A stretch of 64,000 nt of DNA from contig ML002221.1 in NCBI GenBank assembly GCA_003614675.1, positions 1 through 64,000 on the forward strand, read 5' to 3'. The notes below the pieces were generated by a model, which worked only from the letters and a program-made list of their open reading frames with translations, had not been told where the DNA came from and ran no database searches. This DNA is from Dimargaris cristalligena. Taxonomy: Eukaryota. Positions 1 through 64,000 of the stretch are shown here, piece after piece (position 1 is the stretch's first letter; every line of letters begins with the position of its first letter). The translations under genes and the position numbers were made by a program.

Positions 1-54
1 CAATAAGTGCGAAAAATGGATTAAAAATAAAAGTAGGTAAAAAATGTGGTAAGT

Positions 55-268
55 TTACCACACTATATATACTCACTCCCCTTATACTGACTAGTAAGTG
101 TACCTACTTTATATCCCTTACCTATACCTGCATTTTTAGCCTTTATTAGTTAGTACTATACCCCTACCTAATGCTAGTGAACTGCTTAGCCAAGTCTAAG
201 CCCCATCTACTGTTAGAAGCCTATCCTTGGGACTCTTAATGGGCTAAGAGTGGCTAACCCAGGCAGCA
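55..268 (+). mobile_element. Degenerate LTR-like repeat (copy A; 3' part, same family as 60996-61420 and 62563-62991)
   Basis: Aligns by eye with 62781-62989: ccttatactgactagtaagt / ccttatattgactagtaagt; gcctttattagttagtactat in both; agtctaagccccatctac..ttagaagcctatcct in both; ctaagagtggctaacccagg / ctaagagtagttaacccggg. No CpG between positions 12 and 603. Confidence 0.75.
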
Positions 269-289
269 AGTAATATTATAAATTATCAA

Positions 290-560
290 ACTCTAGTACT
301 TCATTGATAGAATCAGTTGATGGATGAACTGAGAAACTAAAGGCAGGTTAGTAAAAATTTCCTGGATTATTAAGCATAATAATAACTGAGGGTTGAGATA
401 ATTAATGAAGGTAGACAATGTAACAGGAGGCCTGGTGAGGACTAATAAGCAGTGTGCTGAGAAGGGCCAAATATGTATCAAACTAGATGAGTATAGTTAG
501 TTTACACTTATAATAACTGTATTATATATTTTATTTAAAATTACAGGAGAAGGTCAATGT
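290..560 (+). pseudogene. Possible heavily decayed Ty3/gypsy pol (RNase H end) fragment
   Basis: Broken frames give RIS*WM ... KFPG ... ITEG/LR, loosely like the RxxRW...PGxxNxxADxLSR motif. CpG-free and adjacent to the LTR-like copy. Weak. Confidence 0.25.
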
Positions 561-998
561 AACTATACAAGATATTTAATAGTATGTGTATGGTGAAAAT
601 GGCCGGGAGATTTACCTTTAATTAGTAGTTTTTGTCTAACCTGGAGAACTTTTTGTTGTACCATCGGGTTGAGTCTCTCCTGTATGGATATTCAAGTGGA
701 TAATCCCCACTTATATACCCTTTGTAATGTAATAGTCCGAAGGGGTCCACAGCCCCAATAAATAAATAATTATCTGGTCTCCCCGAAGAAAAGGCACAGC
801 CCAAAGGGTACCAATCAGTTATCAACCCAATCTGCCATATTAAAACTATAGAAGTATAAATGGGGCACTAACACATCATAGTGGTCAAATCATGTATTGA
901 TAAATTTACTGATTATAAAATTGTCATTTCGTTTATTCTAAAGAAGCTAAGCCCACTACTCAATAATCATGGTAATTCCTGGACCCACTCGGCCTCAG

Positions 999-1151
999 TG
1001 TAACAGTATCTGGGTCACTTCACCGAGGTGATTACTGTTTGCTTCTTGCATGGTAGAGGTGTATCTTGGTGAACAAGTTGGGCAGTGTAATATTCTTGGC
1101 CGAGATAAGGGATCACCTTGACCCAGAGTAGTCCAACTTCTGGGTGTTACA
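999..1151. mobile_element. 153-bp element with TGTAACA...TGTTACA inverted ends (mini solo-LTR or MITE-like)
   Basis: TGTAACA at 999-1005 and TGTTACA at 1145-1151; a second internal inverted pair TCTGGGTCA (1009-1017) / TGACCCAGA (1119-1127). No clear target-site duplication. Confidence 0.35.
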
Positions 1152-2516
1152 ATAGCTTGTGGCGGCTATTGCTCTCGGGTTTTCAACAAGTCCATTTGGT
1201 CATTGAGAACATTGGGGGATAGCCAAGGCAACTCAGCCACCATTTGTTCATTTTTTCGGAATATTTCCCCAACTGTCGGGCGGCGAACACGGATGGCCAA
1301 CTTGAGCTTATCATCGAGGTCGCGGTGCAGATACACAATCCCACCGGCTGTAGGAGCATCATGCCAAGACTGTCTCCAGGAAGAAATTGGGTTTGAATTA
1401 TCGCACTTTTTCTTGGCATTTTGCCATCCCTGTGCACCAGCATACATACAGTGATCATTATATATTGGGTATATTTTACAATCCCCACTGGACTCAGATG
1501 TGTCAAATTCCCAAAGCAAAATAGCTATGTATGCCTGTAAGTCAGCGTGATCTACTTCACAGGCGTAATCTCGGTCACGGAAGTCCGGGGTTGTATTCAT
1601 TAGTGCTTTCAACTCGGTGAATTGGCGGTTAGTGAAAAGGACCGCACTGATGCTGATCATCATTTGTTTCCAGATTAGGCACCTATTGTCCTTTCCCCAT
1701 GGCTCTTTGAATGTTACTTTGATAAATTTGAGTGTTTGTTCATTTTCGCGCTGCTTCTGAATGTCCTTGTCCAGTATGTCTAAATTAAGCAACCTTGCAT
1801 TTATCGTAAGAATATCGTCAGTATTTAATTCCGACAAGAAACCTAGCATCGGGAACAGGGCAAGCTTTTGGTCGAGGTTTAACTGAGTATAGTCCAAATA
1901 CCCCCATTCCGCCTTAATGGCACTCCTTCGTTCTTTGTCGGACAGGTCTATCCAGGATTCTGCGGAAAGAGGCGCCGGCGTCGTATCTTCGGTTACCCCC
2001 ACACTATAGCCATTGCTATTAATCCAGGCTCGGGACATGAGTGCGTCCATTGGCTGCATTGGAAAGAGACGTTGCAGACCGCGAAAATCGATTGGAAACC
2101 TGTTGTATATTACAGGTGATATTTTACTCCTCATCTTTTGGTATTTAAATAATACCGGAGTAGACACGTCAACCAAATACCATAATTAATAATGGGGATT
2201 AATCGATGGGCATAGAAGTGGAGTAGCTATACACATAGTTTGACCATGGACGTGTAACCTAAATAAGAAGTGTTATAATAGAGGAACCACCACAAATAAT
2301 GCCTATTTGAGTGACAGGGGCAAAAAGGCAGTTAGGGATGAACCTGGTAGACTTACTTGGAGAATTACATGGGTAGGTTTGTGTAGATTAGAAAGATAGT
2401 TCGATTTGTCATCAACCTCGGATAGTTCATAGCGGTCATTCGGTGGCAAATAGTCCAAAACATTGTAGAAAACTTCACGGGGCAGGAATGAAAGCCTGTT
2501 GATGGGGTTGTTTTGA

Positions 2517-2548
2517 GGGGCTCTGGTTTTGGGGGGCTCTGGTTTTGG
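2517..2548. repeat. Exact 16-bp tandem duplication (GGGGCTCTGGTTTTGG x2) that causes a frameshift
   Basis: 2517-2532 and 2533-2548 are identical; the peptide PKTRAPQN appears in both reading frames of the ORF track. Confidence 0.9.
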
Positions 2549-2627
2549 GGGAGTCCATAGCTGGCGTAACGCCAATTAGTTGACCATCGTTGTCTTGGTG
2601 GGTAGATTTCTGATTACCTGCAACGGA

Positions 2628-2711
2628 GTCGTCAAAGTCGTCAAAATCGTCGTTAAAGTCGTCAAAATCGTCGTCAAAGTTGTCAAAATCGTCGTCAAAG
2701 TTGTCAAAATC
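2628..2711. repeat. Coding minisatellite, 4 x 21 bp (DFD[N/D]F[D/N]D heptads on the minus strand)
   Basis: Units GTCGT(C/T)AAAGT(C/T)GTCAAAATC start at 2628, 2649, 2670 and 2691. Confidence 0.9.
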
Positions 2712-5700
2712 GTCGTCATCGGAATTATTTCCATAATCCGATGTATTGTTGCCAAGCTGGGTTTCGTAGCCTGATACTTCGCCTAAATCCGCAGGCTGGG
2801 GACGGCCAGTAACACTACAGGCCAGGGCTAGGCCGAGCAAAGTGATAGGGACAAGGTACGGCTTCATTGTCAAAAGACGGGAAATCGATGGGGCGGACAG
2901 GATAAAGTCTTAAAAACGTAGACTAGTCAATAATAAGTTAATACTAATTACTGAATACAATAGTGTAATAAAAAAGAGCGCAAGGAAATTCGAATACTGG
3001 CTAGAGTCCGGTGGGTCTGGGGAAGGTGTGGTGGAATGAATATGAGGGGAGGATGGGTACTTTATATATTGGTGTCGGATGCTGGAGAAGCATGGATAGG
3101 GAAGAAAGCCCCACCGGGTCTGTATGGGAAAAGGGGAAATTATGTTTAACCAATATACATTATCCAGTGAGAAATGGTGATAGATAAATCACATACCCTG
3201 CCTGTGAGACACAACCGAGGAAAGGGGAACCGTTCCACCAAAAGAGGATGGGTGATCATTTCGAACCAAGCCGCTGGAATAGGTCCCCGAGGACCCTAGA
3301 AACCAATCTGCTTGCGCCAAGAAAATGCCACAGAGATGACCAAGCTGTAGCCATATAATTATGTGCTCATTCTTCATGTTGGTACAATTCCAACCAAGGG
3401 AGGTTGGCACCACTCATGGGTGAGAGGTCAATAAACCCATCCACAATATGTGTTATCCAAGTGAAGGAGACCTGTTGGGCTACATTGTGGCCCATTTATC
3501 CCCCACCATGGGAGAGGATGGCCATACCCCAACAGAGCCTCATCTCAGAGGAATAATACATATCACCCGATTGAATTATTCATTTAGTTGTCTGTCCCGC
3601 TTAGTCTCCTAGTTATTTCACGCAGTTCTCTAGCCCAACTCGGCCTTTTCGGCTGCACGATGGTAGGGTCTTTAATAGGCAATACATCTAATTAGAGATA
3701 ATTGTAAGTACGGAGGGAACTTCCTTGATTCATGTAGGGGAGCGGAGGATGAGATATTGGTAAGTTCATATGGCCCTACATTAGTGCTGTTAGTATACTA
3801 GCTCCTCATTGACCGGGTACTATCACAGCTGTATGCATAAGATTGGGTGATTACAGTGTAACCCTGAGTGGTGAATCGTCCCCTTGGTTCCCTTTTAACC
3901 TAGTGTTCCGATTGGCTGTAGAGCTACCATTCAAGGAATGGCCACCGCATAAAGGTCCCCTGTTCATACTCCTCGTTGTTGAACTCAAGCTACAAAAAAA
4001 TATTTTAAAAAAAAGGGTTCCAAAGATGCAAGGGAACAGCCAATAAACCAACTGGATACGGTGGTGTCGGCCTTCGCCCATCTTTCATCATCGCCTTTGG
4101 CTATTTTAGGATGGTTGAAAGTTTCCGATCTCCAACCAAGAATTCCCAATGACTATTTCGGTACAGTTGTCCAATGGTTTTCCTTTCGACTCTTCCCTGT
4201 TCCTTTATGGTTGTGGTCGGGGCTGCTTGAGGGGAGATAGATAGCCCCTCTTTGGCTATACCTGTCTATGGCGGACCTTGGCAACTATATGGGTTTACAG
4301 TGTCTTTTGGTTTTCTCTTTTTGGCTGCCGCAGATACCACTCTAACTTTGAGCTTCCACCCATTACCACTATGCATGGCCAGAAGCATACATATCACACA
4401 AATTATGGGAATAGACTATACCAGACTGTATCCCCTGCACCCCTAGATGAGAACTTATGAACAGCTAGGTGCCGCTATGCATCGAGCACACCACGACGAA
4501 GGCTTCACTTGGTAAATCTTGTAAAGCAGTTTGCCAAAACATTACTTCTGACCCAACAATTCCACCCCCTCCACCATTTAGAGCTGCCGTTTTCACCTAC
4601 ACTCCCTCCCGACATTGGCCCCATGTTCACCCAAATGAGCTCTTTCATTCTCGAATTAAATCCAAAAGGGCTAGTTATTGGCCACCTTTCTTTTGACCCT
4701 TTGAGACTATTGTTCCTTGAGTTACAATGTAGGCCTATAACTACTCTTTAAGGGTGTAGGCCGGGTTCCCCTCCACTGTGTTAGAGGGAAAGCATTGGGC
4801 TGGCCCAGGTCTTCAACAAGCCAATAGGCCAGCAGCGTCGTAGGTTCCCTGATCTGGAAGTGCCTTTGTGATACCTTAGCCTAATGGGCTACGTTGGGTT
4901 GGAAAGCCCAGAACACACCAACTTCTCACCTCCACAATTTTTAACAGGATTTGTCAGCGGAGGGGTTATGTATGTACATGAGAAGTTCATACAGGGTGTC
5001 TAGCGAAAAATCCGTTGGATGAGGCAACTATTACTGGTTGAAATCAAATCTACCGCCTAGTATCCCATATATCTTTTAAATCTTATATAGCTGGGCCGAA
5101 TTTCACCCATATGGGTTATTAGACATGTTACATCTGCCCCAACGGACGGATGCAATTCCGCGAGTACCAATGTATCTCCAACCCTGGCCGAGGATTGCAC
5201 GGCCGGAAATCAAGATAACCAGCGGCCTGGCCATCCAGAATCCCCGGCCTTGGACTGTGAATAAGCCCGGTGCATTATAAACGATGGCCGCAGCCCAAGA
5301 CCTTACTATTGTTATCCATGACATTCGGGGCATAATCTCACCGTATTCCTTCTAGGCCCTTCTCAAGGTCTCCATTCAAAAGCCGAGGGCTCCCTAGGCC
5401 CATCTGGAATGAACTGCCGCGTATGATAGAACTAGTACCGACTACATATAAAGGGTGCACTACCTATCACGTTTCATTTCCTTTGTTCACTAGCGCTCCC
5501 ATTGCTATTACTTTTATTTCGCTCATTTATATCACACTCATCATCATCAGTTTATAAAAGTTCGCTCATAATTATTCGCCAATATAATAGAATAAAAATG
5601 ATTATCCATTTACAGTAAAAACGAATGTTTTCTATAGCTCATGAAATTCCTAAAATGTACTATGAGGACATATGAATTTAACACCCGCTACCTCGTCAGT

Positions 5701-6022
5701 GGAGCCAGTACTGGTTAGGTATAACCCAACAGCCAGGGACCTTGTTAGCCTCTTAACCGCAATGGCCTCATTTTGCACCTAGGCATATTCGCCTGTTATA
5801 ACTAATTTTTATTCAGAATAATTTGTTAGATAATAAATAGCAAGGGTCTAACGAAATATGCTATAGCGAAATCGAATGAATATTCATATATTTATGAAAG
5901 TAAACACTGGACACCAATCCTTTATAACAGGCACTCAAATAGGGATATAAATTGGACTATAATATAACCTCTTATTTCCGACAGGATTACAATGTAAATA
6001 AACGTCTGTCAATTTTGTCAAT

Positions 6023-7336
6023 TTAAGACTTTTCCCTGAGATGTACCCCTTTAGTGTGCCTTCTAAGATTTGAAGCGGTTGTGAATGATCTTTGGCAATG
6101 TTCACAAACAAATGGCCTCTCCCCAGTGTGCGATCTTAAATGAGTGGCTAGCCTACTAGGGCGCGTAAACGATGTCGTGCATCTATTACAGTGAATTTTT
6201 TTTATCTCGCCGGCGCTGGAGTTACTGGCATGGGACTGGAGTTCAGATTCCTTCGTGGCCACAGAGTTACAGGGATTACAGGCATCAAGCGTTCCCTCGC
6301 CTAGTGTTGTCAAATCGCCATTCGGAGGAATACGGTTCGACAGTAAATCATCAGTTATCACGCCGGATTGGGTCGTCTTTTCGTGATGATCGTTTAAGTG
6401 GTCTAAGAGTTCGGTACAAGTGATAAATCGCGTTTGGCACTGGTCGCAAGTGTAAAGCGGATTCTTGGGGTCCTTAAGATCAATATGCATGATGCTGATG
6501 CCACGCCGCGCAAAAAGCGGTTCACAAAAGCCATCGGGGTAAGGCCTAACCCCAGTGTGTACTCCCATATGGACATCCAGCGTATTGGAGTTCTGAAATA
6601 AGCCCTCACAAAAGTTGCAGATGTGTGACTTGGCCCGAGCGATTGAGAGGCAATACTCGTCCAGAGCCTTTTGAAACTTGTACGAGAGCTCACAATGGTC
6701 AGAGAGAAAAGGCCTCTTCTTCACACTTTGTAATTTCGCTTGATCGTCACTGGGAACTAGCCCGGAGGGGCTAGGCAGGGTACGAAGGCGGGTCTCAGGG
6801 CCATCTCCCAATATTTTCTTCGTGGGCTGATTAGGTGGGCTGCCGTCTGATGCCCCTAGGCTTAAGGCGGTGGGATCCCAAGCCATGTCAACCAGATTGT
6901 TGAGGAAGCATGGGTCAAGGTCGACATTGGCCCGATAATCATTGCCGTCCGGTGCGTTATACACGCTACCCGCGGGATTGGGAAGTGAAGCAAAGTACCC
7001 GGAAACACCGCCGGGATTCTGGGCGCGATAGGGGCTGCTTAGTTCCTGGAAACTTGGGGCACTGCTGCCATCCACTGACGGTTCGAATGGATAATTGAAT
7101 AGTTGCAAATCACTGGCGTCTGGCTGGCTTACATAATTATAATTATCGTCAAGTAGGGAGTCGATGGGGTGCGGTCCTAGGGCCGTATTTGAGGTGGGTT
7201 CATCGAAATTATAAAGGTAACTAGGGGTATAGAAAATTGCATTCTCTGGATTGACCTCAGATGGGTTTGGTTCGGTAGCCCTCGCTACAGTGAGTAGCCC
7301 CAACCACAACAGCCCAGTTGTTTTGTGGGCTCTCAT
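6023..7336 (-). CDS. C2H2 zinc-finger protein with predicted N-terminal signal peptide (437 aa, single exon)
   Basis: N-terminus MRAHKTTGLLWLGLLTVARA|TEP (basic n-region, hydrophobic core, A-x-A site). Four canonical fingers (CNFC..HMGVH, CDQC..HLNDHH, CNRC..HLRSH, CEHC..HTKGVH), two degenerate fingers, and linkers TGVRPY and TGERPF. Confidence 0.9.
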   Translation of the reverse strand: MRAHKTTGLLWLGLLTVARATEPNPSEVNPENAIFYTPSYLYNFDEPTSNTALGPHPIDSLLDDNYNYVSQPDASDLQLFNYPFEPSVDGSSAPSFQELSSPYRAQNPGGVSGYFASLPNPAGSVYNAPDGNDYRANVDLDPCFLNNLVDMAWDPTALSLGASDGSPPNQPTKKILGDGPETRLRTLPSPSGLVPSDDQAKLQSVKKRPFLSDHCELSYKFQKALDEYCLSIARAKSHICNFCEGLFQNSNTLDVHMGVHTGVRPYPDGFCEPLFARRGISIMHIDLKDPKNPLYTCDQCQTRFITCTELLDHLNDHHEKTTQSGVITDDLLSNRIPPNGDLTTLGEGTLDACNPCNSVATKESELQSHASNSSAGEIKKIHCNRCTTSFTRPSRLATHLRSHTGERPFVCEHCQRSFTTASNLRRHTKGVHLREKS

Positions 7337-8389
7337 TTTAGGGGACCGGATTGATAAAGGTTGTTGAAAATCAGGTGCAAAAGAGTTTCAGCTAAGGCAG
7401 GATAGAGACAAGACCGCACGTAAATAGTATCATTTAGCGATGATAAAATTATGAAATAATATATCGTCTGTTTTGCTGGGGGGGAGGGCAACATAAGAAG
7501 AGAGAAATATCTGCGAGAAAGCTAATGAGAAAGCGAGCTGGGGTGTATATATATTCAAATAATACTAGGGTTGGCTATGCCAAGATACACACATACATAT
7601 ACAGTTGGCGTAATACCGTGTTCCTCGCTGACCACCTCGTCGAGGATGGGATATTTCCAAGTATCACAGTATCACGCTCTGTGACCTCAACCATATGCCT
7701 ATGTGTAATTGTCTGAAACAGGGTTGTGATGGTTTGAAGAACCCAACGATCCAATGGACCAGCGGACCCTCTGTTGCCGTCGTGGGCCATCCTATAAGCC
7801 AACGGGGCTGCACTGTTTTTCACAATCGTAGCACGAGAGAATATTACTCAGGCCGATGTGAAGACATTGTTGGTACTAAGATAAAGGCTGTCGCTGTAGT
7901 TTAGGCCCCCCTATGGTCATTGCCCATATTCTATTACCGCCGCTCCTAGATGCCTAGTTCAAAATACCTAATTTTGGTGTTAAGCCAACATTCACATCGT
8001 AACAGGCCGCTCGCTCAATGGTGTAACTAGTGTAACGGATGAAGAGGGCGCTGATATGCATTTCGGATTGGGGAGTTAATAAAAATAATATATTGTTATT
8101 GAAATTACATAACAATATTTGACCAAATGCGAGGTTGGGTGGATATATAGCCGACTATTTAATCTAATGGACTAGCTGGTCCTTTTATAAATAGCAGTAA
8201 ACGCGGAGAAAAATAGTATTGCAATGGCAGTGGCCTAGGTTAAATAAAAATATATACAATCTATAACCATAATAAACACCAGTGAAAAAGTATATTAGCA
8301 AATGTAATATAATATGTTGTGGGGTTTGGCGGGCTTTTCATCGGTGTCACGCCCACCGTACAGATGACTGTTGAGCGAAAACCGATACT

Positions 8390-9994
8390 TCATTGGGTTC
8401 CAATATACTGCGGGCAATTGAGGTGGGGATAGAGTTGTCTAAACTCCGACTCATCCCTCTCGGAGTTAAGTTTTACTCGGAGAGTGCTAAGTTTAGGTAG
8501 GCGTAAGACTAGGACTGACAAGTCGTACAGCCTTTGGTATGCATTCAAACCCATCGAAGTGATAGAAGCGCTGCAAAAGGTCTCTTTTCCCAGGAGCGAC
8601 AATTCAGAACTGTGGAAGCCGAAATCAACCACCGAAAGGTTAGAACATTGGGCGATTAGAGTTGCAATTGCCGAGGGGGGGCAAATACAGTCGCTGATGG
8701 TTAGGCGACGGAGACCCGGGAGGTTCCGACTTATTGATTGGCAGAGTTCGTCACTAAGCGGAAAACTGCGAAGGGCGAGTGCAACCAAATGGGACCACCT
8801 AAATGCGAATGGCTGGCTGAGCATGGGGTGGTCGGTTTGGTCCAGGAAACATAGTTTTTCCATAACGGTAAAATCCCAGTCGAGGCTTTTTAATCGAGGG
8901 AATCGGGCTGGATTAAGAACCTGGGCCACGGTCCGGTGGGCGGCCAAGTGGTTGGATTCGATGGCCAAGACGACTAAACCCCGGAAAACCTGATGCTCCC
9001 AATACTGGAGTAGATTCGGAAGTTGAGGGTACGGGGAAACCCGCAAGTGTTTTAATTGGGGAAGGTAAGGCAGCAAACCTTGGTAGAAATCGACGTCGAG
9101 AGACCCATCCTCGAATTTCAATGTCTGGAGAGTCGAGAAGAGACCGATGGTGACCAGGACGCCTTCCAAGTCCGCGAAATTTCTCGGACAGGTTATTCGT
9201 AAAGAGGGAATTTGGCTTAAATAGTGGCGGGTCGATATGGAGAACGCATCGTAGGTGACGCTTCGTAATCTGGAGCTATTACTAGTAGGTGGAATGAGAA
9301 TGGCCAATTTTTGAAGGGGATGAGACAGCTCCGCTAGTATTTCGGCGTACTTGGGCCAGTCGGCAAAATCGATATCCTCGAGGATCACCGAGACCAGACG
9401 AAGGTTCGAACTATTACAAAACTTCCGCAGCTCCGTGAGTTGGTCATGCAAGGCCATATGTTCCACAGTATGAATGGTAAGTTCCCGCGTGACATCCCGA
9501 AGGGACAACCCCGGGGAATAACCACCGACGGGATCCTCAAAGATAGCTTCGTGAAAGTAAGTACCGAACCCGTAGGCCATTCGAACCCGAAGTCGCAGCG
9601 AATGACACACGGCGGCCAATGCTCGCTGTTCCGCGTTGGCTAAGCGGTGGATAATCCGCTGCCCATACTCTTGGTTAATGGGATGGAAAAACCACATGAG
9701 GAGTTGCAATCCGATCCTGGGATCGCTTGGGGGGGAAGCCGGGGCTTGGATTGGGGCTGGGACCATTATTCCCTCTGAGGATGAGCCAGAGTGGGTTTGG
9801 GATTCGGATTCGTCGGATTCACCCGAGGAGGTGGTCTCCCCGTCACCAGCCTGCTCTAACCAGTAGTCCCAGTCGGCGAAGTCTAAATGGCCATGCGGAC
9901 GGGGGGCAGCTGAGACTGATATTTCAGTGGAGCCGACCATGAATGAATGTTCTTCGGAGGATTCAGATTCTGCGCGGCCGACTGGAAAAACCAT
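8390..9994 (-). CDS. F-box-like / RNI-type leucine-rich-repeat protein (~534 aa, single exon)
   Basis: Likely start is the ATG at 9994 (MVFPVGRAESES); the upstream 72 codons of the ORF run through a (TA)n tract. Acidic Ser-rich N-terminus, F-box-like QRIIHRLANAEQRALAAVCHSLR, then repeated LxxLxL units (LQKLAI, LQTLKF, LKHLRV, LKSLDW, LRRLTI, LSTLRV). Confidence 0.8.
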   Translation of the reverse strand: MVFPVGRAESESSEEHSFMVGSTEISVSAAPRPHGHLDFADWDYWLEQAGDGETTSSGESDESESQTHSGSSSEGIMVPAPIQAPASPPSDPRIGLQLLMWFFHPINQEYGQRIIHRLANAEQRALAAVCHSLRLRVRMAYGFGTYFHEAIFEDPVGGYSPGLSLRDVTRELTIHTVEHMALHDQLTELRKFCNSSNLRLVSVILEDIDFADWPKYAEILAELSHPLQKLAILIPPTSNSSRLRSVTYDAFSISTRHYLSQIPSLRITCPRNFADLEGVLVTIGLFSTLQTLKFEDGSLDVDFYQGLLPYLPQLKHLRVSPYPQLPNLLQYWEHQVFRGLVVLAIESNHLAAHRTVAQVLNPARFPRLKSLDWDFTVMEKLCFLDQTDHPMLSQPFAFRWSHLVALALRSFPLSDELCQSISRNLPGLRRLTISDCICPPSAIATLIAQCSNLSVVDFGFHSSELSLLGKETFCSASITSMGLNAYQRLYDLSVLVLRLPKLSTLRVKLNSERDESEFRQLYPHLNCPQYIGTQ

Positions 9995-11353
9995 TATTGA
10001 TGCTGGGAGTGGAGGTGAGGGAAATATGTAGTAGCTATATCGAATAAATAGGTGGCTAAAAAGATGATATATATATCGAAATGATAGAGAGAAAGCATAA
10101 TTGATACCAGAGTAGGGTGTAGGGTATATATATATATATATATGTACATATAGCCGAAAGAGTGACCGTCCACGACTCGGAAAATGCAATGGTGCTGGGT
10201 AACCATGCATATAGCCACCACGCCTATCCTAGGCAAGTTCATGGTTTATATTGGCCGGAAGTTTTTATTTTCGCGACTTCATAATAGCGGGGTGTTCTTG
10301 CTGTCAAGTACATTCTACATTGACGCTACTTTGGCTGCAGTACGGGACTCTAGGCTTTTTCATTGCTCACACTACCTCCTTCAATATAGCAGCTATATGA
10401 ATTCGAGAATCATTAGTGCTGCTTAGATTTGAGCATGAACATAGGTTCAATTACTGGATTTCTCTGCCACTGGTCAACCCAGTCGCTGCCTGCCTGACTA
10501 ATAAAGTATCTTCCGAATGGATGCACAGCAGTTTAATAGCCAACCTTCGGTAATGAAAATATACATAATAAAAAAAGTACACCCATGAATATTCCTGATG
10601 TCTCTTCCTGGAGCCTAGCTTTTCGCGAAGTTCCTAGATTCATTGTCTGCTGTAGCTCGGTCGATTTTATTTTATTATCGCAGGCCAGGTGGCAGCTATT
10701 ACCTAATGGGCCTTAGGATATTGGCCCTTCCTATTTCCTGACCATTGGGCACTTGGGTTCGGGATTTTTCGAGACCACCGGAATCTAGACATCGGACGAT
10801 TAGCGGCAGATCTACTCGCCAAAATGCCCTTTGAATTTTAGACTACCAAATGTATGATTTATCCAAGGTTGTACCAATTAGCATGCCCAACGGCGAATCT
10901 GGTGGTTTTTTATGCTAAATCCACGAAACAGCCTAGGTGGTGTATACTCCAGAGTGCTACTCCGAGGGCCATACAAGTTTTTCTAACTTCGTCGAATGAC
11001 TACGCTCTACCAGCCATAACCTTCGTTGGGGTTATTATCCAGAACAGGTATTAGGTCAAAATATTGGATATCACTCAGACTCTCCTGCAAACTCGTAAAT
11101 TCAAATAGTCAAAATATGCAGCACCGATAGCTGCAAAGGTCACAGTGTTAGATCAACAACTTCTTCACCGTATGCCACCATTCCCCTCCCTTCTAGCCAG
11201 AGAGTTCCCCGATTTAAAAGAAACCAAGATGGGTGTATTTAATGACGCGGTAATTAATGAATCCAAAAGCTTGTTGGTACCATCCAAGTGGTCCTGACGC
11301 TAAATAAAGGCAGATAATCCAAATAAAGAGCAGCCGCCTGAGAATATGTAGGT

Positions 11354-13200
11354 CTATTTGGATTTGAATCGCTTGGTTTTCGGCTTTCGGCTGGGACCGG
11401 CCGATGCTGGGGCCGACTCCCGCTTCGATTGACCCCCGGTCTTTTGAATTGACCGCAGGGCAGCTGAGTTGGCAAAATCGTTGAGATTCTGTGGTTAGAA
11501 GGGAAATCGATTATCAAGGTACGATTTTGGTTTTAAACGAAAATAATAATAATAAAGTTAGTAAGTGAGGATATTAGATCGGTAAATGCAAACGAGGTCG
11601 GATGGAAAATTAAACAATGTATGGTCTGACTCTAAATTACCCTGATCCTCGGCACTTTAGTAATGCGTGTGGTAGCAGAGTAGACAGATGAAGGAGTACG
11701 AAACCCTCGCAAAGAAGAAACCAAAAATCGTATAATGGTGGGAGTAGGGGTAGGGGGGGGGGTTACCTACATTAAATTCGTGTTCCAGTTGACGGTACTG
11801 GGATTTCTTGGCCTCAATCCGATCCTTACGCGTAAGCTGCAACCGCGTGAAGTTGTCCTCTTCATAAGTGGTACGTTCCTTGAGTTTGCGCAGGTAGCCT
11901 TCGGACCCACCCAGGCCGGAATTACCGTGCACTTCCTCCCGTTCCGGTCGATCATCCAGATCGGCCATAATTTCCCGTACGATGCTGGACTGCTGGGCCT
12001 TACGCTGCAGGTGCTCTTCGTAACGCTTACGCTTGGCGGTGGCTCGGGGATCTTCTTCAAAGTGAGTGGGGGCGACCCGTGGGGGCTGGTAAACTTGAGA
12101 CTTGCCCGTAACGCGAGAAGCACCTGAAATGTTGGTTAAGCAAAGAAAATAAAATAGGGGAGTTGGTCCGCCAAGGTAATGTATAAGCCGAAAGAATAAT
12201 GAGTAAGTTTAAACGATGCCAGGTTGGTAAAATTTCCTCTATCCGATACTAGTAACTATGGGCATCATGGCCAGCGGTACAAAAACCCCTAGAAAAGTCG
12301 GTTTACAAACAGGTAGTTGGTGCCACTTACTATTGTTGATTTTCTCGGAAATGGCCTGCATGCCGCTGAGGTTAGGTTTGAACTGTAACGGATCCGCTTC
12401 TGTAATATGGGTAAACAAATAGAGGTTGGATAGATTTGGAGTGAGTAAACTCAAGGTCAACAAGTCCGGTGGCCGATGACCAAGAATAACATCACTTTCC
12501 ATCAGAATTAAATTCAGTGTGGGCTATATAAATAGAGCTAATCCAGAAAAATAATAGACAAATCGACTTACCTTCGATGGCCTTTTGGGATTTCTCGTAA
12601 GCCTGCTCGGGGTGCTCCAAGGAGGCGGCCCGAAGAAGCTTGTCGACCTGGTATTTGATTTTAACCTCGAGCGGCCGGATTTTTTCGAGATAGACGCGAT
12701 CTTCAATCAACTTATCGATGACGGGGTGGTTGACAATCGACTCCCCCTGTAATTTGCGATGCATAATATAGACCACATTGGTCAGGTATTCCAAAAGCAG
12801 ATGGTATTTAACTTCGAGCAGACTGATTCCCTCTGAGGTATCGGACTGGTCCGGGTTGTCGTGGATCCTGTGGGTGGGGGGGATTATGGTTGAATATGGA
12901 AATGTAGGGTTTGAAGTGATTAGAAGGGCTCGGATCAATATAGGCTTATGGAATGTGCTTTATCTAACTATGTAGGTCAGAAATCATTGGAGCATATCTC
13001 CGTAGACTAAATGGAGCTATTAAAAGGACCTCCAAAGGACTGGATTGGCTACTAGGAATGTATATGTATATTTTTAGGCTATTGAAAAAAAAAACAGCAG
13101 GGGCCACTTACTCGGCACTTAGTTTGGTGACGTGGTTTTGGACGGCCTCGAGCTGAGCAAGCATGCCCTCGAGCCGTGGAGTAACGGCGGTACTATCCAT
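11354..13200 (-). CDS. LCP5: Lcp5/neuroguidin, U3 snoRNP (SSU processome) protein of the Sas10/Utp3/C1D family; 5 exons, 313 aa
   Basis: Exons 13200-13112, 12867-12572, 12399-12331, 12123-11771 and 11488-11354 with GT-AG introns splice in frame (942 nt). Motifs GISLLEVKYHLLLEYL, RVYLEKIRPLEVKIKYQVDKLLR, FKPN, VYQPPRVAP, YEEDNFTRL. Confidence 0.92.
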
Positions 13201-13972
13201 GGTGACTAAACCGGATATGAAGGATATTATGAGAGACACCGACGACTAATGCGAAGTAGACTGGCGAAGGCGAATAAGGTATCTAATAGGACTAGGGAAA
13301 ATAGTAACAGGGTGATTAATGGAAGGGTCAATGAGTAAGTTGAAGGCCGAGAATGCGAATGGGAAAGTGGTTGTCAAGTATCCGCTTTTTTTTTTTTGGC
13401 CCAAGGATATATTTAATATACCGCTGGTAAGAGGTTAATGGGGTTTTCTTCATCCTGGTGGGTCTGCAAAGCCCTCTGGAATCAAGTAGAGAATGGATAA
13501 AAAGGGAGGATCCCGGATAGGTCACGTGATCGATTACCTTGCCACCAGCGGCCAACGCTAATTATACCAAATCGATTAATGCTGCTGATAAGTGCACCTT
13601 TATCGCACGCACTACTTGTAGTTGCATCACCATGACGATCTTGGTAATGTTATTTTATTATGGAAATGTGACCTTCAAGCCACCCTAGGCCACACGTCAC
13701 AATGTAGTTCCAGATTCATATATATATATATATATATACACCTACTACTGCTTATATCTCTCTCTATAGGCCCAGCCCTCCGTCTCTATTATGAAACGCC
13801 CTTCCCATTTTATGTGCCATTTGATGAACTACTGCTTCCGAAACCCGCCCGGTTTCCCTCCACTTTATTAAGTACACTGCCCGATAAAAGTGAGCGCCGT
13901 TGGTCAATAACCTTATCTATACTTCTTCTCTACTCACGTTCCCTTAAGTAACTTACTTACCTGCACACCACT

Positions 13973-15046
13973 ATGGCCCAGTTCTTCCGTGCCGCCTTTT
14001 CCCTCTATTCCTCCAGCGCCCGCAGCCATCCATTACTGACCCTGGCCCTCACCAATGCCACACTATGCGGTGCTTCCGACATCTTCGCCCAGTCCATGGC
14101 CCACCGTTCCTTACGAAAGCAACTCCAGGCCCGCGAACTAGAGACGGCCACTAACCCCAGCCGGACTAGTGGTTCGGATACCACCGTGCCAGTAGTCACT
14201 TCCGAAATTCCGCTCATTGACTTGGACACAGACCTAACGGGTCCTAATGCTCCTTCGACACCAACGTCTTTGGACGCCCCCCTGGGGGATACTACTACTA
14301 CGACTACTACTACCCACCAGGCCGCCGGGACGAGTCCGACCGTCGCGCATACATCCACCCAACACATCGATACCCACCAGCCCCGTCCCGTGCACCTGGC
14401 CCAGCTGCCCAGTTCTTTTACCCTCGACTACCGCCGTCTGGCCAATTTCGCCGCCTTTGGGTTTTGTGTCGCCCCTATTTTGAATCAGTGGTATACCCTA
14501 TTGAATACTCGGTTTCCGGTGGTTACCCCCGTGGCCAAGGCGACGACGGGTACCGCCGCTGCTTCAGTCTTCAATGGTCCCATGGTCAAGGCGGTGCTCA
14601 AACGGGTAGTGACGGACCAGTGTTGCTGGGCGCCCGTCGGTATCGGATTCTTCTTTGTATTCATCTCGATTGCCGAAGGAGGCGGCTTTGAGGGTATTAA
14701 AGAGAAATTCCAGCAGGTAAGTAGTTTTCTGGATTTTACATGTAAAAAAAAAAACATCCCCCTTACTATCACTAAGGTATCCTATGCCCTTGATAATGGA
14801 CTCCAATTCTCACTACTTTCCATTATAAACCCCGAACAATCCTCCCTATAGAATTACCTGCCGGCCCTGACGGCCAACTATAAAGTATGGCCCCTCGTGC
14901 AATTCGTCAACTTCTTCTACGTCCCGTTGGCGCTCCAGGTGCCCTTCGTGAGCTTCGTCTCCCTATTCTGGAACTCCTACCTCAGTTGGCTCAATAGCCA
15001 GCGCGTCGGCCAAACGCCCGACGAGAGCAATGCCCTCGGTGGTTAG
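13973..15046 (+). CDS. Mpv17/PMP22-family membrane protein (Sym1-like); 2 exons, 312 aa
   Basis: Exons 13973-14716 and 14852-15046. Motifs HPLLT..TNA.L...SDIFAQ, DYRRLANF..FG, KRVVTDQ..WAP, NYKVWPLVQFVNFFYVP, WNSYLSWLN. Confidence 0.92.
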
Positions 15047-15744
15047 GATCGAAAACTGGTCGACCGGGACCAAATATTCGATTAATCGGATTCCGATGCA
15101 CCGCCTATGTAGGAACGACCCTCTTGTGTATATAACTGTAGATTTCTCTATTTTAGTATGCGATGGATTGACCATCGCTTGATCCATTTAAGTGTTATGT
15201 AACTGGGTTGCTTGTTTTCCCCTATAACTACTGATAAAGCTAAGATAATATCCGAATGGTAGTTAAATCCGTATCACATAGCAACGCATCCTTTTTATCC
15301 TTACCAATCCCAGTTAACCGGGACTGGTAGTTCTTTTTTTTAAAAAAAAAATAGCCTCTGTTTAATAATAGGGCTGGTCGTTAACCCCAGTCTCAAATAT
15401 ACCAACGGACCACAAGTATTAAGGCAAAGCCAAAATGTGGCGAAAACAGTTCGTAGCACAGTTCTCAGTGAGTGAATAGCCATGAAACAGATTATTAAAT
15501 GCAGCCGTTTAAAGTACCACCTTCTCCCACCCTTTGAATTCAGCTTTTGCATTCCTCTCTTCCTGAGCAATTGACCGCCACTTCGCTTACCCTATTCCAA
15601 TGGCACGAGACCCTTTATTACGTATCTTCCATTGCAACTATTAACTACTGCTGAAGTTCATCTCCATTCGCTTGGCCAACCCTGCCTGCCCGTCTAGTTA
15701 GTTTAGCTCCCTCCCCTCTCCCCCCTACCCCACTTCACACGGCC

Positions 15745-16434
15745 ATGGCCAAGTACAAGAATTCCTTCCGGGCTTCCGCCTGGGACCCCATCATGATTAT
15801 AGCCCAAATCGCCGCCTTCCAGTCGATATCCTACGTTTCCCTGGGTCTCCTCATCACGGCGGCCCAGGTGCTGCTAGGACTCGACAGTTCGCTGGACCAC
15901 GCCCTCCATTACACGTCCCTGCGCAGTGACACCGTGTTCGGGTGGACCCTTGCCGCCATCTGGTTGGTCCAGGCGATCGTGGGCATTCTCCTCCTGGGGT
16001 ACATTGTCGAACGGGTACGTTTATGCGTCGATTTTACCCTCACGTTCTTTGGTATTCACCTCGTTATGGTCAGCGTGTACTCGCACCGCTTGCCCAACTT
16101 CTTCTTCTGGTGGCTGGTTTCATTAGTATATGTGGTGGTGACTATCCTGGGCGGCGAGTGGTTCTGTATGCGCCGGGAAATGCGCCCGATTCAGTTCGGA
16201 TCCTCGGCCGATAATGAACATGATGGTGACCACCACCACCATCACCCCGATGAAATGGTCGATGACGCTAACGATATGCTTATGGTAGGGAGCAATGGCC
16301 ATGGCAATGGAGGCCGGGCCAGTAGCTCGAGCACTTCCGACCAGCGTGGTCGTCACCATTACCTGCCGTTGGTCGAGACGGGGCGCCCTAGCTCTAGCGG
16401 CCGGGGCAACAACGGCAGTTTCCGCGTGGATTAA
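15745..16434 (+). CDS. SYS1: Sys1-family Golgi integral membrane protein (229 aa)
   Basis: FR...WDPIMIIAQI...Q..SY, IVERVRLCVDFTLT, P..FFWW and GEWFCMRREMRPI motifs; four hydrophobic segments. Confidence 0.92.
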   Translation: MAKYKNSFRASAWDPIMIIAQIAAFQSISYVSLGLLITAAQVLLGLDSSLDHALHYTSLRSDTVFGWTLAAIWLVQAIVGILLLGYIVERVRLCVDFTLTFFGIHLVMVSVYSHRLPNFFFWWLVSLVYVVVTILGGEWFCMRREMRPIQFGSSADNEHDGDHHHHHPDEMVDDANDMLMVGSNGHGNGGRASSSSTSDQRGRHHYLPLVETGRPSSSGRGNNGSFRVD

Positions 16435-19400
16435 TGGACCAGTGGTCCTCAATTTCGTATAACCGCATTGCCCTTTCGGTATGATGGCATCCCCGCCTTC
16501 TTGGGACTTCAAGGGCGAGAATGCGTCCTGACTTATTTACACCTGATTTACCCGTTTGACCTATTGCGGGCCAAATCCAGCAATTCCAAAAAAGAAAAAA
16601 GAAACAAAAAAACAACGATGTAATTGTATATTCTTTCCTATAAACGCCATATACTTCACTATGTGCATGAATTTTATGCTCCGACTATGCAAATACCATG
16701 AAAGCGGGCTTTTTGCCGGGGCTGTGAACCCATATGATACAAGGCTGGTCGAGTGGCGTTACCCCAAGATAACTATCGACTACATAAAGGGGGGGTGATA
16801 TCCCCACATTTTGACATTACGGGACTCTGTGCCAGGTGCAATACTAGAGGGCGGTACTAACATGGCGTAGTCTAGGATAGGAATATTTGCCAGTAGCACA
16901 TATTAATAGTGCAGTTTAAATCAACATGGTATTATATATATACGTATGTGTAATATTACTAATCATGTATTAGTAATTGTCCATTGGCATGGCCTGCCAG
17001 GTGAAGGGTTCCTTCTTTGGGGATTTGAAGGCTAACAAGTCCGGATTTCTTAGCAGCACTTGAATATTCTACAGTGGTAAGGATAGGTGTGTGTTTGGTG
17101 GACAGCCGCCTAATTTCATTAAAATTGGGGTTCAGAGTAACATGGGAATGCCGAACATTAAACAGTGTGGGCTATTACTTACCTCCGGAAAAACCAACGT
17201 CCCAGTCCTTATTACAAAAAGATGGGTGACTGGAACGTGGCGCTCGACCTACAGTGGTGCTTGGGAGGGTGGGAATCGAAGCCCTGGTTTGAATTCGACC
17301 GAAGAGTATGTGCAGACGACTGTCACCCGAAGCGAGTGGCATCCCGACGAAGATGTAGAAGTAACCCACTAGGTGGTGTGTGTATATATCGGTCGAGTGG
17401 AATAAAAGGGGATGCGGGATTCATGGGTAGAACAAATGCTAAGATTTTAGAATAGTCAATTTAATAGTAGACCTCGGTACATTTTACTATCCTTGCAATA
17501 CGGATAACTGGGGGGATGTGATTGAAATTCACCAGCTTTACTATTAATACATTGGCCCTAATAAAACAGAACAGTGAAGGGTCACCCCATACGAGTTGAA
17601 ATGGGGCAAAGGAATGCGGAATGATAGTGTCGGTAACGAGAACAGGTTCGGTGTAATATCCATAAATGAACGGCTTAATTACGGGGCATATGTATATGAT
17701 TACCCCGACTTAGTATATGGGTATTCGCTGTATATGTATTTCGGGATATACCAGGCTACGGGACATTGTTGACCTGTAAGGGTTACAGGGAAGCGAAGTT
17801 AACGCAGTAGCTGCAGGCGAGCCTAGAAAAAGTACCGACATTTGACTCGCCGAGAAACTAAATGACGGCAATATAATGTACAGAGGAATCTTCTGACCAG
17901 GCATTGATCGCTTTGTCAAGTGTAATATATATATATATATATATATGACCAGTCTTATATAACGGCGAGTTTAAGCCACCTTTATATTTTAATACAAGGC
18001 TCCGCAGATGGAGTGACTTGGCCCACCTTACCAGCGCGCAGCCAGCACCCTCCGGAGTGATGTTGGGGTACATCAAGACTTTGCATCGAGATTTCCGGTT
18101 GGCAAAGGAGACTGTCGAGTCTTTAATCAGGGCACCAAATCCTTAGCACACTGATTATGCTGGCCGCCGGTTCTTTGGGGCTTAAAGCCATAAGACCTTG
18201 ATATAAGTAAAATCCGCCTAGCCCTGGGGTTGGGGGGATCGCTGGGTTAGTTTAGGATTATAATAAGAAACAACCTCGGAAATGGTGCTTGGGAAGTGGC
18301 CATAGCAGGCTAACGAGACAAATGGGAGAATTCCAGACTATGTCTATACGGACACCTTCATTTTTAGTCAGGTCGTGGTCTAGCAAAAACCAACCCGATA
18401 AGGTGGCGTGGGTTGTAAGCGAAGCACAACCCCCGCAACCATTCATCCGACCCAGGTGGTCTCCCCTAAGGTTTCATGAAGGGTTGGCTGACGGTGCCTT
18501 TCCTCCCGCTCCTGCTCGCCGACAGAAAGCTTGTCGCTGGCTTGGATTCGACCGAAATGAGAAGCTGGTGAAAGGGATATTACAATGGCTTAGTTGGGAG
18601 TGATAATAATCAGTTGACAGCCATTATTGTTAATTGTTCACATTCAGGGTCTGCCATCCCCCCAGGCCATGTTCCCACCATTCTGTTCGGTACCCCACCT
18701 CCCCCGCTTCCCTTGAATGATGTGGAGGCGGTGGTGGTGGCACCCAAAATGGGCAGTCATGGGAACACCGCTTCAACCTCTGGGTTGGATTGAATTGGAT
18801 TGGGGGAGATCCATTGTTTGGGTGGAGGGGCATGATGATTATTCCTGTGAAGCGGGAACCATGATGGAGATGGCTAAATAATAGAAAGCCCCCTTCCTAA
18901 CTATGTATTGCTAAAGTGGCCATCTACTTCCAAGTCTGGCGCGCGCGCGTGTGTGTGTGTGTGTATTGGCTTCCAGCGCCCTCTTCGACCACTCACGGGG
19001 GGCATTTTAGCTTCCTCCAAATCGGCACATTCAACTTCCGCACCGTAAACAAACCACCAGACGAATCAGCGGTCGGGAATCGCTCTGATGGCCAAATCAA
19101 AACAAGCCCAGTATGGTGGGAGAGGGCTTCTCACGCGTCCCAAAAGAACGGCCCCAAAGAACTACCATTGACACTTAGACGCGTTGGGGAGAATTAGACT
19201 GCCTACCTATCTACCTACTTTAATGCTGTAAAAAAGGAGGGGGCTAATCATTGGATCAATCAGCCTATGGCCAATCCAGCGGCTCGCATAATGTAGAAGA
19301 GAGAGAGAGAGAGAGTATCGGCCTTCGGAGAGTCAATGCGAGTAATATACGTCGGCTTAGTTGAGTGGTGAAATTGTAGTGAGGCAGGGTTGTACATCAT

Positions 19401-22400
19401 CCGGCTTCGTCAGTCCATCCATGTAACACTATTTGTTTACCTTTTCACGGTGATTTTAACCTCCGCTTCCAACCCAGCCAGTCCCCTCCAAGAATGAAAA
19501 CGGAGCGCCAATCCTGTTCCTTCACCAGAGCTTCAAAGTATGGAGCCGAATGTCAGAAGCCAAGGGAGTGTATTGGCGGAGCAACCTTACCTTCTTCCAG
19601 CCGAAGCGTACTAACTCCAGCTATGTTCGACCATTAAACCCGTCTGCCCGCAGTGATGTCCGCTACTACTATTGAATCATCATCATTATCAGTAAAACCG
19701 TCACTAAGCCAATATTAATAAACACGGCAATTGATACCGCGGTTCCTTCATCTATTTTTTTGGAAGGGAGACGTAGATGGAGGGTAGACTGTGGATAACA
19801 ATAAGGGAGGGGGGCCCAAGGGGAATGTGGGGCACCTAGGATCAAAGGGAATCCTGAGCCGACCGAGTGTGGCTCCTTCATGAGATTGAATGAAATGAGA
19901 GATGGATGTACCAAGGCATAGTCTACGCGCAGTGAATAGCAAAGTGGAGATGGCAAGGGTGGGGTGTGCGTATGTATCTCTCTCTCTCTCTATGTGTGTA
20001 TCCAGTGGGGTGATTGTCTATGTGTTTAGGGGTCAGAGTTGACGATACACAACCCCGGAGTCAAAAAATAATTAGAGCGGATGTAGTGTGGGGCTGGCAA
20101 ATCGGCTAATTAATATCATTGCCTAGACCGTGTTGACGTTAATATTATAAAATAATAAAAAACACCCTATTGGCCTCAGTGACGACAGCTCCCGTTGAGA
20201 TCTGTGTGTTATAAATAGTTAATGTTGACGCTTAAACCCTATTTTCGCTTTTACTCTTTCGAATTTATCTTATTTCTCTATACTTAAACCTTGATGGATA
20301 TGTTAAATTCAAATAGCTGCTAACACTCCCTTGTTGCATCATTATCACTCTAGTGGCTCTTGTATATTGCTTATTTAGCCCCATTAGTCATTTTAATTTT
20401 GGGGTTGTTTATCCTAGGGTTCACTGGTTTCAACCCTATATCGATTTCCCGGTTTGCCGATTTGGAGAACTGGTTTTTATTAACCCCCCTTCCACTTCAG
20501 GTGCAGTTGCGGAATATTCCCGTGCCCCAGCTCCCCCCAGGTCGACAGGCATTTACATCGCGATCCCACTGGCTCCTCCGCTCAGCCACGCATTTTCCCT
20601 CGCATAAATATAAGCTGGTAAGCCTCATTAAGATTCCAGATGTATTATTATTATGATAATTTAAAACACTATTAGCCGTGGGGACCACTATGCCGGCCTA
20701 CTCTGGCATCAGCTTTTGTACCTTTGGGCCACCTACGCCTGGCTACCCTCTCTTTAGGACTCTCTCTCTCTCTCTCTCTCTCTGGCATTCTCCCCAGCCC
20801 ATTTCTATCACCGATACGGGTTCAGTGGACTGTTCAAGGTTATTGGCGGCGGTGTATGATACCCTGGATTTTAATACTTGTACATGCACGAGTTTTTCGG
20901 TTGATTAAACACGTCGCCGACTCCTGCAGGCGGGGAAATCGGTAGGTGGGGGAAGCGAGCGGGGGAGAGAGGGAGTGGTGTAAGGGGGTGGGGGTGGGGA
21001 TGATGCCGCAACACGAAGTGGACCAGACCTATCGTTGCCAAGGATTAGAGGTGCACTATAAGTCTGGCCGGTATCCCAAAAGACGGAATGGAGGGGGTAA
21101 TGGTTTAAGAGAGGAGAGGAGAGAAAGGAACTCATGACCCGAGGGGTATCCGCCCTGCCGGCTCCGCCATCGCGCTCGTGGTGAATGGCCTCTCCTCCCG
21201 CTGCTTTCCTACCTTGCTTTTTTACCACCCGATGACCTGCTCATATGTACCCCACCATCCCGGCTTAAGGAGAGGGACATGAGGAGAGAGATTGCACAAG
21301 TTACATAACCGGCCAGGCAACCCGGGTTCAGTAATAATGCCACTCCCTCCTCGAGAAAAACACACACATACACACAGCCTCGACCGACTCGCGCACACTA
21401 TGGACGATGGGGTATTCAACTATATTTACCAACTGAGCAGCTCTGCGTGGTCATGCGCCCACAACAATGGCCAGACCCAGCCGAATTGTGCGGTTGTATA
21501 TATACTTGTATATTCGTTGGTCGGAATAGTATCCCCCTCCACTGTCACTCACCTTCATTACCCTGGACTGCCGGATGGAATGGGCATGAGCGGTGATTTA
21601 AAGGATAGTATTATTATTATAATAATAATTCCTTGGAGTAAGAAGTGTGGGGGGTCCTTTTCATTTACCTGCGTCGGACCTGCTGGGCGGAACTACCAGG
21701 TGATGCGAGGGTTTATTCAGTACCTGCTGGCAAAACCCTGGGTGTGTGTGTGTTGTTTTGTTGCGGGGGAGGGGGGAGACTTTCAGGTCCATTTGCCTAA
21801 TCCGGGAGGTGTGGACTTTTTATATTATAGTGCCGGCTTGCTGGGCGCACCCCCCTCTCCCTGTTCAACTTTCTGGCCCATGCGAGCCAGTCTAGGAGGA
21901 GGTTCCTGGCTACGTATATGCGCATTAATGGTGGTGGTGCCAATCCAGCCCTTTATTTGCGTATATGTACTCTCGCAAATATATACGCAGGTAATTGACT
22001 TGAACTTCGTTTCTACTGCTTATCTTGTTCCCGCTGACCCCTTTCTTCCTACATGTCTACTTCTATTTTGTTATTGGTTTTTGCCACCCGACACTGTCCC
22101 TGTTTAGATTCCCCCTCCGCCCTTTGTCAACAACACCTGCCGTCGCGACCCGCACGGCTTCCGATATAAATCTCCGGTTGTTTTTTGACAGTCCCCCGGA
22201 CTACCCGCCCAAACCCTCCCCACCGTCCTATAGCGCACCCATTGCTTTATTCTCACTCTCGCGTGCTGAAACACCGCTTTTTCATTCCCAGGTCCACCAA
22301 ATTCATCGGCTCTGCGTCTAATCATACCGGCATTTCCCCCATCCGCTCTCAACTGTGCTCACGCCGCTGCGCTCCGCGGAGTAACATATTAATCACCGGG

Positions 22401-24967
22401 TTTTGGCCTATCATTATCATATATATCTATTGTATTTTTTTTTGCGACGCCCCTCACCGCTGACCATAACAACAACGACAGCGTGCGTGCGCCCCCGATT
22501 GCCTAATTCAAGTGGAAGAAAAGGTAAGGTCCGACTTTGATTACTGGAACTACAAATTACTCACAGTGGCGGCTTAGGTCAATGTTTACCACATACGTGG
22601 CCGTGAATGGGGGGTGTATGTGGATATGCATCTATAGTATGTGTCCAATTCTACATTGAGCCTGGAAGACGGTGCAGCACTATTTCCCGATTATGTTTTA
22701 GAGTTGTTGGGCAGGGGGGGGGTTGGAATCGGCCTTTAAGGGGTACGGTTGGCAAGAGGGAGGAGAGGGGTGAAAAAAGGTGAATACGGGAGGAGAGAGA
22801 GGTGCCAATAAAAGCGTATTGAGCCCTAGGTATATGGTTATTCTCCTCCTTGACGGGTGGGAGGTAGGAACCAGGCCGAGTCAGTAGTGGGCTGGAATGG
22901 AAGGAGAGACGGTGACGAGGGCGGTGGTGTATGATTTACCCCGCGACTCAATAGTCGTTTGGGGCGCCACTACTCCAGCAGCTTCACGAACGCCTACTGC
23001 TAAGCGACATAGGGGGGGGGGATCTATGCGCCTGACTTTCCCTTCATTTTTTTTGGGCCCTCCTCTTTTATTGGCACTCTCACCGCTCTCCATTCACCCC
23101 GCCACACCAACGGCTATTCTTACCCTTATCCTCAATGGCGGGTGCGGAGTATTATCGGAATTCGCAACAGCCCTGGCTGGAGGTTGCTTGTGTAATCACC
23201 GGGTCGTTCCAAATTGTGCTCCGCTAGGGCCAATCGGTTGCGTAGGTCGGTGTGTTACGACTGGACGAAGCTCAGTGAGGGGGGAGAAGGTGTGAGGTGG
23301 AGCAACTGGGGGAATGGGGGGTGGCGTGTGCGAACTTTGGTAGTGCACTCTCCACTATTAGGATCGACACTTATTGTTGGCCGTGGTGGGCCCATACCTG
23401 TTCTAGGCCCGGGATATACAATCCCCTCCCACCTTTTTCTTCATACGCGTGCACGCGAGCGAGCTAGCCCCATCGGAGCGTCGAGCGAGACCGTGAAGCC
23501 CTCTGTAATGCTCGGGTGGCAAGGAGGAGGAGGAGTAGGGGCGGGGGGATTATTAAGCGGTTAGTAAAGTGTCGTTCGAGTGACCGAAACTTTTCAAACC
23601 CCGACCTCCATCACGCTCCACCATCGAGAGTGGGAGGAGCGTGGTGTGGGGATATAGTTTGGGTCGCGGGGGAGTTCATTATGCGACTAGGCCAGCCCCT
23701 TTCCCTTTCTTGCTTTTCCTTTCGCCATCCCATCCCATCCTATCCCTGACCTTCCATCCCCACCTACCCCGGTCTCTCCCACCCCGGTTAACATAGTGGG
23801 ACCTTCTCCCCTATCCTTATCGCCCGACCAGCATCGCTTTGGCTCTTATTCTTTGACAGCCCTCTTTGTTGACCGGTTACGCATACACTCAACTAGTCGC
23901 ATTATATATACTGTCCACCGTCTCGCCCCTCTGGCCTTTCTGTTTCGCATTTCCGTTGGCCGTGTGTTGTCTACTCCACCACCTCTTCCTTCTCCTTCCC
24001 TCCGCTGTTCCTTCTCCCTCTGTATCCGCTTGTCCGTGCCCTCCACTTCCCGTCGTCTCCTTCTCTTTATTCCGGTCTTTTTGTATTACTCGGATCCCGG
24101 CCTACACTAAACTTCACTTTGTTCTTTGTCCCTAACTCCCCCCCTTTCTCTCTCTCCATCCCCCTTCGCTGGTTAGCCTTCTCGATACTAGTGCTCCGCT
24201 TTCTACGCCCCGGCCCGCCTACTCTCCTGTCCTCTCGCTTCTCTATCGCCTATTTCCTTATCGCCACCCCCTGTCGGCGATATACACGACACCCAACCGT
24301 CGGCTCGGTATCTTCCTTTCACTCCGCTCGACGAAAGTCCTTTTCTTCAAAAAAAAAAAAAATAGGCGAGCTTGCTTCGGCCGCTCTTCTATTTCTGAGA
24401 ACCCCATACGTGGTCCAAGCTCCTTTTTGCCAGCCTCGAGGTCTGGTTCGCGTTCTTTTATCTCCACGCTTATTCTTTCCTCCGTCTACTCACTTTCCTT
24501 CTCTCCAATATCCCCACAGTTTCATAATTATTTAAGGTTACCAGTGGACACGTTCAGCTGCACCTCCTGCTCATTGATCGCTGTTGTTTGGAGAGCCGTT
24601 TTTATTCTACCGTCGTATCCTGTCCTCCACCTTCTTCCTTATATTACCTCTGCTTTTCACTCCCTCACTCCGCTTAGTTGTTACCCTTCCCCCGCATTCT
24701 TAACTCAAATAACCGGCCACCTAACACAACACTCCCCCTCCCATCCTCATTAACCCGATTCCCGGTTCACTCCCCCCAGCGCCTGACTCTCCTTACCCCA
24801 CTCGCACTCTTCTCCTTTCTGTATCTTCCCCTCTCTTTCTATTCTTTGGTCGTTGGCCCCTGTCCTGACTGTTCCCAGTTGCAGGTTTTTGTTTTCTCCC
24901 CCCTTTGACCGACACTAGCGCACATACGTCCACACACCCGTGTCGACATATATACACATAGTTTCTC

Positions 24968-27900
24968 ATGAGCGAGAACCCACTTGCTCCGTCTTTTGAA
25001 ACTCCGCCTACGCGTTCGGATACACAGCCGTTGCCGCCACGTAAAGAGCCCTGTGCCACCCCTCTGTCCATTAAACTCCCGCCGATCCAGGATCTCAACT
25101 CCACCCCGCGGGGCGAACCTGACTCGCCTGCCCATATCTCCGGCCGACGATCCGCCGGTGACCCGTACCTCCCAGCTACCAGTGCTCCCGCCGCTTCCCT
25201 AGCCGATCCCGTCAGTCGCGCCATGACCCAGTCGGTGCCAGGGACCCAGACTGCGGCCCCGGCTCATCCCTTGAGCTCGGCCAATCTTACTGCCAGTATA
25301 GTCACTTCGTCGGGTGATCCCGCTTCGGTCCTCAAAAGCGAACCGTCGTCGGTATCCCCCCGGCCCACCCTCACCCCCGCCATCTCACTACCACCGCCGT
25401 CCCATCCGAGCGCGGCTCCCTTCTCTCCCTCGGGCTATGCGACCCGTATGTACACCACGGGCCCGCCCCCACCCGGGGGTCCCCCACTCCCGGGCTTCAT
25501 GCCACACAACCACCCACCTGCCTCTCCCACCCGCCCCCACCACCATCCGCACGCTCCCCGGCGGTTATCCCACTCGACTCACCATCCTTCACACTACGCC
25601 ACCCAGAGTCCGCCGGTGCCGTTCCCCCGGCCCCAGGGCTATCAGCCCCAACCACCCGACCGGGTTATCCCCTTCCCTCGTATGTACCCTGCGCCGGGGG
25701 AGAACGCTTACCGACCCCGTCCGCCTAATCATGCCGCCCCCTTGTACCATCACCCGGCTGCCGGTCTACCCCACCCCCCATCATCCCCCTACGGGCTGCC
25801 ACCCCCGCCTAACGGTCCGCATTCCCATCATGGGGGGCACCCCATGGCGGGCATGGGCCATCCACCTAACTTGCTAGCTAATATGTCGCACCAGCCCCCC
25901 ATGCCTAATCTTCCCAACGGTACCCTCACCGATCATTGGACCGAGGAAGAAGTGGCCGAGATTCTGTCCTACATCAAGAACAATTTCCAACTGTGGCAGC
26001 AGTCCAAGGCGGTGAGCTACCGTAAGTGCCGGGAGCAGCTGCCGAACCGGACGGAAAAGCAAATCAAGAACAAGGTGGAGAAACTAATCAGCAAGTATCA
26101 CAAACTGTGCACCTGGAAGGCCACTACCGCCGATCCGCAGTCCCAAGTGCGGAACTGGAAATGGTACACTAAGCTTCACGAGGTTTTTCACACCCTGGAT
26201 ACCACCCGACCCGGGTCCAAGGGCCCCCTTTCCTCCATGGGCAATGGTGGTAATTCGGGGGTTCCGGTTTCGAGCCCTCATTCTGCCGGTGGGCATACCG
26301 CCTGGAAGTCGGCCGGCTCTTCGGACGACCGTTCCAGTATGGGCTCGGATAACCCCCGCGCTTTTCCCAGCGAGCTAGTGCGGCGGCATACCACGAGTTC
26401 GGCTCGGCCAACCATCCGCACCCAACACGGCGGCCCTCACCAAATGCGGATGGCCTCCCCTTCAGTAACCGCAGCATCTTCCTCACTATTAGCCCTGGCA
26501 TCGGCCTGGAAACCCAACCCGGAGCCCAGCCCACGTGGGGGGAGCTCTTCTTCCCAGCATTCGAGCCACCCTCCACCACTGTCACTGCCCCCTATCGAGT
26601 CCGAATCCTCTGCATTTGCGCCTTTCCCTCGGCTACCCGGCGAAGGCCTCCAAAACCAACCGCCCCCTCAATTCCAAGGTCACCCCCACAGCCATCTTTA
26701 TAACAGTCGGTTACGGAGCCAGTCCGCCAGTGTGGTGGGCGAACATCCAACGATGCTACGGGCGCCCCCCGGTTTCGACAGACATGGTGGGGGCCCACTT
26801 AGACATCCCCGGGTCAGCGGGCACCCTCCCCCGCTTATGATGTCGGGTCATCCCCACCACCGACATCATCCCAACTCTTCCCACTCGGGTTCACCCCTAT
26901 CCCCACACCACCGCCCTCCTCCCCACCAGTCAGGTCTCGATGGCCCTGGTCACCGGGACGGGCGTTTGCGTTCCCCACTTCACGGCGCACCCGAAGGAGT
27001 TCATTACAGCCAAGAACATGATGCTGCCAACCGCCCGCGTCGTAGTTCTATGCCGGTTCCACCCCCCGGCGATTCTACAGTCCCGCCGCACCAGAGACCC
27101 CTGGAAAACGGCATGGCTTCCCCTCGCAGCGGCCAGCCCCGTATTTCGCTCAGCTTTGCGAGTGATGATGTCGAGTGGAACTACCACCCAAATGGTTCAG
27201 GACCCACACCCCCTTACTCAGGGACTCCCACTAGTGGTCCATCGTCGCCCTACACTCTCACACCGAGCCGATTCACCGCCTACCCGCCTCCTGCGGGGCC
27301 TGGTGGTCCCTTGCCGCCCCCAGGTCAGAGTGGCTCAAACCATTACATGCCTCGAATCCGGGCTCCCATTGGCCATCACCACCGCCACCGGCATAGTGTA
27401 TACGAAAGCCCCAATGTTCAGTCCCCCATCTGGTCCGAAAACAACTCTGCCGGGCCTTCGAGTGCTCCCTACCCCCAACCTGCTGCCGGAGGTCCTTCGA
27501 GTACTGGTCCCGCCAAGCGCCGTAAGAGCTTCCATGACCACCCCCGTCCGGACCTGGCTACCGGCTTGGGGGCGGACCCCTCACCGAACGAGGCTTCTCG
27601 CTCCCCTGGATTCGAGCACCCGCTCGCGCACGCCGGTTACCCCCTTGCGACAACTGCATCCCACCCTGGGTCGGTGGGATCCGAAAACCGGAATCCGGCT
27701 GACGGCGGCCGCCCTAGCCCTACCACCTCCTACTCGGCGGGAGCCGTTCCTCTGGTGAAACCCAGCCCGCTTGGTTCCCGTTCTAACCGAATCCTTGCCA
27801 TCACTGATCAGGCTTTGCATGAGAAGAGAAAGCGGGTCATCAGCCACGGTGTCCCCGAGAATCTCCAGCAATTGACCCAGGATATTGAGGGCTCGATTAG

Positions 27901-29356
27901 CGTTCAGCAGGGTCCCAGTCCCAAGAGTCCAGGCAGGGGTTCCACCAGGGACACTCCGATGCATTCAGATGCGGCTATACCTACGACTATGGACTGCCAG
28001 CGCAGCTCATCACTCGAGTCTCCGTATTGCGGCCAACCTACTTCATCGTCGCCTCCGCAGAAATACGGACCTTCGGGGAGCTCCGCCCAGCCCCATGCTA
28101 AGCGTCTGGCTGTGCGACGACGCGCCGCCACTGTATCCGAAGGGGCCCGAGTTCCTGAATACTGGTCTGCGTCCATGGAGAACTCCAACGGTAACCATGC
28201 TCACAACCAAGATGGTCACCCAAGGGATGTACCAATAGGCGGTATGGCTACTGCTGCGCATACCCTTGCCTCGATTACCACCAGTGGCTCCCACTCATCC
28301 TCATCCTCATCCTCCTTGTCCCTTGGAATCAATGAGCAGCCCTTGTCTTCTTCCCCCTTGGGTTCCCTAACATCATCGCCTGGTTCATCTCGGATGATGT
28401 CCCCCCGTGCCTTCACCGCCTCATCGACATTGTCGGTTGCCTCAGCCCATGTCAATGGGTCGGCTGACGGTGTTACCAATGCCAGCATGGAAAGCACGCG
28501 TACGGTAGGCGACTCTGCCCACCAAGGACTCGCGGATTTGATTCGGATAGGCAGTGGAGAAGACTCTGTGCATTTTTCCCGAGCCGGTGCCCAGACTAGG
28601 CTGTCTATCGGTACCACCGAAGTGGACCTCTCCCAAATTTTGCCAATCAGTTATTGTCAGCATATCCAGCCCTTCGTGGCTCATCTCATTGGCACCGTCC
28701 AGGGACTCATGGACCTCAAGACCCAGGAAATCCACTTGCACCACGAGCTCCAGCAGGTTCTGCGCAAACTGAAACAACATCAGCTGGGAGATAAAATTTG
28801 CGAATCCTTTAGCCCCGACCACTCGACCCAGCAAGTATCCGTTCACTCCCACTCAACCTCCCATGGCCGGTATAGCTTTCAGTTGCCGGCTTCCGAAGAT
28901 GTGGATATGTCCGATTCTAAGGATTCCAATCACCCGGCTGACTTGATCCACTCCACTAGACAGGTCTGTACCGGCCATAGTCCAATCTCACCCTCTGGCC
29001 CAGGATTCCCCGGGAACCATGGTTCTGGTGAGCCCATGGATATGGAGATGGCCGACGCTGTTGAACTGGCCATGTCACTAGTTAAGCGGGCCTCGTCGCT
29101 ATCTTCATCGACCTCGTCCACTTCGACGTCGACATCCACTCCTACTACTATGAATGTGCCTATAGAGTCTAGCGATAAGCACCCTACCGCCTCCCCAGCG
29201 GAGGATTTAAACACCGGCACCCTGCTTAACGAAGATCGTCATAAGACTCCCACCGAATCAGAAGGGTGTGGAGATACCCTGGCGACTAAACAAGAGGGCA
29301 TATCTCCATTGAATCATTCCCAAGAATTGGTATTGCCTGCTGTCTCTGAAGCCTAG
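24968..29356 (+). CDS. Large Pro/Ser/His-rich protein with one Myb/SANT-like (trihelix-type) DNA-binding domain; putative transcription factor (1462 aa)
   Basis: 4.4-kb uninterrupted ORF. Domain WTEEEVAEILSYIKNNF...RTEKQIKNKVEKLISKYHK...WKWYTKLHEVF; basic motifs PAKRRK and EKRKR; short amphipathic/coiled-coil segment near the C-terminus. Confidence 0.85.
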   Translation: MSENPLAPSFETPPTRSDTQPLPPRKEPCATPLSIKLPPIQDLNSTPRGEPDSPAHISGRRSAGDPYLPATSAPAASLADPVSRAMTQSVPGTQTAAPAHPLSSANLTASIVTSSGDPASVLKSEPSSVSPRPTLTPAISLPPPSHPSAAPFSPSGYATRMYTTGPPPPGGPPLPGFMPHNHPPASPTRPHHHPHAPRRLSHSTHHPSHYATQSPPVPFPRPQGYQPQPPDRVIPFPRMYPAPGENAYRPRPPNHAAPLYHHPAAGLPHPPSSPYGLPPPPNGPHSHHGGHPMAGMGHPPNLLANMSHQPPMPNLPNGTLTDHWTEEEVAEILSYIKNNFQLWQQSKAVSYRKCREQLPNRTEKQIKNKVEKLISKYHKLCTWKATTADPQSQVRNWKWYTKLHEVFHTLDTTRPGSKGPLSSMGNGGNSGVPVSSPHSAGGHTAWKSAGSSDDRSSMGSDNPRAFPSELVRRHTTSSARPTIRTQHGGPHQMRMASPSVTAASSSLLALASAWKPNPEPSPRGGSSSSQHSSHPPPLSLPPIESESSAFAPFPRLPGEGLQNQPPPQFQGHPHSHLYNSRLRSQSASVVGEHPTMLRAPPGFDRHGGGPLRHPRVSGHPPPLMMSGHPHHRHHPNSSHSGSPLSPHHRPPPHQSGLDGPGHRDGRLRSPLHGAPEGVHYSQEHDAANRPRRSSMPVPPPGDSTVPPHQRPLENGMASPRSGQPRISLSFASDDVEWNYHPNGSGPTPPYSGTPTSGPSSPYTLTPSRFTAYPPPAGPGGPLPPPGQSGSNHYMPRIRAPIGHHHRHRHSVYESPNVQSPIWSENNSAGPSSAPYPQPAAGGPSSTGPAKRRKSFHDHPRPDLATGLGADPSPNEASRSPGFEHPLAHAGYPLATTASHPGSVGSENRNPADGGRPSPTTSYSAGAVPLVKPSPLGSRSNRILAITDQALHEKRKRVISHGVPENLQQLTQDIEGSISVQQGPSPKSPGRGSTRDTPMHSDAAIPTTMDCQRSSSLESPYCGQPTSSSPPQKYGPSGSSAQPHAKRLAVRRRAATVSEGARVPEYWSASMENSNGNHAHNQDGHPRDVPIGGMATAAHTLASITTSGSHSSSSSSSLSLGINEQPLSSSPLGSLTSSPGSSRMMSPRAFTASSTLSVASAHVNGSADGVTNASMESTRTVGDSAHQGLADLIRIGSGEDSVHFSRAGAQTRLSIGTTEVDLSQILPISYCQHIQPFVAHLIGTVQGLMDLKTQEIHLHHELQQVLRKLKQHQLGDKICESFSPDHSTQQVSVHSHSTSHGRYSFQLPASEDVDMSDSKDSNHPADLIHSTRQVCTGHSPISPSGPGFPGNHGSGEPMDMEMADAVELAMSLVKRASSLSSSTSSTSTSTSTPTTMNVPIESSDKHPTASPAEDLNTGTLLNEDRHKTPTESEGCGDTLATKQEGISPLNHSQELVLPAVSEA

Positions 29357-30636
29357 CTGACGAGTGTCATATCCGCGACCCCGATTATCTTACTACATCC
29401 AATTGGGGATTATGGCTAGCGCTTTTCTTTTTAATAAGAGCCAATTTCATTACTTCTCACCTCTGCTTTTTTTTTTGACTTGCGAGGAGTGTGGTGGATC
29501 TAAATCTTGTAACTGTTACCCTCTGAGGTTTGTATATCGGATAAGTTCGTTCTAAAATATATTCTGGTCATCAGAACCTTCAACTCCCCCTTTCAGTAAT
29601 TTATTAAATTATTATCTACACTTGTTGATTTGCACTCGATTCCCTATTCTTACATTCCATTTATCATTTTAAAATTACTCATGTTTACTACCCTTTGCCT
29701 TCCCATTCTCTGCATCGCGTACCCTCTCTGATTGGTCGTAGTTGGCACATTTACTAATCCTTATAATTCAGTTATTATATACTCCTTAGTTGCTGGAGTT
29801 GCCATTTACATTTCAACCGTCCTTTAGATCACAACTCCTTTATAGTATCTGAATAATACCGGATTTTGAGTTTATTATTTACCCCTTCGCTTTTATTCCC
29901 TTCTGACTTTCAGAACCCTGTATTCTCCATCTTTTCGTATCGCGTATCTGTTTTCGTTGTAAGGGCAGTTTATCGCGTTCTCTTTTTCCCTCCCCCGACT
30001 TTGTCATTCCATTCAATTATTATAAAAGTAGTCAAATTTATGAGTTGTATTTATTGATCTTATTAGATTAATTTTTGACGTGTTTAATATCGATCCCGCA
30101 GCTTCACCGCGTAGAAAATCTACCTGTATATTATAAGGTAATCTCGAATATATGTCATTATGGCCAAAATCTAGGATGATGTCTAGGAGTATCTCCTGTT
30201 TTTCACAATAGTAAAGACCTCATTCCCATGCTAAGGCCATTTCCCATTCACGAATAATTATTTGCCACAACGGCGACTTTATTATGATATTAGCCCGTAT
30301 ACCAGTAATAGCCCATTGTAAAGATATCAGGGGGGATTGGCTGCGATGAGTAGATGTTATCGAGGTGTGATCTTTACATTGTTCACGCCCTTTATTTCAA
30401 CTCCTACTCTCAGCGGATTGCACTTCATCTCAATTTTAGCCAAGGACTAGCCTAGTCTTCCCTAAGATGGTTTATGGATAATATACATCATCAGAAATTG
30501 CTTTATTGGGGATACGATGATTTAGTATCTGACGGAAAAACGGCAGCCGTAAGCAGGTGGCCGCCATCAACCTAGCCATTTGGTGTGCTAAGGTTGCCAT
30601 CCCCATAAAGAGCCGTTTATACGGATGTAAGATGGA

Positions 30637-31383
30637 TTACTTCAAAAGCGCAATCGTCTCAATTTCGACTAGCCCATCCTTGGGCAGCCTAGATACCTGG
30701 AAAGCCGAGCGAGCCGGACGGTGGTCACCGAATATTTCCGCGTACACTTCGTTCATGCCATCAAAATCATCCATATCCTGGAGAAATACGGACGTTTTGA
30801 GGACATAGTCTAAATCCGAGCCGGCGGTTTGGAGGACGGCCTGGATATTGGTGAAGGCCTGGCGGGTTTGACTGCGAATGTCGGAGCCGGCGAATTGGCT
30901 GGCGGCAGTAAAACCCAGCTGGCCGGAGGTGTAGACTTGGCCATTGGCAATGACGGCGTGGCCTGTTTTAGTTTTGGTTGGTTATATATATATATAATAT
31001 TATAATCATGTGAGTGAGACGGTCAGTATGATCTACTAGGCATAAATGGTGTAAGTGTAGTCCAGTGGACCTTGTCGCCTAAAATGGATGGACCAAGACA
31101 GGCCTGGGTGGGGTTCAATAAATAGTGTACCAACTTCCCCCTATTGTTCAGAAGTAGTTATGTGGTTAGGGTCGGAGCGGATATTAGGGCGACGGTCCTA
31201 TATCATGCAAATTTAACCGGGGAATAAACCCAGGTGGCGCCCGGGTGCAGCATTAGAAACGGTTTAATCGCATAGCCCAGCGATTTACGCAAGTAAGCCA
31301 CTCTCGGGTATGACCCACTTACAGTAAGGGCCGAGGGGTCTGGCAACATCCCGAGAGATGACGGACTGGATTTTGGGAGACAT
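30637..31383 (-). CDS. RidA/YjgF/YER057c/UK114-family enamine/imine deaminase (Hmf1/Mmf1-like); 2 exons, 128 aa
   Basis: Exon 1 31383-31323 (MSPKIQSVISRDVARPLGPY), GT-AG intron, exon 2 30962-30637 (HAVIANGQVYTSGQLG...QTRQAFTNIQAVL...KTSVFLQDMDDFDGMNEVY...RPARSAFQVSRLPKDGLVEIETIA). Catalytic Arg in PARS is present. Absent from the ORF track. Confidence 0.95.
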
Positions 31384-32319
31384 GGTACGGGTCGAAATAA
31401 AAATGAGCCCGGGTGCGCTACGTGAGTATGATAGACAGATAATGTAGTTTTATTAAAATAGAAACCACCCCGGATAGTAGTTGTGCGAAGGGGAAGAATG
31501 TATATATGACTAACTGACAGGCATTTCGGGAAGACCATCGGGCACAATGTATTTATACCATTTTCCTAGTTAGATGAGTGTTTTGGTGTGCAAACCCCGA
31601 GTCAGTTTACCATGAATTGCTATGCCTTAATTGATGTAATTTGGTCAACATGGTATGGTGGATATGAACCCTGCTGTCAGACTTGGCATGGTAGTTCCTA
31701 ATGAATAGGTTGTCCGGGTTATGGTTGCATTCGGAAAAAGGGGGAAGGGGGGTGAACAAGTTAGAAGTACATAAGGCAAGGGGGTGGTTAGGCTGGCTAT
31801 GGAACACTCTCTCGACTAGATTAGGCATGCAAGCATATTTAATGCTTGGGGACAAGGATAGAACTATTAGATTATTGATGCCCAGCACCTGGGTGACTGG
31901 TATACGCATAAAGCTTTAATTTCCCGCACTGTGTGGATTCCCCCCCTTGCTAGCACACTTGGTAAAGAGCAGAACCAGTAAAGCAATCTTTGGCGTTTTC
32001 CATTTGCACAGCACCCCCCCCCCCACACACACGCACACAACCTTGGAGATTCGCATCTGGCCTCTGGCTATGCCAAGATTGGGTTCACCGGACCATTCCC
32101 ATACATCGAGTCGGATTACTCGATATTTTGACCTTCACCAGCAGCATTAAAGACCCCGCCAGCATTAGTATACGGGAGAAATTGGTCCCAGTGAGAGTCA
32201 GTTAGTTGGCGGGTTTCCAAACTACCACCAAGCTGCGACTCCCAGTCAACTGCATGCTCTACTGTTATTCGTGAATTCACCCTCCCCTCCCCTACTCCAC
32301 TCTATCTTTATTATTAGTT

Positions 32320-33103
32320 ATGCCCTCATCGCAATCCAAGCGTCCCGCCCGTTCGTCGTCCCCTGCAGCGGCCTATCATACTCAGCTAGCCGACCCCATG
32401 CCGAGTGGGGCTAATTCGCCATCCCCGGTGGCTCCTCCGAAACGCCATATAACCAGTTCCGACGGTTCTAGTGACGCTTCATCCATTAGTAGTGGCAGTC
32501 GGGCGGACCGCGACCGACCGTTCAATGACCTGGACTCCTTAGCCGGCCGACCACCACCACCCCGGACAGCGGGGGCCCCGGAATCCACAACCTCCCACAG
32601 CCTACTGGAGAATGGGTTATGGCATCTGATGGCACCCGTGTTTACCGAATTGGACACGGGCATGGAGGACGTCCAGCATAGTCAGGTAGAGCTATCCCAG
32701 ACTTTGGAACGGATTTTAGCAGGTAAACTATATGCTCTAGAATAAAAAAGGGTGGTTTGGCCTTTGATGGTACTGTTGACCCCCCCCCTCCCCACCCGCT
32801 TCTGGTCAAATGTTGATAGTGGTAGCTATTGAATTGTATAATAGTGAAGGCAACCCCTTGTTTTACTTATCAGTCCACCTAAAAATATCTAACCGGTTCC
32901 TAAACTAAAACTGTATTTGTCAATACCGGCTTTTTCCGATAGAGCTGCAACTACTTGACCAGGCCACCGAGCCACCCCCGCGCCTAAAAGGCTGTATTCA
33001 GAACCTGACTGACGCCCGTCGGAAATTGACCAATATTAATTATATTCTGCGGGGGGTTCAAGAACGGCTCGATCGCTTAAACGAAAAGGCTGTCCGGTTG
33101 TAG
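32320..33103 (+). CDS. SNAPIN: Snapin-like BLOC-1 subunit; 2 exons, 187 aa
   Basis: Exons 32320-32722 and 32943-33103 splice in frame. LENGLWHLMAPVFTELD...V..SQVEL...LERI.AEL and L.DARRKL..IN.IL..VQERLDRL match the Snapin pattern. Confidence 0.8.
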
Positions 33104-33703
33104 ATATATTCGCGGTTCGGGGTTTAACGCAATACTGGCCGGTTCATTAAAGGGGTAAAAGCCGTATGTTTATTTTCCCGACGGTGTGGGAACCCATGCC
33201 TCTGTTCTCATTTGATAAATATAAATATATTAAAGAAAGCTATGTATGTTGAAGGCGCCCCATATGAATCTTTATAAAATAGGTAACTTGGTTATATTGG
33301 TTATATTGGCATTGAAGCGCATGGCCATGTCATAATTAACTAAAGGACACCAATACTAGAATCCCGGGTTTCCAATAATGAGAAATGATAAAACTGGTAA
33401 CCCTTACTGCGGCAAAAGAGGTACATAGTTGCTGATACCTCCGTGATGTTGGAAATGTGTGATATTCAGAGCACCCAATATGCTGATACATTACTATAGG
33501 TACAAAAAAAAATAAAGAAGAGGAACTAGAATTGCTTATTAGTTTACTAATTCAGGTGTTTCTTCCGTATAGTCCCATTTCAGACAACATTGTTCTAATA
33601 TTCAGTTTAAACTCTACAATTCCTTTCGCAGGTTGCTACTCATTTCCTTCCCCTTGTACTTTGCCAACTTCCATCTACTCTTATTAACCTGTCCCTGCTT
33701 ACT

Positions 33704-36325
33704 ATGAGCAGTCGTAGCCACCGCGATCGACGCGATTCCGATCGCCCCACCGACCGCCACCGCCACTATGACAGCCCATCGCCTACACGCGGTCGCGCTG
33801 ATCCCCGAAGTTCCCGTCGCCGCTCCCGGTCACCTGCTCGTCCCCGCTCGCGGTCGCGGTCGCGTTCCCCCCGGCCTTCCCACCGACACCCACGGCACTC
33901 TCGGTCCCGTTCGCGGTCCCCTGCCGATGGGTACCGACGGGACCGCTACTCTCGGCGCGACGATGCATCCACGCGCCGGCGGATAGCCGATTCCACCCTG
34001 GAGCGCTTTAGTGCCCGGTCCCATATGAACAGCCGACCCGTAGCTGGTCAAGGCAACCCCCTGGAGAAATTGAAACAAGCAATGCAGGCGAACGAACAAC
34101 TAGCCTACCGTCCCTCGGCCAGTCGCACTGCTCCGCGGGAGCCCAGTGCTGTAGCCGATACGACGAAAAGTTCCGGTGCTGACCGTGGTTATGATCATGG
34201 TCATAATGAGGGCAGTGGTGACGATGAAAGCCCAACCGCTGGTCCGTCCACCAAAGTCTCGGTCGCCGCCCCCGGGGTGATTAAACCCCAATTCTTGACC
34301 AAAGCACAGCGGGCCCAGCTGGCCCTCGAGCGTCGCCAGGCCCAGGTTGAGGCGGACCGGAGTCGAAATGACGCCGAACGCCGGGATGTCGCTGCGGCCC
34401 TTGGCCGGTCTGACTCCATGACCCGGACGCGGTCCAACAGGTCGGATGCTCGTAATAGGCGATCGCTATCAGCTGAGCGGTCCCCCCAACCGGGCGCCGA
34501 GGAAGAACTCCAGGTGATTCGGGAACGCTATATAGGGGTGGAAAAGAAAAAACGCCCGCCCCGGCGACTGAATGAACGGAAATTCGTCTTCGACTGGGCG
34601 ACTACAGAGGATACCTCCCAGGAATACAATGATTTATACCAGCAGCGGATGCAACCCACCCTATTCGGTCGAGGTCATGTAGGTGGGATTGACCCGCGTG
34701 CCCAGGAGAAAGAGCGCCGCAAGTTCTTCCAGTCCGTCGAGGACCAGCGTCGGCGGGGGCACCGCAAGCGGGAATCGGACAGTAAATCGGTAGACGAGGA
34801 TTCCCATTTGGACGACTTTTCTGACGGGGACCGGCCTGTTGCCGCTGCCGCCACGGCCGACGCCAAACTCCTGGACCCGAGGGCTCGCCCGGGCCGCAAA
34901 CCCCGTTGGGACGACCGGCGGTGGTCGGAGAAGGAGTTGTCCGAAATGCAGGAGCGGGACTGGCGCATCTTTAAGGAGGACTTCAATATTTCCACCAAAG
35001 GGGGCCGGATTCCTAATCCGATTCGGCACTGGAAAGAATCGTCGCTGCCGGCCCCTATTTTGGATATTATTCACCAAGTGGGGTACCTGGAACCCACTCC
35101 TATCCAGCGCCAGGCCATCCCCATTGGATTGCAGAACCGCGATATCATCGGTATCGCTGAGACGGGTAGTGGTAAAACCGCGTCCTTCCTTATTCCCATG
35201 TTGGTCTACATTTCCGGACTACCCCCCATTACGGCCGAAAACATGGCCAACGGTCCCTACGCTTTGATTCTGGCCCCAACCCGTGAACTGGCCCAACAAA
35301 TTGAACATGAAACCATCAAATTCTGCCAGCCGCTGGGCTACCACTGCGTCTCCCTTGTCGGTGGGCATGCCATGGAGGAACAGTCATTCAACCTGCGGAA
35401 TGGTGCGGCCATCATCATTGCTACCCCCGGGCGACTCAAAGACCTGCTCGACCGGCGTATTTTGGTCTTAACCCAATGCGCCTACGTGGTCATGGACGAA
35501 GCCGACCGTATGATTGATATGGGATTCGAGCCGGATGTTAATTACATTTTGGATGCCCTGCCTGTATCGAACAAGAAACCGGATACCGTCGCGGGTGATA
35601 TGGATAATGAACTGGATGGCGATGAGGAGCATGATCAGGCGATGCTCGTGGATGGTCCCACCACCGGACCCCTCACCCGGTACCGCCAAACCACTATGTT
35701 TTCAGCTACGATGCCGACGGCGGTGGAACGCTTGGCCCAAAAGTACCTCCGACGCCCCGCGGTCGTGACCATCGGTACGGCCGGCCAGGCGGTGGAAACG
35801 GTGGAACAGCGTGTGGAAATGATCAACGACGAAACCCGCAAACGGCAACGTCTCCTGGACATTCTCCGCCGCGGGATTGAACCGCCCATCATTGTGTTCG
35901 TCAACCAAAAGAAAATCGCTGACTCCCTCACCCGTTTTATTCGCGCCGAGGGCTACCCGGTTACTACGCTCCACGGAGGTAAATCCCAGGACCAGCGCGA
36001 GGCTTCCCTGACCCAACTCAAGGACGGTACCATGGAAATCTTGGTGGCCACCGATGTGGCCGGTCGAGGTATCGACGTGAAGGACGTGTCCCTGGTCGTT
36101 AACTTCGATATGGCCAAGAATATCGAAGACTATACCCACCGGATCGGACGAACGGGGCGTGCGGGTAAATCAGGAGTGGCCATTACCTTTTTGGCCAATT
36201 CGGACGCTGATGTGATGTTCGATCTGAAACAAATGATCGCGAAATCCTCCATTTCCCGACTGCCGCCCGAATTGGCTAACCACGAGGCGGCCCAGGCCCA
36301 GAAAGGCAACTTTAAGAACATCTGA
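33704..36325 (+). CDS. PRP28: Pre-mRNA splicing DEAD-box helicase Prp28/DDX23 (873 aa, single exon)
   Basis: RS-rich N-terminus; [46 protein letters not shown] and [10 protein letters not shown] motifs. Confidence 0.97.
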
Positions 36326-37253
36326 GCAAAGGGCCGGAGTTTGGGCGGGGGTATTAGGGTTAATTGTTATGGATAAATTCGGCCATGCCGTGCTACGTAT
36401 TGATGCCTGGTATCTTTTTCCCATATAAGGAAGGGGCGAGGCTCAATGTAATGTTGATGGTGTATTCCTTTATTAGCAGATAATGCCTCGCCTTGAACTT
36501 GTTGGTCATTTAACCATACAACCGGAATCGATTTCTTCTGTTACATGATTGTGTTTTGTTGATAACTGGTGAATAATAAATGATAATACCAGCCCTACCG
36601 GTACTGAGTTTCAATTGCTCAAGAATTTTAGATGGTGGCATATTTACACCTTAGATTTACAATGTTATGGCGTATAAGAATGTTTTGACATGAAAACGTG
36701 GCTTCGTTCCATCGACTAAAATCTTAGGTAATATATTTGATTTGATATCTAGAAACGCGCTGGGTTTTTAAGGCAGCGTTGGTACTGACGACTTAGGCTA
36801 AATTATGTAGATGATCGAGTATTTAATCACGTACAACGCAAGTCTGACTGCGAGAAAAGGCCCTCAAAGGGAATGTCGATTCGACCACTCAGCCGGCGAT
36901 TAGATACCAAGATAGCAGCTTGGCCATTTGTAATCAATGGTGAGGCTATCTACTAAAGGAGGAAATGAATCAGTCGATGAAAAGGTGCTCAGTACTTTAT
37001 AAAATTTTACATCATTGCTAATGGGCATCATGATTACTGATAAATTAGTTAATAACTCCATAGATAAATTCCTATCAGTGAAATCAGTGCTCTTAAAATA
37101 CCATCATGGATGTTGAAAGATGGTTCTTACACGCACCACATACACCAAGTTTCACCAAAAAGGGGTGCCTTCCACCCTAGAGGTACGATATATATATATA
37201 TATATATTTATAGGAATATCGAATAACTCCGCTTGGTGTAGGTAGTATTACAG

Positions 37254-37355
37254 ATGATGATACTTTGGAACGCATTGGAAAACTCCTTATGGCAGTTTGG
37301 ATACCCAAACTATTTTTAAGTAAAACCAACAGATATTTCTACAAAGGGCAGCTGA
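37254..37355 (+). ncRNA. Candidate box C/D snoRNA with an 18S rRNA guide
   Basis: Box C ATGATGA at 37254-37260 and box D CTGA at 37352-37355. TACAAAGGGCAG (37340-37351) directly before box D is complementary to the conserved 18S sequence CUGCCCUUUGUA. Internal hairpin AGTTTGG-ATAC-CCAAACT; (TA)n tract about 45 bp upstream. No terminal stem or clear C'/D' boxes. Confidence 0.4.
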
Positions 37356-37997
37356 CCCTAAACTAACACTCCCATCGGCCGTAGTCTTCGTCCGATATAC
37401 AACAATACAATCTAAGATGGCATTCCAGTCGACGTTAATAATTGAACCTCATCATTACAAATTGGCAAAAACTAGGCATCGTACAGAAGCCGGGTTTCGT
37501 GGAAACCTTAAGGGTAGCAATACAAGAACCCCTGGTACAATTACGTGGACCCCCCCCCTCCCCTTAAAACATCAGCCATATTTGGGGCGGTCGCATATCA
37601 GGGGTAGGGATTAGCCAGCCAGCCCCCACATCCAATACCGATTTCAAATTCGCTGTATAAAAGTTTTGGGATTCAGCTAAGAAATGTCGCCTGACTATTT
37701 AAATGGTGAGAACAATGGAGGGAAAATCGTCGCCTGGATCGCCAAAGTAAAAGCATCCAATCCCCAAATCAACAAAATGTGCTGCGGGCAGCTGCACTAG
37801 GCAAATTCACTCAAACAAACCTGCATGGTAGAAAGCGGCCCCGTTAGCGTGAATGACAAACTGCGCCCAAGCAATAGGTGCCGAACTTGTTAACTTATTT
37901 AATGACTAATGTGATGAAGAAAAAGAACCACGTAAACATTATTAACAGAAATAAATATTATGTAATATAATTTACATGGGTAAAATATTTTCAACCA

Positions 37998-38079
37998 GTC
38001 ACTTTGGCGGAGTGGTTAACGCGGTGGCCTGCTAAGCCATTTCCCTTTGGGAGCGCAGGTTCGAATCCTGCAGGTGACG
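37998..38079 (+). tRNA. tRNA-Ser(GCT), intronless, 82 nt
   Basis: Acceptor stem GTCACTT/AGGTGAC plus G discriminator; D-arm TGGCGGAGTGGTTAACGC; anticodon arm GTGGC-CT-GCT-AA-GCCAT; long variable arm; T-arm GCAGG-TTCGAAT-CCTGC. Confidence 0.97.
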
Positions 38080-38081
38080 AC

Positions 38082-38087
38082 TTTTTT
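38082..38087 (+). terminator. RNA polymerase III terminator (T6) of tRNA-Ser
   Basis: TTTTTT two bases after the tRNA 3' end. Confidence 0.8.
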
Positions 38088-41000
38088 GTTATTTCTTCTT
38101 TTATGCGCGTCTCATTTTACCTACACTGAGAGGTGTTAGTGATTTTATCCCCTTAATTTTTTTTAGGGGGAGCGTTCCTCATTTTGGCAAAATGGAAGTC
38201 TCCTGACTTAAGAGTCGTTAACAACAATGTTTTGGAGTAAGCGGTCGTTAGCACACCCCAGGAATATTTTACCTTAATTATACGAATAAATGTACTTTAA
38301 TAAAGTCTAGGTTGTTTACAGTGGTATATTATTTCAATGATTTTTTTTATTATACCCGGAATACCACGGGCGGCCCTACTAGCTTAACACGCTGTGTGTA
38401 AGAGGGTGGTGAGTATTAGATTCCCGTTATCTAGCCATAAATGTATCCCGAAAACCCTTCACGACTATCTTGCCACAAGTGAGATGCAACGGGTATCGGG
38501 GGGTCTTCGTCTTCTTCGAACCGATTTTTTCAGCTGAATGGAGAGTAATCGTGAAGGTAATTTCGTGGGATACAACTAGTTGGAGTGAATTAAGAAGGCC
38601 AATCTGAGGCTTCAAGTTACTGAAGGAAGATTATGATTGATCGTAACGACCATTTGCTTTCAATATATATATATATATATATATATATGCATATTTATTT
38701 GGACTTCATGGTATTATTTTAAAAGAGTCTCCGGCCTTCATACATTAGTTTCCCATTCACTAATCGGCGAGTGGTTTATTCAAGCTGGAAGAAAATCCAC
38801 CTCGCAGCCGATGCTGCCGCTTTATCGGGTGTATGGGCTATATCTTCTTTTAGTGCTTATCGGTGGTGACTCATTTATGTATCGCGAATCATGCTGCTGA
38901 CAGCCTTGGAATCGGTCCAAAGGTAAGCCAAACAGTAGTATCTTCATGATCTGGAGGGGTGGAGGTTGGTGAACATTGCGCTGGCCCACAACAATTCACG
39001 GTTTTTTGACTCATGTGGTGGCCGATCGTACAGCAGCACTAGACCTAGGAAATCGAGAAGCGTGGGTAGGCCTTATTGTTTAAAAAAACATGTTTATGGA
39101 GTCCTGATTGAGTTAATGAGGGCGGATAGGAAGATACCCCAAAATGGCTAAACGGTATTCCTTATAGGGCGGGGTACCCCACAATGACCAACCTTCGTGG
39201 TATTTAGTCAGCCTTCACTTAATGTAACCCTAGAACTGAACTACAGGATTTGCTAGTGTCCGTCTGTCATGGCTAGGTCGTGTCTACTGCGAAAATTGGC
39301 CGCCCAGTGGGTGTTTACTTCGAATTGTAACATATGTTGCTGTCTATCTTCTACACCCACTGTTTGGCCAATCTAGCGACACGTATCTCTCACACACCCA
39401 CATATATATCTATCTATCCTGGCTCAGTATGGCGTGTTTACCTGCATCGCTTTCGACCACCCCCTGAATCTTCGTATTTCGGAGGGGAGGGGCCATTGTT
39501 TTTCGCATGTTCATCCTTGATTGATGCCCATGCTCTAACTACACTGCTCTTGCCAGTCTTCCAACATGGTAAGTCTAGGGACCGCCGAGGGGCGATCTCT
39601 TTCTTTCTTTCTACTGACCATTTGCCCAATCACTCGACCTATTCTCTCTCCATCGGAACTAGCTGAATCATAATAATAAATAAATAAAATCGACCATTTG
39701 TAAGCCAAGCATGGTTCACAACAGAAGTGTCGATCCCCCATTTCGACCACCATCCATATCAAACCTAGACCCCATCCCGATACCCTGACGGAGGCGGGGT
39801 TCGACTCTTTGCATCAATGGTTATTGGCTATACGGGCGGAAAAATTGAACGGAAACAGCCCTTATTGTATGTATATGGGTATGTGTATATGGTATAGTGT
39901 GTGTATGGGGGTGTATGTGGATGTGGGGGAGGGAGAGGGCTTGTAGACTGTTCCATGCTTAACAGAGATTGCGCAAAATGCAGTGTCCCGCCGCTTAGTT
40001 GCTCTATTCACCAATGTACCCTGGTCGCCCATATTTGTTTACCGATCTGCAGGTGCAGGGTGGTATGACATTACTTTGGGTTCACCCTGAGCCCCCGATC
40101 CTTGGCTCACTCTTTGTGTTTACTCCACATCCCACACCGCCAGCGACGAATTCAATTGGACGCACGGATGGTCGAATGGTTGGACGACAAATAAAATAAT
40201 AAAATAAACAGTGGCAGACTCCGATGAGACCACCATAAAGCTGGGGGGCGCAGATGAGGTATAGGTTAGATAGAAGGAAGAGGGGTCAAGCCTGAAACAG
40301 TGAACAATGAGGAGGGTATGTAGGGAGGGATTAGGTAAGAAGGGATTATTGTGTGGTGGGTTCTCCCTACCGGGTCCCATGGCTTGACGCCGACCATTTA
40401 ACCTAATCGAGCCAGGTGTGTGGGTATGGGTCGAACCCAGGTTTTTTTAATCGCCATGACCGATGAGTTGCATCGATAAGTGGTGGGAAGGCGTCGATCA
40501 CGGATCACATTGGGGGTTCTTGGAATGCGTGCCACGGCCCCGGATAGCGCCTATTTAACCCGCTGGAAATAGGATACAATTAAGCACCTTTGCTTTGGGT
40601 GGCAGCTTAGAGTGGTCTTCAACATTGACAATGGAACGGATAGGCCCGATACTTCCAACGGGGGCTGCATGGTGGGGGGTGGAGGCTGCTGCCCATACTG
40701 TAGGACATTTCAATTTATCTCTTTATTAGATTGCGGATGTTGTGACCATTCTTTAGTAGTTATGTAGGATACATATATATATATAGCAATTTATTGATAA
40801 GAGGCGGACCATGCTGGTCCCTAGGGAATGCTACGGCGCTTGTCACGGGCACCCGATACCATCACTGGGTAATTGCAGAATCTCCACCCGGATTTAAGAA
40901 TCGCAATCATCCTTCCATGATCACATCAATAGTTGATTCCAATCCTTTTGGTGCCCACCATATATATTGGAATTTCATGAAATTTGTTTCCTGTAAACCT

Positions 41001-44000
41001 GATAATGAGGGAGGGAGGGGATATAAAAAGTAAGGGTGGCGTGAGACTCTCTTCTAAACTTCCAAAAATAATCACCCAATGCCAAAACAGTCGGGGTGGC
41101 CCAAGATTGGGGCGGTAAATCATTTCTAACGAAAATGGGGTGGTCCACTGACTTTCCATGTATACAACCAAGTTAGAATACCCCCCCTCCTGGAATGATG
41201 AAAATCATTCACCATGCCCTATTTCCTAAACCACATACATCCCCCCTCCCACCCTTCCCTCATATTTTATGGCAACCTCTCCCACGCGCTTATTGTTTGC
41301 TGAGGGGCTAAAAATAGGGATACCAAGTGGAAGCAATGTGGCCATTGGTATTGGAAGAGTAGCAAAAGTCAACCCCGAAAGAAGCCACACTGGCCCTTGG
41401 CTCGATACTATCGAGTTGGAATGAACAATGGGGGCATACACACGCCTGCTGCAAAATACCTAATAGTTGGAGATGTCATTTTCCACTTCCAACCTACATT
41501 GCCTAATGCGTTTTTTAGCTTTTAAGGGTAACTAACCTAGTTGATACGCTAGTTATTTGGAACCATTGTGGACTGTTCAGCTGTTGGTAAACCCGGGGTA
41601 GACGATCGCCAGCCGTGTACGTCTAGTCCCACTACTACTTAACTGGTGGACTAGCTAAGCTGTCAGTCGTCCCACCTTGGGAGAGTATTTAGAAGCCCGC
41701 GCATGTCAATGGTCAAGCGACAAGCACCCCACCCACAATTTTCGGGTTTAATATAACTAAAAAAGATTGTACATTTCAGTTGGACCGGTGAATAGAGCTC
41801 ATGGTGTATGAGGAGGGGGGGAGCAAATCCTAAATATGGAGGCCACCTTTCATTGAAATAGATCCTAGAAGAGGATGTTACTGCGAGACCATAAACGTCG
41901 GGATTTTACTTACCATCTAAAGGCACTTTTGGGGTAGATTGCTTTGAAGTAGACGAAAAAGAAATGGGCCGACTGGATTCGCCTATTGGTCAGTCAGCTC
42001 CGCAGTTCTACATACGAGCGAGAAGATATGAAGTTGGACGACCGCTGGTTCACAGTATACCAGGAGGGTGAAGGACCCATGGCTAGGTTATTTGTTTCGA
42101 CATTACCTGCCATGCCCTGCCACTACCATGAATGGTGGAAGGTCGATCGGAATCCCCCCGCTATGTGGTACTTGTTGGTGGGTCGCCTCTTGCTCTCCCT
42201 CACTTATCCAAGTACATCGGTCTGGATCGGGGGTCGGAAACTAGGCTAACTTGGTGTATTTTGCGTTTCAGTAATACCCCAGCACTCGCCACCGTCACCC
42301 CCCTAGTCTAGCTAATACAGACCAATGGTTTAATCATTATATATATATATATATATATATATTTAAAATAGATTGTACTTAAAGACAGCTCGAGTTACGA
42401 ATCAAGCTCCATGTTTCGGAGTTCAGTATTGACGAAGTGACACAATGGCACAGCTTCGCATATTAACTCGCCCGCTGGTTGGTAAGGCACCCATAACTGC
42501 CATCATTGGGAGCATCTTCTAGCCCAACGATTGGAGACGGTGCAATGCTCTAGGTGGATCCTTCATCATCCAGCCAGGTGTGTGTGTGTGGTAGGAGTGT
42601 GGTGACCAGTCAAACAAGGGTTGACATCGATGGATGCTGTTACCACCAAACCTTCAGTATACATAGAGAAATAATAGGAGCCGACTCTTTCAATCCTGCC
42701 TGGTTCATCGCCAGCCCATCTCATTCAGTAGCTTCCTTGGCTCTTTTCGAATTGCGGATAAATTTGGTATGGGGGGGGGGCTATTGTTCAATTAACCGAT
42801 AATATCTACTGGCTTACAATTGTACCCCCCCGAATGGACACCGAGTGTTATGTTCACTTTAGGAATATAAAAGCGCACATGTCGTTTCCATTGGATGCTA
42901 CAGTGGAATCGTGCAGCTTCCAAATGAGAAAGCGGCTATATGGCCGTTTTCGGACAGGTAATATAGTATATATTTCGGGGGAGTAAAAACAAGCCGATGA
43001 AATGTGTCAAAGGAAGCATCCGCAAATCGTATTTCCACCAAAGTTATTGGTCCTGCACTGACCCCAGTTGTTCGGCCTCGATGGACATAGGGTTGGATAT
43101 ACCAGGCGCATATGAGTTACATTATAAATGTCATTTATTTATGGGGTTTGACTTATTCAGGGCCCAATTTATTATTACTACAATATCCTTGATAATGTTC
43201 AAATTGCAGGAAGGGCGGAGGGGGTGGTGGGCGGTCAAAAAAGGATGGGGAACCCATCGACACCACCCGTACGATGGGCCGTAGGATAGTATAATGAGCC
43301 CACCGCCCTATACTGGGACATCACCCATTCTCTCACAGTATACTATTGTCTCGGCACGGAGAAGCGACACTGTACATCGGGGCCCTAAATCGCATCGACC
43401 AAAAAGTAAATATATCACCTAACAAAAAGGAAGAACAATATCCATAAAAAACTAGATTCAACCAGTGCTACTGCCACAGTCATCCGAATCCTCCCTCCAC
43501 TCCACTCCACTCCACTCCTAAATACACCACATAAGTCACACTCCTACCTAGTATTCGCTCATTCGTTTGTAATTTAAATTAAGCAATATAATGATATAGT
43601 CCGTTCACGCCCCAAGTGGGAAATATACTGGTGCAATCATCTTGGGATCCTCAGACGATACATTTAATGCTACTCCCCAGTGTCAGGAATGAAGATATCA
43701 GGCCGAGACCAAGGTTCACTGTTTTTTATTTATTTATTAGTCGCGCCTGTCCCCTCCTCTTTTTGGCACTCCCTCCTTCCTCCACCATTCATGCACTGAG
43801 GGGGATTGGTAATCCAAGTGCTGGTGAGCAACTCGTGGGTCAGGCAGGTGGGGCAAACCACCAACCATTGCCCTCCTAGAAGTTGCTCCTTTCTCCCCTT
43901 TTCCACACCCCTATAGATCGCTCTACTGTTCGGTACCTCAAAATAGATGTTCCGTTTGGTAAGTATCCCGCCTTGTGACCCTGTCCATTTACAGCCGGAA

Positions 44001-47000
44001 AAGAAGATTCAATAAAATAGTGATGTGATGATCCACCACATTAGAAGTAGGATGGGGAATATGGAAATACTTGCCCAATAAGTGTATATAGGTGAGGAGA
44101 GGGAGTTGGGAGGGAATCACTGCATCAGCGACCCAAAAACCTTAATATGGTGAGCCTAACTTACCGATAGGTAAGTAGTTCAATACGCGGGGATCGATGG
44201 TGATTGGAGTGACCCTGCACCTTGGGCGTACCGATGAACGGCATATGGGCAAGCGCATTGCCTGCAACGTTGACTGATTCGGCGACTTGGCTGCAGACAG
44301 CTACAGATTGAAATTATCACGCCGCCTGCCAACAATACATACATATATCCATGTCTATATGTATTGGAGTATTGTTAATGTTAATATTTGAGACTGCGAT
44401 TTCTACCTGTAAATTTGCCCGGTTTACACTAGATTAGTATTGAGCAACTGCTGACATTATTCGTTAAATCACCGTAGGTGGCGGGAAGATTTGAACAACT
44501 AAATGGAAGCCCCTCATACTTAACCGCCGTCAACTTTAAATTAAATCAAAAGGATCGCTCAGGATACACCAGTATTATCCCAGTTAGCAAGCCCGCATTA
44601 TTTACTGTCTATTGGTGAAGTTAGGAAGTGATGAAGAGGAGGCGGGGACACTGTGGTGAGTAGTAATAGGTATAGGGAAGCAGTGGAAAGGAGGAGCTGG
44701 ATAATGATGATGGTGGGGTATGGAGGGGATTGCATGGAAGAGAGAGGGAGAAGTCGACGTGACCAGCGCCCATTAGCTAGACCTCCAACCAAATTCGGGC
44801 AATCTGGGAAAACCCCCCGCTTCGAACAAAAAGAAAGCTTGGGAAGGGTGATGAATAGCCTCATTGACAGGAAAATCTGGGGAGGAAAGGTCAGCTGAGT
44901 GGGCCCAATAAGTGGAAACCATAATGCAATAAAGGGTGTGGACATATCGGGGAAGTAAAACCTGCGGTCAGTATAGGGAGGGAGGGGGAGCTTTACCATT
45001 GTAGAAAACGTGAAGGGTATGGTTAGGAGAGGGGTGAAGAGGAAGACTGGGCTTTGTCCAGCAAATTTGACAATTAATGAAGCCCTGGCTAGTAGGAAAG
45101 ATGTAGAATGCGGCGGGCATTTGTTGGTATACAGTTAGCGGGCTCTGAATCTCTCATGTCAGCGCCATCGGCAATACTATCCCTGGATTTATTGGTATCG
45201 TGCGATTTGTTTCGTATGCTCCGTAGCCGTTCTTACGGTTTGGTCAGGTCAAGTATTATCTTTGCTACTCCTCCCCTCTCTCTTCCATTTATAATGATAT
45301 TTCTCCGCCATTTCGGGTTGTACATCTAACGGTAAATAAGACCCCTGTTCACCTCTAATACTAACGCCAGCGAATATTTAAACCATTTAATATAGTATAT
45401 ATTATATACTATTCCCAATTGAAATTATATACAGGGGTAATCCTTCACGGATTGGCCGCAACATCGCCCCCACCTGTTCACCTCCTCCACCACCATCGCT
45501 TGGCCCCTCTACTATTTTACCACCCATCCATGTCTATAAGATGATCATCGAAAAAAGGGAGGGTGAGGGTAGAGGGGATGCGCGTTCATTATTCCCCCTC
45601 CCCTTCCCTCTATTTTATGGTGCTCGACTTTCCATTTGTTGTATATATATCTACCACCCTTTTATTATTAATAATAACATTAGGTACATCCCCCATACCT
45701 CCCCCCTTCCAAACAATGTGACATCCCTGATAAGAGCCAATTATTAACCAGGGAGGGGTGTGTGTGTGTGTGTACGTGCCTGGATACTGGATACGAGTAC
45801 GGTTGGAATCCGACCATGTCGCCGAGTTTCAATTGGAACGGAGTCCACATTTAAGTACCTCGACCTACACGCCTTAGTATTCGCCATCCACCCTGTCCAC
45901 ATTGTGGTAGTGGTGCTATTGTATATTAACCGAGGTTCAGTAAAAAGCACATACACTGCCGCCCATCTGTTGATACCACATGCCCAACACTCATCGGGTG
46001 GTCTAAAAATATGGGGCAGGGGTTGGACATTTACTATAGACCCCCCACATGGGGTGTGGTAGTGTAATATAGTCGGTAAACCTAAATAAGCACCTCTCCC
46101 TCTTCCCTTCCCCCCATTTGCAGATTGCATGTTTCATCATAATCGGCCCATCGGCCAAAAGGGGCCGGGAGAATGTGTCGATTTATTACATTGATCATGG
46201 TCCAAGTGCCTGGAGATGATCGTCTGGCTACATCTACATGGTTAACACATCAACTTAACCACTACCGCCAACCATAATCTGGCATCGACAAATAAAATAG
46301 AATAACAGGCGTTAAATCGGGGTTAGACGTTTGGGCAAAATGGGATTTATAGGAAGAAAATAGTGTATGTAAGTAGGTGGGTGGGTGTGAATTAATTAGG
46401 AGAAGGGTCGCAGGGTTCCCAATAAAATATAACAGTCTATCTGGAAAGATGGTGTGGGAAATTAAGTACAAGGTATGTGGTCCTTCACTTAAAGAAGTTT
46501 AGGACAAGCACATTCAAGCCACTGGAGGAATTATTATATAGTAAAAATAAAGCAAAGGTAGCAAAACACAATCAGCAACCAAGGCGATGTTTTGGACCAA
46601 GTGAAAAATAGAGACAGCCTGGAGGGAGTTACACCTAGACCGGCGGTGAAAGTGTGCAATCAATATATAATAAATAAATAGGTGAAATAACGCGCATCGA
46701 AGGTTAAAGGCATGAATTTTGGAACCAACTTAACGTGGCAAAAAACATAAACAATTATGGGAAGGAGGTGTATAGAAAACGAGTGAAAATAGCAGTATTA
46801 CTAAAGGTCAATAGAACAAACTAGATTACAGAGGGTCGAGTGGATGGCATGGCAGGGGAAAACGAACCCCAATGCCAAGTACCCAACCCACCCTATCTTT
46901 AGAGACGAGGGAGGGGATACGAGAAGATATTATCGGGACAAAGAGGTGTGGGCCGCGTGTACCAGCAAGCGCCCCCCCTCTCAACTCCTATATTAGGGGG

Positions 47001-47297
47001 ATTTTGGAATCGCAAACCTTCCGAGTCGCCAAACTTAGCACAGGGGGATGAACAAGCCCGTTTTCCGTCGTTCTCGGTCTATATTAACACTCCATCTGAT
47101 TGTCGATGGTGAATGAATCGGCTCCATCATCCTCCAACCGTGAATGGACGGAATTAAGAGGAGGAGGGGAAAGGGAGCAACGGGTGTTGTTCGAATTAGG
47201 AAAGAGAAATATGGAGAAACCCTAACAATCCGCTCAGTCGGCGATCGACACGCCAGTGCCATGATGGCCAATACGATGAAGGAGGAGGGGAGTGTGC

Positions 47298-49397
47298 TTA
47301 AGGAGCGGAGGTAAGAGGGTAGTGATGAATGGGAGCTCCCTCCGCCTTAATCATCAGACCAGAGTGTGACACTGATGGAGATGCGGCGGAATGGAGCGGG
47401 AGCGGGGAGTGAGAGGTGGGCATGGCGGGCGAAAGGGTACACGCGGACATGGATGCCGAGGCCAGAAGAGCCATAGAATTGGGCTCGTTAGAAGCCTGGG
47501 CAACGGCGTGAAGGCGCGGGGAAGGCAGCGACGGCAGACCGGGGGAAGTGGACGTAGGGGGCAGGGAACGGTAGTGAGAGCTGCTGCCTGAAGGAATGAA
47601 CCCGTTGGCGGGGGCCGAAGATGGGGCGTTAGCGTAAGGGGAGGGAAGGTGGTGGGAGGGATGGGGGTGGTGGTGAGAGGGGTAGGCCGTGTGAGAAGGG
47701 GGGGCGGCGTAGTACGACTCGGGTCCCGTCTCGGAGTCGCTGCTTCGACGGTTAGAGGGGGAGCCGCCGGGATAGTCCACGGACCCGTTGGAGGTCTCCC
47801 GCAGGTACGGATGGAAGTGGGTGCGTGGGGAGACGGGGCCGCGGGGGCTGGGGTGGCCGTAGGCCATTCCCGGGTGGGTGGGTGACGGGTGTTGCAGGAT
47901 ACCCCCCATGGGAGCGGCACCGGAATGGAAGCCACCGTGCTTATTATGGTGGTTCATTCGGTCGCCATGGGCGGCTGCTTTGACCTCCTCCATCGTTACA
48001 GGTGGAATGGGATAGGTAGCAGCCAGGGCCGCGGCCTCTTGACTATCCATTCCCTCGCTAAGGGCTTCGTTTCCGCTCTCCCCATTGGCATCGCCGCCGC
48101 TGGAGGCCTTGTTATTGGGCAGCTTCATGCCAGCATTTTTCAACATGAGGGCGTGCTCCTGTTGCCGCTTCTTGGTCAGTTTGGCGTAATGCAGACCACA
48201 GGCGTTGCAGAGGGTGCGAGCACCATCGGGGCCCCGCCGCCACTCAGGCGTCACCGAAATGGAGCACGAGTGGCACTTGCCGGGGGCGGCTGCATTGGTC
48301 TTGCGGTTGCGCTTGCGGGAGCGGTTGTTAGTGGGGGTTAGATTGGTGCGCTTGTTACGGATATACTGCATGGCCTCATCCTCGTGAGCGGGCCGGGTGA
48401 TATCCTTCCGAAATTCGGTGAAAATGTGGAACACCTCGCTGCTGCGGCGGACCATCTCATCCACCTGTTCGAAAGTGGGCTGGCGCTCAGTCCGGTTATG
48501 GGACTCACTGTAGAACCGGGCGAATTTAATAAGTTCGTCGCAAGTCTCGTATATTTTCTGGAGGTCACTGCTGTGCTTTAAGCTCTGATCGGCCAACGGG
48601 TGCCCGTCGATGGTGCGCACCCGGAATTTGCTCACCTGGTCGTCGTAGAGTCCGGGGGCGGGCGACTTGGGCAGGGTACCAATGCTGGCCATCGAGTCCT
48701 CTGGGATAGGGGAGTGGCGGCGGAGCGGATAGCCCGAGGCGGTGGCCGAGTGTGGTGGATAAGAACTCCGGGAGTAGCCCAACATACCGCTGCCGTTATG
48801 GTGGCCGGGTGCGGAAGTCGAGGGGGTGGGGGGAAGGCCGGGGCCAGAGTGGGGTGGATAGGCCCCGGGGGTGTTGGGCATGGAGGCGGAGTGGTGGTAG
48901 GACGGGGTGACGGGCGAGTTGGCGGGGAAGAGCGGGGCAGTACGCAGAGCCGACGATGGCGTGTAATGGCCTGATTCGTGGGACGGATAGGGCGGGGTGT
49001 TGGGTTGGCTCAGGCGACCGGCCGACGCAGCCAGGTGTGGCCGGGACCGAGTCGCGGGACTGCTGGCGTGGTGGGTAGGCCGGGACTGGGATGAATAAGA
49101 GTGACCACTGGGGTTCGATGAAGCCGAGTAGGGCGGATGGGCAGGCGTGGTGGGAGCCGACGCGTTGTTGGATATACAGGCGAGTGGAGGCAGAGTAGGC
49201 TTGGATGGTCGCCGCAGGTGTAGAAACGAGCCCGACTGTGGAGTGAGCGGTAGAGTAGCCATGCCTCCACTCGACGTCGGCAGGGGTGGTGGCCGCGAAC
49301 TGGCCAACGGGGGCGGCAACGAAGGCAGGCAGGGTGGGCGGTGGCTGGAACTATGGGAGGATTGGGAAGAACAGTCAGGGTTGTCCATGGAAGACAT
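47298..49397 (-). CDS. GATA zinc-finger transcription factor, C-x2-C-x18-C-x2-C type (NsdD/Sub-1/Brg1-like), 699 aa
   Basis: CHSCSISVTPEWRRGPDGARTLCNACGLHYAKL with 18-residue loop, preceded by basic RSRKRNRK and a helical segment; Pro/Ser/His-rich flanks. Confidence 0.93.
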   Translation of the reverse strand: MSSMDNPDCSSQSSHSSSHRPPCLPSLPPPLASSRPPPLPTSSGGMATLPLTPQSGSFLHLRRPSKPTLPPLACISNNASAPTTPAHPPYSASSNPSGHSYSSQSRPTHHASSPATRSRPHLAASAGRLSQPNTPPYPSHESGHYTPSSALRTAPLFPANSPVTPSYHHSASMPNTPGAYPPHSGPGLPPTPSTSAPGHHNGSGMLGYSRSSYPPHSATASGYPLRRHSPIPEDSMASIGTLPKSPAPGLYDDQVSKFRVRTIDGHPLADQSLKHSSDLQKIYETCDELIKFARFYSESHNRTERQPTFEQVDEMVRRSSEVFHIFTEFRKDITRPAHEDEAMQYIRNKRTNLTPTNNRSRKRNRKTNAAAPGKCHSCSISVTPEWRRGPDGARTLCNACGLHYAKLTKKRQQEHALMLKNAGMKLPNNKASSGGDANGESGNEALSEGMDSQEAAALAATYPIPPVTMEEVKAAAHGDRMNHHNKHGGFHSGAAPMGGILQHPSPTHPGMAYGHPSPRGPVSPRTHFHPYLRETSNGSVDYPGGSPSNRRSSDSETGPESYYAAPPSHTAYPSHHHPHPSHHLPSPYANAPSSAPANGFIPSGSSSHYRSLPPTSTSPGLPSLPSPRLHAVAQASNEPNSMALLASASMSACTLSPAMPTSHSPLPLHSAASPSVSHSGLMIKAEGAPIHHYPLTSAP

Positions 49398-49920
49398 TAG
49401 GGAGATACAAGGCCGGGAAGAGGGTAGACTAGCCAGCGTGGCAAAAGGGGTTTAACCTTTATATATATATATATATATATAGGATAGAAAGGAAGAGAGA
49501 GAGAAGCAATGCAGAAGGCGACAATCGAACCGTAAATTAATTAACTTATTGGGAAAATAGGACAGTATATGCAGCTGGGGGGATAAAGCAGGAAAACAAG
49601 GAGGGGATTGTGAGGCCACGCATATAAGGTTAAGCAAGGGCAAAGTAGGACAGTGGGTGAGAAGGTCAGTGCAGCAGTAGTTAAGCTAGTAGCGTGTCCT
49701 TGCGAAGGGGGTGCAATTAAGCGTATCTTTATATTAGACTAGCGATAGGGTCTACGGGATTTGGGCAGCAAGGCAGGCGGATACGGTCAAGGCCGAGGGA
49801 TAATAAAAATAGGGCCGAACAAGAGGTTACACAATGAAACTCAGGCCACAGTTACGCATGCTTGTCTTTAAAAGGAAGGTCACAACCAAGCTAGTGGAGA
49901 GTCTTGGAAAGGAGGCAGGG

Positions 49921-49946
49921 ATATATATTTATATATATATATATAT

Positions 49947-49986
<40 letters not shown>
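49921..49986. repeat. Compound (TA)n/(GA)n microsatellite upstream of the GATA gene
   Basis: (AT)n at 49921-49947 followed by (AG)n at 49952-49986. Confidence 0.9.
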
Positions 49987-49990
<4 letters not shown>

Positions 49991-52900
49991 AACAGTTACA
50001 GGATAGGGGCGAGAAATGGCATCAGTAAATAATGCTAGGAATACAGACAGCATCGCCCGATGGGGGGCAGGCCCTGACTGGCTATTTATGTATCGCGCGG
50101 TTCAGGCCATGCCCACCGGACTATGTGGGGGAGGGTGGGTGAATTTCCGAAATTATCAAGAATAAAGGCAAGGGCTGAAAAAACCCCCAAAAGAGGGACA
50201 CCCCCTCCTTTTCACATCCCAGTGCCCTCCGATTCTCCTTTCCTTTTTAGGTAGGAAGGGGGTCTAGGCCAGGTTACTACCCTCGTCTATTGCAGAGTAG
50301 GTTTATTCATGTAGCCAGATTAAAGGTGAAAAGGAGGGAGGGAGGGAGGGAGTAATCCCACGCCTAATAATATACACCTGATCAATCCCGGCTAAACCAG
50401 TCGAGCGGCTGTGAAAAAAGCACTCACCCTCCCTCCTCCACTCCCCCCCCCCACACCCCCGCATTTAATTCGAGGGAGAGGAATGTGCTTATGGGAGAGT
50501 CAACGGAAGGCAAGAGACCCCTCCCCTTCTTTTCCCCGCTATTGGCTGAAAACGAATGTGGTGGGCAACCCCCGTTGACCAATCCGGTGTACCCCATGAT
50601 GTCCTCCCCCATTTTTTTTTCAACCTTCGGGATCTATATATATCGTTAGAAAAAGATAATGGCTGTATTATATATGACTGTGTGGGGTACGTGGCTCCTG
50701 TCAAGGCGTTATTGAAAATGACCATTAAGCCACCCTAACCGGGATATATCGTTGATAACCCCTCCCTGTAGAAAAAAACCCTGGACTACGGGAAGCTAAG
50801 TAGGGTGGTCTCATTTACTAAGGCGCACCATATGCCCGCAAACTCGGGCTCTTATGGAATAGTATAGGGATAGCACCAATGGCCTAAAATAGGTCGTCAA
50901 TGAAAACCATCGGGTTGCATTGGACCAACTGGGAGGGGTACTGTCGTCCAATTGCATTTAGGGGGGAAGCGAGTACACATCAGAAGCATCGGCTGCATCA
51001 AACGGCTTTTGTTTATATTGCGGAATGCTGGAATCCCATGAGGAGAAGAGGCAAGGTGGCACAATAATAAAGACCAAACAACGCCTCGGAAACCTTGGAC
51101 AACGTCTTTCCCTTGAGTGCCATGTACCCGCCAGAGAGCGAGAGAGGCCAGCCATACATTGCTTATTTAACGCTTTCTCAGCCCCTCTCCTCTCCCCCCT
51201 TTCTTAGATTGCCTTGTCATTGACCACGTCTAACGGCTCGCGCCAACCGGGCCACTCAATGGACCAACAGAGGCCCTGGATTAACCTAGATACGCCGGGA
51301 TTGACTGGGAAAATTGGCGACCTTGAACGAATTCACACTCGCTTCTCAGTGGTTTCTCCGTCCCCCCTCTCCCTCTATGGTAAGCTCCCAACAACAGCGT
51401 CCTGGTTTTGGGAGTCGGCCCTATAGCTAAAAATACTGTACCCCACTCTCTCCTTAGCATCCAGAGCCATACCCTGGGTCCTCTAAAGCGGGATTTATTT
51501 TAGAGTATTCCAGTTTTATACGCGAAACCTTATTTCATGATTATACATGGCATCTTGCCCTGACCTCCATGATCCTTTTCACACGTCCTGAATTGAGAGG
51601 ACGTTCGGAAGAGGGGGAGATTTGCGTCAATAATCACAGCAAACGGCAATGGGACCCGCGTGACCGTGGCCGATTCGAACCTAAATAGAAAGGCAAGGGA
51701 CTAGGCTCTACACCGAATCCAACCTTCCTTATAGAGAAAGATAGATAGATATGTACATCGGTATCGACGGTTAGTAAATACGTGTAGATATTTTGAGGCG
51801 GATGTAGAAAGACCGCGACGGTGACCGAACCCAGTATCTCATGCCGGGTGATTAATTGGTTATACTATACCATCTGCATACCTACTTTGCAATGATCGGA
51901 GTACGCAGCCGTTATGATTAGTCGGGTTTCTTAGTGCCACTCCTCCTATTCAGTGGTATAGATGTGTGGAGGACGGGGGCGAGTCATCGACCCAATCCCC
52001 TTTTTTTAAAAAAAATACCGAGTACGAATGGTAGTTTCATTCGTAGAGCGCCCACCCATTCAATGAACCCCCCCCATTAACTTCCACCTCGCTCGCAGCA
52101 CTCCTCCCCTCTCCCCTCCACCCCACCCTAGCCCTAACCCTTCCTTGGTCACACTCCGGGTTTTTTCCCAACTGAGTAACGTTTGGGAGCCCATCAACTG
52201 GTCCAAAGTGCGCGTTGGCTGTGGTGCAAAGCGAGTGGTCGTATCTGACCCAGTCGTTGTGCGTGGGTAACTCGATCATTGACCACGTTGCAATCACGGG
52301 GAAAAGACGGCGGAATGGCTAGCTGATGTAGGATCCCAGTACAGAAGGAAACACGCAGTTTCTCTTCTACCTGCCCCACCCTCTCCCCCACAGTATCAGC
52401 ATTACAGTCCATAGCAGCCATACTGAGTTGCATATTATGAAACTCGGTAGATTAGACCCACATTCTAATCATCAGTTGGGTCGAGATGGGGGGGATAAGG
52501 TAAAGTGACTGAAGCAGCATCACTAGTAATGATCAGCATCAGTGATCTTTTCTCCTCCTACCTAATCTAGTACCTCCTCCACTGGGCCCCTATCGTCTCG
52601 GGTGGTCCTTAATACAGACTGGTTGTTGTTGTTGTTGTTTTTTACAAACGAAACCTCCTAGATGGTCAAAGTCGTTCTTAAAATGTATTCTCGTTGGTAC
52701 ACCGGCGCTTGATTAGAAAGCCAGCGGTCCGTATTTTAATTGGGCCTAACCACCCAACACCTGGCCAATCATTTGGGCCTTTTAGTCGATCTATTACCAC
52801 CAGCAAATGTTGTTTCGTGACCTGAGGCAGATTGGCCAACTGACAGTTCCTCGTTTCCATTGACATGCAATCCGATTATGCTCCCCTCTCCTTGTAGAGG

Positions 52901-55900
52901 GGTGTTCTTTGTTTGCCACCATTTATATCAATTTCCTTAAATATCCGCAAGTAAAAAAATTGGGTCGACCACTAGGAATCTACTTCCCGACGATCAAGAA
53001 GATGACTGGATAGGAGTGAATGGTAATAATTCACGGTCGGGAGGGGGTGAGAAGGAGACAAGGTTGGGGGAACGGGGCAAGTGCGAATGAAAATTCCGCC
53101 CCATTGGCACTACCTCCTCGCAGATGATGGTGGGAAGTAGAGGCAGTCGCTTGGTGGAGATATATAGGTAATAGGTACCATCAGTAGTGCTGAATGGCTA
53201 GTTAGTAGCGGGTCGCCGGGATGTTACCCGAATTGAAGGGAGGCGGCCTTAATCCCCAAGTGTAGCTGAGTTGGCCACGCCCAGGCATCGTCTTATCCGC
53301 CCATTTCTATTTCAACATGGAAGGCCCGATTAGAACTAATAGTCAATCGAGAAGATGCGGCGTATTACACGACGATGCTATTTATGCCTTGTTGGTTACC
53401 TTCTCGTGTATTGGTGGGTCATAACCTGTATCTGAGCAAATAGGGAGGAGGAAGGCACCTAAACTGGAAGCGGGGCTGCACCACCACCACTCGACACCAC
53501 CTCCGCCTCCCCTGTTTATCTATTAGTACTACTACGACTGGACGTCATGAAACGGTCAACCTGACCCACTTAGTTCACTAGACCCTAGACTTTTATTGGG
53601 TCAGTGGCCTATCTTTCGGGTCACGGGGTCTATGCAATTGGCTTGGGTACTGCCCCTTGTCCTCGCGCATTATTAGTGGTGGCAGTGGCTCTCCTGTGCT
53701 GTAGGTGTAATCAAGTGGGTCGTCTCATAGGCACGATGGTGAGAAGAAACGATGGGCCCGATGGACCAATGGCTTGGGATCAATGGGGTGTGGGGAAAAG
53801 TGATACATTATTGTCAATGTAATCCAAAATTGTGCTGCCTTTCCATATCTTCTACTTCTCGTCCCCGGATACCGATAAAGTAACGTACCCACTAATGATA
53901 TTAGTATGTTGAACATACCCCACTCTTTATATATATATATATATATCAAAACAGATCTCTCTTACAGGCGGACTTCCTAAATATCATATTTTCTCCCCGA
54001 TTGGTGACTATCGGATAAAGCAATGAAAGAGGAAGGAGGGGTGAGATGAAACAACCCTGGATGTGGACCATTTGGTATAACCCCAACCTTGATGATAGAT
54101 GCCGAAAACGCAGGAGGCCAAGGCCATCGTGAATACCCCGGTATCTTTTGGTAAACAATACAGCCTTGGTAATCTGCTTATAAAATGGCATTTCGACCCC
54201 CCCTCCCTTCATTATATTCACATCGGGAAGTGGTTCTAATCTCCAGATGCACTCCCCCGCCTAAGATAACGAATGTTCTTTATATTTGACAATTAATGGC
54301 CAATTCACCATTTACCCACTTTAATAAATCCGGTGGTTAGACTGAAGGTCCAACCAGCCTCCAGGGAAAGTTCAGTGCATGGACGCGCACCCATGGACTA
54401 GCGTCACTAACTCCCCGTGTCTGTGCGCGACAAATGATATACATGATTTTGCCTTATGAACACACACCCTCCCACTTTAACCATGCGCCCGTCCCTGCTG
54501 GCTTAACGGCAGTAGTGAAGGGGAAACCGGTTATGCTTGGCCTTTGGCTACAAAAACCGGATAATCCTGATTGAACTCAAATATACTTTTATAGGGTTTT
54601 ATTCCCAGGTGAGCACATCGCGGACGAGGATTAAAGACCTGTAGGTGTTCCATTATACCATTCATACGACAGATCCTAATCCCCCCCTTGTTTCCGATGC
54701 CTAAATGTACGGCAGGGGTGCGATTCATAATAATCGGGTAGCCATGTCGGCCGGGTTCAGGCAGCACCTCCCTCGGCAACTCAAACCCATGTATAGTTCA
54801 GGCTGTGGAGCCTTTTTCGATCAATCTTTGACACATTAGATCCCTATCGATTGAAAAGGTAAAACACCTGCTTGCAAACAGTGGCGAGGTCTTTTGGGAG
54901 AAGGGGGGTCTATAGGCATCCGTTGCTGATAGACCGAAGGATCTCATATGAGGGTGATGAATACCCTTGTTCATGCAAGCCCAGTAGTTGCCCATTTAGT
55001 AAATAAAGGTTATTTAATTTGGAAGCTGTTTTTTTTTACGCGCAGACATAGGTGCGTCGCGTTCACCTACATTTCATTTCCCTCACTCACCAGCCGAAAG
55101 CAACCGACTAAACCCATTATGCACCTGTTTTTCTTTTTTTAACAGCCCCATTTTGGCCGGTTCCGATCGAAGTGATGGTGCCAAGCCAGTCCCCCTCCCT
55201 CCCTCCTTAAGTCAGTTGGTCTAATGGTGCCATGATGATGGCCATGGATATCCCTTGGCATAACCTGCCATTTCGGTGTGTATGGATTGGTGTATGTTGG
55301 TGGGTGGTGGTTAAGTGGATGTGAGAACCCAAAAAGAAGTCGCCCCTTCTCACGCCGTTGTGTAGGCGGCCTCCGCACATTTACCTGGACAGGCCATGGC
55401 CGCCATCCCCGATAATTAGTCAGTCGGAAGCTGATCTGTCCCGTCGTTGCCCATGTTAACGGATACGAAGAGGCAACGCCGCGGCATATCTAATCACCAA
55501 TAGCATTCACCTGTCCGCTGGGGCGATTACCATCTACCGGCCCGATGGAAGGAAACACGATGTTGCAGGATCCATGGGAAGGTAAAAGCAGGAGAGAAGA
55601 AGTGAGAGAAAGAGAGGAGTAGGCAAATGGTTAAACGCTGGGCCTAATTCGAATATACCACCAGCCCTGGTATGCGTGGTAATGGGAGTATTAATGGGTA
55701 GGATGAGAGATTTCGAATGTAAAAAAAGGTGGTGTAACCGGGGCATAATAAGTCAGGCCATGCCAGTTATACATGAGCGTAGAGCGGATGGTTCTCCCGA
55801 AATGGATTTGTCTTCCAAAGTAGATATGCCGAAGATGGAGGAGTGATGTAGATAAAAATAGGGGGTATGTAATAATATGTAGGATTATGTGCGTAGTTCG

Positions 55901-58900
55901 ACGGCCCAGGCAGCACCGTTCGGTGTTTAATAGGTTAGTAGTTCCGGAACGGTATAACAATTATCTATTATAAATTGAAGGGCCATGGTAATATGAGCCG
56001 GTATATATAGACATTTGCATCCATTTTTTATATATGATTATATGTTGGCAATATACGCTGGGAGAGGGGTATATCCAGCTAAAAACACCAGCCTATTGCT
56101 ATAGCCCTCCCATATCCAAGTGGGATGATGCGTTGCCCAGCTGCATCCCACTCACCCCCCTACCCCCTGTTTCACAACAGATACACTCGACCAAGGCCGG
56201 TATTTGGTCCACAAAAAATAAATCGAGTATTTAGTATTACGCATCTGGCCAGGGTACATACGATCCTTCTCCAGATCCGATTTACTATATATATAATAGG
56301 GTAATGCGGATTCAGGGGGGAGGGGTGTATAAATATATAATTTAGGTCACATTGTATTGGCTTTGGATTTTCCACAGTGACGTGTAGTTTAACCTTATAC
56401 CATGGAAGTAGATGTATCGATGGATACAGGCATAAGTGTACACGGGAATGGTGTTGTTACTTTGTATTGGGTGGCTCGAAACACCACCGGCAGTCGGGAT
56501 GACAAGGGGAAATAGGACTATTCTAACCCAAGGCCAGCCCATGTAACGTATAACATAGATGTCCGTGCTACTGTCCAGATTGGGGGTGTTTTCAGGTCAC
56601 CGGACACACGGAACGGGCGTAAGAGGTCGCCAGCCAGTGCTTATAATTGTTGGGCACTGAGTGGGTCAAACAGCGAGAAACAAATGGATGTGTTTGCGTA
56701 GGTGGAAATATGAATAATACAACAGGTAGGCGTAGGAGGACGAATGGCTCTGAATGGGAGGGGGGGGTCCAGGGAAAGAATCGTCAGGTAAAATCACCTA
56801 AATCAAACCCTAAAAGAAAATCCATCATTTGAACCGGCGGAATTGCCTAAGCTGGGGGAATACGGGACGGCAGTGTATTACTATCTAATATGTCTGAAGT
56901 ACCTGCGACGCCGACCGACCTTAACATCGAGGTTCGCAGTACCAATGCCGATGCCTGGCGATGGAGGCTCGGGTTTTTATAAGCCAGTTAAGGTGCATCG
57001 GGGTGTGAGGGTCAGATTCGTTGCACATGGCTGTGCAGGGACCACCCTCTCACGTCTACACTGACTCACTGCCGGATAAAATAATTCATGTGGGTCCCAT
57101 CCCGGAGGCTACGTGGTACCGGAATACCCATCGGTTAAAGGCGGGAGAGGGTCATGCTAGATGCACTCTTAAATGATTTAGGAGGTTCAGTCCCGTCATT
57201 CTCACAACGGATAACTATAGGTAAACAGAAAAAAATTAAAGACCAAGACGAAGTCCATTTGGGATAAAAGGGGAGTCAGGGAGTGTGGGCTACGCTCGTT
57301 TGGTCCGGCCATTTACTGTACTGGTCAGTGGGATATTACTATTATTTCTATCGCGGATGCCATGGCTCCTATCGCAAGAATGAATATTTTAATATGGGTA
57401 GGCTATCGGATCTATCCTATTATATATATATTCATATAGAAGGCATCATAATGGGCCCTACAGGGGTATATTCGTATACAGTCCACATCTGGTCAATAAT
57501 AAAGCGGCTTTCTCTAATGTGAGCAATGGATAGTGAAAGAATCAGCATGACATGGTCCCATTGCATTTCCGCTCGGAGGACAGTCATTAGACAAATCATT
57601 TGCGATAGTGCCAGTCGCCTTTAAGCGAGGGGAGGAAAGGGCGATGGTTCTACCCTAGCCTCCATAGGAAAATTCGACTACAATTCCTAAACTATTAATA
57701 GCAGCGTTCTTTAGGGGTGGGGGGGTACTCCAATGGGGAGTGTCTGGAGTTGGCTGGGGTGGTGGAAAATAGGGGGGCATTAGTACCCATATTTGGCATT
57801 GGGCACATTTTATCTTGAAGGGCTGGGGATAAACTAGTGAATGGCTCGCCTGGTTTGCGATTGGTGATAAGAATCGGGTTATTTATCCAATCCCAGAGAG
57901 TTTCCCGAGGAAAAGCTACTTGTCCAGTTTGACGTCGGTATTTAAATTTATGAATCTAAACTGATACAGGACTTGTTGTTCGTCTGTGGGCACTTGAACG
58001 TAATTAAATATATCCATTTTTTAACGACTTATTTATACCTCTCGAATTCTCGATATTTGTTCTGAACCCCATGGCCAATTACTTCCAACGATTCGGGTTG
58101 CTGGGCGAGGGGATCCTACCGTCGATGAGGGGTTGCCCCTAGCCTAGATGGCCCGTTAACATTTAAACTTAAGTGGGCCCCACATGATTTGCAATTGATA
58201 GAAGGGGTACGGATAGTAGTCGGCACTGCCGAAAAATACGCCGTTCTCCTTGGTAAGTTATAGAAGATCCCGATGATGTAGAGAATATATCACTATTACC
58301 ACGAATAAATGGCCCCAATGGGGTTAGCGCGAAAGGAATAGGGAGAATCCTTTTTTTTAAAAAATAAAAAACATCTGTTTTTGGGGACTTGGGGTGTGGC
58401 ATGGTTCCCAATGACATCGTTCATTCGATCGTCCATCGTCCCACCAAATTGAATAATATAATGTTTGCGGGGTTATTTCCGAATCTATGTAGTATCGGGG
58501 GGTTTAAGCTCATTTGTGCCGCCAAATTTATGGTCCCTCCCCTTTACCCCTCCCCCTACGGGCCCTTGTGACCCATACCCTGGTTTAACGAATTCGTGAC
58601 CGATTCCGATTTGCCTATAATAGCATTAGTTCGCAGATGACTCTGCAACGCTGGCCATATGACTTTAATTCGACTGGCTGGCCGATAGCGATGTCATTAG
58701 CCAACCCCTGTGGAAAAAAAACCCCCCCGACCGATCCATGGCAGATGGGCCGCACCTACCTATTAAATCCAAGGCAGATGGTTAAGATCTGTCCCCATAT
58801 TCTTACAGATCAGTATCGATGTATCTCTGTATATGAGCACACACATATATATATATATACACTAGCGAATCACCGGCATTGTCGGGGGGGGGGGGCTTAC

Positions 58901-60995
58901 AATAGGCGGTTCCGATGGGTTAGGTCACACCTGTAATCCTTTTTTGTAAACCAGAGATGGGGAAGGCAGGCATAGCTGTAATGTAAATGTACTCGTGAGA
59001 GTAATATCGGTAAGAGATTGAACTTACATGCCTTGGGCACAGGCGGTATTGTTGCACAGAGAGGGGGGGAGTGGGCGGGTTGGTAAACACCATTTCCCCC
59101 CGAAAATATGTTGGTAAATTATATATAATATTTCTGGGATGGAAGACGATACCCGTTTTTTCTCATTCTGCATTCAGAATTACCTAATTACATTCTGCTT
59201 ATAGTATCGCGTTGTATATGGGATGTATGCAAGCCCCAATGGGTTGGCCTTGAAGTGTATGGGTGGCTTCCAGTGGATGGCTAAACCTGTCCTTTTAGAT
59301 AAATAATAGGAGGTGGTGAGAGGGGGTGGGCGGGATCCCTCTATCCATCCTGTTTAGGCGGTCATCCGCCCTTTAAATCTGATGGCGTTGATGGCTCGGT
59401 CCTCGATGGGCCGTATCCACCACTGCTATCAGTCCTGCACCACCGAGATACCACATATCGTCCGGTATTGGTTTCGAAAAAAAAGGGGGGCACAGCTTAC
59501 GCAGTGGTACCGATTTCAGGACCATGAACCCAGCAGCCCAGTGTCTCCTGGTTTTTAGCATCAGGTCATCGGAATACCAAGGTGGAAGAGGGGGGTTGAA
59601 AGAGTACCCCACCAGCACTATTGTCCATCTGTGCGGTCAGACCCTTTTATAAATCGACACCAGAAACACTGCCATCCTGAAGGGCAAAAGAGATAGGGGT
59701 GTAAAACATTAAATACCTAAAAAAATGGGGACCCTTAGTAAGTTAATGGTTTTCCTTACAATGTCCACAAAATAGACCCTTCCAATACATCAGTGTAACC
59801 ATAAGGGATTGTAGTCAAGAAGCATTAGCCCTTCCCAATCCCGCATGGCCCACCCTCCCTTATTTAAAAATATAAAATAATTAATGTATTGAAATCCTGT
59901 CCCCATTCTATTAGGCTGAGAACTTCCTAATGGCTCTTCTTCAGTAACACTTAAGTTGTTTTTTTTTAGAATATGCTATGTACTTGATTCTAATCCCCCA
60001 GGTAGCCGTTTAACAATTACGATGCATTAGATGCAGATGAGATACACCCCCCTCCTCTTATTATATACCGTATGTAATGTGGGTAGCCATTAGAATATTA
60101 GCCATCGGCCATCGCTGGGAGCGATAGGCACCCCATCGGCGATGAAATAATATTACTGCCGTATTTGTCCATCACTTAGTACCCGCAGGTTCAACTCACT
60201 CCCTTGACTGAGGGAATGGGTGTGGGTGAGAGTCTAGGAATTTACTACCTGTGTAATGGGCTACCCGGCGTACAGATAATTATATTCAAATACCTTAGAA
60301 GCGAAACGTCCTTGAGCTAGTTTTACTATATACCCTACCACTCTTCCGGGGATGTGATGTGCGACTATTATTACGCCTGGTGGTTCCTTCTCATTTATAC
60401 TGATATATTATGCCACAATCAACCCCATGGGGGATTCGCTTTTGCCAATCAATAGGCCATGTCCAACCACCCAGTCGTTGGAGGCAATATCGTACACAGT
60501 GACAAATGTAACCTTATATAATCGTGACAGTGACAGTATCAAAAGGTAGGGGATTGGTGCATCATCTAGTGAGTATTACTTTTTTTTTTCTTGCAGATGA
60601 CGTTATCGCCAATTCGATTATGATCTCCAGAATCTGGGTGATCGTAGAAATAGGTAGGAAACATTAGGCCGTCTAATTTTAAATGCCCGTTTAGGGGGAA
60701 TTATTCGCTGTGTATTGAAGCAGATCTGGTATACACATAGGGGCAATATAATAATGGATATATCTATGGCACCTATTATGCAACCACAGAGAGATGGCGG
60801 AGAAAGTCGCTGAGAATCAGTGAATGAGTTACCAGCAACGGATGTGCCCCACACACTGGACCCCCATGTAAGGTATGAGAATGATACAACTTGACCATGC
60901 TGTAGAACCTCCACATATAAGTAGAAATATTACCAGGTAAAAATACGCCCAACTGTGCTATCCTATTGACACTCCATTAAAAAGTATGTATGGTT

Positions 60996-61420
60996 GTTGT
61001 CACCTGGGTTTACCACTCTTAGTCCATCAAGAGTCCCGGGGATAGGCTTCTCACAGTAGGCAGGACTTAGACTCGGCCAAGCAGGCTACTAGCATCAGGG
61101 AGGGGTCAGTACTAACCAATAAAGGATGAGTGCAGGCTAATGCAAGGGAAGTGCAGAGGGCACACTTACTGGCTAATACAATAGGGTGAGCATATAGGGA
61201 GTTTATTGAGGTAAACTATGGGGGTGAGGAAAATAAGCTAAGGAACTGAACTGGTCCCAGAGGGGCCTGGTTATTTATATACAGGGACTACTCATAACAA
61301 GGGGTCCTTGAAAGCAATGGGATGAATAAAGAAGAGGCAAGGGGCAGGGCCTTGACCAGGGGCTTACATCCGGAAGACTTGAGTAAGAGAGAAGGAACAT
61401 TAGATCAGCTGGTGGAGTAT
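60996..61420 (-). mobile_element. Degenerate LTR-like repeat (copy B, inverted)
   Basis: Its reverse complement aligns with 62563-62991: GTTGTCACC..GGGTT, GATAGGCTTCT, CTTAGACTC.GCCAAGCAGG, GGTAAACTATGGGGGT, AATAAGCTAAGGAA, GTCCCAG.GGGGCCTGGTTAT, GGAAGACTT, AGATCAGC. Confidence 0.8.
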
Positions 61421-61539
61421 TGCATGAGAAGTGTTGGGGCCTGGCCATAGTGGGCTATATAGTAAGGGGAGAGTAATATGGCACAATAAGGCAAGATTGG
61501 ATAGGACAATCAGTTATTCCCATATTTAGGGAGGATTAG

Positions 61540-62370
61540 GTGGGCCGACAGTTGTGGCAGTACATTTCAGTATTATTCAATTGGAAATGCTTATAATCCA
61601 AAAAAAAAACTATATAAATATTAGATAGTAGGTTCAAGGTTTTATTAGTGGATAGTAGGTACTTAATGTTTATTAAAGGATGGGTCATTTTATCCAGATA
61701 ATTGATCAACAATATAATGGTCAGTGTATATGATATGCTAGAAACTAGATAGACCATGTGCAGGTCAGGCCATTTCCAGAAGTGGTGAAATAATACAGAT
61801 GGATAAACCATGTGAAAATATCTATGTCATCACTTAGGCTTAAGGTTCTTCAAATCTACTGCAAGAGACACTGTGGTTTTCTTAGTAAGGAGGTATTGAT
61901 ATTACAGTTAACAGTCAGTAGGGGGTTTGGTTACAAATCAGCTTGGGGTATGAAAAATAAGGACTCCCTGCTTAGACAGCTGTACTCGTGCTCTGTTCTA
62001 AGAATCACCAATTATCAGGTGAAGGGTCTTACAAAGATGGGCTAAACCACCACTGTAAGGGGGGAACATTCACTCATGATGGCCAATGTACCTATATGTT
62101 CTGCATGACCAGATCATCTACCACAGAGCTGGTGCTGGCTGGGCTGGATCAGAACCATTAGACCTTGATACATCATGCTTTGTTAATTCCAATTGCACAC
62201 CAGAAAATAAGGAGCCCAAGGTACTGGATTAGAGTATGCCAGATTTGGGACCAATGGCATTATGTTATGAAACCATTTGATTTTAAGGGGCACCTCAATT
62301 CATTGAGTATTAGAACCTTTCTTTTAGAGATAAAAATAAACATGCTATTCATCAACTGAACATGGCCATC
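61540..62370 (+). pseudogene. Decayed Ty3/gypsy pol remnant (protease-like motif, then reverse transcriptase N-terminal half)
   Basis: Motifs appear in the expected order across broken frames: ADSCGST (about 61543), DSLLRQ, SPII, KDG...C, DQII..RAGAGW/IRTI-DL, LIPIA, DQWHYVMKPFDFKG (cf. G.YEY.VMPFGL), FIN* at the expected YxDD position. Strongly CpG-depleted. Confidence 0.6.
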
Positions 62371-62562
62371 AATATATAATATATACTATCTATGCCTGAC
62401 ACTCTTGTTGGCCCTCCTAATCTAACTTAATCCAGACATAATAATCACCCATCCTTATTAGGCCTTATAGCACCATATTAACCTTCCCCTGGTCACCCCT
62501 GGCACTATGGGATCACCCTATATCACATAGCCATTCCCCTTCCAGACTCCTTGGTTTACACT

Positions 62563-62991
62563 AATCACTCCCATGCTGATCTGACAACTCTTCTGGTTCC
62601 TAATAAAGTCTTCCAAGTCCTCACAGCCATCTGGTTGGCTTATTTATTGTACCTTAGTCTTAGTAGTATCCTCCTTCAGGGACCTCCCTCTGGAGTCATC
62701 CCCACATATATATAACCAGGCCCCACTGGGACTGGTGCAATTCCTTAGCTTATTCTTACCCCCATAGTTTACCCTAATAAACCCTGTATACACTCATACC
62801 CTTATATTGACTAGTAAGTATGCTTGCTGCACGTCCCTTATGTATACCAGTATTCTAGTAGCCTTTATTAGTTAGTACTATGCCCCTGCCTAGTGCTAGG
62901 ACCTGCTTGGCTGAGTCTAAGCCCCATCTACCATTAGAAGCCTATCCTCAGGACCCTTGACAGACTAAGAGTAGTTAACCCGGGTGACAAC
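62563..62991 (+). mobile_element. Degenerate LTR-like repeat (copy C)
   Basis: TATATATATAA near 62706, AATAAA near 62776, and a ...GTGACA end at 62989; homologous to copies A and B. The 5' boundary is uncertain. Confidence 0.8.
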
Positions 62992-64000
62992 CCTTATGCT
63001 CTATTCATCATGGTAGAATCCCATATAGTCTCACATGAGTCAGATGATACTATACCTTTTCATTTGAAGTACCCAACCCATATAAGCCATTTAATAAATC
63101 AAGTAAGATGCATTGTATGTATATATGTGTGTGTGTGTGTATTAATACCTAAGGCCAAAGTGAAGGGCTGTGACTCAATCAGACCATTAGCCACCCCATT
63201 TCCTTTTGTCCCATCCCCCAGTGAGCTATAGTTGGCATGTTTCTTTTTCTATACAATAACTGGGGCCAAGGTCTGCAGAACAGCAAGTCCCCATGATATT
63301 TGGGATCCCCTTTTAAAAAGGCCAACTTGGGTTACATGCATACTGAATATAATATTATACCAGACCAATTGCCTCAGTGGTTGATGTCCAAAGGCATTGG
63401 CCAATAGTGCCTACTGGGTGCCATTGATTTCAAATTATGAGACTCTTAGTCTTAGATGCTGGCTAATAGTAATATATTTACATACAGTTGAAGGACTCTT
63501 AGACAAGGGGTCACGAACTGGCACAGGGGCTATAGACTATTGTGTCTGGTAATCATCAGGCGAGTGAACAGTTATACTCTTTCACCATAGTAAAATGTAG
63601 CTGCTTATATAATATATTACTTTACGTGGTACGGACTCTTGATTGTGTTTCATTTACAATATGTGCAGCATTTAATGCCTCTCTTATGTTGCTTTATTAA
63701 TTAATAGAACAAAAATACCTTAACGATCACTACAGTGTTGGCAATTACCACTCATAATGATATATATCATTACAGTAAGGCACCTCGTCTTAGTTGGTGC
63801 CCAACTTCTGCTTGATGCCATAGTTATGGTGACCCGGTGAGGCCTAGATTCACGAGGACCCTATATCAACTTGTTTGACTAATACTTGAAGGCCATCACC
63901 ACTAATCTTCACGGTTGATTCAAACCCATCCATTTCCAACCGAAGCCTTTCAAAGACCTGCCAATACCTCCCCGTGCCACCATTCCCTTCCTTGGACAAC

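Follow-up and report, generated by a model that had tools for sequence, protein, structure and literature searches.

Where does a C2H2 zinc-finger protein act if its N-terminus resembles a secretion signal? The question is raised by an open reading frame (ORF) of Dimargaris cristalligena at positions 6023 to 7336, minus strand, of the window (the whole stretch of 64,000 nucleotides that we analysed). The answer that we favour, with a probability of roughly 0.4, is that this lineage-specific gene could encode a secreted effector directed at the nucleus of a host, of the kind represented by MoHTR1-3. Several other explanations compete with it, and they are weighed below along with the evidence that bears on them.

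The reading frame itself is sound. It stays open for 437 codons, the stop codon being included in the span given above, and encodes a protein of 437 aa. Across 100 block-shuffled windows the longest ORF starting with ATG measures 332 aa (mean 185), so none of the 100 attains this length. With the window's conserved genes as the reference for codon usage, the coding frame comes out best of the three (-4.24, against -4.49 and -4.59), and in sub-regions it beats the other two everywhere but in the first 60 nt. A narrow scan with a strict donor motif finds no candidate for a frame-keeping intron inside the ORF. The sequence-only reading had described an intact single-exon ORF, and the open frame and the empty intron scan, narrow as it is, support that description. 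The surrounding 4000-9000 region gives no Rfam match to a structured RNA at the gathering score. A transposon origin was considered and rejected: the protein has no transposase or other such domain, long flanking repeats are absent and the window holds no second copy.

Also the position of the start is tightly bounded. According to the upstream sequence and its translation, the closest in-frame stop 5' of the ATG is located at 7388 to 7390 (minus strand), 51 nt away, and these 51 nt contain neither another ATG nor an AG dinucleotide that might act as a splice acceptor. The second methionine of the ORF is residue 151. Within this exon the start is immovable: the ATG at 7336 is the sole one that takes in the first 150 codons. 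RNA spliced into the ORF 3' of the leader may be the remaining way round it. The deposited model of a paralogue, RKP36291.1, begins at the corresponding start.

The first 20 residues (7277 to 7336, minus strand) form the leader. Its n-region is basic with a charge of +3 (K+R-D-E, with 1 added for the free N-terminus), and is followed by an uncharged hydrophobic run from residue 6 to 18 with a core of 11 to 13 residues and a best 8-residue Kyte-Doolittle mean of 2.17. Judged by small residues at -3/-1, candidate cuts fall after residues 16, 18 and 20, the last of these between ARA and TE and thus of the A-x-A type. We called the leader with our own rule set rather than a trained predictor, and about 2% of controls pass this rule too. 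It asks for a net positive n-region, for an uncharged run, no shorter than 8 residues, whose Kyte-Doolittle mean is 1.6 or higher and which begins within the first 15 residues, and for small residues at -3/-1 soon after the hydrophobic run. The ORF protein passes, as do 126 out of 5000 shuffles of its first 40 residues and 5 of 262 other C2H2 proteins starting with Met; in all five the n-region charge is lower (+1 or +2). Of the window's 27 ORFs that reach 100 aa, 3 pass, the zinc-finger ORF included. By this home-made rule the leader noted from the letters is of signal-peptide type, with a positive charge, a hydrophobic core and an A-x-A site. Further downstream, no hydrophobic segment is found after residue 35 (19-residue windows, mean Kyte-Doolittle of at least 1.6), and the C-terminus reads LREKS instead of a KDEL/HDEL-type ending. 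It follows that the product would be soluble and released, if the leader works.

The control counts bring in a first competing explanation, in which the gene encodes an ordinary endogenous transcription factor that works in the nuclei of the fungus itself, and the leader resembles a signal peptide by chance, with no efficient entry into the secretory pathway, or is circumvented by a downstream start or splice (for example at Met151). With 5 out of 262 ordinary C2H2 proteins passing the rule, a genome with tens of C2H2 genes may hold one such leader by chance. A C2H2 array combined with an acidic region is moreover the standard build of a nuclear factor, and a language-model search with the finger-less residues 1-232 places these nearest to clusters of C2H2 proteins, with a score of 0.92 and 130 shared features (weak by the calibration of the tool). 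Nonetheless, the leader has the full n-h-c build with an A-x-A site and a charge that exceeds that of all five control passes, and no other start is available before residue 151. It is also retained in the paralogue, and the coding stretch for residues 7-61 is recognizable at a third locus. Finally, a working ER signal would mis-sort a nuclear protein, so that selection should remove it from a factor of this type. We hold an endogenous factor to be somewhat less probable than the effector reading.

Behind the leader, residues 21-170 (6827 to 7276, minus strand) make up an acidic, aromatic and proline-rich region, as judged from its composition; searches with the N-terminal half give it no relative from another species. 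Its net charge is about -18: among the 150 residues there are 20 D/E and 2 K/R, together with 18 F/W/Y and 20 P. Next comes a basic patch at residues 204-208 (SVKKR/VKKRP; 6713 to 6727, minus strand). VKKRP is the sole basic cluster outside the fingers; a second one, RRHTK, lies within finger 6. The consensus of a nuclear localization signal is K-K/R-x-K/R, and the VKKRP patch does not fit it. Possibly the KKRP patch is a weak nuclear localization signal.

The remainder of the protein carries six finger units, all encoded on the minus strand. Four of these satisfy the C2H2 ligand pattern C-x2-4-C-x12-H-x3-5-H and the two others are decayed; the intact ones have the form C-x2-C-x12-H-x3-4-H. 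According to the ligand pattern, finger 1 (residues 240-260, 6557 to 6619) is intact and is followed by TGVRPY. Finger 2 (residues about 268-288, 6473 to 6535), read from the translation, has kept two of four ligands: C271-x12-H284 remains at the correct spacing and the first Cys and second His are gone. Finger 3 (residues 297-318, 6383 to 6448) is again intact by the pattern. Finger 4 (residues 353-373, 6218 to 6280) has three of four ligands, with a match to C-x2-C-x12-H over residues 353-369 and the fourth ligand absent. The last two units, finger 5 (residues 383-403, 6128 to 6190) and finger 6 (residues 411-432, 6041 to 6106), are intact by ligand pattern, Pfam and structure matches alike, and are joined by TGERPF, which like the TGVRPY after finger 1 is a linker of the TGEKP type. 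Pfam zf-C2H2 (PF00096) is found in 3 stretches with an E-value of 8.3e-11 and 42.1 bits, compared to a curated cut-off of 25.2. Fingers 5-6 align to classical fingers whose DNA-bound structures are solved (ZNF568, Aart, PRDM9, CTCF and Zif268), with E-values from 1e-14 to 1e-37. This terminal pair resembles classical DNA-binding fingers of a generic kind, and the suggestion, made from the letters, that its recognition helices are MtfA-like and mimic a host regulator is unsupported. AlphaFold2 run on the single sequence yields a mean pLDDT of 35.5, with no residue above 70, a model too uncertain to be of use. Every element of the anatomy that had been read from the letters, that is the acidic/aromatic/Pro-rich stretch, KKRP, four intact and two degenerate fingers and TGERPF, was found again.

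A second explanation should be discussed here, namely that the protein does enter the secretory pathway and has no role in a host nucleus, being an extracellular or cell-wall binder of nucleic acids or metal, or carrying a leader that targets an organelle. The leader features argue for this as much as for the effector reading, and the weakness of the nuclear signal suits it. However, fingers arranged in tandem and joined by TGERPF belong to the DNA-reading type, and the core of the leader is contiguous and hydrophobic (mean Kyte-Doolittle 2.05 over residues 8-18) rather than an amphipathic basic helix. We consider this explanation quite improbable.

The N-terminal half of the gene is an orphan. 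A search of 5.8 billion proteins with residues 1-232 returns 1135 candidates at E<=10, among which a single relative is present, the D. cristalligena paralogue RKP36291.1 (P0002) from another contig; none of these candidates is a relative from outside D. cristalligena. With the full-length protein, 90,137 matches at E<=0.001 are obtained among 1.84 billion representatives, mostly multi-finger proteins. P0002 is the best relative, and among the 150 matches listed it is the only one that covers the N-terminal 138 residues. The remaining matches listed are finger-to-finger, and those with a name are nearly all animal multi-finger proteins; among 120 matches listed there is no named fungal relative other than D. 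cristalligena itself. The search for shorter relatives was run at E<=1e-10, a threshold that may hide a short and weakly similar N-terminal paralogue, for instance a third copy.

The comparison with P0002 reveals an uneven pattern. Over residues 1-240 the two proteins are 91% identical. P0002 differs at four positions in the first 177 residues (P121T, A136V, I175T and G177E) and at many more beyond, the identity from about residue 175 to 240 being well below that of the shared tract. The leader is kept. The last 62 residues of P0002 match a different frame of the window ORF (6400-6585, 63% identity), which shows that the paralogue is frameshifted at finger 1 (about residue 241) and that its model consequently lacks the fingers; its precomputed Pfam entry is '-' (none).

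The same picture emerges from the DNA, for which contigs of four DNA runs were aligned to positions 4500-9500 of the window. The tract from 6766 to 7332 is near-identical in the window copy and the paralogous copy and appears in the runs as a single contig piece of 567 nt; in run X4 this piece carries exactly the four changes that produce the four amino acid differences of P0002. Another contig, about 1.24 kb long, covers 6399-6795 with 70 differences and 3 gaps; over 6068-6213 it shows 23 differences, and the stretch between the two aligned parts is equal in length and more diverged. Beyond the shared tract the paralogue thus shows 93 differences over 543 aligned nt, or about 82-84% DNA identity. 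Leader and acidic region are near-identical between the two copies, and the finger region differs by about 18%. The simplest reading of this uneven divergence would be gene conversion of the 5' part.

Traces of a third locus are found on a contig of 2520 nt in run X1 and 9318 nt in run X4. It aligns only to 7152-7317, the coding stretch of residues 7-61, where 31 of 166 nt differ; eight of the nine differences listed change an amino acid. In the shared tract, run X5 shows two changes other than those of the paralogue, and both are synonymous (N65 and N67), though this is a very small sample. As judged from these alignments, the gene is a member of a very small birth-and-death family, which would comprise a frameshifted second copy and a third locus that shares the leader-proximal part.

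Base composition sets the gene apart from the conserved part of the window. Its GC3 is 0.515, similar to the values of 0.48-0.53 for neighbouring ORFs without a family, and the conserved SYS1, DDX23-type helicase and GATA factor genes reach 0.65-0.72. The ORFs around the zinc-finger gene have no Pfam family. About 3.2 kb past its 3' end an ORF of 130 aa (2475-2867, minus strand) passes the leader rule and continues with acidic repeats rich in D, F and N. At about 4980-5113, 0.9 kb from the gene, lies a dispersed high-copy repeat to which numerous contigs align in each of the four runs. It is in neighbourhoods of this sort that effector genes of plant pathogens are often located. The neighbourhood would suit an effector gene and equally a young, non-functional ORF.

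This last option deserves attention as an explanation of its own: a young or dying gene without a function, still open in a decaying, duplicated family and barely or not expressed. A low GC3 relative to that of the conserved genes would be expected under it, as would two decayed fingers, a paralogue that is frameshifted from about residue 241 and the absence of a full-length model from the protein collection (see below). Also the DNA identity of about 82% beyond the shared tract is, by our estimate, close to neutral divergence. Yet a frame of 437 codons has been kept open, a length that is reached in 0 of 100 shuffles, four fingers have retained every ligand and the linker still follows the consensus. 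The in-frame codon usage is best in all sub-regions save the first 60 nt, and the two non-paralogue differences in X5, few as they are, leave the protein unchanged. On balance we regard a functionless gene as unlikely.

The effector reading gains from the biology of the organism. Dimargaritales parasitize Mucoromycota and some Ascomycota by means of an appressorium and a biotrophic haustorium, as described in a published account (PMC9866270). The guess of a parasitic fungus, made from the letters without knowing the source, therefore fits, D. cristalligena belonging to this order of haustorial parasites of fungi.

In such a setting, the effector reading would work as follows. Translation would start from the ATG at 7336. 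The 20-residue leader, with its classical signal-peptide features, would direct the protein to the ER and be cleaved off after ARA. The 417-aa product, in which neither a membrane segment nor a retention motif is present, would then be freed at the interface between parasite and host. It would have to enter the host hypha and could reach the nucleus through the KKRP patch or through the fingers themselves. Here the Zif268-type pair of fingers 5-6, aided by fingers 1 and 3, would bind host DNA, and the acidic and aromatic N-terminal region, judging from its composition, may serve as an activation domain.

Points in favour of an effector are the orphan N-terminal half, the decaying duplicate, the low GC3 and the nearby leader ORF and repeat, which by analogy would be typical of the context of effector genes. 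Other observations count against it. Two decayed fingers out of six and a frameshifted paralogue would also fit a family that is drifting towards loss, and the differences listed for the third copy change an amino acid in eight of nine cases. The fingers must furthermore withstand the oxidizing secretory pathway; that this is possible is shown by the MoHTR proteins. The weakness of KKRP as a nuclear signal, the missing full-length record in public annotations, and a size and finger number well beyond those of MoHTR1/2 weigh against an effector too.

A more elaborate version of the effector reading may be formulated as well, although we consider it a tentative and somewhat doubtful one. It would be a fungus-to-fungus transcription-factor effector, a multi-finger activator that passes from the haustorial interface into a Mucorales host and switches on host genes directly. 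It would belong to a small birth-and-death family in which gene conversion keeps the leader and N-terminal module uniform, with divergence or loss affecting the DNA-reading part.

Precedents for the general type are available in Magnaporthe oryzae. A screen of its secretome is reported to list 20 predicted secreted proteins with a DNA-binding domain, 10 of which are of the C2H2 class (PMC7672089). According to the same report, MoHTR1 and MoHTR2 are secreted by way of the biotrophic interfacial complex, are found in rice nuclei and bind effector-binding elements. MoHTR3 is described as a small secreted C2H2 protein that has likewise been shown in host nuclei in a signal-peptide-dependent manner (PMC10189765). 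Judging from these reports, the sequence-only suggestion of a new eukaryotic analogue of TAL-type effectors is overstated, because MoHTR1-3 have already been demonstrated (PMC7672089, PMC10189765) and make the signal-peptide C2H2 nuclear effector an established kind.

The likeness to MoHTR1-3, as far as these are described, is that an N-terminal signal peptide (predicted here) precedes a C2H2 DNA-binding part (PMC7672089, PMC10189765), that the genes are lineage-specific with few or no homologues, and that they come from a fungus with a biotrophic mode of feeding across an interface structure. Differences are considerable too. MoHTR1/2 are reported to have one C2H2 domain each, with basic residues on either side, and MoHTR3 is small (PMC7672089, PMC10189765), whereas the mature D. 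cristalligena protein would count 417 residues, with six finger units, of which four are intact, besides a long acidic and aromatic region. Moreover, the presumed host is another fungus instead of a plant, the producer is a zoopagomycete rather than an ascomycete, and our protein is a predicted one. As searches with the N-terminal half give no relative from another species, shared descent with MoHTR1-3 is unlikely; the likeness is in the presumed mode of action.

TAL effectors of Xanthomonas combine a DNA-reading array with an acidic activation region and are delivered to the host nucleus. The resemblance to them is no more than conceptual: here too a DNA-reading array is combined with an acidic region in the protein of a parasite, and delivery to the host nucleus is presumed. 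The array consists of C2H2 fingers rather than repeats of 33-35 residues with variable di-residues, without any homology, and a predicted ER signal peptide takes the place of type III secretion. Among endogenous factors, Zif268/EGR1, ZNF568 and CTCF are comparable in that fingers 5-6 and the TGERPF linker align to their solved DNA-bound structures. These proteins have no secretion leader, in contrast to the present one, which also differs by its two decayed units and its long inter-finger spacers.

To our knowledge, almost nothing is known about host control by biotrophic mycoparasites of early-diverging fungi. The literature that we searched, by title and abstract, describes no nuclear effector in a mycoparasite or in Dimargaris. 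If true, the fungus-to-fungus version would supply mycoparasites and early-diverging fungi alike with their first known nuclear effector. What would be new is the setting, with a zoopagomycete parasitizing a fungus, several fingers in one array next to a long acidic region, and a leader module subject to gene conversion. Were the protein to be secreted and to reach the host nucleus, the concept of nuclear effectors would be carried over from plant pathogens to parasites of fungi that are fungi themselves, and a tractable DNA-binding effector would become available with host targets that can be read out by DAP-seq. With a non-functional leader the gene would be just another orphan zinc-finger gene. 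Overall, we see it as a credible candidate for an effector of an already known kind.

A last observation concerns the annotation of this region. The exact 437-aa protein is absent from a collection of 15 billion proteins, in which no full-length model was found; a record of 53 aa, without a name and with NCBI as its only source, covers fingers 5-6 only. Public annotations thus apparently do not call the gene. Within the first 22 kb, five further ORFs that belong to no family likewise lack an exact record, so the annotation gap is not peculiar to the zinc-finger gene. As a consequence the public gene sets of D. cristalligena may miss a gene of 437 codons, and secretome surveys built on them may miss such genes. 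Two other ORFs of the window are represented in the collection by their exact proteins: the GATA factor ORF at 47301-49397, which clusters at 90% identity or more with KAJ1992191.1, a protein from a second D. cristalligena annotation, and the SYS1 ORF at 15745-16431, which does so with KAJ1992186.1 from that annotation.

Within window positions 7340-7753, upstream of the zinc-finger gene, the contigs of the four DNA sequencing runs contain joins that skip window sequence. Position 7340 is joined to 7615 in contigs of three runs (X1, X2 and X5), and 7666 is joined to 7753 in contigs of all four. Judging from these joins, the upstream region of the paralogue (RKP36291.1, the second copy on another contig, whose fingers were lost by frameshift) appears to be homologous to that of the window, but without 274 and 86 nt that are present there. 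Alternatively, both stretches could be a gain of the window copy.

A third and more divergent version of the sequence next to the leader also occurs, seen only in the run contigs. It matches window 7152-7317, which codes for residues 7-61 of the zinc-finger protein, with 31 differences over 166 nt, and sits elsewhere in the genome on contigs of 2.5-9.3 kb. Given this copy, the leader-proximal module of the gene could be common to other genes.

A short dispersed repeat lies near the gene at about 4980-5113. Here the summed contig depth amounts to 34,000-70,000 (against approximately 20-300 in the flanks) in each of the four runs, and the edges are the end points of many contigs. Because its two ends, as read by eye, resemble imperfect inverted copies, the repeat may be a MITE-like element. 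It has no match in an Rfam search, and the window contains no further copy.

Some 3.2 kb downstream of where the zinc-finger gene ends, a 130-aa ORF (2475-2867, minus strand) starts with a strong signal-peptide-like leader, which satisfies the same home-made rule as applied to the zinc-finger protein, followed by a highly acidic block of D/F/N repeats. Its exact sequence is absent from the protein collection, and the ORF may represent a second predicted secreted orphan near the gene.

The 1462-aa ORF at 24968-29356 (plus strand, 60% G+C) has no Pfam family at E<=0.001 and no exact sequence in the protein collection. G+C is lower in window 1-22000 (0.41-0.51 per 2 kb) than in 24000-50000. ORFs without any Pfam family in this G+C-poorer first third (1166-2134, 8390-10210, 13973-14851 and 21337-22107) show a GC3 of approximately 0.48-0.60; the conserved genes, which encode SYS1, a DDX23-type helicase and a GATA factor, have values of 0.65-0.72.
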